Source: Eledone cirrhosa
Taxonomy: Eukaryota
Length of the DNA: 64,000 nt
Direction: 5' to 3'
Assembly: GCA_964016885.1 (NCBI GenBank)
Contig: OZ024742.1
Location: forward strand, 305,226,001 to 305,290,000
Shown: in pieces, positions 1 through 64,000 of the stretch
Position numbering within the stretch: position 1 is the stretch's first letter
Layout: each line of letters starts with the position of its first letter
Translations under genes and position numbers: made by a program
The notes under the pieces: generated by a model
Seen by the model: only the letters and a program-made list of their open reading frames with translations
What the model was told of the DNA's origin: nothing
Databases searched by the model: none

Positions 1-246
1 GTGAGAAGGAAAGCAGAATGTAAAGGCATCACCAATGCTAAATGAAGACGTGCATTTCAACGTGCGGGGGGGATGTGAGGGAAGTAGGTGGGTATCAATA
101 GAAAGTTACCTGGGTGGAAGTGTCCCAAGGATATATATATATCTGTGTGTGCGTGTGTGTGTGTGTGTGTATGCGCGCGCGCGTGATGATGTGATTTAGC
201 AGGTAGGTATTTTGATTGGTGAATCGGTACCTAAGAATATGCGTGT

Positions 247-277
<31 letters not shown>

Positions 278-402
278 GAGAGAGAGAATAAGAACGTAGT
301 TTCTTATTCATTTTCTTATTCTATATATACTCCGTCGTTCCTATGTGGAAAAAGTACGTTGAGTGTTTGAATTAAATTACATCAATATTTACCGTAAGTA
401 CA

Positions 403-653
<251 letters not shown>

Positions 654-924
654 CGGGAAAAACATTCAGAAAATCCCGTTAACCGTCCACGGTCCCGACT
701 AGCCACCAAATGGAGATGACAGATGTAATAAAGCACCAGCTTTCATATTACGTAGTTTCTGTATAATGCAACTATTATCATGAGCAGTGACTACAACATC
801 ATAAGCCGTTCTCCAGTTTCTCCCATCACTATTAGTTCCCCTAAACCCTCTCTATATTAAAGAGATAAAGAATGATTGATTGGCACGTGGGTAGATAAAT
901 AAATATGTTTATAGTTAGGAAAGC

Positions 925-1002
<78 letters not shown>
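925..1002. repeat. (GATA)n tract at the LINE 3' junction
   Basis: Direct reading; similar tracts at 4005-4055, 4352-4484 and 6873-6889. Confidence 0.95.
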
Positions 1003-1003
<1 letters not shown>

Positions 1004-4000
1004 GTTTACATACAGGTATATGGAAATAAAACTATTAATACAATAACAAATAACAATTGAAATCCCCAATAGGGAGGGGGCTACACAGGCATTGTACACA
1101 CCCCGAAAAAATGTACAACCCTCATCTCCATGTGCACCAAGAGTGAGTACTCCCTTCCTCTCTTCCTCTTTTTCCTCAACCTACAGGCTTATATAGAGAG
1201 AAGGCCCAACCACTCGGGCCATCTTTGCCACATTCACCTAACTTTTATAAAATTTGCTGGGGTACAGCACCTCTCTCTCCATCCTGATTCTTCTTCCAAA
1301 ATGATATTTGAAAAAACGAATCAGTTGCTCGCCGGAGAGAAAGGTGTCTGACCTCAGCTCTTTTAACCTCCTCCACCATATAACCTCTTTCACCATAGCC
1401 ATAACACATAGGAAAACCGCCTCTCCCTCGTTTTTGAAGGAGGGTGGCGGTTTGATCATGACAATGGACTCGGTGCTCAACTGGGTTGGTCCCACCCGCC
1501 ACAATAGTCGTTCTACTTAGCCCCACAGTAACGCCCGGGCAGTGTACAAATGCGTGTGCGACGGTTTCCTCGTCGCGCACGCATCTCGGACAGATCTTTT
1601 TCGAAGGGTCCCTACCTGCGCGCCCGTGTCTGTAGAGCTTCTCTCGAACTGGTAGAGCTCCTCAGTAGCACTGCCAGGCCAGGGACTTTTGGAAGTTGTC
1701 CATTGGTCCCGGGCGGAAGGTCCTACCGAACAGACTGGCCAGTTCGTCCTCCTCTACGCCTAGAGTTTCCCCGAGCGTGTCGTCGCACTTGCTGCGGACC
1801 AACCCTCTAAAGAATGTCGAAGTGATGTCTCCACTGATTGCCGGGTCCGTTTGCCAGAGGACTGTGAGCGCCTGAGTACATTCGATGTGCCAGTCGCCCA
1901 TTTTCCTCGGTCTTTTCTTTACCCAGGACTGCAGCTCGGTCAGCGAGACGTGTCGTGGGAAGGCTCGCTTCACGAATGGTGCCCACACCGGTTGTCTGGT
2001 GACGAATACGTGGAGATGACGCAGCCTGAGCGCGTGTTTGCGCATCGTCAGCCACGGCATCCCCAGCCCTCTGTTTGAAGGGTGTTGGCAGCAGATGGAT
2101 CTTCTCACCAAAGGAACCCGTTTCTTCCAAAGGAATTGGAAGAGCGCGCGCCCCATTTTGGTGAGCGTTTTGGCTGGACAAGGCACAACGGTCAAGCGGT
2201 AGTAGATGACGGACGCTATAAAAGTGTTCGCCACCTCCGCTCGACCTTTCAAGGATAGTTTGCACTCGGCCCACTTCTGGGTGAGCGCAAACACCTTGGC
2301 CGTCACCTCGTTCCAAATCTTCTCCACCTGGAGGTCAGGACCAAACCAGACCCCGAGCAGCTTTACCGGTCCTTCCGTCCAGCGTCCGACGACGTCATCG
2401 GAAGGCATCTGTTTGCCTCTCCACGTTCCGAGTTGCAAACCGACGGATTTGTCCCGGTTCAGCTTCGCTCCTGTGAACCTTTCGTATTCCTCCAGTAAGG
2501 TGCCGATCTCCCCGATTTGCGAGGTGCTCGACACCATTACTGTCACGTCGTCGGCGTAGGACGACGCCGCTTTTCGCAGTCCAGGCTCAAAAAGGATGCC
2601 CTGCAATAACTCCAATTTCCGCAGTAGTGGCTCGAGAGTCAGTACGTACAGAAGGGAGGAGAGAGGGCATCCCTGTCGGATGGATCGCGTGATATGGAAC
2701 GGCTCCGAGAGGTAGCCGTTCACCTTGACCCTTGAGCAGATGTTTCTGTTGTGCATTGCAGCAATCCAGCCCCTGAACATGGGACCGAAGTCTGCCGCCT
2801 CGAGCACCGCATCCAGGTAACGATGGTCAACCCTATCGAAAGCCTTAGACTGATCCAAGTTGATCAGGGCCCCACTGAAGCCGGGTTTACACTCTACCCT
2901 CTCTATGATGTATCGCATGAGGTGGAGGTTGTCGTGTATAGACCTAGTCGGGATTGCGCATGTCTGCGCTTCTCCCACCAGGTTTCCGACGACAAGCGCC
3001 AGCCTCTTTGTCAACACCTTGGCCAAAACCTGTAACTCTGTGTTGAGCAGAGTTATGGGAAGGAAGTTGCCTATGTCATCCCCCTTGTTCTCGTCCTTCC
3101 TGACTAACGTGACTACGCCCTTGGTCACAGAACTGGGAATTCTCCCGTTCTGCTGCCAGTTGCAGTAGACCGCTTCCAGGAGACCGGAGAACAAGTCCGG
3201 CATTGCTACGCAAAATTCGTAGGGTAGACGGTCGAGACCTGGAGATTTGTGTTTGCCGCATTGGCTCAGCGCGTCCCCTATCTCAGCGGCCGAAATCGGC
3301 CTTTCGCAGAACTTCGCCTCCCTGTCCGAGAGTCGCGGTAAGCCGTGGATGTATGAACCGAAATCCATAGCTCCTCCCGGCGCTCTGCCCTGCCCGAGCA
3401 GTTGAGTAAAGTGCTGCTGAAAGGCCGCGCACATTTGCTTCGGCTCACGTATCACGCGCCCGTCTTGGTCCTTCAAAGAACGAATCGTGGACTTGTTGCC
3501 ACTTTTCGCCTCCGTCACTCGGGCCCAGCTAACAGCTTTGGCTCCCTCGTTTCCCAGAGCACGTACTTTGCTTTTGACAACGCAGCCTTCATGCTTTGCG
3601 TCGAAGAACTGGTCCAAGGCCGTTCTCGTCGCTAGCACGCTGGCTACGTTGCCACTCCTAAGTGCCTCTTCTACTTTATCTACCAGTTCCGGCCGACAGA
3701 GAGATGCGTAGATCTCAAAGTCATCGAAGATGGGGGCCAGCTGTCGCTCGCTGTGGATCCTGGACTCGCAAATGGCTACTACATCCATACTGTGCGACCT
3801 GAGGTCGTTTAAGAGTTTTCCCTGTTTCCCGGGCATGCCTAGGCCGCGTACATTCACATATCCAACTCTTATATTGGCCATGTTGGTGCTGAAAAGTTAA
3901 AAGAAGAGGAAAAGAAATCATTCACCTCTTCGTCTCCTGGGGACCAGGCTGCACAATTTCCATGGGGGTGTTGGAGGGGTTGTTTGGTGGGGTGGTGGTC

Positions 4001-4004
4001 TCTG

Positions 4005-4005
<1 letters not shown>
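1002..4005 (-). mobile_element. L1/Tx1-clade non-LTR retrotransposon, copy A (RT intact, most of APE endonuclease deleted)
   Basis: Contains ORF 1662-3881, a C-terminal CCHC (CPRCVRDEETVAHAFVHC, about 1530-1595) and a 3' UTR ending in the (GATA)n tract at 925-1002; the 5' side abuts (GATA)n at 4005. Confidence 0.9.
1662..3881 (-). pseudogene. LINE ORF2 (reverse transcriptase) with in-frame endonuclease deletion and premature stop
   Basis: Motifs YVNVRGL...VAICESR (APE N-terminus), KSPGLDRLPYEF, PITLLNTE, LDQSKAFDRVDH, RQGCPLSSLLY, YADD. The stop TGA at 1662-1664 corresponds to CGA (Arg) in copy C; a frameshift follows before the CCHC. Confidence 0.9.
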
Positions 4006-4055
<50 letters not shown>

Positions 4056-4056
<1 letters not shown>

Positions 4057-4351
4057 TTCTTTATTTGGCACAGGGGCGTACAAAAGTGGGACATTACAAG
4101 ACGTGACGGCGGGGGTTTTACATAAAAATCATATAACTTTCACATTAATAAATAAGAATAAACTATATATATAATAAAATAACAATTGAAATCCCCAATA
4201 GGGGGGAACGTTATTGCAGGGTTGTTTTACACCCCGTGGATAGAACAACCTTGAACACCAGGAACACGTTTTGTAGGTATTCCCGTCTTCCCTCTGTTTA
4301 TCTTCCTCGACCTACAGGTTTATATACAGAGTAGGCTCATTCACTCGGGCC
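4056..4351 (-). mobile_element. 5'-truncated 3' end of a related Tx1-like LINE, copy B
   Basis: Shares aattgaaatccccaataggg and cctcracctacaggyttatatasagag...cactcgggcc with the 3' ends of copies A and C; (GATA)n on both sides. Confidence 0.8.
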
Positions 4352-4486
4352 AGATAGATAGATAGATAAATAGATAGATATACAGACAGACAGACAAATA
4401 GATAGACAGATAGATAGATAAATAGATAGATGAATAGATAGATATATTTCTGAATAGATAGATAGATAGATGGATAGATAGATATA

Positions 4487-6873
4487 TTTCTTTATTAGCC
4501 ACAGGGGCACAAAAGAAGGGGACAAATACAAAGGGGGAAGTTTACATACAATAAAAACGTGTAAAATATTATCACAAATGCAATTTAAAAATTAGTCGAT
4601 TTTCCCCAATAGGGGGAGACATTACATATGGGTAACACATACCCCTGAAAAAAATGTGCAACCCTCATCTCCAGGAGTACGAAGAGTTTGTACTCCTTTC
4701 CTCTCCCCCTCTTTTTCCTCAACCTACAGGCTGATATAGAGAGAAGACCCATTCACTCAGGCCATTCTCGCCACTTTCACCCACCTTTCATAAAACTTGC
4801 TGGGCTGCAGCACCTCTCTCTCCATCCTGATTCTTCTTCCAAAGTGGTACATAGCCCCACAGGTCGGTGACGCCCGGGCAGTGTACAAATGCGTGCGCGA
4901 CGGTTTCTTCGTCTCGCACGCACCTCGGACAGATCTTTTTTGTAGGGTCCCTGCCCGGGCGCCCATGTCTGTAGAGCTTGTCTCGAACTGGTAGAGCTCC
5001 TCGGCAACACTGCCCGGCCAGGGACTTTTGGAAGTTGTCCATCGGTCCCGGGCGGAGGGTCCTACCGAACAGACTGGCCAGTTCGTCTTCCTCTACGCCT
5101 AGAGTTTCAGTATTTTGCTTCTGACAACGCAGCCCTCATGCTTTGCGTCGAAGAACTGGTCCAAGGCCGTTCTCGTTGCTAGCACGCTGGCTACGTTGCC
5201 ACTTCTAATTGCCTCTTCTACTTTATCTACCAGTTCTTTCTCGGTTCTATTTCTATCTAACGCTAATTCTTTACTTAAAACTAACGAGTCTAATCTAACT
5301 GCTCTCTTGAGAGAGTACAACCATCTGTTGTTGACAATGGCCCCTGTCAAGTGCTGCTTAACTAAAGTGCTAATCCGTCTACTGTAGGCTTTGCATGTCG
5401 GTAACGACAAGTTCAGCTTCCAGTAGCCGGGTCCTTGTCTATGGGTTCTATCAAGGTTGACCATGCAGGTCACAAGTTTGTGATCTGAATAGGCAACCAG
5501 CTTAACATGTCCTTATCCTTATTTCTAACTAGAACCCTATCTAGGTACGATCTAGATGTTCCGCTACGATTAGTCCACGTCCACAGTGGCACAGTTGGAA
5601 AATCTAGTCGATATCTATCGGCCAGGTCAAATCGGCCAATTAACTGTTTGAGGCTGTTACACACCCCTCTATCGGGACATGCTGCCACATAGTCCCAACG
5701 TGCATCTAGGATTCCATTCCAGTCCCCCACTAAAAGCAAGGAGCGGGGACGTTCCCACAAAAGTCTCTAGACGTTTGAAGAAGTCTGGCCGCGGTGTCCC
5801 GGATGGGGAATATGCGGCCACCAGCCTGAAGGCTCCACCTTCACTACCGTCAACGTCTAGGACCACCAGTCGACCCTCCGGGTCCAGATGTACGAGGTCC
5901 AGGTGTTTCCGCAGCAAAACGGCAACCCCACCCCCACCCCCCGGCCGACAGAGAGATGCGTAGATCTCAAAGTCATCGAAGATGGGGGCCAGCTGTCGCT
6001 CGCTGTGGATCCTGGACTCGCAAATGGCTACTACATCCATACTGTGCCGCGTACATTCACACATCCAACTCTTATATTGGCCATGTTGGTTCTGAAAAGT
6101 TAAAAGAGGAGAAGAAAATACTCACCTCTTCGTCTCCCGGGGATCAGGCCGCACGGTTTCCATGGGGGTGTTAGAGGCGCTGTCTGGGTGGGTGGTGGTT
6201 TCCGGAGGGGTGGGGACGGAGATGTTTGGTGGGGTGGGCTGTCTGGGGTGGGTGTGTCTGGGGTGAGGGTGGGGAAACTTTTTAAAAGAACGCGGTTAAT
6301 GGGTTTAACACAAGGATTACCCACGTCCTTAGGAAAGTTTTCCTTTAAAGACTTATAGGTGTCCGTAGGGACCCTAATCATCTTTAAATTAGGTTTGTCT
6401 ACACAGTTCGAAAAATTTTCCATTCGGTTTTCACCGAAGGGTCGTTGGAGATGACCTCCATTAAAGTTTTGTTTTTACTGTTTATGTATGTGTAATGTTC
6501 TTGTTGTGTTGCGGTGTTTTTTGTCTGTTGTTCTTGTGGAGCTTTCGTTTTGTTGTAGGTATTTGTGTTTGGAGTGATGTCGTGATTTTGTTTTCGGGAC
6601 GGGGGGTTTTTGTTTGTAATGTTTGTGTTGTTTGTGTTGGTGGTTGTATGTTTGTAGTGATGTTTTTTATTTTTTTTTGTTCTTGTGGTGTCTTTTCTTC
6701 TTTCTTTTCGAACGGAGAGGCTCTCACTCATCATCACTTGGTGATGATGTGGGGGCCTCGTCCGTTGTGGTGTCTGTGTTATTTGGAAGGGGTATATTTT
6801 GGGGAGCCGTTGTGTTTGTGGGTCTTTTTGCAGTGGTTTTAGGTGGAGTGGGGTTGGGTGGGACTGTGCTTGC
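4487..6873 (-). mobile_element. Tx1-like LINE, copy C (APE endonuclease retained, RT deleted, probable ORF1 remnant at 6100-6870)
   Basis: APE motifs GVAVLL, GRLVVLD, LVGDWN, SYLDRVLV and GPGYWKLN are spread over frameshifted ORFs at 5099-6064; the sequence jumps near 5108 from CVVRSKI to the post-RT region; CCHC at about 4875-4935; flanked by (GATA)n. Confidence 0.88.
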
Positions 6874-7630
6874 AGATAGATAGATAGATATTCACAATCT
6901 ATACTCACAAGAAAACCCCTGCCAAATACAATATAATTTAAAGTATAAATAAGGAGTTAGCAACGAATTGGAAAGACAGAATTAAGTAATATATATCACA
7001 ACGAAGACCTAAATATTTCAGTCGCATAAGAAAGCTTTAATTTCTAGAAAGAAATCCAATGAGGGAAATACAGTTAGAAATGGCGTGAGTGAGCCGGATA
7101 TTCCATAAACTTAAGCGGTTTCCTATTGCTGAACCTCTAGCCTATAATTCACTCTGAAGAGATTATATGCTCTGCGTCAACTTCCCTACATACTGTCATC
7201 GAAGTTTCGACCGGATGAAGAATACAAGATTATTAGGAGAGGAGAAGTCTGTTGACTCAACCACAGTTATCAAGACCAATTGAAAATGAGTTTTATGGAC
7301 TGTATGTATATCGGTGTGTATGTATTTATGCCTTTGTCTGTCTGTATATAAATGTGTATGTATGTATTGTGTATGTATATTTGTATGTATGTATATATGT
7401 ATGTATGTATGTATGTAAGTATGTATGTATGTAGGTGTATATGTATGTATCGGTGTATGGAAATATACATATTTTGCTTCCTGGTATGTATGCATGTTTC
7501 TGTGCATATATGTATATGTATGCATGCTTGTATGTATGTTTGTGATTATGTATCTATGCATGAGTGTATCTTGTTATGGATACATATGAATGTTTGTGTG
7601 AGTATGGGCTTATCTATATATATATATATA

Positions 7631-7727
7631 TAGGGTGTCCCAAAAATATGTAAAATCTTTGATTACCTGTATAGGCAATATTTATAAGAATGCTGTTGAA
7701 GTTTGTATACGATTTTTGGGACATCTG
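7631..7727. mobile_element. Tc1/mariner-like MITE
   Basis: Imperfect TIRs tagggtgtcccaaaaat / atttttgggacatctg with TA on both sides. Confidence 0.7.
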
Positions 7728-8352
7728 TATATATAAATGCATGCACGTATTATGTATGTATGTATGTAGGTAGGTAGGTAGGTAGGTAGATAGATAGGTA
7801 GGGGGAGGGAGGGAGGGGGCTGGCAGGTAGGTAGATAGGTATATATGTATGTGTTGCGTTTGCCTTGCAACAGTTTTCTAGACACTTTAAAATCTGTCTG
7901 AAAGATTCCCTTAATAAGGTAAACATTAACAACGAAGCACGAGAAACACTGGCAATATACAAAGCCCAGTGACGAAATCTGATTGCTACCGGTGTAAAGG
8001 AATTTGAAATGATGGAGCTTATGCTGTAGTAAATAAACAAACGTGCATACATACATGGATGCAAACATACAAGCAAGGATAAATCTATACATATGTACAT
8101 AGAAACATGTACATATATTTCTGTATATGTGGTTATGTGACAATGTATGCTTGACATGTGTGTCTGAGTGTGTGACTCGTAATGTCTACTCACAGCTATC
8201 CTACCCACACATACATATTGTCAACTCAACAGGTGACAAATGAAACAGTTAAATCACTTGCCAGCCGAGTGGTCAGATAATGGCTAGACCATTCACTATT
8301 ACAACACTATGCTTTCAATGTCTATCAAATTGTAATATTGTTTTGTATTATT

Positions 8353-8557
8353 GGATTGGCAGTATCGATAGTGCTTTGCAGCTTAGAGTTACTGCGCTTT
8401 ACATTCTGAGTTCAAATCTCACGGATGTTAGCATTGCTTTTATCCTTACATGTCGATAAAATAGTACCAGTACCAATAACACACTAGGGACAATTTAATC
8501 GATTTTCCCTTCCCCAAATTTGCTGGCCTTGTGCCTAAATCAGAAGCCATTATTATT
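8353..8557 (+). mobile_element. tRNA-derived SINE (family 1), decayed
   Basis: A-box tggcagtatcg, B-box gagttcaaatc, tail gctggccttgtgcctaaa. Confidence 0.8.
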
Positions 8558-8807
8558 AAGACTAGTAGTAGTAGTAGTAGCAACAGCAATAGTAGTAGCA
8601 TCAGTGCATATATTTTATTTATTTATCAGCTTTTTATTTACTGTTTGATGTTAATTTTCATTTGTTTTTACTTGTTATGCTCTTGTTTTATTTTCATTGT
8701 TAAATTTACAATCTAAACTATAATAAAGAAAGGAGTGCTGGACTGCATCCAGAATATATTTTTTTTACCCCGTTTGTAAAATGAGTTGGATTACTTTGAA
8801 TAAATAA

Positions 8808-8976
8808 CTGTTTCTACGTTAGGCACAAGGCCAGCAATTACCCAGTGCATTACTGGTACTTTATTTTATCGACCCCGTAAGGATGAAAGGCAAAGTTAAC
8901 CTCGGCGGGATTTGAACTCAGAATGGGAAGGGCCGTAACTCTATACGTCAAAGCATGGCGTCCGACCCTCTCCCAA
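8808..8976 (-). mobile_element. SINE family 1 with 16 bp TSD
   Basis: Reverse complement of the family consensus; TSD tactttgaataaataa at 8792-8807 and 8977-8992. Confidence 0.9.
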
Positions 8977-9696
8977 TACTTTGAATAAATAATGAATGAA
9001 TATTACATAATTCATCTACTAAATTTCGTGGCTGTTGATTAAATATATTTTATAGCTTCTTTAAAATTGTCAAATGTCAACACTTCCGGTTAGCGGCCGT
9101 TATATTATAACACTTATAATCGCATATATTTCCGTCGCTAATTTTCTCCTAATGCAGTTTATATATAATATCTCGTCTTTTTTAAAATGTATCATGGATT
9201 ACTGATTACAGAAGACTGTAACACAGTCTTCGTTCAATTTCTGTGTATATTGTCAATTACGATTTTATTTACATGCACATATATTTGTGCATAATATCAA
9301 TATACACACTACACATGCTAGCAGAAAACCACCCTTCAGGTATTCTTAATTCTTTAACTTTCCTGAATTTCACCTATTTTCAACTAAATGTTCCAAACAC
9401 AAATATGATAAACATATATTGTTACAAAATATTTGTTATTGCTGTTATTTTGCCACAGTTTAACACCAATCGAACAGACCCTTCATCTAATTCATTCTAG
9501 CCATGATCATATCGTTTTAATTATAGAAGGATGGTATCTAGGTATATACATATTATCAAATGTGCTCTTTACTGTTTTTAAATTAACCTGTAGGTTGTGG
9601 GAAATAAAGCTGCTATCCAGGGGTGGTCGATTGCATAGAAGCTTCTTTATTGCTTATAATGTAAGAGGAGGTGTTTATTATCTGTAGCGAATCAAG

Positions 9697-9920
9697 GGCG
9701 GTGGATTAGCAGTATTGGTAGAAAGTCAGACATCATGCTTTGCAGCATAGAGTTACGGCCCTTTATGGTCTGAGTTCAAATCCCGCCGAGGTTAACTTTG
9801 CCTTTCATCTTTACAGACTCGATGAAATAAAGCACCAGTAATGTACTAGAGTCAATTTAATCAACTTTCCCCTCCCCTTCAAATTACTGGCCTTGTGCCT
9901 AAAGTAGAAATCATTATTTC
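9697..9920 (+). mobile_element. SINE family 1, full length, 12 bp TSD
   Basis: ggcggtggattagcagtattgg...gagttcaaatcccgccgagg...; TSD tagcgaatcaag at 9685-9696 and 9921-9932. Confidence 0.9.
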
Positions 9921-10366
9921 TAGCGAATCAAGTGTCCCAATGAAGACTACTTCATTGGTTCGAGTTGTAGCATGATGTGCTACCATTTTCACGTTTCGAG
10001 CGACCACGTTGAGGCTACAATGGACACTTTGTCTTGTCTAAAAGCATTCAATTGTTCGTTGAATATTTGCTCCTATTACTGAAACAAGAATTTATAGCAG
10101 CTATCAAACTGTTCTTGTAAGATTCCCCTCAACACTGCATATAACAGAACTGTTGTCATTTATCCAACGCTTTAGGTTCAGCAAGAGTGTCACTTAACTG
10201 ACTTGACTGCCTAATTACCGCAGGGAATCGTTACCGACGGGTTTCAAACCGTTAGCTTTTCCACAAGTAGGCTTATAATGACATCGATTAGTTAACATGG
10301 CTGTTAATTGATAATTCCTATCATATGCATCCATATCACACACAAACACACACACCAACACACACC

Positions 10367-10428
<62 letters not shown>

Positions 10429-10928
10429 CATGTTCAGTGTAATGAGAAGGAACATAATTACCCAGTAACTAGATTACATTTCTAGAATCGGCAAACTCGA
10501 TTTGGGCTTGAATTAAACATAGAAATATTTTAACAGAGTTAACAATACACCCTAAATCCAGTACACTGTATACATATTAATGTTCTCATCTCGAGTGGAC
10601 ACATCTTTCGCCTTTTATATAAAATAAAATAAATCATATATAAATGTGTATGTGTGTGTGTGTATCATTGCGAGGCTATGGTAAATGTAATTTAACCAGA
10701 GAATGAGATCGAACTCGGCGTCTGATGATTGCGAAGTGAAACTCTTAACCGTACTCTCATGCTCCGTCCATATACACAGCTACACAACCACATACGTCTC
10801 TACCACTATGTCACTCATTCAAACACACACACGCACGTCTACTTGGCGATCTACTCGTCTGGCTACATAGCACCCTATCCATGGTATTCGGCTCTTACCA
10901 ACATAGTGCCGAAAATCAATTCATCTTT

Positions 10929-10959
<31 letters not shown>

Positions 10960-11150
10960 ACCATTAATTCCACCGCCACCGATCCTGCTCGTGGGCCATT
11001 GTCTAATACTTTGAAGAAAAATCAAATTCTACCTCTTCCAGTCTAGGGATGAAGTGATTTATTTTCAAAGAGGTTGTTGATTCCACTCTGCGGAATAAAA
11101 TTTACCAACAATATAGTAATAATGATGATGATGATGATGATGATGATGAA

Positions 11151-11193
<43 letters not shown>

Positions 11194-11361
11194 GTGATGA
11201 TGTTTTCTGTATTGCACAACTCTACAAATATTATGGTGCAATAACAGGGACACAAACATTTATAGTGTGCGTGTGTGTATATATATATACATGCACACAC
11301 ACATATATGTATATATATGTGTGTGTGTGTGTTTGTTTGTGTGCATGTTTGTGTGTATGAG

Positions 11362-11435
<74 letters not shown>

Positions 11436-11441
11436 ATATAT

Positions 11442-11487
<46 letters not shown>

Positions 11488-11920
11488 CGGTGAGAGAGCG
11501 AAAGATCGTAGGATACATATATATATGTAAGTATGTAGGTGACAGCCACTCAGGGAGGATCAATAAAGTTTTGTAAATGTGACCTCACTAGTATTATATA
11601 TAGATCTGCAATAACCTTAAACCTATTGCTACTTTAAAAGATTAGCTCCCAAAGAACCCAGCCCGCTGTCAGTCATTCAATATCCGTAGCAATTGTATTT
11701 TTTTTATACTTCTCTAATGTCCTTAGAGAAAGCATAAGCAGTCTAATAACTCCCATTCCTGAAAGAATCACAGGAGTAACTATTCCTGGGAATTCTTACC
11801 GGAATATTATGCTGAGTCATAGCTAGCTATTTACAGTAAATATGTCTTTTTTTTTAAATATCATTTAAAATCAGTCTACATTCAGTTCTAAACATTACTA
11901 CAACAGTAGCAACAGCAATG

Positions 11921-11974
<54 letters not shown>

Positions 11975-11981
11975 ACTCGTG

Positions 11982-12044
<63 letters not shown>

Positions 12045-12061
12045 GTGCTACTACTATTAAT

Positions 12062-12438
12062 AATTGTTTCTACTTTAGACACAAGGCCAGCAATTACCCA
12101 GTGCATTACTGGTACTTTATTTTATCGACTCCGTAAGGATGAAAGGCAAAGTCAACGTCGGCGGGATTTGAACTCAGATCGTAAAGGGACGTAACTATGC
12201 TGGAAAGCATGGCGTCCGACCCTCTACCGATACTGCCAATCCACCTGGTTTCAGATTTAGGATCAAGGCCAACAATTTTTTGGGAGGAGAAAGTCGACTA
12301 AATCGACTCCAGTCTGCTACTGGTACTTTATTTTATCGACCCTGTAAAGATGAAAGACAAAACTAAACTCGGCGGAATTTGAACTCAGAACATAATGGGT
12401 CATAATTCTATGCTGCAAAGCATGTTGTCCAACGTTCG
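12062..12438 (-). mobile_element. Two tandem SINE family 1 copies (12062-12245, about 12255-12438)
   Basis: Each has ctggtactttattttatcgac...ggcgggatttgaactcaga or a close variant. Confidence 0.85.
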
Positions 12439-12439
12439 A

Positions 12440-12640
12440 TAATAATAATAATAATTTCTTCATTTGCAACAAGGACCGAAATATAGGGAAAAATACAAAG
12501 ACTGACTGTGGGGGTTACAAAAAAATCAAATAAAAACATATATATATATATAACAGATAATAACAAACAACAAATAACATAACAACGAAAATTCTCCAAT
12601 ATGGGGGAGTACCACACAGGGTGACTCAGGAGCCCCACCT
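12440..12640 (-). mobile_element. Probable 3' UTR fragment of a related L1/Tx1 LINE with (TTA)n tail
   Basis: Loosely parallels the 3' UTRs at 4056 and 4487 (atttctt...caaggacc...tacaaag...ggggttac...attctccaatatggggg). Confidence 0.45.
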
Positions 12641-14256
12641 ATCCTAGTTTTAGAGTTGATCTCTATCATTTGCTTCTTCCATTTTCCCTCACGATTAGTC
12701 CAGATAATAGCTGTTGAAGAGTCCTTAGTTTTCCTGGTAAGTTTGTGGTACTGTTATTTTGGTGGGGGATTCCTTACTGTAATTAGGGATCTAAGACAGG
12801 TGATGATCTGATGAGTGCAGCACCTGGGACTTTCTGTCGATGTTGCTGTTCTCTATCTGTCTTTGCTGATCCTATGGGAAGAAAACTGTGACGTAACGTT
12901 TGATATTACAAGTATAACAGATGGGAAATCTAATCTGTATAGCTGGTCTTTTGAATCGTTATTCTACAGTCACAAGCCAACGTAGCTGCTGAATGGCACA
13001 GTGGTTTTAAGAGTAATATGTACATGCAATTCTATTGTCATTCTCTCTGCCTAAGAGTGATCTTTTGTCGTTTCGGCATTGATAACTCGCCAATACTGCA
13101 GAAAAGAAAAGCAGTATGGAGTCAACTGTTAATGTCACTGCCAATGCTTCTAAATGTCCCCTGTGTAAAACATGGATCCGTACTGTAAATTGAAAGCGTA
13201 AGTGTACATCTCACAAGATTAATCTGCCGTTTATCCTTGTTCTCATATGTGAAGGTGGATAGAAGTTGCCATATATTTTGCGTCACTTAATGAACAAAAT
13301 TCTATCCCAATCATCAGTTATTGCTAAGTTTTGTTTGTTTTCTGTGTGGTATAATCATATTGTCTATATCCTTTCATGTTCATGAAGAAAATCTCCAAAG
13401 AGAAAAGAGCTGTTCTTGGCAAAGTCTTTACCGAACCAACATAGGTCGGGAATTTCTCTTTCACGTTACTTATATAAACGTGCGTGTAAAAAGCTATGTT
13501 GTTATTTTTGCTGTTATTGTTATGGGCGGTGGATTGGCACTATTGGTGGCTGTTAATAGATATCTTTTGGCGAATTTTCATTTTTAAAACTTGGCCATTT
13601 TTTCGCAAGTTTCTCACTAGTGTACACATTTGATTCTACTGGTGTGACCACATTGTTGATTATATCTTCCCAGTGCTCCATTACTGGAATTTAAACTAAA
13701 TTACGAAAAATAGAAATATTTACAAATATATAAGCTGTTCAAGACAGCCCTTTTTTTTTTCAGTCCAAGCTAAACGGGTTGGACATACAAACATTCCAAA
13801 ATTTCCGGTTGGTAAAATATTCCTTCAAAATTTGATTTTAACTAAAATGAAGAGGTGTTATTCCGGAAATAATAGGAGAGGGAAGTGTAGAAGTTCGCCC
13901 AAACCAAACATATATACTTGTAGGAACACAGAGGCATCAGATTGAACATATTACTAAAACCGATGTGGCAAAGGTGACATAGACTACGATGATAGAAAGA
14001 CAAGAGGAAACAGTTAATAATGATGACGAAAAAGAAATCCATCTCCACCCAAAACAACAACAACAATAGGAAAGGAAAAATAATAATTTCATGTATATCT
14101 TTTATAATTGTCTATAATTTCTTCAAACTGGCACTATTCAATATATGTAGCTTTAATGCGTCCTATATAATTAAATGATATATAAAAGAAATATTGCTGC
14201 TTTTTGCAAACATTTTGTTCAATTTCCTATTGCTTTCTCGCTTTCTCTCTCACTCT

Positions 14257-14354
<98 letters not shown>

Positions 14355-16524
14355 TATGAGTGTGTGTAGAGAGAGAAAGAAAGAACGAAACCGTCAAACT
14401 AAGGTCAGACCGATATTTTTTAATTATTGGCAGGATGCTATGTTACAAACTTCAATTTATTGGTCTGCTGTCCAACAAACAGTATACCGTTCATATAAAA
14501 ATTAATTATAACCCGAGGGAAAACCCGATATTTGCTATATTTAAATAGTTCCTATGTATGTCTCTGCAATATTTGACAGAGAAATTCATCTCTCTTTCAT
14601 TTCATTTTTCGATAGCTGCTTTATTATTATTGTTTTATTTTTACGAAGGTAGCTAGGCATGTGAAATTTACATATATTAATCATGTATATATATTTTTGC
14701 ATATATTATTGTCTACACTTATTCTCAAATTCATTTTCTTCTGAGAGAATTATAATTACATGAAATAGAATTACTACAAAACTGTAGACGAAACATAGTC
14801 AGGTTAAAGTGTTTGCTTTGCAATAAGTACGTTTCGTTTTCGATTCGACTGCGTGGCATCTTCAGACCTGTCAACACTTCCCGTCCGACGCGGGGAGACA
14901 TCTCACCCACTTTGGGTGGGTGAATGATGTCTTCTCTTGTGAATATAGGTATAACTTTCATAATGTAAAATCTGCCTATTTTGCCACATTTCTCCCCGTT
15001 TGGGGACACTTTTTTCCATGGTACTCCCCGTTTGGGCTTTAGAGGGTGGCAGGTCTGCATCTTGGACAATTATAATTCACAAGCGTCGTTTACAAGGGCC
15101 GTTTATCATAGCCTCGGGTCGACCCAAGCCTTGTGAGTAAATTTGGATAGACCGAAACTGTTTCAAAGCCAGTTAGAATGACTTTACCTATAATTCAAAA
15201 GGTCAGCCTTGTCGCAAATTCTTTCACACTAATTCTACATGGGAATTATGATAAGGTTACACATGTCTATAGAATACTAAGCCACTTGTGTCCATGTGTC
15301 TATCTATATTGAGTATATTATTCAATCCGCCACCAAGTTTAAAACCATAACCTTTCACTTGGGAGTATGCGCAGAAAAATATCTCACCCTGTCTATCTGG
15401 CCTTTCAATATATGCGTGTATTTGTGTATAGAGAGAGAAAGAGAGAGAAAGAGAGAGGGTGGGAGAAAGAGATACGAATATATGTGTTAGTCTGTGTAGA
15501 GAGACATGCACGTGAGATAGAATGATAGAGTGAGAGAGAAAGATATATATATATAGAGAGAGAGAAAGGGGGGGGAGCGTGAAAGATAGATAGAGAGGGA
15601 GAGAGAGAGAGACAGAGAGAGAAATAAATAATAAAAGATTTGTCAATTTTCGATAGACTTCAAATCTGACGAAGTCTTCAGCTAATATATATTAACTAGC
15701 GCCGATTGAAGCCATATATGTTATAGACAGAATATCATAGTATACATCTATCTTGATGTTGCGAACTCCGAATTTTGAAAACAAAACAACAGCCTTAAAA
15801 TTCCCAGCAGGAAAATACACTGATTTTGATGATATGTTTCTAGTTACAAAGCAAAGTAACTATTATGTAAATTGCTCTCTAATCCAAAATTGCTTCAAGT
15901 CCCATTTGCCTTCTGTCCAAATTATCCGTTACTTCTTAATAGCCTGGTGTCCTAATAATTTCGAGATTATAATGTCTCGTGTCCGAAACGCTGGTTGTGT
16001 TAGATTAACTGCTAATCAAATTACTCTATGTTTAAACTGTCTACTGACCCGGTTGTTCGCAATTTAAATAATCTGTATCTAAATTAACCGCAATTTGCTT
16101 AGGGGTGGTGGAAACAGCGCTTTTGATTTCCTTTATGTTCCAAAGATTCTATGTTATATTGTCTACTTCACTTAGCCTTCTCATCTCTTCCTTCCTGTTT
16201 GTTCTATTTCTCGATTATTCTATTATTGTTATATTCTATTCTGTTGTTATTCTCAATCTCAGCACCGTAAAATATCAAACTCTTTCAGCTTCTTTTTAAT
16301 TCACGGCTTCACTACATCGACGATTTATCTGATACATACATACACATATACATACATACATAACGACATAAATACATACACACTTACATATATTTATAAC
16401 TAAATTAGACTCACACACACATACATACACACATACATGCATACATGCATACATACACACTTACATACATACACACATGCATACACACATGCATACACAC
16501 ATACATACATACATGCATGCATAC

Positions 16525-16555
<31 letters not shown>

Positions 16556-17974
16556 CATACATACATACATACATACATACATACATACATACATACATAC
16601 ATACATACAAACAAACCATTGTTTTTAAGTTGATTAATGAAATGGTGTCAGCGAACACAAAACAATTATAGTGATGCAATCCTGCAGACATATTAACTAC
16701 CAGTTCTCAATTATCCTCTTCTGCAGTGTAGTGATGTTCATACATTTCTTTGCTACTGTCGTATTCTTTACGGACGATTTTATATTGGAAACATGTCTAG
16801 TAGACTTTATACTCAAAGTTTGATTTCTAAAAAGAGCATGGCTCAGACTTCGACGATCTTGACACCCATACTAGAAAACACTGTTCCCGTTTGAATGGGA
16901 TAAGTAACTAATCCGAGTTACACGTGTTGGGACCTTTTCTGCGTTGTTAATTTTATCACTTCAGCCATAAACCAGGTTGAATTGTCATTTTAATCCGCCA
17001 AATTAGGATAGGGACATCCTATCTATCTTACGTTCTGAATTCAAATCCTGCCGTGGCCTATATGTTTGATAACCTTAATTGCTTAATATGTTTAATACTA
17101 CCCTATGGCTTTAGAAGATATTCGTGGAGTCCATTCTGGCGCTAGTATTCGGGACATGTCGCAGGTTCAAGGGTAACTTCCTCCTTCCCAGTCAGCAGTT
17201 TGGGTGGCTTTGACAAGGACGATGGTCAGTGTTGTTTATCCTTGATAAATGATTAAAAAAGTCGTCTACACTTTCATCTATCCGGGATCGATATAAAATG
17301 CATTAGTGAAGTACAAGTGTTGATTAGTTGACTATAATTAAATAGAATTCCTTAAGCAATATCAGAAATCAATAATCGTAGTAATGGGCGTGGTAAGGAC
17401 AGTATTCTTGAAATAGCATTTTTGTTTTCGAAAAATAACAAAATTGTTCTCAATTATTCAGAGGAAATATATAATGTTTTGCCGAACTAATACACTTCAA
17501 AAAGACTCTTGGTCAGGTCGTTAACGAAACAGGGTGCACATTACACCAAACATTGGTAGTTTATGGTCGAATATCACTGTAGTAGCGCCATGAATTTCAA
17601 ACTACAAAAATCTTATGTTAAAATTCAAAATCTTCTTTAGCCCAGATAAGCACTAGGGTGTCGATGTAGGCGAGTGTATAATTATCAAGATATCTGATAT
17701 TTATTTTCTATATAGATTTAAGGGAATTTAGAGTGGGTCAAATTAAAATGGTCTTCGTAGAAAACATTCAAATTTAAAAGACATGTGTTGGTAGACTATT
17801 AGCTTATCCACTTTGTCACTTCATATGTACAAATAGTAACTTTAGATATTGACCTCAAACAAAGTCTATGTTAATTGTCATGAAAACAAATGAAGGGATA
17901 TTGTCGAATCCAAGCTATCTGACGAACAGTCAGGTTTTCACCCCTGATACAACTCAGCCGACCAAATATTTACA

Positions 17975-18450
17975 CTATAGCAGGTCATTGAGAAACTGTT
18001 GGAGTATTTCAAAGAGGGGTATGCTTCTTTCGAAAAGGCATATGACCGCGTTCCAGGGGACTTGATATAAAAGGGTCTGCAGGCGTATGGGATCGATGGA
18101 CAGCTTCATGTTTCACTGATGTATCGATACGAATGTTCTTGTATCAGTGATCGGGAAAATGGTGCTAAGGCGAAAACTTTCAATACGGGAAACGGACTCA
18201 ACAACGGGTGCGTACTGTCACTTCTCCTATTCATAATCATCATGGAGAGGATTGATATGCGTAGCCGGGCTGAAAGTGGTATCATGTCTGGCGAATGTAG
18301 TGTCATTCGTTGAGAGGTCATAGCTACAGTATTACGGACCTGTTGTTAGAATATCTCTGGAAAGAATCGGGGTAAAGATTTTACGGAAAAATCCAATCGG
18401 CAGGAGACCCAGGGGTAGACACCGATCATGATGGTTAGATAATATCCATG
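17975..18450 (+). mobile_element. Decayed RTE-clade LINE reverse transcriptase fragment
   Basis: Frameshifted motifs FEKAYDRVP, LQAYGIDGQL, GLNNGCVLSLLLFIIIMERI and an RTE-type C-terminus GRRPRGRHRS*WLDNI near 18400-18445. Confidence 0.75.
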
Positions 18451-18671
18451 AGCGCAGCTGGTGACGTTTGAGAATATAATAGAAATATAAAACTCCTTGG
18501 TACAGTGAAATATATTTGAAAAAAGATAGAGTATTTTATTGCAGTGCAGCATATATTTCAGTGCACCATCTCCTGCTAATACAAGTTACACTGGGACTCA
18601 TTTGTACGATCGTACGCATATCATGCAGATTCGCTTGTTTCTAGTTCACACATATATGGTATGCTGGTATG

Positions 18672-18774
<103 letters not shown>

Positions 18775-18915
18775 TTGTTATAACTACATGGATTTACCTA
18801 ATCTAAATGTCATACTACAGATTTTTTTAGCATGAAAGTATAAATCTTCAAACATAGCGGTTGGTCTGACAATGATATATTTACATATTTACGTATCTTG
18901 GTATTTATCTACCAA

Positions 18916-19018
<103 letters not shown>

Positions 19019-19251
19019 ACAGCATACACTTGCTTTTATGTTTGTATATTCAAATCTGTGCGTTTTGATGTATTTTAATGTGTGTGTTTGTGTGTGTGTG
19101 TGACTGTTTACGTGTATATGTGTAACTTACTTGCCAATTGTACATGTTTATATCCATGCATTAACTAATGTCATATGAACTAATCCGTATTTCGGATTGT
19201 TTCCCTCCTATTTCTTTTCAGCTTTCTTTCTTCTTCTTTCTCTTCATCACA

Positions 19252-19337
<86 letters not shown>

Positions 19338-19381
19338 TCCCCCCTCTCTCTCTTTCACTCACACACACACACACGCACACA

Positions 19382-19422
<41 letters not shown>

Positions 19423-20259
19423 CTCTCTTCTATCTCTATCTCTCTCCATCATTCTATTCTACCCTTCTCACTCTTTCTTTCACTCTCTTGCTATTATTCC
19501 ATGTATTTGGTTCTGTGATCAAATAGTTGTGTGTTTGTACGAACGTGTATTTATTAGTGCGTGTATTTTCGAAGGAACTGAATAAACACACGGAAATCTA
19601 TATGACAGAGATTATGAGTCGATTAAAGCAATCAGTGAATCCATATGCTCCCTCGTTTAATCCGTATATGGATCAAAGATTAACATTACGTGCTAGGGAT
19701 TACCGCTTAAATCCAGTCTCTGCAATCCGAGATAAAAACGTCCTGTTTACAAAGGTTTGCATTCAGCTATGTTGCTGTTCTATGTATGTGTTCTATGTAT
19801 CTACTAGTCTGTTCCTTTCTTTCATGATTAAGCGTGAGTATCATAGTACAGTTTACTATATGAACCTATATGCAAATATAATTAAACCACTAACCGCTTA
19901 TTGTATACATATGTGTGGCTAAGTTTAGTTTCTGAATATATAAACTTAGATGTGTTTAGGGATGTGTGCTTATATGCGTAAATGTTGATGCACACCCATA
20001 TATATATATATATATATTTATATTAAACATATGGAATAGAAATCCGTCGGTTTCAACGATTAGTGTTTCAGTTGTTTATTCAAATGAACAACTTCCTCGA
20101 GGTATTTAGGTGGAATGGGCTTAGGGTTCCACAGACATGTACTCTTAAAGAGATTCACAGGGGCATTAAGTTCTATAGGGCTGTCTAGTTGAATTACATA
20201 TAGAGTTCATCCAAAGGGTTCCTTAACAGTTTGCCCAATATATATATATGTTAAGGGAC

Positions 20260-20318
<59 letters not shown>

Positions 20319-20325
<7 letters not shown>

Positions 20326-20419
20326 CCCATGAAAATATTTATTTAAAAAAGGCAGCGGAAAATCCTTTTCATACTGAAACTGGTGCCGCTTGTTGTAAGA
20401 TATTACATAAAAACTGACA

Positions 20420-20479
<60 letters not shown>

Positions 20480-20548
20480 TGTCAATACTATGGTGTGAAA
20501 AGGATTTTCCGCTGCCTTTTTTAAATAAATATTTTCATGGGAATTTTT
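20319..20548. repeat. Inverted repeat (~53 bp arms) with a nested tgacactg-(TA)n-cagtgtca palindrome
   Basis: aaattcccatgaaaatatttatttaaaaaaggcagcggaaaatccttttca versus its reverse complement at 20496-20546. Confidence 0.9.
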
Positions 20549-22143
20549 CTGGTGATGTTTTCTTTTGTATGCCCGGTTTTCACGAGTTTACAAGGAGAAC
20601 AAGATTGGTGGAGAGGTTTCATTCATTTATCGTTGAAAGTACTAAATATATTTCTAAATCGGTGTAATTCTAATTAGAAAAAAAAATATGAATGAGAAAA
20701 GGAAACTGAGAAAAACAAAAGCGAAAATAAATAAAGAACTCATACTTTTATTTCTTATCTCATGAAATTTCGAAGCTATGGCCCCGTTTTTACGCGCATA
20801 TGCATAGAGACAGATGGAATACTTTGAAATAGATTTTGCCGAAAATTGTATTCAACTTGATCGAATATGTAAGATGATTTCTCGTTGGGACAGAGCCTTT
20901 CGTGGCCCTAGAACACCAAGTAAATGTACTTAAAAGAGCTCAATCTTTAACTGGGGGCAATAAAGATTTGGTGTATGGTATTTAAACTTTATGTGGATGA
21001 CATTTGGATGAGACAGATTCGGAAACAAGAGTACCTTCTACCTGGAAGTAGTCATTGCTGGTAAGGATGGTAGATGTGTTGACACATACTAAGAAGAGTG
21101 CTGAAAACACATGATGTCCGAATTATCCACACAATTGATAACTTGTTCATTGAATCCGAAGTCCTTGTCTAGGGAAAGTTTCATATATCTTGCGTATTCA
21201 TATATAATCTCTTCCGACCACTTGCATCATTTGATCGAAAATTTAGAATATTGATGTTGATACGAGGAACACTTGTACAAACTCCCCAGCTATTTTGTTT
21301 TGCATAACATATTCCAATATATATATTGTTTATCGGTTTCATGTGTTTGTTTTAAAATTTATACTTGTAGAAGAAAGATGTTTAAATCAATTGAAATCAC
21401 ACTGCAGCTTTTATCAATACTATAGGTATTATATATATTTAGTATTTCAATAGTCACATTGAAACCTCTAAAAATCAGATTGTAACATATATATTCACTA
21501 TAATCATATCCTTCTTCTGTGTGAGAAAAATCCGGTCATTTCATCAGGAGAGGCATGGCACTAAACAAATATAATCACAATGTCGTATTTGACAAATTTA
21601 TTAGCTGTCTAGAAGCAACAGTTTCAGTTCAAGTCAATATAATTTGTATAAAATCTTTGATATAAAATAATTCAGTAGTTCTTGTATTTTCGAGCAGCAT
21701 GGTTGTTTTGATAGTACACACACATTTTACGTTATCTAGTTAGCTCATTGCTGACGTTTCCACTAATAGTTTTAAAAAAGCAACAACAAGAAATTGAGGT
21801 TTGATTCAATTAATATTTTAGATAATTTAAAGTTAATCAATTTAAATGCATTTACAGTAAACATTCTTTTATGAATAAAGTAAACAAACGTTTAGTGTAT
21901 ATGAATTTACGAATGAGCAAAGTAATATAATTCCGCTCACTACACCATAATGTTAAATAGCTTTCTTAAGAAAGAAAATTCATCTATATATATCAAAGTG
22001 AAGTGTATTTTGTACCCATGGTTTCTCAGGCAAATCATTAACATTATGTTATAGATTTCGAAAATGTTTTCAAATTTATTCTCAACAATGTTTTGATTCT
22101 CGTTATTTGCTTATTTGTAATCTTCTGTTTAATCTAAACCAAG

Positions 22144-22308
<165 letters not shown>

Positions 22309-22380
22309 AGTATATGCATATATATATTTGTATATATGTATATATATATATGTATGTATGTATATATATATATATATATA

Positions 22381-22765
22381 TATAAACGTTTGAATATGTG
22401 TAATAAAGCCAAAGCAATGCAGGTATGGACATAGAAAAAATAATGCAATTGTAAAAGATATTGTTGACAATTCGCCTTTACCTTAGATTTATTTAAATGT
22501 CCTTAATTTTCGAGATAATATCTCTTCTTCAGAGGGAAATAAAGGTCTCAAACCAGCGTTCTAAATATCTTGGCAAGATATTTAGAACGCTGTTTTGAGA
22601 CCTTTATTTCCCTCTGAAGAAGAGATATTATCTCGAAAATTAAGGACATTTAAATAAATCTAAGGTAAAGGCGAATTGTCAACAATATCTTTTACAATTG
22701 CATTATTTTTTCTATGTCCATACCTGCATTGTTTTGGCTTTATTACACATATTCAAACGTTTATA
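22381..22765. repeat. Near-perfect palindrome, 192 bp arms, 1 nt loop (22573), between (TA)n tracts
   Basis: Centre aaatatcttg-g-caagatattt; two mismatches seen; contains CTGAAGA-agagatattatctc-GAAA at 22614-22638. Confidence 0.95.
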
Positions 22766-22803
22766 CCTCATTACACAATGCTTCAAGTGAACTATAACCT
22801 CCT

Positions 22804-22847
<44 letters not shown>

Positions 22848-22901
22848 CGGAAAAAATGAAACGAAATTTCATTTCCCACTCTTAGTACGGCTGTTACTTA
22901 A

Positions 22902-23328
22902 ATATAAGTATGTCCACGTACATACATATATGTATACAGACGTACAGTAGTATGTATATATATATACATACATGCACACATATATATATATGTACGTATG
23001 GATTCACCGAACATTTATTATAATGCTCGGTGTGTTTGTAAACAAACATCCCGTATTAAGCCGTAGTGTCTAGCAATCATCGTTGCTCGTTTGTTCAACA
23101 CTGACAAAGGAAACTAGTACACCGTTCCTTTGTCAGTGTTGAACAAACGAGCAACGATGGTTGCTAGACACTACGGCTTAATACGGGATGTTTGTTTACA
23201 AACACACCGAGCATTATACTAAATGTTCGGTGAATCCATACGTACATATATATATATGTGTGCATGTATGTATATATATATACATACTACTGTACGTCTG
23301 TATACATATATGTATATACGTGTACATA

Positions 23329-23334
<6 letters not shown>
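22902..23334. repeat. Near-perfect inverted repeat, ~210 bp arms, 12 nt loop
   Basis: ...caacactgacaaaggaa-actagtacaccg-ttcctttgtcagtgttg...; a few mismatches. Confidence 0.95.
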
Positions 23335-23396
<62 letters not shown>

Positions 23397-23578
23397 CTCT
23401 CTTGTGTTGTTATTTTAATTTTATCCTTTATACTCTTCCCTTCATTCTACACATCTCACACATCTTATACACACCACGCATCTCAACGTACACCCACTTA
23501 CATCTCTCTCTACCACCACCTGACCTTGATACCCGGAGATTTAACCATTAGCATTGTCGAGGCTTCCAAACGACTTAA

Positions 23579-23644
<66 letters not shown>

Positions 23645-23735
23645 CGAAAGATTAATAATATTCATTGATTACGCAATGAATATAGTTTTACAATAGATTA
23701 AAAGCACTCTACAAAGAAGTTTTCTGGAGTTAGTA

Positions 23736-24582
23736 ATATTATTCAAAATATTAATAGATGAATACGTTCACATAATCAAAATATATGTTTTATTATATAT
23801 ATGTCGGAGGTAGTGTGCTGCTTTTTCAGTACGCCCTCATCAGATAAAATATATGAATTGATGTATGACACCTCAACGGTCTTGATGGTTCAATTCCAGT
23901 ATTGGCAGTGATTTATTACAACAAATCTCAATATTTATATACACAAATAATAACATGATAAACTTAAATATGATGAAGAAGAGGATGTGGAGCGAGATGT
24001 AGGTAAAAGGAGGGGGTGAGTATGAGGAAATGTAAGAAGAAATGAAGAGAGAGAGATAGAAGAGAAGAGAGATGAAGAGAGAAAAAATAAGATAATATAG
24101 AAGAAGAGGAGAGAGAGAGAAGAGGGAAGACGTAACTGCAAAAAGGAATCTTTCTTTCATTCTTTCCTTTTTGCGGTTACGTCTTCCCTCTTCTCTCTCT
24201 CTCTCCTCTTCTTCTATATTATCTTATTTTTTCTCTCTTCATCTCTCTTCTCTTCTATCTCTCTCTCTCTCTTCATTTCTTCTTACATTTCCTCATACTC
24301 ACCCCCTCCTTTTACCTACATCTCGCTCCACATCCTCTTCTTCATCATATTTAAGTTTATCATGTTATTATTTGTGTATATAAATATTGAGATTTGTTGT
24401 AATAAATCACTGCCAATACTGGAATTAAACCATCAAGACCGTTGAGGTGTCATACATCAATTCATATATTTTATCTGATGAGGGCGTACTGAAAAAGCAG
24501 CACACTACCTCCGACATATATATAATAAAACATATATTTTGATTATGTGAACGTATTCATCTATTAATATTTTGAATAATAT
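23736..24582. repeat. Inverted repeat, ~415 bp arms, 15 nt loop; Penelope pLTR-derived
   Basis: Arms 23736-24148 and 24164-24582; CTGATGA-gggcgtact-GAAA at 24475-24494; homologous to the 3' end of the 43-45 kb element. Confidence 0.95.
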
Positions 24583-24784
24583 ATAAATATATATACACAG
24601 TATATTAATAAATGGAAACTATATTTATAAAACCATAATTATATATATTTCAAGGGCGACCAAGGGTAATTATGGTGCGCTTTCCATTTATTAATATATT
24701 GTATATTTACTCCACTAACTTGTTGAGTGCTTTATAACAGTTATAAAAAATGTTGAATCCCAACAAATTAAATATAACCTCTGC

Positions 24785-24825
<41 letters not shown>

Positions 24826-25351
24826 AAAATACAAATAAAAATAAATTATCGAGAATCGGAACTTCGGCCCACAAAATAACGAAACACAATCTTCGAAATG
24901 TATGGCAAAGTGCTCAATAGTTCGGATAAACCAGAGCCATAACTAACGTTTAATACCAACACACTGAGACGATGCTTAAACAATCATTCGCACAGCCAAA
25001 AATACGACCAAGAAAATTTTGGGTCAGACAAATAAAAATATATATGAATGAAAAATACAGGTGTAGGTACAAACAAATAAACATGAGAACACGGTGATTA
25101 AAAATAGTGTATTTGGCTATGAGATTGTGTTCTGTATATTGCGATTATCTAGTGCATATTCTTGTATGCATACTTCAGTTGTTAGAGTACGGGATATTTC
25201 TTCGGTGTTCCTGCGTTCTCAATTCAAACGCTACCGAAGTCCACGTTGCTTTTCATCTTTTCAGGCTCGATAAAAGAAGTACAAGTCCACACATCCTGTC
25301 GCTCTCTCATCCTCTTTCTCTTTATATATTCATACATATATGTGTGTGTGT

Positions 25352-25452
<101 letters not shown>

Positions 25453-25510
25453 TCCTTCTCTCTCTATTTCAGCTTTCTCTCCATCTATCCATCTGTCAAT
25501 CTGCTACACA

Positions 25511-25588
<78 letters not shown>

Positions 25589-25611
25589 ATCTCTCTCTCT
25601 CTGTCTGTCTC

Positions 25612-25690
<79 letters not shown>

Positions 25691-26646
25691 AACAATCACA
25701 ACCAGAATGTTTCGCTGGAGTAATAGAAGGAATGTCCAGTGAGAGTCTGTATCTGCTCGAGAGTGATGGGTGGCTAAAACACTCAACGAAAGCAGGGTAA
25801 ACACAACCAAGACATACCCGGCAGCGAGTGACGCCTGTAGTTTAGTGTTATATATTTATATATTTCTGTTTACGGTGAGGAAACTATGTATGTCTGTATA
25901 TGTTTGCGGATGGCTATGAATACATTTATATATGTAGATATTATATACATGTATATGTAAGTGTGTGTATGTACGTGTATGTCTAAATAAGTATGTATAT
26001 ACTCGTATATATATATGTATGTGTGTGTGTGTGTGTGTATGAGTAAGTGTGCGTGCGTGTGTGTGCGTGCTTATGTGCGTGTGGGTGTGTGTGGGTGATT
26101 TTTTGTTTGTGTGTGCTGCATATCAAATAATCAAAATATAAAATATATATAAAGAACTATGTTTATTACATTCCATAAATGCAAATATATCTTATATATT
26201 TTATTGAGCACTTTGTTTTCGGTGTAATATCCACATTTGTCGAACTAAATATAGATGTACTTGGCTAGTTTAGCAGGTATTAGTTGATGTGTGTGTGTGC
26301 AATTTCAGATATTTTCTATTGAGTGGTGTAAACATGTGCCTGTGGATGTGAAGTAGAGAGTGTACTAGTGAATACTAAAGTGTTATATACTTTTGTAGCG
26401 ACATTTACACGCCATACACTCTTTATGTGTGTTACATTGCTTCTGAGGTGTGAGCTGTGTGTATGTGTGTGTGTGTGTGCGTGTGCGTGGGGGGGGGGGG
26501 GCATGTGTGTTGGGAGGGTGCGTATGTGCGTGTGTGTCTTTCTTTAAACTCACGTGTCCTGAATCCCCAAAGTGAGGTGTACGCTTTGCAGGGGGAAATA
26601 TAGCAACGATGTAACAGTATAGAACTGAAGAACTGGAGAGAGATAC

Positions 26647-26681
<35 letters not shown>

Positions 26682-26694
26682 TAGAGAGAGAGAG

Positions 26695-26848
<154 letters not shown>

Positions 26849-27062
26849 TGTGTGTGTGTGTGTGAAGTAGTAGTAGTAGATTGACAGATGGATAGATGGA
26901 GAGAAAGATTAAATAGAGAGAGAAAGAGAGAGACATATATATATATATATATATATAAAGAGAAAGGGGGGCAGGGAGAGAGAGACGAGGTGTGTATGTG
27001 TGAGAGAGAGAGAGAGAGAGAGAGAGTGAGAGAGAGAGAGAGAGACAAAGAGAAAGAGTGAG

Positions 27063-27096
<34 letters not shown>

Positions 27097-27111
27097 GGAT
27101 AGAGAGAGAGA

Positions 27112-27170
<59 letters not shown>

Positions 27171-27620
27171 CGGGAGGCAGGTGAAGGAAGATGATGGAAT
27201 TAGGGTGTTGGTTTGTGAACACACATGATGCAAGGGATAATTTCAAAGATGAACACCTCGATCGAGGTGGCAAAAGTTCAAGAAAATAGGTTCCCAATAT
27301 TGAAGAACATTCAGGAAGCTAGACAATTTAGCAGCTCTGTTTCTTTCTCTACGGTTGCTTAATGGTGAAGGGGAAGAAGATATTGGTCTTCAACAAACTC
27401 ATCATGCTTTTACTACTTACCTCTTTTCTTTCCTTCTTTTTTTTCTTTCTTTCTTTCTTTGTTTCTTTGTTTCTTTGTTTCTTTCATTATTCTTTCTTTC
27501 TTTATTCTTTCTTTTCTTCCTTTCTTTCTTTCTTCTTTTCTTTTTTCTTTCTTTCTTTCTTTCTTCCCTTCTTTCTTGCTTTCTTTCTTCCTTTCTTTCC
27601 TCTTTTTCTTCTTCTTTTTT

Positions 27621-27656
<36 letters not shown>

Positions 27657-27774
27657 ATCTCTCTTTCCTCTTTTCTTTTTTCTTCTTTTCTTTCTCTTTT
27701 CTTTCTTTCTTCACTTCTTTCTTTGTTTCTTCTTCTTTTCTCCCTTTCCTTAGTTTCTATCTGTAATTTTTCTC

Positions 27775-28244
27775 GGGAGATGGCAGTATCAGTAGAGCGT
27801 CAGACAACATACTTTACGGCATAGAGGTTTACACATCTGAGTTCAAATCCTACCGAGGTTGGCTTTGTCTTTCATCTTTACAGGGTCGTAAAATAAAGTA
27901 CCATTAATACACTGGGGTCGATTTAATTGACTACCACCTCCCCAAAAATTGTTGGCCTTGTGCTTATATAAGAAACCAGTATTTCTTCTTTCCTTAATCC
28001 CTTTCTTTTATTATTCTTGCTACCGTTAGGACGGTGGATTGGCAGAATCGTTAGAGCGTCGGGCAACATGCTTTGCAGCATTGAGTTACGGCCCTTTACG
28101 ATCTGAGTTCAAATCCCGCCGAGGTTAACTTTGCCTTTCATCTTACGGGGTTGATAAAATAAAGTACCAATCACGTACTGGGGTGGATTTAATCGACTTT
28201 CCCCTCCCCCAAAATGACTGGCCTTGTGCGATATAAAAAAAAAC
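27775..28244 (+). mobile_element. Two SINE family 1 copies (27775-27984; 28027-28244 with 17 bp TSD)
   Basis: Family motifs; TSD attattcttkctaccgt at 28010-28026 and 28245-28261. Confidence 0.87.
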
Positions 28245-29072
28245 ATTATTCTTTCTACCGTCTCTTCACTCGTTCTTTGTTCGTCCTTTCATTATTCTCT
28301 CAATTCTGTCCTTCATTCATTCTTTCGTTTTAATTCTTTTTTCATTTCCTTCTTTTTATAACCTTTCTTCCTCTATTCCTCATACTCTCACACATTTCAT
28401 TCTTTCTTCCTTTATTTAATTATTTTTTCTTTTATTTATTTAACTATTCCTATAAAGTATCATAGATGTGAATGAATGTTGATAGAGAGTTAAGGTAATT
28501 TCTACGATTATTGGAACCTCTAAATGTCTACATTAAGTCTCGGTCGATCCAATTTCAACCAATGTGGTAATTCTTCATTTATTTCAGATATTGCTATATT
28601 TATTTCTTTATATTTTTTCATTCCTTGTACTCTGAATTCATTGTAAAGTTCAAAAGGTGGTGTCAGTTGAAACCTGGTTGTACCCAAACGTGGTATAGAA
28701 TGCTATACCTGTGCCTCCGATTGAGTGTTAACGTGGTCCGTGACGATCCGTCCAAACCATGTTAGGAAAGAAAACGAACGTTAAATTATGATGATCGTTT
28801 CTGTATTATACTTGTATTATACTTGTACGGTTAAATAGACGTGTATATGTGTGCTTGTATAACTGTGATAACTTTTGATGCGTTTCGACCAGTAATGGCC
28901 CAGGCCATGTCTAAGTTAATTGCACCACATGGCAAAATGTATATATCTGTTTAAATATACATGCTAGACCATATATGTTCCGGAGCATTACAGTAAGTCT
29001 TACAATTTACATATTTTGTGCCTGTTTCGCTAGCCCTACACTCACAAACACACGCACACATATACATACATA

Positions 29073-29341
<269 letters not shown>

Positions 29342-29496
29342 ATGTGTGTGTGTGTGTGTGTTCATACATACGTACGTGCGCTTCTAGGTGATGTTTCTGA
29401 ATTTGAAAACTATAATGATAATTTCGGTGTGGAAATTGAGATAGTCTCATTAGAGTGAAGTTTTTCGACTTACTAGATTTAGAATGGATGTGTGTA

Positions 29497-29563
<67 letters not shown>

Positions 29564-29564
29564 A

Positions 29565-29611
<47 letters not shown>

Positions 29612-29612
29612 A

Positions 29613-29673
<61 letters not shown>

Positions 29674-30816
29674 ATGCATATATGTTATGTATGTCTATAT
29701 GTATGTGTGTATGTATGTATGTATGTATGTATGTATGTATGTATGTATATACGTATGTATATGCGTATGTATATAGGTATGTATATATGTCTGTCTTTAT
29801 GTATATGTATGTATATATGTGTGTACAGGTATATGTATATGTATGAATGTATATATGTATATAGGTATGTATATATGTATATTATGTATGTATGTATGTA
29901 TTAATGTATGTATGTCTGTCTTTATGTATGTATGTTTGTATGCATATATGGCCATTCAAGAAGTTTTATTTTTGCATTCAGAAAATAGATATCAAAAGAT
30001 AAAAAAACAAATTTGTATTCACTTGTAGCGTATAACAACTACAACAGACGTTGATGAATCATACAAAATACGGCTGAATGGAGAAATTTTTCCGATGTTT
30101 TACCTTCAAAAATTGATTTTGTTTTATGATCTCGTTGTTGTTTTATTTAAATATATATTTCTAAAAAGAAAATATCAAAAAATAGACATCATCACCATAT
30201 CCCATCAATATATTGATTACTGAGTTCGATACGATTCGAAACCAATGACATGTCTCCTAATTTCCTACGGCCTCGTTTCCGTTTTAAGAAACTTCATCGA
30301 AGACAACATGGTTGTCAGCAATGTCTGATAAACGCCATTACAAACTTAAGAGAGAGTTCGCACACATATGTCTCTCTTTATAGCTTTCTTTACTTTTTTC
30401 TTTTTTATTCATTTCTTCTCCTTCTTTCTTCATTTATTCCTAATTTATTTCTTCTTCTTCTTCTTCTTCTTCTTCTTCTTCTTCTTCTTCTTCTTCTTCT
30501 TCTTCTTCTTCTTCTTCTTCTTCTTCTTCTCGTTTTATTTGTTATTATTATTCACTTTTATTTACTGTATTTTTGTGTTTCCCTTTCGTTTTTTTTCTTT
30601 CTATTTTCTTTTATGTTCTGCTTAAATGTCTTTACAAAACCTATTTTTTCTTTTTTCGGTTCTCATGTTTATTTATTTGTCTTTTACTTTTTTTTTAAAT
30701 ACTTTTTATTTGTCATATGGTTTTTGTTTGTTCGACTACATTCATTTGAATGTTGTTCGTCTTTATATGTTTTTTTTTTTGCTGTTAGTGTTACTGTTAT
30801 TGTTGTTGTTGTTATC

Positions 30817-30847
<31 letters not shown>

Positions 30848-31459
30848 TTTCGTACCGACGTGACCCTGCAGACAAGGAAATGAAATACGTTTAACTTTAC
30901 CGAAGAAGATGAATAGAAGAGAAAGCAGGACTTTCGGACGATGTTCACTTTCTTAGATTATTGATCTTATTGTTTAGCTTCATTTCGGGAGTGACTTTTA
31001 TATTTATATTTATTATTACTTTTTTTTTTTCATTTTTCATTTCACACACCCCAACCCGCGATTCGAAATAGAAAGAATTACACATATACTAACTCAGCAA
31101 CAACAAATATAAAAAAAGTAACAAGAAATTGATCATCATCATCGACAACAACAATCAAATGAACGTATGAAAAGAGCAAAACAAAATATATAGGTGAGGC
31201 CTAACGGAACCAAAATAAGACAAGGGTGAAAGAGTAGTTTAGAAAATAAGAGAGGGTGACAGAGAGAAAGAGAGATTGGAGGAGATTGAGAGAAAAAATG
31301 AGAGAGAGGAAGAGGAGATGGAGTTAGGAAAATAGCAACGACCGAGTAGAACGAAATAGGATGTAAAAAGAGTGAAAGGAAAAAAAGAATGCTTTGAAGG
31401 AAATAAAATGAAAGAATAAACCAAGCAAAAACTAATAGCAGGTAGCAGAACCGTAGAAA

Positions 31460-31589
<130 letters not shown>

Positions 31590-31604
31590 TACATATATAT
31601 GTAT

Positions 31605-31644
<40 letters not shown>

Positions 31645-32207
31645 TTATATACACACATACACACATACATACACACAAACACACACACACACACATATAT
31701 ATGTGTATGTATATATGTTATGTGAGAGAAGGAAGTGTAAGGAAAATAGAGAGTTAGATGGGTGAAACGTAAAGGAGACCGAGAGAAATACCTTCGTAGA
31801 TTACTCAATAAAAGGAATGGAGACACTTAACATGATGCCTAAGCCAGAACGATTCCATGTCTTGTTCATGATGCATAGATTCCCTCAGATTCTCCTGATG
31901 AATTGAAAATATTGATTAATTAAATGTAATGCTGTTGTGAACTTCCCCGACCCTTCAATTTTAGTAAATTGAAATTTTTTTGAAAACGTCCCATAACATT
32001 AGGATGAAAGAATTTAAATTGGTCTGAAATCAAACATATTGTCTTCATATTTCCATCGCTTAGTGTGGAGGATATACAATATCCATGGGACTTTTCTGAG
32101 TACTCATAAACTGGTATCGGGTAGGAAAGAAGGTCTCATCAAACCTGAGCCCAATATAGAGAAAGAAATGTGTAAATATATAGCCAAATAATGTCGTATG
32201 TTTGTGC

Positions 32208-32243
<36 letters not shown>

Positions 32244-32471
32244 GAGAAATGCGGATGCGTGTTTAAATGCAACTGCAAGGGAGTGAGAGAGTGGATGTGT
32301 GTCTGTGAGAAAGAGAGAGAGAGAGGGGGGAGAGATGAGTTATGTGCGGGCGTGTAAATTTGGAGAATATAAAAATATGAACGGTCATATATTTAGGAAA
32401 TTCCCTATGACATTATTTCGTGAAACAAGTTTTTGCCGTAACCGTCCAAGTAGAGTTTTTATACTTAAGCG

Positions 32472-33755
<1,284 letters not shown>

Positions 33756-33897
33756 TTTATAAATTTATTATAATAAATTGAAGTGAAAGCAACTGGTGCG
33801 TGTGTTTCTTATTGGCAACATGACCCTCCCAAAGTATAACAATATCGGTTTTAACACACGTTTTCAGATAAAGAATCTTGCTAAACAAATTCAGAAA

Positions 33898-33951
<54 letters not shown>

Positions 33952-33954
33952 ATA

Positions 33955-34260
33955 TATATATATATGAATGTATATATAGTGTATTTTGCAATACACTGTA
34001 TGCTCAATTAAAAGCATTTCGAAGACCTTACGCTATTGTTTTCAGCAAACAGGGGAGATAAAGCTGACAGAGCTCTGTTTCGCACTTTTTCGTGCTTAGT
34101 ACTCCGCGGAGTACTTAGCTTTGATAAGCCCTGTTTGCTGAAAATTAAAGTAATCGAGACTATCACTACTCTAAAACAAAAGCGTAAGGTCTTCGAAATG
34201 CTTTTAATTAAGCATACAGTGTATTGCAAAATACACTGTATATACATTCATATATATATA
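33955..34260. repeat. Nested inverted repeat (outer ~88 bp arms, inner 16 bp arms)
   Basis: Outer arms 33955-34042 / 34173-34260; inner ttttcagcaaacaggg 34039-34054 / ccctgtttgctgaaaa 34129-34144. Confidence 0.9.
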
Positions 34261-34406
34261 TCGCTATTTCAGAGCACCAATTCTAATATATATATATATA
34301 TATGTATGTGGCTATGTATGGGACAGAGTTGTGTCTGTGTATAATTAACGCATTTATGAGTAAACAAAAGGGAGATTGTTCAATCAATACACACACACAC
34401 ACAAAC

Positions 34407-34510
<104 letters not shown>

Positions 34511-35132
34511 ATGTGTATGTATTTATATATATATATATATATATCATGAGAGAGTGAGAGCAAGAGATAAAGAGTGAAATATACTTCATTTACATTTTTG
34601 CCCCTCCTTACCGCACCCACAAAATAAACATTGAATAAGTAAATAAATTTTAAAAAAAAGCAAAACGCAAACTAACACAAAAACAACAAGAATAATAAGC
34701 CTGTTATTCAAATATGTACTCACATTCTAATTTCAATATTTGAAAATATAGAAATCTATGTTGGATATAATTCTTCCCTGGCTAACATTAAACAAACAGC
34801 TCATTCATTTTCTATATTTGTTAACTCTCCTAAAATTAGGAATTTCAATCACCATGTCATTCTTCAATTGTGCTGTAAATAATTTATTTTAACACCTTAT
34901 ATTTATGTTTACATAGTCGTCTAATACAGATTTTATGTTTGTAAAAGCTAAATTTTATTCATATTATTTATCTTTTAATTCTTTTTTCATTAATTATTTG
35001 TTTCTTTTACATCAATTTTTATTCAATCCATGTTAGAATTCGATTTTTAAAAAGTAAAGAAAATATTTCGCACAATGGTTGAAAGTAGAATGTGATGTGC
35101 TCATTTTTTCTGTTTCATATATATGTATTCGT

Positions 35133-35178
<46 letters not shown>

Positions 35179-35186
35179 CCACACAC

Positions 35187-35333
<147 letters not shown>

Positions 35334-36077
35334 TCCTGTTATAAAATTGGACGTAAATATATACCTGATATTGATCTGGAGTCAATAAATCGAACCAAAT
35401 TAGATGACAGTTTTAAAACTAGCGAACAATATCATTTTTCTTTGAATATGAACACAGCTGTTTTCGTTAAATTTTCGTATTGCATCAAGAGACTCTCAGC
35501 TGACCGACTCGACATAACATCGGATATTGGCTGGAATATTGACAGGCCATATCACTGCTCTCTTAGGAAAATCATTATTTTTAAATGTCGGCTGATACGT
35601 TATTTGTAGCTATAAAATGTGACAAACGAAATTCTTTTATGCACCAGATTTACATTATTTCTGCGTTGCTCTTGTTGGGTTCCGCGAGTATTAGTTTCAT
35701 TTTGGCCAACAGAAGGGTCAGTTTTAAGGATCAGTGATTATTTAATGTCAGTGTGCTCAGCAGGTTTCAACCCTGACCCAGTAGATGTGACTAAATGTAC
35801 AGTTATAAATATCTCAATGGTTTGTGTACCAGGACTACAGCGTTCATTGTTACGTTATAAAATGTCATTTGAGAGGAATGTGGCAGCTGTTTCTACTAGG
35901 ACAAGTATCTATGTAAAATATAACAGAAATATTTAACCTCGATCGTAGATAACGTCATTAAACCGTGCTTTATGACCCATTCTTGACGATTGAAGGCAGA
36001 CGTATGTGCCAAGCTCGTCTGTCTTCGTGAAACCTTTGGTAAATATAATAATTATCTTATGTTGTTTATTACATAAC

Positions 36078-36151
36078 TATAAAGCTCTGTAGCCTACATA
36101 TTTCCGTAGGAAAAGTAAAGGAAAAGAGAGTGCTCTATGTAGGCTACAGAG

Positions 36152-36158
<7 letters not shown>
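36078..36158. repeat. Short inverted repeat (23 bp arms) abutting (TA)n
   Basis: tataaagctctgtagcctacata / tatgtaggctacagagctttata. Confidence 0.85.
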
Positions 36159-36211
<53 letters not shown>

Positions 36212-39200
36212 CCCTGTGATAAACAGGCGAAACTGCAAAGGAACGGGACCCACTATGTAGCTTTAATAAAAGGAATTTGTGTTTATGTGTTTGTTTACGA
36301 AGTTTGGTCAAACAGAATAAGACTGTTTTTAGGCTTCGGGGAGTGTTTTTTTTTGGGGGGGGGGGGGGGGGGTTTAGAGCGATTTGGCTCTTCTCAAAGA
36401 TTTAGGAGGCTGAGAGGTTTTCATTATGAGAAGGAGCCGTGAGATAGTCTTGCGTCCTCACACAACATGACTGAACAATGCTACGACTGATCTCCCACCA
36501 TTCCCATTAAACGTGTAGGAAATGTGTATCAAATAAATCTATTCAGTAATTGTTATTGTTTAACACCAGGTCAGTGTGATCTAGCTCATACATGTCCAAA
36601 GACAATCCAACAAAAACTATGTCGTGTTTTCAGAATACCATGACAACATGTATTAAGGCGGAAGAGATCTTTTTGGAATTTAAAAACACACCAAAGCTGT
36701 TACACTTTAGTTTACATTTATCATTTATTTCTTACTGTAAAACTTTTCGTGACACTGTCTGAAATCTGGTCACATTTTAACAGTTTCGTTTGTTTTAAAA
36801 TGAGTTACATGAGGTTTCCATATATTAATTATTTTACTTTCAATACATGTCCTCAGACATTTTCCTGAATAGTACAATCTTTTTTCCCTGTATTTTTTAA
36901 ATAACACTTGCCCAAGATTCCACGCTAGTGTACCGCACACAGAATCTAATGCTTGTGAAATGAACCTCTTAACCATTCAGCCATATTGTGTCCATAAGTT
37001 GTTTTCACAAGAATTCCATATGCTGTTGTTACATGCCGAATATATTTCATTATCCACCATTTATTTAATTCCGTTCAATTTCCTGCTATTGTTAACCAGA
37101 ATCAAGTAATTTCCACTAGAGTCAAATCTCTGTTACTTTATTGTGGAAGAATGTTATAACTGAGTTGAGCGAAGTATTTTATAAATAATTATTTTCTCGG
37201 TTTCCGAAAATTATTGTTGTTGTTGTTGTTTAACCCAATGTCAATTGAATTGATCTATAATCAAATGATTCCAACGAAAGACATTCCAGTCATTCTTTAT
37301 AGGATTGTATTATCTCATATCTGCTTCTCATTGTAAAACAATAAATTGTCACTTAAGGGGAAATGTAACAGAATCGCGTCGAGCAATGCCCAACATTATA
37401 TATCTTGCCTCTTTACAGGCAGAGATCTAATTCCGCTAATGTCACTTTACCTTTCATAATACCTGGTTCGATAACATAAAGTACCAATCTAGTACTGGGA
37501 CCGTTGTAATTCACTTTCCCCTTTTCCTAAATTATGCAGAAATTTGATACTAGTATTATTCAGTTGAAAAATCTGAAGAGAAAGGCATAAAGATGAGAAA
37601 TTCTCCTTTTTGCCGCTGTTGGTCTGGGAGAAGTAAAGACACATCAAAACATCCATTTCCTGCAACTATCGAAACTAATAGAACATTTATTGAAAAGTAA
37701 TGTTTATCACAGAAGGTTAAGCAAATGTGACCATCGTACTTATGTATACTTACTTTGTTTAATTACATGTGTATTCTGTATGTGCGTGAGTGCTACGTAT
37801 AGCTGTGCGTGCGTACGAGTGAAAAGGTGTGTGTGTGTGTGTATGTATATGTGTATGTGCGTGCGTGTGTTGATGTGCCACTGTGTGTAGGAGTGAGTGA
37901 GAGAGGGAGTGTTTGTGAATCAGTGCGTGTATATGTATATATGAGTGTATTTGTATATGTCTGTTTATATGGATAAATGTGTGCGATAACTCGGAACGAT
38001 CCTGAAGGTATATTTACTGATTAAAAAAGAAAAATCACTCACAATGCCAGAGAAAGTTGGATTTCCCAGCATGATATATATTTTAATCCAACAAAATTTC
38101 CGCTGGGCTGTCTATTTACAACGAATGAGTTTACATGAGGCTAAGTCGCCAACTGGAGTTCTTTCTGCTTTCAAATGGAAAACATCTCTGTAGGAAGCCA
38201 TGACATCGTTTCAAAGGCACAGTAAAATGAATGATGATCAGGAGAAACGTTAATACCGTGGTGAAGAGGGCAGCTCTCCATAAACAGGACTGCCTCCAGT
38301 AGATGCTTTGCACCCGGTATGTCAACTGATTGATAGCTATAGTCAGTGGCTCATTGGCCAGTGAAACCACGCTCACATCCACACATACGCACACACATAC
38401 GTATTCACACATACACACATATACACACAAACAAACACACACGCACACAAATACATTAACACACATATGCACACAAACACACAAACACATACACACACAA
38501 ACATACACACACATACATAGACACATATGCACAAGCCCACACACACACCTATACACGCATTAGAAAAACATACACATATGCAGACGCGTATACACACGCA
38601 CTCACTCGCATATACACACATACACATACATACATACATATACATACATGCACGTGCACGGGTACGTGTGTGTGTAGCGTCAATCCACTTAAATAATAGC
38701 GCGCAAACAAGTCCATTATGTCATATTCAGTCGCTGCACAGTTGTCCCTAGCAACTAATGTGACCTTAACTAAGCATTGTTTTGGTACTGCGTGTGTGTG
38801 TGTGTGTGTGTGAAATGGGTGTATGGTGTGTGAGGGTGACTGTATGTGTGCGTATGGCTCTGTGTGTTTGCATGTGGCTCTGTGTGCGCGTTTGTTCTAT
38901 GTATGTGTGTATGTGTGCGTGTGGTTCTGTGTGTGTATGCCACTGTATTTGTGCGTGTAGATCTGTGTGAGGGTGCCTGTGTGACTGTATGAGTGCGTGT
39001 AGTTCTTATTGTGCGTGTGTATGTCAAGATATGTGGCTGTGTGTGGCTGTGTATGTCTCAGTGGCTAGGCTACGTACGAGTGTCTGTCACTGTATATGTT
39101 GCTCTTTGTGGCTGTGTATGTGTCGCTCTGTGTGGCTGTATGTATGTATGTGTAAATATGTGGCTGTTTGCATTAGTGTGGCTATTTGTTTTCATCTGCT

Positions 39201-40051
39201 ACAACATTATGTAGTAGTTAGTTACCTTTCCTTCATTTTAAAGGCTCAAATACCATTTCCTTCCATTCCAGTAATATATTTAATGCTTTATAAAGATCTA
39301 CAGAACAACATAATCTTTAAAAACAACAACAAAAACAACAATAAGACTATCTATAAGAAAAACAACTATTGTTATATTTCAAATAACAAATAAGGAAGGT
39401 TAGTTGAATCTATAGGGCATCTGACAAACAAGGATTAAGAGATCCTGCTGCATATTTACCATTTCTTCAACTCATTATATATATTTCGGTATTTATATTT
39501 ACAAAGAATTAGAATAATAAATGTCGACTTAAGTAAGAATCACCATGTAAGAATCACCATTACGACTTGTTGATTCCATGTTTACATCTCGAGATCAAGA
39601 TAACAATGAAATAAATCAATAGAACATCCCCTGCGTAGAACAATGGAATAAACCTTCACCGTTTTCGACGATGAGTGTTCCAGTTGTTCGATCTACAGAA
39701 CAGTCAGATAACGATAATAAATTGTAAGTGGCAGAGCATTTCATTTACATGTGTATCATCGAAATTCAGTTTGACACAGTGTTTGACAAGAATGTCTCTT
39801 TGAATTACAGCTACAGTCAATGCGACGGTCTTCCACACAGTTATACAATCCCACCCACAAAGCTTAGTCCCATTCGAGTTATATATATATAAATATATAG
39901 ACACATATGATTCGTTTGAGGTGAAACAAATTGTTTTCGGAAAAATGGTGTAAGTGTTGTGGAATTACTGTTGTGGAATTACTTCTATCAAACTCGTCCC
40001 ATGGACTGACTGCTCTACTACTGCGGATATAACGCGCAATTGTTCTACCAC

Positions 40052-40099
<48 letters not shown>

Positions 40100-40136
40100 C
40101 TTTTCTGTACGGTGTTTATAAATTACAACACCCTCA

Positions 40137-40231
<95 letters not shown>

Positions 40232-40376
40232 AGTTGACGGACCCAGCATATTTATCAATGCCAGGACCGGTTATAACTCAGAAGCCATTTCTATATTAAA
40301 AATGTATACTCTGCTATGTATTGAGTACCTTACTTACTGTGGTTACCCCAGATTGAACCCGGGATACACATATCTA

Positions 40377-40495
<119 letters not shown>

Positions 40496-40541
40496 ATATC
40501 TATCTATCTATCTATCTATCTATATATATATATATAGATAG

Positions 40542-40642
<101 letters not shown>

Positions 40643-41851
40643 AAATTCTGAGTTTGGGAATGTCTGTGGTCGGCGTTTGATTTGCCGAATTTTGAGGATG
40701 GGAGAGGTATGGATTGGGGGGGGGGGGGGGATTAATGAGTGCAGGCTGGAGTTCGTATTTTGGTGAGTGGTTTTGGTCTGATTGGAACAATAACGGTCTT
40801 ATTTACCTATATACCTATATGTACATACATATGCATATGTGTGTGTGTCTGTGTGTGTCTGTGTGTGTCTGTGTGTGTCTGTGTGTGTGTATGTGTATGC
40901 TTGTGTGGTGTGTGTGTGTGGATTTGCAGTTGAAACCTGTCACTAACCTGGTTCAAAATAGCTTTAGAATTAAGAAATAAATGATAAGCGTAAAATAAAT
41001 TTAACATCAGAGTGTAGTTTGAATAAAGACTTACATATCGTATGATTAACAAATATATATTCAATCGCTCTGTGAAAATACTACCTATAGCATAAGGATT
41101 GCTTCACTAGTTTTGTACTTGTTAATGCTCGTCAGTGATCTGGACTGCCAAGGATAGGAAGAATATATCTTCACATGAAAACAGTAAACAAACTTCAGGT
41201 GAGCTGAAGTTTATGATCAATTATAAGCACTAATAAATATCAACTAATAAGATACACTTCTTAACTCACGAACGTCTAGTTATGTCTAATTACTTCACAG
41301 CGTAACTCAATATATGTTCATTAAACATATTATACTTGTAAATAATCATTGAACTGTCAACTAAAGCTTAGAAAATATAGAAAGTCTCTAACGCAGGAAA
41401 ATAACTGTGAACATGGAGTAAAATACCCATATAGACGGAACAATTAGGCAAGCAACCACTGTATAGAATCGAAAAGTATTTCTTTTAAATTCCGTCTGAG
41501 CAATCTGAAACAGTAAGCTGACGACAGATTCCGTCATAAATAAAGCTAAATATTAGCTTTTCAATATGAAAGTCTTTATAAAAAAATCATTGAAGCGTCG
41601 AATGTGTCGAAATGTTTAGAAAATGTAGAAATATAGATCACAGAAATGTAGCTGTGAACACAGCTTAGAACATCGGGTAAAATATCGCTATAATCGGGAA
41701 AAGTGGTCAGCAGCCGCTACACTGTACATCATAAATTCCGACAGAGCACTATATACTATGGAGCTAGTCGGCCTCATTTTCTAAACTGTGTGCACAGCTA
41801 TTTTCTTGCGTTCGAGATTTTCTACAATTTCTAAGCATATTGTACATGATT

Positions 41852-41924
<73 letters not shown>

Positions 41925-42268
41925 GTGTGTGTTCAACAATGTGACTGACTGCTTGGAAGGTTTTCACGCTCTCAGGTTTTCGTTTATTTGCTGTTCGTTA
42001 TTGCTTTTGTAGTTTAGCCCTAGGTCAAACCTCTTCCTACATAACTCCAGTCAACAATATCCCCGAGGTGATAATCGCATCTTTTAGTATATAACCTCAA
42101 GAATTATACTATTCAACATGTCGTTCCGATTCATTCAAATGTAGGACATGGTTTGAAGAATTACTGCTATTTTACATTGATTTGGAATTTCTCAATAGGG
42201 CCGATGTAGGAGTTTGGTACACATTGCCATACTTAACTTGTATTGTTTATGGGTAAACAGCACATTAA

Positions 42269-42489
42269 CCCTTTAGCAATTAAACCGGCCATATCCGGCC
42301 AGAATTCACTCATCTCTTTCTGTTCAAACTGGCCGTAACTGGCCACTCATACTTATGTTAAGGTATTTTTCTCAAAATAAATAATATCAAAATCTCATAA
42401 ATTCGATATTATGTGAGATAATTATGTGAGGTAAAGCCTTTACCAAGAAAATATAAGAGTAAATATGGAGTAATGTAAATGCTAAAGGG
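42269..42489. mobile_element. piggyBac-like MITE
   Basis: TTAA-ccctttagca ... tgctaaaggg-TTAA. Confidence 0.8.
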
Positions 42490-42985
42490 TTAAAGTTAGT
42501 CAGTTGTTGTTGGTGTTATTGCTATTGATATGTATCCCAAATCGTCCCTAACCGAGCGGTCATATGGTCAAATACATTCTCGCCATAGCCTTTCAGTCTT
42601 GTTTTTAATGATGATTTGCTGTAATTTTTAAACAGTTTCTATTCCCTATTTAATTACATTTAGAATCCATTTAAGATGATAACTTTCTATGATAATTGAT
42701 GAAAATAGCAAAGATCGTTATATTCATTTTCACCTAATTACTATGAAAGGTAACGATTTCCTATCATGTTTATGAGTACCTATGATTCCATAAGATAACC
42801 ACACACATACACAGACATATATATGTTTGTACATATGTATATATATGTTTGTACATATGTATCTATTGTACATATGTATCTATCTATCGTCCCTCTTTAT
42901 ATATGTGTGTGTGTATATATATATATTTATTTATTTATTTATATGGGGGTATACAGACACACACGCACGCACGCACACACACGCG

Positions 42986-43036
<51 letters not shown>

Positions 43037-43152
43037 TCACTCACACACACACACACACACACGCGCGCGCGCGCATGTATATATTTTTATTATGATTTTA
43101 ATGAATCAATCTTAGGTTTTTGGTGACGACATTATATATATATATACATATT

Positions 43153-43210
<58 letters not shown>

Positions 43211-43344
43211 GACGTGTGTATATATATATATATAACCAAAGATTAGTATCGTTCGTTGAATACTCAATGAATACAATTTTACAATAGATTAGACGCACTC
43301 AACAGAGGTTTTCCTAGAGTAAAAACTAACATAATAATAGCGAA

Positions 43345-43975
43345 TTAAATAGACTCTCTTATTCAACAACTATGAATATTGCTCAAAATATAGCAAAAAT
43401 AAATAGTAAAAATCTTAATTTGAACCAACCTTTAATTAGCAATAATAACAATAATAATAACAATATATTAGTTAATGGGAATAACAATAATAATAGTTTA
43501 AACATGAATAATAGTAGAACACCTTTAAATAATAATGTGAATAGTTTAAAGTCTGTAAATAACATTGAGAAGAAATGTAATTGTAGAAAGAAGTCTGAAT
43601 GTCCTTAACAAAATAATTGCCTTGACAGGAATCTAGTATATAAATGTACCATTAAGACAAATAATAATATATGTAACTACATTGGTGCCACTTCATCTAA
43701 ATTTAAGGAACGTTGGTTTAATCATAGACAATCTTTCAGTAAACCAGATAAGAAATGTTCAACTTCACTTTCACAATTAATATGGTCTTTAAAGGACAAT
43801 AATATTAAATATTCCATCTCTTGGACCAAATTAAAGATGGCTACCCCTATCGAAACTCAACTATTTCGCAAAATTGCAATCTTTGTAACCTTGAGACTCT
43901 ACAGATAATTACAAATTAAGACAATTTAATCAACAAAAAAAAAATGAATTATTTAGTAGTTGTCACCATAAAATT
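43345..43975 (+). pseudogene. Naiad/Penelope GIY-YIG endonuclease remnant
   Basis: LSYSTTMNIAQNIAKIN...KCNCRKKSECP*QNNCLDRNLVYKC...YIGATSSKFKERWFNHRQSF...STSLSQLIWSLK...ISW, then after frameshifts CNLCNLE and ELFSSCHH. TAA at 43606-43608 replaces the expected Leu. Confidence 0.85.
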
Positions 43976-44177
43976 GGTAAAAGTTTCCAGGCAATGTACA
44001 AGTTTTCGAAAAATTATTGACAATTAATAATTTAATATATATATAAGTTTTTGCCTTATCGTAGTAATAATTTATTAATATTTATATGTTTAGAATAATC
44101 TCATTGTCTCGTTATCCTATGTTTTGATTAGGACAGTTCAATATGTAATTAGACATCATTTATGTTATATACAATAG

Positions 44178-44369
44178 GGCGGTGGATTGGCAGTATCGGT
44201 AGAGGGTCGGACGCCATGCTTTGCAGCAAAGAGTTACTTCCCTTTACGGACTGAGTTCAAATCCCGCCGAGGTTAACTTTGCCTTTCATCCTTACGGGGT
44301 CGATAAAATAAAGTACCAGTAATACACTGGGATAATTGCTGGCCTTGTGCCAAAGAGTAGAAACAATTT
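44178..44369 (+). mobile_element. SINE family 1 nested in the Penelope element
   Basis: Near-consensus copy; TSD tatatacaatag at 44166-44177 and 44374-44385. Confidence 0.9.
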
Positions 44370-45462
44370 ATGATATATACAATAGATGATTTACGGTTTT
44401 CGAAATATCGCGGAACGTGAGAGTAGAGATGTTATAAATGTTTGTATATGGTGAATGAGTTATCTTCCTTTTGTTTACATTGTCCGTAAAAATTTCTTTT
44501 CTTTTGACTAGCTTGAAATATGTAGATTAATAATATATAGACTATCATTAAAAGGAAACTATATATCAAAATAAGTAAATACAGAAGTAAATATAACCTA
44601 TCATTAATGTAACAACTTTTGAGAGTAAACGTAACTGCAGTTTAATCCTAGGAATTAAATGAAAATTAAAGAATAGTAAGATTTTATGAAGAGAATATCA
44701 TAATTAAATTAAATAATTTGGGTAATAACTGATCTAAATATATTATATGTATTGATGGTGATATATGCATGGTATTAGATTTTAATACATATTTAATAAT
44801 TATTTAAATACGCTTTAAAGATTAATTCTTTTAAAGTTGTAACAAAATCTATACTGATTAATTTTGGTTTAATATATAAGTATAATTAGCTAAAGCATAA
44901 TCAAATACAAAAGATACTCAATTGATTATGTAAATTGATTGGCTGTCCTATTTGATCTAGCATTTGAAAACAACGGTTTTTTTCTCTATCCCCCTCTATC
45001 TGATGTTCCCTTATTTTTTTATTTATTTTCTTTACCCCCCTCTGTTCCCTTTATGTTCCCCACACCTTCCCTCTTTTGTCGTTATTCCTCTTTTCTTTTT
45101 TATATATTTATTTACTCATTCATCCATTTAATTTTTATTTATTTATCTATTTATGTATGTATTTATTTATTATTTTTTCTTGCCTTTCCTCTTCTTTACA
45201 CCCTCTCTCATATCTCTAATTTGCTCTACGTCCTTTTTTTCTTTAAGTTTATCGTATTATTTGTGGTATATAAACATTGAGATTTGATGAAATAAATTAC
45301 TGCCAATACTGGAATTGAACAATCAAGATCGTAGCGGTATATCAAATCATATATTTTGTCTGATGAAGACGTACTGAAAAAACAACACTACCTCTGAAAT
45401 ATATATAATAAAGTATATATTCTGATTATGAGAATACTTTTCATTTGTTAATATTTTGAATA

Positions 45463-45516
<54 letters not shown>

Positions 45517-47365
45517 AAAATTTCGCTCTACATGGCTGAATACAATAAATGTAATCTGAGTTTTTCGAATATTAATAATAATATTCAATTCGTTTGCAAT
45601 TATGCAAACAAGCCTCAATTCTATAGCCATGTCAGTAGAATGAACACTTCATTCTTGCTCTTGTGTTGGCATGCGAATAGAACTGCAGTCACTAATGTTT
45701 CTGGGTATCACCCTTCATCAGAACAGCTCACTGTTCACCTGCCAAACTATCAGAGCTAGTGAAAATATATGCTATTTTCAAAAATACACAGTGACTGTGT
45801 CGTCACCAAAAATCTAAGGTTGTTTCATTAAAATCATAATAAAAATATCCACCTCATATGATTCATGAAATCGATAAAATAAATGCTATAATATTTATAG
45901 CGATATTTCATTGATAATAAGATACGTGTTATAAAGCGAGTTCACTGGAAAACAACGAGATGTATGTATTGTAGGAATAGAGTTGCTAGTTAATATACTA
46001 TCGTATATACTTCGCATACTTAGCCGAAATGTGTGGAAGAGTAGTCCTGCAGTATGAGAGGAATGTACCCGACAAGTGTTGTGTTACTCTCAGTGATGAC
46101 CAAAAATTACTGTATGTACCAGGATACATAAACGATAGCCCGTTCATGTGATTTATAGCAGGTCTTTTCATACTAGTCCGTGTGACAAATCCGGCGCCCC
46201 GTTGAATTTCATTCGGTCAGCGATCATCAATGAAGTCTGCACAGTTTGTACGTCTTTTTTCTCATCATAAACATTTAGTTAAACTTTTACTGAACTTATT
46301 CGTTCATCTCCCTTATTTTGTATTAAATATTTGATCCCGCGGTGATTTAGTAAAATAAATGTTTTTACTTAAGTAATTACATGATATTATAGTGTTAAGA
46401 ATTGTTTGCTCTTCTTCATTTCAATACCTTTGCAAAACATTAGTAAACGCTTATACAGAAATGTTTTTCAAATGTATTATCGTGGATTCATTTTTCTATT
46501 CTCTGCAAAAAATAAAGAATTTTCTAATTCGGCCAAACGCGCTGAAAGCCAGCCTCAAAGCGAAACATTCAAATTAATAACGATATCAATAATTTATAAA
46601 TAAAATACTAATAATTATCTGATTGAAATTTTCTGACGATAATCGCAATTAATAAATCATATAGTGATTGATTATAGAATTAAGATTAAATTGTAACTCA
46701 CATAGTTTCAAGGGAGATAATATAGAAACGTAAATGTTAGTTAGTTCCCTTATAAGCAAATTTTAAGAGTTATTTCCCTTATGTTGTAATTGTGAAAAAT
46801 GATTAAATATGCATTTTAGTTTATTACATATACACTATTTTTAATATATATACGTATAAATATATATATTGACTGATATATGAAATAGCTTTTTATTTAG
46901 TTTTGTCTTCGTATATTTAAAGACTAATATCTGTCCGGTTTCGAGTTGACTCAATCAATCATGAACCTTGTGTTCATATAACAGAGTTTACTTAGATGCA
47001 AGTCTTCAAACCTGATTCTGGTGAAAATCACTTCAGTAATTGTGCTGCAGATATATAAATTGTGTATCACCCATATTGATCTCAACTTCGTCGGGGGGGG
47101 GGGGGGGCATGGCTTGAAATTGTCACGAGATCTGTTCCTTCTCCATCCAGGTAACATTTAAAAAAATAAAGTGGTAGGAAATTTGTGTTTGCTTTCAACA
47201 ATGTATTTATTGTATTGATTTAGAATGAAGCTAGAATTGATTAAATAAGACATTTGTATGTGTAAACCGGGAGACCCCCCTCCCCCATATATATACATAT
47301 ATATATTCAAGGGTCAATAGAGGTACAAAAAGTCTTATTAGTTTCACGCTTTATATTGGAAAGAG

Positions 47366-47410
47366 GAAAGGACGTTCGACGTGTCGGGCGCAAGCCCTTC
47401 TTCAGGATTA
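47366..47410 (-). ncRNA. Degenerate Penelope-type hammerhead ribozyme core
   Basis: Minus strand CTGAAGAA-GGGC-ttgc-GCCC-GAcACGTC, inside a short insert between (TA)n tracts. Confidence 0.55.
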
Positions 47411-47478
47411 AAAATAGAGATAGGATCACAAAGGAGAAACAGAAAAAAGGTCCGAGAAAAGAAACAAAATCGAAGATG

Positions 47479-47577
<99 letters not shown>

Positions 47578-48208
47578 TCAAAACGTGGAAGCGAAAGAAA
47601 ATTATGATACAATATATTAGATGCCAATAGCCGAAGCGAAGTGTACTCAATGCTTAGAGGTGCAATGTTAAATATTATACAAAGGTTAATATTCAATGAG
47701 AGTTAACCGCAATCTGACGTGTTTTTATCTCTCCTGTAAAGGAATATTTATTCCAGTAATGGTAATTTTCAATCGCTGTTATATAAATTGGACTACCTTC
47801 CAGCAACAATGTTTCTTCTTTGAAGATTCTATGAAAATATCCCTTATAGCAATATATATATGCATACGCACACACATATATGTATAGAACTGTTATATTG
47901 ATATCGAGTAAATGAAACACCGTGTAAGAAGTAAATTTTGTTTTTGAATGTATTGCCTTCTCCTCGATTTATTTTGCTTATATATACATGTATATATAAG
48001 AAGCCGAAATTTCGGCTTTTGAAGTGCTGAGAATATATGTATATATATGTATAAAGAAAGTGGTCAAGATATTTCCTCCTACATTCTAACGCTTCTGATA
48101 AATTTTGTACAAGGAATTAAAATATCCCCGTGCTGTGTTTTAGCTGAAATAAATACGTTTGTTTATATTTTGTTATTGCGTATGCAAAATATCTGTTACA
48201 CGAATATA

Positions 48209-48263
<55 letters not shown>

Positions 48264-48286
48264 AGTGTGTATATATATATATATAA

Positions 48287-48362
<76 letters not shown>

Positions 48363-48590
48363 GTGAGGTTTTTTTTACAAAATGAAAAATAACCGAGGTA
48401 TCCTACACGAGTGAAAGTATAAAGAAAAAAAGATGAAATCGAAAATGCAACTGGAGTCTTATTTTTTTTAAAAATATATATATTTATTTGGTTCCTTTAC
48501 CGGTTTCGCAGTTCTTCTGCTTTTCAAAAGTAGAGTTGAGATGGAGGGTCTGTGGTTTTTCTCAAATATATATATATGCACACACATACG

Positions 48591-48700
<110 letters not shown>

Positions 48701-48879
48701 GCGTCATAATGTCGTAATGCAGACAGCCAGACATACAGACAGATATTATAAGGGCGCAACCTTTTTATCTATGTATCTATCTAAAAAGAGAAACACTAAG
48801 AATTATAGAGAGAGATCGCTAAATCGTCTTATGCGGTCCCTATGGCATTGATAATTTGGAATTTTCTTTTCTGAAAAGA

Positions 48880-48988
48880 CTCACAGGGCCATAAGTATTA
48901 CATGTGTAAAGTTTGAAAACAATCGGTTGCGTGGTTCTTGAGCTTTAGTGATCGGACAGACAGACATTCTTTGTTTTAGATATATAGT
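48880..48988 (-). mobile_element. Helitron-like 5' terminal fragment
   Basis: Minus strand ctatatatctaaaacaaagaatgtctgtctgtcc...caaccgattgttttcaaacttt resembles invertebrate non-autonomous Helitron 5' ends. Confidence 0.5.
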
Positions 48989-49109
48989 TAATGTTAAACT
49001 GAGATGAAGTATAATTAGTCTATTTATATATACAGTTTTTTCTTATATATAACATAACTGTCTAATAAATGTTTATGTATGTATGTATGTATGTATGTAT
49101 GTATGTATG

Positions 49110-49143
<34 letters not shown>

Positions 49144-49907
49144 TGTAGGTATGTATGTGTATGTATGAACGTATGTATGAATGTTGAAACTAGCGTTAAC
49201 AGCCGGAACCAGCCGCTAAAATTGTTCACACAACCTACAAACAGCTCACATTCGCTCATTGGACGTCTTTAGCTTGAAGAACACAATCGTTTTCGTCCTC
49301 ATGGGCCCCGCGGACAGGATAGAGACGCATTACTTCGGAGTATAGTAAAGATGGGCTGAAAAAAACCATTCCATCTCTCGGAGATCATATTTGCTGGTTG
49401 CAAACTCTGTACCAATAGAAGTGTTAGGATGGAAGAAGGGACACATACATCAGAATTGCCCACCACTATATATATGTCCAATGATGAACAATCAAAATGC
49501 GTTGGCATCAAAATATATGTCTGGCTTCGAACTGAACAGGTTGCTGCTGAAGAAGGTCACATCTCAGCTGAGGGGCTTACCACCAAGAACAGGACCATTG
49601 TGATGACATAACATTTTACCATTCCTTCGGTTCCAGCTTAATGATCGCGTGGAATATAGTCTCTACAGAAATCTTTTGTTGCAGTTTAAAATCAGATTAA
49701 TTACCCGGTTGCTTTCGGTACAAATGGCGGTTCTGACAATTACTGGTATGTCTGGGCGCCAGGAGTTAAGAGGCTAGCTTTATAATTACATAGGGTTGGG
49801 TTTCATCTCACTTTACGACATCTTAAGCAAATGGTTTCAATCTTAACTTCGCTTTGACTAATATCGTTTACGTGAAATTTGGTAGCCAATTACAGTGAAG
49901 TATATCT

Positions 49908-49981
<74 letters not shown>

Positions 49982-51237
49982 ATATATATATACACACAAG
50001 GATAAGGGCCATCAAGTCTCGATGAACTCTCGGCATGTCTTGGAAAGTTAAAACCTGGTGAAGTCCATCCCTCTCTAGGAAATAAATAGAAAAATTAAGT
50101 GATGTTGTGTGATTAGAAATGTCTAAAATGACACTTCTGCAGTAATTACCTTATGTGTTCTTTCTTAAGCTACGACGATCTGGTAGGTTTTTAGTGAAAC
50201 TGCTATTTCTCACAGAGAAACGATATTTGTTAATTTTGTGTGGGGTGAATGATGCTAAACTCCGAGATGAATCCTACGAGTGAGTTTCTCCAGTGCACTG
50301 CATATTGAACTGCTTTAAAATCCTAATTCGTGTTTCCTTTATCTAAATTGCTAAAAAAAATCCTGATTGCTGCCTCCTTACAAATGCATAAATCCTCTGG
50401 GATGGTCAGGTGGGTTGCAATTATAATTCAGACGTCTTTCTCACCTGGAATCACAATCTTTCACCTTGGGAAATACGTGTCGGATTGATCAGAAAGTTAT
50501 TCAATACATTCAGTTGAGCGAACAACTTGATACTAATTGTTGAAACCAGGGGCTGATACATAGTGTAGAATTTTAACACTTGACGTCGGAACTGTCAGTT
50601 TGACGAATCTTGTAAGATTTAGATATGAAAGAAGGTATGAGGTTAATTGCCTATTCAACAATAAAAGGAGGTATATTCAACAAAAGAAATTTAACTGTTA
50701 TGTATATATATATATATGTGTGTGTGTATATATATATATGTATATATATATATATGGAGAATAAGATGGCTGTGTAGTTGTTAGTTAAGTTAGGCTTAAA
50801 AATGGTATGAGAATAAGAAGAAAGCAGCAACGGTGGGGGGGTTTCCTCATCAGTTGTCTACTGGGGTCTCGGATATTTCAACGCTTTAAAGACAATATAT
50901 CTACCCCCAGAGCGTTCAATAACTGGGTAAGATATTGGGAAAACGGAGGAGAGAGGGAAGAGGGAAAGAAGGAAGAAAAGGGAAAACAGCGAAAAAAACA
51001 ACAAACTGAGGAATGTGAAAGCAACTGAAGGTAAAAATATCCAAGACCACAGCGGTAACAGAACTTAAGTTCGAGAGCATGTGATCGAACGAAAAGACAC
51101 ATACACACACACACACACATATAACAAGCCGTATGTCAAGAACGGTCTGATGTACACTATTTTCATATCAAATTGGCCCATTTTTTACCAACAAATATGT
51201 CAAAATATGTGATTTGCACCCAAAGTTGGACTATAGT

Positions 51238-51337
<100 letters not shown>

Positions 51338-52296
51338 CAATACATGAACTACTTTAATTTTTACCCACAAATGATATGTAGAAAATGATTTAAGAGTCAG
51401 GCATTAATAAATGATTCAGGGGAAACAATCCTTCCTAAGAAATTGAGAGTACTTTCCCTTGAAAATGTTTTCAGTGGGGGTTGCTGACTGGGTTAATATA
51501 ATTGATTTTTGACGAGTTACATAAGTTACGCATATAAACCCCTTCAATTACTGCAATAACGTGTTTGAATGGTTAAAGTGTTCAATTCGTAGCCATTTGG
51601 TTCTAGGTTCGCTCCCACTGCATACTACCTGGAGCAATTGTCTTCAGCAATACGTTGTGAGTGGAATTCCATTTACTGAAACACACAGACACATACACAC
51701 ACATGCCTACGTGGGCGCACGCACACACGCACGCACATACACTCTCACACACGAACACACACTCATACATCGAAAATACATAATATATATTCGATGTTTT
51801 CAAACACAAAGATGAAGCGGGTGTACCAGAGCCATACGGACCCCCGAAAGCCATGAGCAAGTAAGGAAAATGATCGCACATGCGGTGCGAACGTGTATAA
51901 GATTAACTCACAAAGGACATATATTCAAGTTCAATAACAAAATATATAAGAAGAGGGTGCAGACATTGTTTATTTAGCCAGCCTCTTTATGGTATGGTGG
52001 GACAAGAGACATGCGGAACGCCTAGAAGAGAACTCTACAGCCCTGATTAGTACTTCCGCTACGTAGCTGACATCAAGAAAGTAGTTTAAACGTCCCCACA
52101 AGAGATCACTCAGGAATTAGAAATGAACACTATAAAAAGCATCCGGGGAATAGCTAACTCCATGTACCATATTATTAAAGTTACCGTAGACTACCCGACA
52201 TGGGCATCTTTATTCTCCTTTTGCCATTATATTTTCTTCGTTGCATATCCAAATTTGTGTGGATTCCTATGCCTCTGTTTATTTTAGCTTTTAAAT

Positions 52297-52324
52297 CACC
52301 CGGGCAAGGCCGGGTGCTGCTAAT
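52297..52324 (+). mobile_element. Helitron-like 3' terminus
   Basis: GC hairpin cacccgggcaaggccgggtg followed by ctgctaat (degenerate CTAG-T). Confidence 0.5.
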
Positions 52325-52793
52325 ATCATGTTTGTGTGTGTACGCGCGCAGGTGAGTGACGTAATATATCCATAGCAGTCTGTGTATGTGTTATCTTAAA
52401 AGTGTGTATGTTTGTGTATGTCTGCGAGTCATTCTGTCAAATTGTTTTCAACCGTTCATTCACGCAACTAAACACAATGTAAATCTAGGCAAAATCGTTC
52501 CAAATAGAGAAACAATGATAAAAGTGAGTGAAAGTAGGAGGAGGTCATTTGCAAAATGTGATAACATTGGAAGAGGAGAATGTTTGTGAGGGCTAGATAT
52601 GGATCATTTTGTAGGGAGTCTTGCTAACTAAACATGGACGTCATTCATTCTTTGTGCATGAAAGAGGATTAAACTAATCCAGGTTGATGGGCAATCCTTT
52701 GAAATTTAAAGAGAATAAATATATCTTTACATGTGAATGGAAGATAAGATGCAGGAGTAAAGAAAGAGATAATTGAGTTGTGTGTGTCGTGTA

Positions 52794-52829
<36 letters not shown>

Positions 52830-53645
52830 CGGGGAGAGGGGAGGGGAGAGAGATTGAGAGACTAAACAAATGAAGAGATATAGAAAGTGAATCGATAGGG
52901 AGAGACTAGAGGGGAAAAGGGGAGGAAAGGACAGCAAGGAAATATGTTTAATTAGTCCCGAAGCGAAAGAGGGTGAACTGGAAAATAGCGAGGAAATATA
53001 TTTTTGTAGAGACATGAGAGAGAAGGAGAGGGAATGGATTAAATTTAATTTTTTTTTTTGTTTAACTCGGAGACTATTTGAGGGAAAGGGTTGATATAGA
53101 TGAGCGTAGAGAGAGATTAGGAGAGAAGGGGTGAGGAAGGAGAGAGAGATATAGCGGAGAAAGGCTAGAAAGACATACTAATAGAATAAATACAAGAGCG
53201 GGAAAGATAAAAATGTATAAATTAAAAGAAAGATGCTGAATTGTTTTAAACGAAAGAAAGATGTGAAATAAATGAAGTAGGAATAAAAAGGCTATAAACA
53301 GTACTGAGCAATAAAGGAAGGAGAGGGTAAAATGAAAGAGATTAGCTGGGAAGGAGTGAGAAATGTTTTTTTCCACGCTTTCCCAAATTCGCTATCTTGT
53401 TTCAATGTTCATTTAGTACCGCATTGTTTCAAAAATATATATATTATATTACCTTACAAATAAGTTGCATGTTTTGACTTTAAAAAATGGTGATAAAAAT
53501 ACCGTTGAAGACAGTGATGAACCTTATATATCGTTGCTTCTACAATAAAAAAAAAAATGATTGCAGATTTGTCATGCCTTTATTTCTATAGTTTAAATCT
53601 CTTGTATGTTTAATAAAGTGAATGTCTGTTTCGGTTTTTTAACAG

Positions 53646-54116
53646 ATCGCAGAAACGTATGCATTCTTGCCGCGAGAAGCCGTCACCAGATTTCTCATGT
53701 CTTGTTCTGATTGCCAAAAACGAATGCACCTGACTGGAGAAAACAACACAAACAGCAGTAGTAGCAGTAATAACAACAATAACAACAGCAGCAACAATAC
53801 CAACAACACCAATATCAGCAGCAACAACAACAGTAACACCTACAACTTTACCGGGGTTGGTGGAATTGGAGGTGTATGTAATACTGGAATTGGTGTTGGA
53901 AGTATTGGCGGTTCCGTAGGAAGTGGAGGCGTTGCCGTCGGTGGCATCACTGGCGGCATCGGGACCAATACAGCTGGTGTAGGTGACAATGGCAACAGTG
54001 GACAAATGAAGAACATCCGGGTCACGGATGATCCACCAATCATTGACTTCAGCGTGCCTATAACCCAAACATATCTAAACCACATGAGAAATAAAGGGTA
54101 TTATTACCATGATGAT
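53646..54116 (+). CDS. NOL4: Internal coding exon of a nucleolar protein 4 (NOL4/NOL4L)-like gene
   Basis: Acceptor ttttttaacAG ends at 53645 and donor GTAAGT starts at 54117; 471 nt = 157 codons, phase 0/0. Translates IAETYAFLPREAVTRFLMSCSDCQKRMHL...IIDFSVPITQTYLNHMRNKG, matching from memory the NOL4/NOL4L motifs YAFLPREAVTRFLMSCxECQKRMH and DYNMPITxxYMKHM. An N-rich and G-rich low-complexity linker lies between them. Confidence 0.9.
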
Positions 54117-54298
54117 GTAAGTTGAGCTCACATTCTTTTCTTTAACTTTGATATTGCACTTTAGCTCCATGCCTTTCTTATTTTCTTATTTAGTACTCTT
54201 TACTTTTCTTTTCTTATTCCACCTTGATGATAGGTAAACTTTTGCATAATCTGGTCACCTTCTTATATATATGTGTGTGTGGGGTGGTATTATATAAG

Positions 54299-54330
<32 letters not shown>

Positions 54331-54566
54331 TGTGAGTGTGTGTGTAAATCACCATATGATTGTTTTTGTGAAACAAGGAGCCAACAGTCGAACCTCTTCA
54401 TTTTCACTGGACCTGCTACAAATAGCAGCTAAGACACACGATACTATGTATAAATAGTTTGTCGCATTGAAATTTCGCTAGAGTTGATTTATTTACACCG
54501 GCAGCACATCAAAGAAGCTGTCATCAAAAGTATTAAAGATATCAGACTCTCATATATATTGACTAT

Positions 54567-54928
54567 GGATTGGCAGTATCGGTAAAGGGTTAGACACCAT
54601 GCTTTGCAGCATAGAGTTACGGCCCTTTATGATCTGAGTTCAAATCCCACCGAGGTTAACTTTGCCTTTCATCCTTACGGAGTCGATAAAATAAAGTACT
54701 AGTATTACACTGGGGTCAATTTAATTGACTTTCCCCTCCCCCAAAATTTCTGGTCTTGTGCCTATATAAGAAACCATTATTTAGTCAATCTTCTGATTTC
54801 AAATCCCGCCGAGGTTAGTTTTGCCTTTCGACCTTACGGGATCGATAAAATAGAATACCGGTACGCAGTGGGGTTGACTTAATCGACATTCCCCTCCTCC
54901 AAAATGATTGGTTTTGTGCCTAAACCAA
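54567..54928 (+). mobile_element. Two tandem SINE family 1 copies (second 5'-truncated)
   Basis: Family motifs at 54567-54781 and 54798-54928. Confidence 0.85.
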
Positions 54929-55641
54929 TATACTAAATAAAAGTCATACAAAGATATAGGACAGTAGCTGTGAAGATTATGGTACGAAGATCAGGACAAG
55001 GGTGACAGAGCTCATTCCATAAGTAGGTACTCCTGAGAAGTTGAACATTAAAGAAAAGCTACTCACGCAAATGACAGGGTTTACATAGTTTGGGGGAATA
55101 GATCGAGACTAGAATGCAAACTGATTTAGCTACGAATAAACAACTTTGCTGACGCATTCAAAGATACACATAAAGACTGGCCAACTCAATTATCTACCTC
55201 TTCATTTGTCAATGGCAAATGCGGACAAAACATGGAGCGAAAACTCATAACCTGTGAAATGGCAAATCCGAAAACAGAAATATCCTGGGTTCAGAGCCAG
55301 AAGAAAACCATGCTGGCTACGGTGTGGTTGAGTCACAAACGCACTGTACTTGTGTGGCTGAGACACAAACACACTTCACACCTACAGGATGACACTAGTA
55401 CAAACTGCTCGCGTTGTTGCAGATCGCTAACATCTTCCTGGTTGAAGTGGATAATAGGTATTTTGAAGAATATATATATATATATATATATATATTTCTC
55501 TTAAGCTATATTCCAGGTGTCAACAGACACATTCACAAATGTACACACACACTCCCCCCCCCCACACACATATATACACATATATATATACATATATATA
55601 CATATATATACACATATATACACACATATACATATATATAC

Positions 55642-55750
<109 letters not shown>

Positions 55751-55990
55751 TATATATATATATATATATTCCATCTTTCTTGCTCAAAATTTGATTTTAA
55801 TTTTAAATCTTTAATTTTTAGTTTTTAACTCCTTTTAATTCTTTTTAGTTTCTATTTCAATACTCAACATTTGATAAGATGAATTTTAATAATACATCGA
55901 AACCGGTAATACTTTATATACATTATAAAACATAAAAAAAAAAAATTGTCCCTCTCATTTTTTCAATAATGTTATCTTTTCATTAATTGT

Positions 55991-56181
55991 GGACTGGCAG
56001 TATCGGTAGATGGTCGGACGCCATGCTTTGCAGCAAAGACTTACGACTTACGGCTCTTTATGGTTTGAGTTCAAATCACGCTGAGGTTAACTTTGCCTTT
56101 CATCCTTACGGGGTCGATAAAATAAAGTACCAGTAATGCACTGGGTAATTGCTGGCCTTGTGCCAAAAGTAGAAACAATTA
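55991..56181 (+). mobile_element. SINE family 1
   Basis: ggactggcagtatcggtag...gagttcaaatc...cctttcatccttacggggtcgataaaataaagtacc. Confidence 0.88.
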
Positions 56182-56327
56182 ATGTCACTTTGACGAATAA
56201 AAGAAAGAATAAAAAAACAAAACAGTCCCTTTAAATATATTTTCCGTGCTATTTCCAACATCACCTTTTCTCTATATCCACTGTTTTGTATAGAACCTTA
56301 CTTCCCTTTTCTAATATATATATATAC

Positions 56328-56365
<38 letters not shown>

Positions 56366-57000
56366 GATAAATCTCCCAAAATATACGGTAGTGTCCAATC
56401 CGTATGAAGAACTCAATGTAATCCAAATATCATGAAAAGAGAAGATGCATTCAAAAATTTTTGATGAAAATCACAGGAAAACAGAGTCAAGATAAATTAA
56501 TAAAAACAATGAATAAAAACAAAGAACAAGTTCCTTATATTAAAAAATTCATCATTTTACGATCGTTTCTAGGATATATATGTGTGTATCTTATGTAAAA
56601 ATATTACAAACTATCAGAGGAAATATACATACCTTCACATATATATGCTGTCTTCGGAAATAATGAGATGTGTTTATTGAAAAAAAACAACAAAGATTTA
56701 ATATAATAGGTCTGTTTGGGAACAGGTTTTGAATTGACCAATAGAAAAGTAGTAAGAGGTCAAGTTGATAGAATAGTAGTAGTAGAAATTTAATTTAGAA
56801 GGAGAGGAATGCAGACTTATGTTTTGAATGGAAACAATACTTTGAATGAAAAGAATACTTTGGGGATGAAAAGAGGTCAAGCCGGTGAAGGGTACACGAA
56901 CATTTGATGTTATTAAAGAATAATGTTAATGTTAAAACCGAAGCAGAGTAAAATTTTAAGGTAAAGATATTAGTGAGAATTACCAATCTTATTTAAAACA

Positions 57001-57330
57001 CAATCCTATATAGGAGCTACGTCTAACCAATTTAAAGTAAGATTTAATACCCACAAACATAGTTTTAAAAATGCCGCATTAGCTAATACAAAATCCTTGG
57101 CTGAAACAATTAATAATTATAGAAAAAAGAATATCGATTACAACCTGACCTGGAGTGTGCTCAAAAGGGCCACCCCTTATCAAAATAACAGATATGAGTG
57201 TAGATTATGCTCCCAGGAACTTTTTGAAATAATGAAATCTAAGGATATCCTATTAAATAAGCGAGAAGAATTAATTATATCTTGCAATCATAGAATTAGA
57301 AGAACTTTCAAATATTATAAATCTAATTAA
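57001..57330 (+). pseudogene. GIY-YIG endonuclease C-terminal fragment (Naiad-type)
   Basis: Open frame QSYIGATSNQFKVRFNTHKHSF...SLAETI...YNLTWSVLKRATPY...CRLCSQE...LLNKREELIISCNH; truncated at the inversion junction. Confidence 0.85.
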
Positions 57331-57471
57331 TATACACCTTACACTTATATTTTACATATTATTATAATTAGTTTTTTTAATTTAGTTAACCTATAATTAG
57401 TACTTTACTACAGAGAACTTCATAATTTTATTTCCCTCTTACAGCTCTCTTTTCCTAAAATTAATACCTAA

Positions 57472-57803
57472 AAGTATACATATAAATTAATTTAATTTCC
57501 TGTTATGAATCTAGATTCCTTGTAGTCTATATAAGATTGGTATTTCTCACTACTACACTTATTCCAAAATTTTATTTTCCTTCGTTTTTAACAACATTCT
57601 TTAATAACATCTAATTCTTATTTATCACATCCATATGAATTAATATATATTTATCCCTATAAGTATACCTATCAATTAATTTAATTTCTTGTTATAGATC
57701 TAAATTCCTTGTGTTTTAAATAAGATTGGTATTTCTCACTAATACCTTTACCCTAAAATTTTACTCCCTTTCGGTTTTAACATTATTCTTTAATAACATC
57801 AAA
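57472..57803 (+). repeat. Diverged direct duplication (~143 bp similar blocks, period ~189) in the Penelope 3' region
   Basis: aagtatac...aattaatttaatttc...taagattggtatttctcact...ttctttaataacatc at 57472-57614 and again at 57661-57803. Confidence 0.8.
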
Positions 57804-58035
57804 TGTTCGTGTACTCTTCACCGGCTTGACCTCTTTTCATCCCCAATGTATTCTTTCCCATCAAAACATAAATCTGCATTCTTCTACCCCTAAATTAAAT
57901 TTCTACTACTACTATTCTATCAACTTGATCTCTTACTACTTTTCTATTGGTCAATTCAAAACCTGTTCCCAAACAGACCTATTATATTAAATCTTTGCTG
58001 TTTTTTTTCAATAAACAGATCTCATTATTTCTGAA

Positions 58036-58138
58036 ATCCCGCCGAGGTTGACTTTGCCTTTCATCCTTATGGGGTCGATAAAATAAAGTACCAGTCATGC
58101 ATTGGGTAATTGCTGGCCTTGTGCCTAGAGTAGAAACA
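58036..58138 (+). mobile_element. 5'-truncated SINE family 1 inserted in one arm of the Penelope inverted repeat
   Basis: TSD attatttctgaa at 58024-58035 and 58139-58150; absent from the opposite arm (around 56655). Confidence 0.9.
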
Positions 58139-58324
58139 ATTATTTCTGAAGACAGCATATAAATGATGTGAAGGTATATATTTCCTCTGTTAGTTTGTAA
58201 TATTTTTACATAGATCTATATGATATACATACCAACACACATATATATCCTAGAAACGATCGTAAAATGAAGAATGTTTTAATATAAGGAACTTGTTCTT
58301 TGTTTTTATTCATTGTTTTTATTA

Positions 58325-58399
<75 letters not shown>

Positions 58400-59063
58400 T
58401 ATGTGTGTGAATATACTGTATTTTCTCAAGTGCGAAACATTTTGAACTTACTTTGACGGGATAAATAGGTTGGGTATCATTCATCTAATGGTTGGTGTAA
58501 AAAACTTTATCAAGAGACACTACTAATGCGCCAACATCTCCCATTGGATTTGGACATGACGGTAATTTATTAATCCCAAGCTGCTTTTTTCCCCCTGCTA
58601 TAGAAGACAGTATTGTTGAAACAAATATATTTTTTCTTCTTTCAGAAGCTTATAAATATATAATATAGACATATCAAACAAAAGTAAATGAGATTAATTA
58701 ACATCTAAAAGAAAATTACTAGAAACTCATTTGAAAACTTCTTTTTAAACGAGAAGTAGGATAAGACTGTTTCTACACAAAATGCTAAATGACCGTTTGT
58801 TTTATATTTTTAACGTCAGTGGAAGCTTTAAAAATGAAGTGACATTTATGTTAGAGATTTCAATGAATAACGTAGTACAATTTTAGAAATAGAAAAAGAA
58901 ATATATACATTGTCTCCAGGTGGAGGGTTGTATTGTACAGAGAAATACAGTTTGTGGATATATATTTATATGAATCGATGTATGTATGCATGTATGCATG
59001 TATGTAGACATGCATTCATGTATGATTCTTTGCATGTCTGTATACATATATAAAGGAACGGGA

Positions 59064-59180
59064 AGGCGTGTGGCTGAGTGGTTAGAGAATTGGATTCGCA
59101 ATCGTGAGGTTGTGAGTTCGATTCCCGGACCGGTCAATGCGTTATGTCCATGAGCAAGACACTTTATTTCACGTTGCTCC
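59064..59180 (+). mobile_element. Second tRNA-derived SINE family
   Basis: tggctgagtggttag (A-box), gagttcgattccc (B-box), followed by tgagcaagacacttta rather than a tRNA 3' stem; weaker relatives near 10696-10762(-), 36905-36985(-) and 51560-51640(+). Confidence 0.75.
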
Positions 59181-59281
59181 TTCTACCTGGAGTTGCGACG
59201 GATAGATAGTATTAGCAATGGCAAAAACCAATGGAAACATTGTTTCCTCGGTCCGATTTAACGAAAGTCGGTCGTTCCTTT

Positions 59282-59346
<65 letters not shown>

Positions 59347-59448
59347 GTAGGTTCCTGAATTGTGTCGGGGAGAACCACAGTTAAAAAATGGAACTCAATA
59401 AGTTGGTAGAGTATAGATACTTTTTTTTAATTATATATAGAAATGAAA

Positions 59449-59537
59449 TCTACAGGACTAGAACTGTTTCATTCGTATGAAATGATCGGGAATGTTCTGA
59501 GGATTTCATAAAAATGAAACAGTTCTAGTCCTGTAGA
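59449..59537. repeat. Inverted repeat (~35-40 bp arms) with hammerhead-like core
   Basis: tctacaggactagaactgtttcatt / aatgaaacagttctagtcctgtaga; the right arm reads CTGAGGA-tttcataaaaat-GAAAC. Confidence 0.85.
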
Positions 59538-59978
59538 AATCACACAAACACACACACACATATATATATATATGTGTATGTATATATATATATATATACA
59601 TATGTATCTATATCTCTCTCTCTATATATAGAGAGAGATATATAGATATATATGTGTGTGCGTATGTATGTATTATGTATACATATATATATGTGTGTGT
59701 GTGTATACATGAAACTGTGAATACATGTATGCAATGTGTATATCGGACTGTGTGTATGGAAGTGTACAAACACCACCAAAGCCTAATACGGCAATGGTTT
59801 GAAAATTGTGCTCCAGATAAGTAGCTTGCTAATGTGTACTTGGTTGAGTCAATAGTTTTTCAAAAGTCCTCATCAATGGTTTAAATCAATAGTCGTTATT
59901 GTGAAAGTAACAGTTGGGCGTTTACAGAAGTAGGCCTGCTGGCACATATAATCTTATCTTTATATATATATTTATATT

Positions 59979-60145
<167 letters not shown>

Positions 60146-60198
60146 ATTATATTACACACACATGCATACACATACACATAAACACATCTCTCTTTCTT

Positions 60199-60279
<81 letters not shown>

Positions 60280-61432
60280 TATATATATGTTTATATATTT
60301 TTATAAATTTGAATATATATATCTATATCTGAAATTTTTTTAGCTGAAATTAAGATCCATATGTAGGAAAATGTCACAACTGAAAATTTGAGTATTGGTT
60401 CGTTAGATTTCAAATTTCAACTTTATCTTTAAATAAAGCTGGTATATGTTTCATCAGAGCCAATCCAATTGTTTATACAATCATTCAGCTGCTCCTGTGA
60501 ATATTCATCAAGCATCGATAAATAAAATGTCTATGTAGGTAGATAGAATACAAGAATTTTATGAACGTCTGATGACTTATTTTGTTATATTTAGTCAATG
60601 TTCAAATTCCGCTGTTTCTTATTTCGCTAGAAGTCTTAAACCGTTGTGCCGTTCAACACAAACATTGGATCCGAGGTGGGGTTAAGCGTAGTTCATTCTA
60701 TTGCTAGTATTCGGAACAGATTTTGTTTCTATTCCTCCAATCTCGGAGGATCTTACAGAGACCATGATCATTTATCTTCTTTATTTATCTATATAAAATA
60801 ATTTTTAGAAGAAGACAAGCATGAAACCCCTTCATAAACACACACAAACACACATTTAATGAAACTGGCTGCCTATACAGAAAGAAAAGAGGAACATTTT
60901 AAGTGCAAACCATCTATAGCCAAATAATTCAGATTTACTATATCCATAGATGTACACACATTGTTTTCCTGCTTATATGATACTGTAGTATATGTTGTGT
61001 TCTTACTCCGTAACATACTAACATACGTATAAACCTCACATTCATATAAACCTAACAATCAGATGCAACCGTATATATATATATATATATATATATATAC
61101 GATATATATACGATATATATACGATATATATATATATATACGATAAAAAGATGCATATAAGTCATAAAAAATAATTTACATCATATACTGTAGATTAAAC
61201 TAATCAATAATTCGGTGAAAATCAGTGATATATATATATATATATATATGTCTTTGAAAGCATGTATGTATGCATTACATAATAGTGTGCGTAGATGTTT
61301 ATGCATGATTGTATATATATATATTCAGATCAGAAATCTATAAGCATTTCATTTCTATAAAAGTAATATTATGGCAGATGCCTGTTATACAATCTACCAA
61401 TCAGTATTATATGCGTCGTCATCATCATTATC

Positions 61433-61464
<32 letters not shown>

Positions 61465-61742
61465 CATCCTCCGTCGTCGTCGTTATCATTCATGGACATT
61501 CTCTGTCTATTGCAAGTCGAATGGCTATCGAAGCCGGTGTCAATAGCTCCTATACTATGCCGCTGTCATTGGGCAAAGCTTGTTGCTCGAAGATATGAAA
61601 ACAAATGGACCAAGCTATATAGAGAATAGAGAACGATGGAGAGAGGTTCCTGTAGTCGAGGGAACAGAGGATCATCTGGAGAAATGAGATTGAAAAAGAC
61701 ATAAACACACACAGGTCTATTATTTAGTCATCACCATATTTA

Positions 61743-61794
<52 letters not shown>

Positions 61795-62224
61795 TAAACA
61801 TTTTCCTATATATATATATATATACATATAGGCACATATACACTCACTTTTTCAGTTACCCGCACACACAATCCTTCACTGAGAGTTGTCCATACAACCT
61901 TGCTATTCCAATGCTAATGCATAGTTACATTGCTTCTGTACACACACCCAGGCAACATACCCACATGCTAATTCTACACATGCAACAGACACACATACAC
62001 TATAACAATATGCACACAAGCAATTTGTACACATCCAACACGTACACATGCATCTAAATATTTAATTACAGTTCAATTTGCATGAAGAAATTCAACCGCC
62101 ACATATGCATATACCCATAAATCTATGCATAATATTACACATTCCATACACACTTAAACACACACAAGCAGGAAAGCACACAAACAGATACACTCACACG
62201 CATATGTACTCTTTGTTGCTCGTG

Positions 62225-62356
<132 letters not shown>

Positions 62357-62364
62357 TGTATGTA

Positions 62365-62395
<31 letters not shown>

Positions 62396-62400
62396 GTATA

Positions 62401-62446
<46 letters not shown>

Positions 62447-62614
62447 ATATATATGTATATATATATATACACTAAGGAAGCAGTCAACAGATACAAGCTT
62501 AACACCCACTCACACACACGTACACACATTCGCACACACACACACACACACACACATGCATGGAATGAAGTAAACACAAACACATGCATAAAACCAAAAT
62601 AAAACCAACAGCAG

Positions 62615-62648
<34 letters not shown>

Positions 62649-62651
62649 AAC

Positions 62652-62686
<35 letters not shown>

Positions 62687-63142
62687 AATCAACGTTCATT
62701 TGCCATTACTCACAAAGGTAGAAAAATATATAAAAGAAATAGAAAGAAAAGCCACCCCACAGAACCCTCACCACCCCGTCCTCTTCCGACTAGCTCCTCC
62801 CCTATTCCTTATTCTATTAAGACAACATTAACAATAACATCAACGAGAACATTCACACCTCTATAGGGTTCTTGCTAAAAGAACTTTTATCAGCTAACCC
62901 ATAACACATACCTACCACCAACTGCCACCATATATTTGTTTGTTTTCTTTGTTGTCTTTCTCTTCTACTTCCTCACTTTCTTATCTCCCCCTCACACCCG
63001 ACCTTCCACCCTCTCTATCAATAATCTATCTTTCTTCTTTTTTTCCTCCTTTCTCACTCAATCTACTCATCATAACCATGTATTTCTCTGCACTCGTTCC
63101 CTCACGCTACTTGTTATCTCTCTTTATCCCATTGGATTTCCT

Positions 63143-63183
<41 letters not shown>

Positions 63184-63234
63184 CTGCCATCTATCTCTTT
63201 CTCTTATCTCTCTCTCTCTCTCTCTCTCGCTCTC

Positions 63235-63265
<31 letters not shown>

Positions 63266-63323
63266 ATTTATATATATACGTGTGTGTGTCTGTCTGTCTA
63301 TCTATCTGTCTGCCTATCTATCA

Positions 63324-63361
<38 letters not shown>

Positions 63362-63378
63362 TTATCTATGTATCTATC

Positions 63379-63486
<108 letters not shown>

Positions 63487-63730
63487 AGAGAGAGAGAAAC
63501 AGTCAGACAGAATGGTTCAATATAATGAGATGTGATACATGGAAACTGTCAAACGGTTGCAAAAGAGAGAAAGTTTGAGAGTAAATAGAGAGAGTGTGAT
63601 ATTGGTGAAAGGGGGAGTAGTGGAGTTGGAAGGGTAATGTTGAGGAATGTAAATATGGTAAATATGGGAGAGAAATTTCTAAGAACAGGACGATAAGGGT
63701 CGAGGTGAAGGGTATATATATATATATATA

Positions 63731-63797
63731 TTTTTGTTTAATATAAGGAATTGTTTGTTCATTATTTGTTTAATATTTTATCTTGACTCTGTATACC

Positions 63798-63800
<3 letters not shown>
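63731..63800 (+). mobile_element. Short terminal fragment of the 56-58 kb Penelope family between (TA)n tracts
   Basis: tttaatataaggaa...tatcttgactctgt is the reverse-complement homologue of about 56481-56547. Confidence 0.6.
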
Positions 63801-63861
<61 letters not shown>

Positions 63862-63866
<5 letters not shown>

Positions 63867-64000
63867 AACAAGTATGACCCCGACGGCAGAGCTCAAGCCG
63901 TTTCGACGGCTAATTCTGGACTCTAGAAGTCGGGGTCATACTTGTTCCTATTACCCACTCTACTACCCTAAGTATTGAGTACTTTGGTGCGTTATGGTCC
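63862..64000 (+). mobile_element. Third copy of the fold-back element (runs off the window)
   Basis: Arms 63862-63884 and 63929-63951, followed by tacccactctactacc...ggtgcgttatggtcc, as in the reverse complement of 32558-32606. Confidence 0.9.

Follow-up and report, generated by a model that had tools for sequence, protein, structure and literature searches.

Paired 3' ends of Penelope-like elements as the probable basis of three near-perfect palindromes in a (TA)n cluster of Eledone cirrhosa

INTRODUCTION

Insertions of endonuclease-bearing (EN+) Penelope-like elements (PLEs) are described as carrying a pLTR in head-to-head inverted arrangement, with a tail at one end only (PMC8557442, legend of Figure 2; PMC3846280). 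Further features given there are an ORF start that is covered by the pLTR and tail together, palindromic sequence where the inverted copies meet, and partial tandems. The inverted truncated copy, the one-sided tail, and (TA)n targeting have thus been published already, and the origin of the PLE inverted repeats is named as an open question in PMC8557442. For Poseidon of Anolis (PAc), a PLE, in vitro cutting and extension of both target strands, two reverse transcription start sites that bound the tail, and a predicted dimer are reported in PMC11167929. Non-LTR retrozymes, which have been proposed to be nonautonomous PLE derivatives, consist of short noncoding tandem units, each bearing a type I hammerhead motif (bioRxiv 10.64898/2026.07.22.740005). 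An octopus genome is reported to contain Penelope families with recent activity (PMC13282606), and an Octopus family with (TA)n preference, Hydra-1_Obim, is found in the supplement of PMC8557442.

Here, we analyze a 64-kb stretch of the Eledone cirrhosa genome (below: the window) which contains three large palindromes, P1, P2, and P3. They show the known, ordinary PLE footprint of an inverted pLTR with a tail on one side and insertion into TA repeats, and partial tandems also occur in this genome (locus L091). Unlike the published EN+ PLE insertions, both halves are cut to 200–420 nt, which leaves the palindrome alone; the tails have 40–95 nt rather than the 30–40 nt usually quoted for EN+ PLEs; and five families are stacked within 2.6 kb. 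The P1–P3 locus itself is ordinary (PLE stumps in TA repeats) and its wider value is modest. The rule that one end of a pair is tailed and the other tail-less, with either arm being the longer one, separates fold-back from two-cDNA models. In addition, such palindromes are prone to mislabelling as MITEs, miRNA hairpins, or assembly chimeras.

RESULTS AND DISCUSSION

Geometry and composition of the palindromes

A preliminary description of the window had reported three large palindromes with arms of 192, about 210, and about 415 bp and loops of 1, 12, and 15 nt. All three are present in the assembly. The arms of P1 (22381–22572 and 22574–22765) have 192 nt with 2 mismatches and enclose a 1-nt loop; those of P2 (22899–23112 and 23125–23338) have 214 nt with 4 mismatches and a 12-nt loop; those of P3 (23736–24148 and 24164–24582) have 413 and 419 nt with a 15-nt loop, and they differ by 2 substitutions and by 2 length changes within a (GA)n tract. 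The three sequences are mutually unrelated and all are far above chance expectation. When P1 was folded as DNA (z = −45), none of 100 shuffled sequences was as stable. The window contains no other tight palindromes of this quality. The features of the cluster are as follows.

22162–22384, (TA)n array left of P1
22381–22572, minus strand, P1 tail-less inverted copy, family-1 PLE 3' end (pLTR)
22573–22765, plus strand, P1 tailed copy, with its 5' truncation at a natural quasi-palindrome of 9 nt
22614–22638, plus strand (mirror copy 22532–22508 on the minus strand), P1 minimal hammerhead core with a 5-bp stem II
22766–22805, plus strand, family-1 tail, 40 nt
22806–22843, (TA)19 between the tails of P1 and P2
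22844–22898, minus strand, family-2 tail, about 55 nt
22899–23112, minus strand, P2 tailed copy, the 3' portion of a tandem unit of 422 bp that bears a hammerhead
23113–23338, plus strand, P2 tail-less copy, which holds the 12-nt loop and is thus the longer arm
23394–23580, plus strand, fourth family, a lone 5'-truncated tail-less 3' end (187 bp) with TA arrays on either side
23581–23643, (TA)31 array
23643–23735, minus strand, family-3 tail, about 93 nt
23736–24148, minus strand, P3 tailed copy, putative pLTR of a Hydra-type PLE
24149–24582, plus strand, P3 tail-less copy, which holds the 15-nt loop and is thus the longer arm; blunt join
24475–24494, plus strand, P3 hammerhead-like core within the tail-less copy
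24600–24785, plus strand, fifth family, a small, older inverted stump with tail
24785–24822, (TA)19 at the end of the cluster

Each palindrome is a pair of outward-facing 3' ends from one repeat family, a different one for each palindrome. One end stops at (TA)n while the opposite end has an extra tail of 40–95 nt. The two copies of P1 are joined through a 4-nt overlap, with the loop base coming from the tailed copy, and those of P2 through a 3-nt overlap inside the GAAA box of the hammerhead. We consider it very likely that the palindromes are paired 5'-truncated 3' ends which lie head to head between TA repeats, one of them tailed, and that families 1 and 3 are PLE pLTRs, with family 2 being a unit likely moved by a PLE. 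The palindromes had been described as separated by (TA)n. TA arrays are indeed located there, and the intervals additionally hold the one-sided tails (22766–22805, 22844–22898, and about 23643–23735) and the 187 bp of the fourth family (23394–23580).

Near-perfect tight palindromes are a known class of artefact. This property of P1–P3, and the fact that no loop-spanning read was obtained, would fit fold-back chimeras from library preparation or assembly. Such a chimera would mirror one side including the tail and the flank, whereas the mirror found here stops at the fixed tail-less site of the respective family. Moreover, the loops are parent sequence, the arms differ at 2–4 places, and the same layout is found with long spacers at more than 20 other loci. 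This internal evidence against a chimera is strong, and we regard an artefact as highly improbable. The arm mismatches, on which the preliminary description had relied for the same conclusion, are a weak argument; better ones are that the ends lie on family-wide endpoints and that the exact P1 junction recurs at three other loci. In the read data (three contig sets from one sample and one RAD run) the unique left flank has a depth of 2–4, the repeat pieces are short, none of those listed spans a loop, and the two bases private to P1 are uncovered. An empty site was not seen at the cluster in the same low-depth contig data, in which breaks occur within repeats. The palindrome structures are confirmed at the level of the assembly only.

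Family 1 is a canonical EN+ Penelope-like element

A first look at its own genome gave 1607 candidates for family 1; the best 40 were scored and show 97–98% identity. Open frames of 905 aa are intact at three fetched loci. The encoded protein (P0001) has Pfam matches to RVT_1 (residues 443–629, E = 1e-14) and to a C-terminal GIY-YIG domain (residues 813–892, E = 2e-6). Its motifs include GPKF at 247 (GxKF), DKG at 358, and CDKC at 820 ahead of YVG at 827, which corresponds to CCHH-type cysteines between the GIY and YIG boxes. A Cys linker is present at residue 796, with Neptune and Nematis being the candidate clades. The pLTR together with the tail encodes the ORF start, positions 22667–22807 of the window matching P0001 residues 9–55 with 94% identity; a pLTR plus tail that covers the ORF start is described for PLEs in PMC3846280. 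At motif level, all 34 matches, from 28 of 28 loci, have the same minimal hammerhead core with its bulge and 5-bp stem II, in agreement with the description given in PMC4209133. Family 1 is a canonical endonuclease-bearing PLE, and the arms of P1 are its pLTR.

Family 3 and a Hydra-type element

For family 3, there are 2454 first-look candidates in its own genome, the best 40 of which were scored (93–96% identity). Family-3 sequence is located directly upstream of a PLE-type ORF, in sense orientation, in L103 (90%). Of 11 further loci, 8 have a sequence resembling family 3 upstream of their ORF start (71–85%; 6 sense, 2 inverted). In L103 and L136, the tail extends further in the direction of the ORF. 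Hydra motifs (RWR/RWK, DKT, a CxCx5C-type linker, and no CCHH) were recognized in these ORFs and a 750-aa relative. When the L103 ORF and P0003 are compared with the published motifs, RWR replaces RWK, and in P0003 F is found at the position of the last linker cysteine. The YRDD and YIG/YVG boxes of the Hydra-type proteins are legible by motif. Pfam reported neither an RT nor an EN domain in three of three Hydra-type proteins (P0002, P0003, and an 821-aa relative), and blastp did not link them to P0001; the Hydra identity thus rests on motifs.

The RWR/RWK-type motif, DKT, the CxCx5C-type linker, and the lack of CCHH are shared with Hydra-clade PLEs as described in section 11 of PMC8557442, as are CxH near the C-terminus and TA targeting. 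The Octopus family Hydra-1_Obim, as given in the supplement of that paper, likewise prefers (TA)n. Judged by motifs and position, family 3 represents the pLTR belonging to a Hydra-type PLE. Boxes of a hammerhead core are found in 24 of 28 family-3 loci, with a weak stem II and a fold that is not significant.

A related Hydra-type family, G000 (e.g., C1:341722530, C2:65998847), has many same-score copies and 821-aa open frames, which suggests very recent activity. The window itself contains older Hydra-type fragments (43162–44014, 45172–45522, and 56998–57312) which match the C-terminus of P0003 and the tail and pLTR of family 3.

Family 2 is a hammerhead-bearing tandem unit

Family 2 (405 first-look candidates in its own genome; the best 40 were scored, with 97–100% identity) is a 422-bp noncoding unit which occurs as tandem arrays. 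The core motif of a type I hammerhead was found in 26 of 29 loci. The non-LTR retrozymes (bioRxiv 10.64898/2026.07.22.740005) are likewise built of short noncoding tandem units, every one of which carries a type I hammerhead motif. Family 2 differs from that description in additionally having tailed and tail-less ends and the inverted layout. It is likely a nonautonomous, noncoding unit that is moved by a PLE, the partner being putative.

In L101 (342–790), the end of a Hydra-type ORF is fused directly to a family-2 unit, a junction that is absent from the other related ORF ends examined. This fusion may possibly reflect a template switch from the RNA of the autonomous element to the nonautonomous unit. 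P0002 was considered as the partner of family 2 and rejected, its locus being devoid of family-2 sequence. For the ORF located beside family 2 in L044 and L112, no tie to family 2 was found.

At the RNA level, Rfam returned no hammerhead match, and the three hammerhead motifs fold no better than shuffled sequences (z = 0.42, −0.21, and −0.85). Rfam matches to hairpin miRNAs were below the gathering scores and were rejected as generic stem matches.

End rules across loci

In all three families, the arms end either at a fixed site against (TA)n or via a fixed tail (40, about 55, and about 93 nt) which is then followed by (TA)n. If an end is counted as TA-flanked when four or more TA units follow within 16 nt, this applies to 27 of 30 ends in family 1, to 25 of 31 in family 3, and to 15 of 23 terminal ends in family 2, in which 8 further ends continue into the next tandem unit; some of the loci counted are near-duplicates on one contig and hence not all are independent. 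Outward-facing inverted pairs have exactly one tailed and one tail-less end in 25 of 26 cases (12/12, 7/8, 5/5, and 1/1; binomial p = 4e-7 at p = 0.5). This count takes in the three pairs of the window and the nonindependent L092 and L098; one pair with two tail-less ends and a long internal TA array was excluded, and among 19 hand-picked loci of family 1, 7 are without a countable pair.

Among 24 pairs, the tailed arm is longer in 13 and the tail-less arm in 10, with one pair being equal, and the differences extend to kilobases. These lengths are k-mer estimates, which are rough for family 3 and the tandem family, and the comparison omits L098 as well as L046, which is tailed at both ends. 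The joins have overlaps of 0–4 nt in those cases in which the match to the reference was good. The exact P1 junction occurs at four loci (P1 and three others), with the center base coming from the tailed copy in three and from the tail-less copy in one. Because both center polarities occur, this junction formed more than once at the natural quasi-palindrome.

The long inverted arms, high copy number, and TA flanks are also reminiscent of elements that have long terminal inverted repeats and transpose as entire palindromes, namely MITE-like DNA transposons or foldback elements, and the exact P1 junction at four loci as well as one composite junction repeated along one contig would agree with this. 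The tail, however, makes the ends asymmetric, and symmetric terminal inverted repeats were not found. The internal ORF encodes RT and GIY-YIG domains instead of a transposase. Most junctions are unique, and the four loci with the same junction vary in center polarity and carry their own variants. We consider this interpretation largely refuted already and exceedingly improbable.

A 4.9-kb composite, which consists of a full-length family-1 element, a partial tandem, and an inverted copy, occurs with the same inner junction at several places (L091, L092, L098, and L010; contig C5, 12.5–13.2 Mb). The tail is present at the right end in L012 and L014 and missing there in L010. The repeated composite represents either a segmental duplication or retransposition of the whole inverted composite.

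Two cDNAs or one folded strand

From the geometry of the ends we infer that two cDNAs, primed from the two cut ends of the target, are to be favored over one cDNA that folds back; the model is favored because 25 of 26 pairs are one-tailed and because the tail-less arm is the longer one in 10 of 24. According to this proposal, the GIY-YIG nuclease would cut both strands of a (TA)n tract, and reverse transcription of RNA from a single source element would be primed by both freed ends; the variants that both arms share in P1 and in P3 are in keeping with this. One cDNA would start at the end of the tail and the other at an internal, tail-less start site. The two would stop independently and then be joined through an overlap of 0–4 nt, so that a near-perfect palindrome would result when both stop at about the same place. 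Each insertion would leave TA on both sides and thereby restore the target, into which additional families could then insert.

PAc provides a parallel, having two reverse transcription start sites that bound the tail, an AT-rich target, and cutting and extension of both strands. It differs in belonging to another clade, and the accessible text of PMC11167929 does not demonstrate that two cDNAs are joined to give an inverted product. A literature search, the scope of which excluded subscription journals, found, among the papers listed, none that states the two-cDNA model or that pairs "twin priming" with the inverted pLTRs of PLEs. Our confidence is evenly balanced as to the model in its full form: twin target-primed reverse transcription, with a dimer using both TA ends, fixed opposite starts, one source RNA, and end joining, operating in canonical, Hydra-type, and retrozyme-like families and generating self-feeding nests of hairpins, with about 10^4 near-perfect palindromes per genome.

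With the PLE origin kept, the mirror arm might instead be made by a single strand that folds back and primes itself, or by self-priming on an antisense template (Arkhipova et al., 2013), a model put forward in the Discussion of PMC3846280. The short overlaps at the joins of P1 (4 nt) and P2 (3 nt), the position of the P1 join at a natural quasi-palindrome, and the private variants common to both arms are in line with this. Fold-back of a tailed cDNA, however, makes a longer tail-less arm impossible, yet such arms are found in P2, P3, and 10 of 24 pairs; fold-back of a tail-less cDNA requires a second template for the tail; and the join of P3 lacks an overlap. Self-priming on an antisense template, if combined with template jumps, remains compatible with the data. 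Overall, we judge a self-primed mirror arm to be rather unlikely and prefer two separately primed cDNAs.

Age of the palindromes

Variants common to both arms which are rare or absent in 28 other copies were found in 2 columns of P1 and 9 of P3, with none in P2. The arms of P3 differ from each other by 1 column over 262, and from the nearest of 28 other copies by 9. Later gene conversion or template switching between the arms could have erased older differences, with which the variants shared by the arms are also consistent. Such a process accounts for the identity of the arms, not for their origin, and a diverged source copy which was transcribed and moved in trans would produce the same P3 pattern (the best 40 of 2454 candidates were scored); we consider later conversion or switching between the arms unlikely. 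The recent age ascribed to the events in the preliminary description is plausible for P1 and P2, which show 0–3 differences from their nearest copies, while P3 may look young via arm-to-arm gene conversion. RNA editing as the source of the arm mismatches was rejected, the mismatches being too few and of mixed type.

Five families among TA arrays

The cluster (22160–24822, 2.6 kb) holds five families among TA arrays. The fourth family has 635 candidate copies with 96–97% identity, and its other copies have the same tailed and tail-less ends. For the fifth family, there are 2307 candidates; in the window copy, the hammerhead core has been lost by deletion. All five families appear to have entered one ancestral TA array. 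Repeated hits on TA by different families had been proposed earlier, which proved to be an understatement given the five families and the fact that ends abut (TA)n at most other loci. The special hotspot that was part of the same proposal is not needed: the inverted arm is the usual insertion form of these elements.

The genome has 3.0 Gb and abundant TA microsatellites. We sampled 40 stretches of 10 kb at even spacing (400 kb in total) and found 2 nonsimple palindromes of at least 200 bp at ≥95% identity and 7–8 at ≥85%. Such palindromes are common genome-wide, with a rough figure of one per 200 kb, but they are dense at P1–P3, where three occur in 2.2 kb as compared to 2 (≥95%) in the 400 kb sampled. 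Under a model of uniform density, the number of such triplets in the genome would lie between about 0.3 (strict) and 19 (loose), a rough figure that is based on 400 kb and on a cluster chosen post hoc. The expected number of triplets would rise if TA targeting restores its own target.

Other features of the window

Decayed inverted structures among TA arrays were found at 32476–34307, 20320–20547, and 56653–58035, with arms that are 72–91% identical; these are probably older insertions of the same kind. A frame of 744 aa (1665–3896, minus strand, within 1029–6202) with an endonuclease-like start and an RVT_1 match (E = 1e-24) belongs to a LINE-type element, with partial duplications nearby. 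An interspersed repeat of about 190 bp, which we take to be SINE-like, has many copies with 70–93% identity (8350–12440, 27780–28250, 44180–44370, 54550–56180, and 58030–58145). At 53643–54122 (plus strand) there is an open frame of 160 aa which has no Pfam match and is rich in Asn and Ser after the first approximately 30 residues. These first residues recall, in our estimation, the N-terminal motif of NOL4-like proteins. The frame is possibly an exon, which could place the cluster in or near a long intron.

Follow-up and report, generated by a model that had tools for sequence, protein, structure and literature searches.

A Probable Two-Armed Insertion of a GIY-YIG Penelope-Like Element in a (TA)n Tract of Eledone cirrhosa Shares Its Two End Points With a Palindrome in the Same Stretch of DNA

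A 64,000-nt stretch of the Eledone cirrhosa genome (contig OZ024742.1; hereafter the window) holds a nuclease-coding element headed by a short inverted piece of DNA and, near 24 kb, a palindrome (23644–24580, the 24 kb palindrome) whose outer sequence resembles that piece. What kind of element this is, how it came to have two oppositely oriented arms, and whether the palindrome has the same origin are the questions raised by this locus. The region 43235–45464 is very probably a decayed, two-armed insertion, in (TA)n, of a ∼3.8 kb Penelope-like element (PLE) in which RT precedes a GIY-YIG nuclease, with priming on the second target strand likely to have made the left arm.

Only two end points occur among copies of this family, S (after ...ttttgaataat) and L (95 nt further, after ...ctttggt), which nearly always adjoin (TA)n; the 95 nt between them are referred to as the tail E. 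As the earlier note had claimed, both window insertions end in ...ttttgaataat followed by (TA)n, at 45464 and 24580, and this is a real and exact end point: ...ttaatattttgaataat gives way to TA-rich sequence at both positions, and at 23738 on the minus strand it continues into attactaactccag..., that is, into E. To the right of a (TA)n left flank (23581–23643), the palindrome insertion consists of E (23644–23731, minus strand) as the outer, L end of the long inverted arm, the antisense 3′ tail of the family (23738–24148, minus strand), a central spacer of ∼15 nt (24149–24163), and a direct arm (24164–24580, plus strand) that ends at S. In a self-BLAST of the window, 45172–45464 matched 24275–24580 (plus, 77.5%) and 24043–23738 (minus, 79%), and 43168–43313 matched 23581–23724 (plus, 83%, TA run included). 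With the TA run left out, the proposed homology between the outer palindrome sequence and the inverted piece held for 23644–23731 and 43235–43320, with 70 matches, 15 mismatches, and 3 gap columns (82%), and a 95-nt E query from an unrelated genomic copy matched both window sites (79.8 and 87.5%). These results support the assignment of the palindrome and the element at 43350–45464 to one GIY-YIG retroelement family with the same two end points, and the tie between the palindrome and a nuclease-coding parent is thereby borne out. An 11-mer, acgtaactgca, common to the palindrome centre and the element at 44631 was dropped, as its orientation was wrong.

The insertion itself lies between two (TA)n microsatellites read directly as target flanks, one at 43131–43234, interrupted near 43208–43218, and one at 45465–45514. 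Its inverted arm (43235–43320, minus strand) consists of the tail E only (unit ∼3737–3824), has L as its outer end, with ...ctttggt beside (TA)n, and is 87.5% identical to the E of genomic locus L018. The direct arm (43350–45464, plus strand) is a 5′-truncated copy (unit ∼1654–3732) that ends at S and, relative to other copies, is missing ∼100 bp at 44847. Between the arms is a 29-nt junction stretch of uncertain origin (43321–43349), which is weakly alignable to the body sequence preceding 43350 in other copies and may include a microhomology, TTCCnTAGnGT, between the inverted E and the body, the alignments being gapped and not decisive. The limits proposed earlier, 43233–43321 for the inverted piece, are thus corrected to 43235–43320, with body homology from 43350. 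The piece had been taken for the 3′-most ∼90 nt of the element, inverted at its 5′ end; the inverted piece is real, but it does not repeat this copy's own 3′ end, which lacks E. Within the direct arm, the C-terminal remnant of an ORF (43372–43916, plus strand) spans an Asn-rich insert, a CxCX5C linker, and the GIY-YIG nuclease but no RT part, and its reading frame is interrupted by a TAA stop at 43606 and by the loss of 1 nt near 43844. A secondary, tRNA-derived-looking SINE insertion (44178–44366, plus strand), not present in other copies, is bracketed by a ∼19-bp duplication (44159–44177/44367–44385); its head is no recognisable tRNA, a tRNA scan of the window having returned none. Judged from its sequence, the element at 43350–45464 is a dead, 5′-truncated Penelope-like copy.

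Tabulation of junctions in the window and 28 genomic loci, the latter being the best-scoring BLAST places rather than a random sample, and with BLAST ends uncertain by a few bases, showed that the end points are not random, with all tail and E ends at exactly two junctions. Of 41 tail ends, 20 met (TA)n-like sequence at S and 21 ran on into E, and 16 of 25 E ends met (TA)n right after ...ctttggt, the other 9 leading on to the next unit's 5′ start. So regular a pattern of end points goes far beyond what chance would produce. Most family insertions are flanked by (TA)n, inside which target-site duplications are unreadable. Alifold applied to pLTR plus E yielded no convincing case of structural conservation at the end points. 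A hairpin in E (cgttga-gtaa-tcaacg), although seemingly compensatory in its changes from copy to copy, was rejected as a case of covariation, both changes falling in CpG sites and many copies carrying the mismatch. Hammerhead ribozymes were not found by Rfam in the window (gathering score) or in L004:1-5400 and L018:2780-7020 (E-value ≤ 10), and a CUGAUGA...GAAA pair in the tail, inspected by eye, has its motifs only 9 nt apart, which leaves too little room for a canonical helix II.

That E is inverted at the left end here, and stands at the right end in other copies, might suggest a terminal inverted repeat of a DNA transposon carrying a GIY-YIG nuclease. There is next to no chance that this is so: no copy has E at both ends, E occurs in direct orientation inside partial tandems, in which the next unit's 5′ start comes after E, and the family has an RT ORF and a gradient of 5′ truncation. 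Of 12 near-full-length loci, 9 had E, directly oriented, between a partial tail upstream and the 5′ start.

Across copies, the ∼3.8 kb unit reads 5′ start, RT, Asn-rich insert, CxCX5C linker, GIY-YIG nuclease, a 3′ tail (T) of ∼1.45 kb, and the 95-nt E. Sequence upstream of 43350 was conserved in 14 of 16 fetched genomic copies, over 1.6–2 kb, and contains RT-like motifs (KFIQMDIASYY, MGSSDSAQ, YRDDILF, FLDVTLNL, and SNHP) that lead in frame into the nuclease. All 28 copies examined were broken somewhere; open stretches of 256–307 aa nevertheless span the RT-nuclease junction in L001, L014, L015, and L016. The RT segment of L002 aligned to residues 92–351 of a 713-aa homologue, P0111 (37%, E-value 6e-57), and the junction segment of L014 to its residues 435–672 (E-value 3e-38), the segments being colinear with P0111, and full-length homologues (713–726 aa) have RT first and nuclease last. 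The combination of RT and GIY-YIG nuclease in one predicted ORF would make this an endonuclease-positive PLE. An Asn-rich insert lies between RT and nuclease in the family ORF.

The earlier note had called the element Naiad-type, that is, a PLE with an N-terminal GIY-YIG nuclease, in which case 43233–45464 would be whole or internally deleted and its 3′-most 90 nt would have been copied inverted at the 5′ end. The ORF in the window does have an ATG 22 nt past the start of family homology and no RT after it, and Naiads as described in PMC8557442 resemble the family in their (TA)n targets, tandem and inverted structures, want of a canonical hammerhead ribozyme, and high copy number in invertebrates. 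In the window, however, the nuclease seems to be N-terminal only through the 5′ truncation of this copy; truncation is graded among copies, and the drop in first-look candidate counts from 2680 in the nuclease region to 352 at the ORF start is as 5′ truncation predicts. With RT upstream and in frame in other copies and in the homologues, the nuclease is C-terminal and the label does not hold. The N-terminal nuclease, CCHH, DKA, and CxC linker between nuclease and RT that the same account gives for Naiads are absent from the family, which has DKT and no Cys pair inside the GIY-YIG core. A Naiad origin is accordingly very improbable, and a false lead is removed: the element is neither a Naiad nor an unusual nuclease-only element.

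The nuclease was recognized through its homologues and predicted structure. A word-indexed protein search at near length gave no match, and an exhaustive search later found 4228 homologues at E-value ≤ 1e-3. Among aligned homologues C, C, P, Y, Y, K, C, C, E, N, C, and H are invariant and G, R, and H nearly so; these include Y31, Y45, G47, R56, H60, E115, and N128. Cysteines C10, C12, and C18 form the linker (CNCRKKSEC), C109-x2-C112 precedes E115, and C137-x-H139 follows N128, and the GIY and YIG tyrosines enclose no conserved pair of Cys. The AF2 model (pLDDT 92.7) found its best Foldseek matches in two GIY-YIG enzymes, T4 EndoII (probability 0.98, E-value 0.011) and I-TevI (E-value 0.13), at E-values that are weak (≥ 0.01), followed by weaker matches to Hpy188I (probability 0.28) and UvrC (0.18). 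Pfam GIY-YIG gave weak matches, below curated cut-offs, in 9 of 52 aligned homologues; searches of the family's own translations with Pfam found neither RT nor GIY-YIG, and searches of PDB sequences with a single sequence and a profile returned nothing meaningful. The family nuclease is thus predicted to combine a GIY-YIG fold with the catalytic Y, Y, R, H, E, and N. The homologues include a record from the cephalopod Argonauta hians, and look-alikes of a full-length homologue in an atlas came from Cnidaria, Mollusca, and Arthropoda, a lead only.

The arrangement of arms in the window recurs in the genome. Inverted arms numbered 15 among the window and the 28 loci, and in two-armed insertions the antisense arm lies head-to-head with the sense arm, both 3′ ends pointing outward. 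Both ends could be read in 12 two-armed insertions of the window and L001–L028, and each of the 12 had one S and one L end. Among 38 loci anchored on E, 28 were two-armed, of which 8 were left unclassed by the script and 20 were classed at both ends (13 S/L, 7 L/S, and no L/L), bringing S/L pairing to 32 of 32 scored insertions; E stood on exactly one outer end in each (12/12 and 20/20). Inverted arms consisting of the tail only, as in the window, accounted for 9 of 38 L arms in the E-anchored sample and were also seen in L007, L014, and L022.

Could such pairs have arisen from two independent insertions, oppositely oriented, at a single (TA)n hot spot, or from inverted duplication afterwards? 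Tracts of (TA)n are indeed reused, as in L027, where two copies stand tail-to-tail with (TA)4 between them. Against this, the arms of 28 head-to-head pairs overlap or lie ≤ 36 nt apart, with no TA run between arms at the 26 centres examined; strict S/L pairing is not expected from separate events; and identity is 98.8% between the two palindrome arms (411/416 aligned bases) vs. only 82–87% between them and the other window copy, which argues for one event behind both palindrome arms. Independent origins are for these reasons highly unlikely.

Snap-back self-priming, in which a single cDNA snaps back, onto its own strand or an antisense template, and self-copying produces the inverted repeat, has reportedly been proposed for rotifer Penelope elements. 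It would suit the 10 of 28 two-armed cases whose arms break at the same position (difference ≤ 10 nt), as well as the 24 kb palindrome, L009b, and L027c, and it would suit the many arm centres that fall on the near-palindrome CCAATACTGG; palindromes at inverted junctions have been reported (PMC3846280). In the other 18 cases, however, the arms are asymmetric, with the window element an extreme (86 nt vs. 2.1 kb), and a self-copied cDNA should leave E at both ends or a duplicated flank, whereas none of the 32 scored insertions was L/L. The symmetric centres, at unit ∼3560 beside the ACTGCCAATACTGG boundary (unit ∼3559), are equally explained by two cDNAs reaching one fixed 5′ end, the same end that is found in the single-armed copies L050, L051, and L063. 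Snap-back is therefore unlikely, with some small chance of being right.

The preferred reading is priming on both target strands. If it behaves like the Anolis Poseidon element in vitro, the protein of the element would nick both strands of AT-rich DNA, each target 3′-OH would prime cDNA at a fixed internal site of the RNA, S on one strand and L on the other, and the 3′ ends of the two cDNAs would then be joined, in many cases via microhomology of a few bases. For the window insertion this would mean an S-primed cDNA of 2.1 kb and an L-primed one that ended ∼86 nt from its start, at site S or close to it; in the 24 kb palindrome, both would have stopped at nearly one point. Such integration explains the window palindromes as ordinary Penelope-like products. 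From the strict pairing of S with L in every scored two-armed insertion a further proposal follows, which we put forward tentatively and with more doubt than confidence: the PLE complex may prime the two target strands at different fixed sites of the same RNA region, one per strand, so that the tail would be the footprint of this choice and tail-only arms would mark a downstream-primed cDNA that ran into the upstream-primed one.

The family suits work on mechanism, with thousands of candidate copies, sharp end points, and an unusually long tail, and these properties make the rule of one tail per insertion and the break-point hot spots easy to count. Such counts bear on how PLEs, the least understood class of retrotransposons, make tandem and inverted structures.

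In L1 twin priming, the inverted segment and the direct one come from different but adjacent parts of a single RNA. The window insertion had been described as twin-priming-like, and the comparison is apt for a second, oppositely primed arm, which is the best reading, and for priming on the other target strand, an inverted segment, and a microhomology join; it fails in the L1 sense, and L1-type twin priming was rejected, since both arms are the same 3′ end of the element, started from two fixed sites, rather than adjoining parts of an RNA.

Among PLEs, the predicted motifs of the family fit the Hydra clade (Craig, Yushenova, Rodriguez, and Arkhipova, 2021, PMC8557442), for which that source describes a single ORF with RT and then a C-terminal GIY-YIG nuclease without CCHH in its core, a CxCX5C linker, CxxC before the catalytic E and CxH after N, DKT rather than DKG (KSDKTNNLYG in L001/L002), and insertion into (TA)n. 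Its RWK motif near the N-terminus corresponds to RWR in the family (RRLRWRAF in L001/L002), and homologues P0076, P0111, and P0114 have MRWRA or MRWKV, plus DKT. The Hydra-clade unit is given as < 3 kb, which the ∼3.8 kb family unit exceeds because of its long 3′ tail and Asn-rich insert, and a hammerhead ribozyme is reported for the Hydra clade and canonical PLEs, unlike the family segments searched here.

The inverted arm and the tail are themselves known, ordinary PLE behaviour, the tail, the inverted pLTR or inverted 5′-truncated copy, and the (TA)n targets being already in print in the accounts at hand (PMC8557442; PMC3846280; PMC11167929). Penelope elements of Adineta vaga, as presented by Arkhipova et al. 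(2013, PMC3846280), share with the family inverted pLTRs beside direct ones, a tail carried by one of the inverted copies, a palindrome located both at the 5′ end of the pLTR and where inverted units join, microhomology junctions, and Asn-rich inserts between RT and nuclease; they belong to another clade (Penelope/Poseidon type with CCHH) and have a 31-bp tail and readable target-site duplications, whereas those of the family are hidden in (TA)n. The closest mechanistic parallel is with the Anolis PLE in vitro, in which both strands are cleaved and extended and two internal RT start sites delimit the tail (Frangieh et al., 2024, PMC11167929): two alternative fixed end points, an optional stretch on a fraction of copies, AT-rich targets, and products consistent with extension on both strands are common to the two. 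The family differs in its 95-nt tail, vs. 30–40 bp in the literature, in end points that are both upstream of the ORF start rather than 111–118 nt inside the ORF (PMC11167929), and in that no AC-rich stem-loop was found at its start sites. It differs also in that its genomic copies pair one S with one L, whereas in vitro the strands showed no difference (PMC11167929); if priming at one site per strand is true, it would be an added rule of PLE integration, unseen in the in vitro work.

The window element (43235-45464) interrupts a compound (CA)n/(TA)n microsatellite, which a direct reading of the stretch 43000-45700 places left of the insertion, and it consists of an 86-nt piece (43235-43320), 29 nt of unclear origin between 43320 and 43350, and a 2.1-kb body (43350-45464) whose final sequence is ...ttaatattttgaataat, after which (TA)n resumes. 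The left flank (43000-43232) is made up of (CA)n, (CG)n and (TA)n in that order, and such (TA)n/(CA)n compound tracts host several insertions of this Penelope-like element (PLE) family. A second insertion, the 24 kb palindrome, has an antisense arm on the minus strand (23738-24148), accompanied at 23644-23731 by E, the family's 95-nt optional tail, then a spacer of ∼15 nt and a plus-strand sense arm (24164-24580) that stops at S, the shorter of two fixed end points. Identity between its two arms is 98.8% (411/416), whereas against the other window copy it falls to 87% (tail) and 82% (E), and the palindrome thus fits one event in a somewhat different subfamily. By self-BLAST of the window, 45172-45464 matched the right arm (24275-24580) at 77.5% and the left arm, in reverse (24043-23738), at 79%; additionally, 43168-43313 paired with 23581-23724, and with the TA run left out 70 of 85 aligned bases were identical between 23644-23731 and 43235-43320. 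The end ...ttttgaataat is identical to the base at 24580 and 45464, and in the long arm of the palindrome the 90-nt piece comes directly after it. The earlier note's proposal that both insertions use the same two end points, tying the palindrome to a GIY-YIG retroelement, is borne out by these alignments and base-exact junctions.

E begins with attaaaaactccagg and finishes with aatctttggt. Nine of 12 near-full-length loci carry it in direct orientation, preceded by a partial 3′ tail and followed by the body's 5′ start, in the order ...ttttgaataat, E, catatttagctccc...., and is therefore an inter-unit link in a partial tandem (the pLTR arrangement); the same direct orientation rules out a terminal inverted repeat. 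All tail ends and E ends were read in the window and in the 28 loci of the first set (L001-L028). Tail ends reach (TA)n-like sequence directly after gaataat (S) in 20 of 41 cases, one of them 6 nt short and one diverged, and run into E in 21, while 16 of 25 E ends reach (TA)n directly after ctttggt (L, the long end point) and nine run into the body. Insertions therefore stop at either of two fixed points separated by 95 nt. E with its two end points is a PLE tail, described in section 6 of PMC8557442 as an optional extension, frequently at one insertion end only. In vitro work on an Anolis Poseidon element showed that its tail spans the interval from one internal reverse transcriptase (RT) start site to another, and that both target strands are cut and then extended by the protein (PMC11167929).

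With all loci mapped onto one natural unit, the window plus L001-L028 contained 15 head-to-head pairs, in which the antisense arm comes first, the sense arm second and both 3′ ends point outward. L017, L025 and L027c were left out of S/L scoring; all 12 pairs with both outer ends readable had one L and one S end, with the antisense arm ending at L and the sense arm at S in L001, L007, L013, L014, L020, L027a and both window insertions, and the reverse in L004, L009b, L022 and L028. Under independent choice of ends, the probability of 12 discordant pairs in 12 is at most 0.5^12 by our arithmetic. A further 38 loci (L029-L066) were fetched from 1819 first-look candidates anchored on E, a number that is not a copy number. 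A script found 28 head-to-head pairs in this sample, and the 20 with both ends classed comprised 13 S/L, seven L/S and no L/L pairs; the other eight had matches split by deletions or insertions, and five of these also had one S and one L by eye. S/S pairs were absent from the 12 scored in the first sample, the E-anchored sample being unable to reveal them. Elsewhere, two copies lie tail-to-tail with only (TA)4 between them (L027 6634-6644), one ending at S and the other at L.

Two independent insertions could also give opposed arms; however, the arms overlap or lie ≤36 nt apart, no TA run separates them in the 26 pair centers inspected, the 24 kb palindrome has nearly identical arms and the S/L pairing is strict, so this origin is unlikely. 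Target-site duplications are not readable in (TA)n. Pure snap-back self-priming would make inverted arms and accounts for the symmetric minority of pairs, but it leaves both the 18 of 28 asymmetric pairs and the absence of L/L unexplained. The anatomy and the counts are direct observations, and the likely course of insertion is inferred from in vitro work on another PLE clade: a (TA)n target would be nicked on both strands, each target 3′-OH would prime cDNA at a fixed internal RNA site, and the two antisense cDNAs would be joined at their 3′ ends. We would add that one strand may use S and the other L, and that tail-only arms would form where the L-primed cDNA meets the S-primed complex.

In the E-anchored sample, 37 of 38 L arms were <350 nt. 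Nine were tail-only and window-like, stopping within ∼30 nt of S (L030, L038, L043, L045, L049, L055, L057, L062 and L066), and 10-11 stopped at unit 3554-3574, where the copied sequence opens with the near-palindrome ACTGCCAATACTGG. Because the single-armed copies L050, L051 and L063 likewise start here, the boundary acts like a fixed 5′ end of the pLTR; it may correspond to the start of transcription, to a processing site or to a point where RT stops. Rotifer Penelope elements are reported to have palindromes at their pLTR 5′ ends (PMC3846280). The tail-holding places in L029-L066 are mostly tiny palindromic insertions of ∼300-450 bp, such as L040 4791-5096 and L047 4657-5095, that contain nothing but the element's last ∼170 nt and E, many of them centered on the near-palindrome CCAATACTGG; they are an abundant pLTR-only, two-armed class without a hammerhead. 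L001 (1127-1291) and L020 (2890-2999) have different flanks and an identical internal junction, at which inverted E with 68 nt of tail meets the full-length 5′ start. The junction reads as a 6-nt microhomology (ATATTT), and it either recurred through that microhomology or was copied as an arrangement.

A search with the nuclease region gave 2680 first-look candidates in the 3.0-Gb genome, which, as elsewhere, are not copy numbers; of 40 scored, nearly all start at window position 43350, and 16 were fetched. The loci sampled are top-scoring places rather than a random draw, and ends set by BLAST may be off by a few bases. Of the 16 copies, 14 share a conserved stretch of 140 nt immediately upstream of the 43350 equivalent that differs from the window, and homology reaches up to ∼2 kb upstream, with a truncation point that varies by copy. 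This upstream sequence translates, in order, as RRLRWRAF, KSDKTNNLYG, KFIQMDIASYY, MGSSDSAQ, GGLYRDDILF, FLDVTLNL, SNHPKS, IIWYAPP and IFNRHTVKLSYSTT, and the frame runs stop-free into MNIAQ...CNCRKKSEC...YIGATS, with junction-spanning open stretches of 256-307 aa in L001, L014, L015 and L016. Because the upstream RT frame reads through into the nuclease, the apparent start codon in the window is an internal Met; the window copy is 5′-truncated and the nuclease C-terminal. A 5′ probe gave only 352 first-look candidates, as expected from graded 5′ truncation. None of 28 copies examined retained a whole open ORF. The window body starts with an ORF remnant, an Asn-rich stretch leading to CNCRKKSECP and a stop, then NLVYKCTIKT...YIGATSSKFKERWFNHRQSF, a frameshift and CNLCNLE; relative to the open copy L001, it carries TAA at 43606 and a 1-nt deletion near 43844. 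The Asn-rich low-complexity insert (∼45 aa, 43435-43560) separates the RT thumb region from the nuclease linker, is found at the equivalent position in L001-L016 and is missing from the 713-aa homolog P0111; comparable inserts between RT and nuclease are reported for rotifer Penelope elements (PMC3846280).

Pfam gave no match on the family's own translations. Exhaustive phmmer with the 157-aa nuclease part matched 4228 proteins at E ≤ 1e-3 and 1221 at E ≤ 1e-10, mostly short fragments. Three homologs of 713-726 aa (P0076, P0111 and P0114) matched at the C-terminus and contained, upstream and in the same order, MRWR/K, DKT, F.QFD..FYPSI, GLYRDDG, FLDV.LDL, SNHP and FNR.T.K.S. Colinear BLASTP alignments joined the L002 RT segment to P0111 residues 92-351 (37%, E 6e-57) and the L014 junction segment to residues 435-672 (E 3e-38), the latter with a gap facing the Asn-rich insert. 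Weak Pfam matches in P0076 (RVT_1, E 3e-4) and P0088 (GIY-YIG, 2e-3; RVT_1, 0.019) point the same way, to RT plus GIY-YIG, and GIY-YIG, found in 9 of 52 aligned homologs, was the sole Pfam family matching more than two. Across the 52 sequences C10, C12, P19, Y31, Y45, K54, C109, C112, E115, N128, C137 and H139 were invariant, and C18, C24, G47, R56 and H60 nearly so. The AlphaFold2 model from this alignment (mean pLDDT 92.7) has the order beta-beta-alpha-alpha-beta-alpha. Foldseek against the PDB ranked T4 EndoII (prob 0.98, E 0.011) and I-TevI (prob 0.77, E 0.13) at the top and, lower and mixed with unrelated low-probability rows, Hpy188I (prob 0.28) and the UvrC N-terminal domain (prob 0.18); all four are GIY-YIG enzymes, none at E ≤ 0.001.

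The window copy alone carries a 189-nt SINE-like insert (44178-44366) flanked by a ∼19-bp duplication. Counting this copy, the ∼190-nt repeat occurs at least eight times in the window; the seven or more relatives include 12062-12245, 55989-56184, 8806-8980, 54566-54714, 28027-28182, 9695-9842 and 58034-58141. The repeat has a tRNA-like B-box region (gagttcaaatcccgcc), on which ARAGORN made no call, and is numerous in the fetched loci, frequently within PLE copies. Another high-copy repeat adjoins the 5′ end of the PLE copy in L002 (560-956), with 1775 first-look candidates (again not copies) at ∼90-95% identity.

The earlier note's assignment to Naiad was mistaken: section 6 of PMC8557442 gives nuclease before RT, CCHH and DKA as Naiad features, and the family has none of them. 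Judged on motifs, it instead fits the Hydra clade as described in section 11 of that source (Craig et al. 2021), feature by feature bar two, sharing a C-terminal nuclease, no CCHH, a CxCX5C linker, DKT, an RWK motif (RWR in this family), CxxC and CxH flanking E and N, (TA)n insertion and aquatic invertebrate hosts. The first misfit is unit length, <3 kb in the clade description and ∼3.8 kb here; the second is the hammerhead ribozyme, for which Rfam gave no match, whether at gathering score or at E ≤ 10. Across copies the 3′ tail keeps a CTGATGA motif and a GAAA motif separated by 9 nt (45359-45382 and 24476-24499); the arrangement is hammerhead-core-like, but a canonical helix II has no room and Rfam made no call. 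The structure is a known PLE pattern, a tail plus an inverted arm, in a new, abundant and decayed family.
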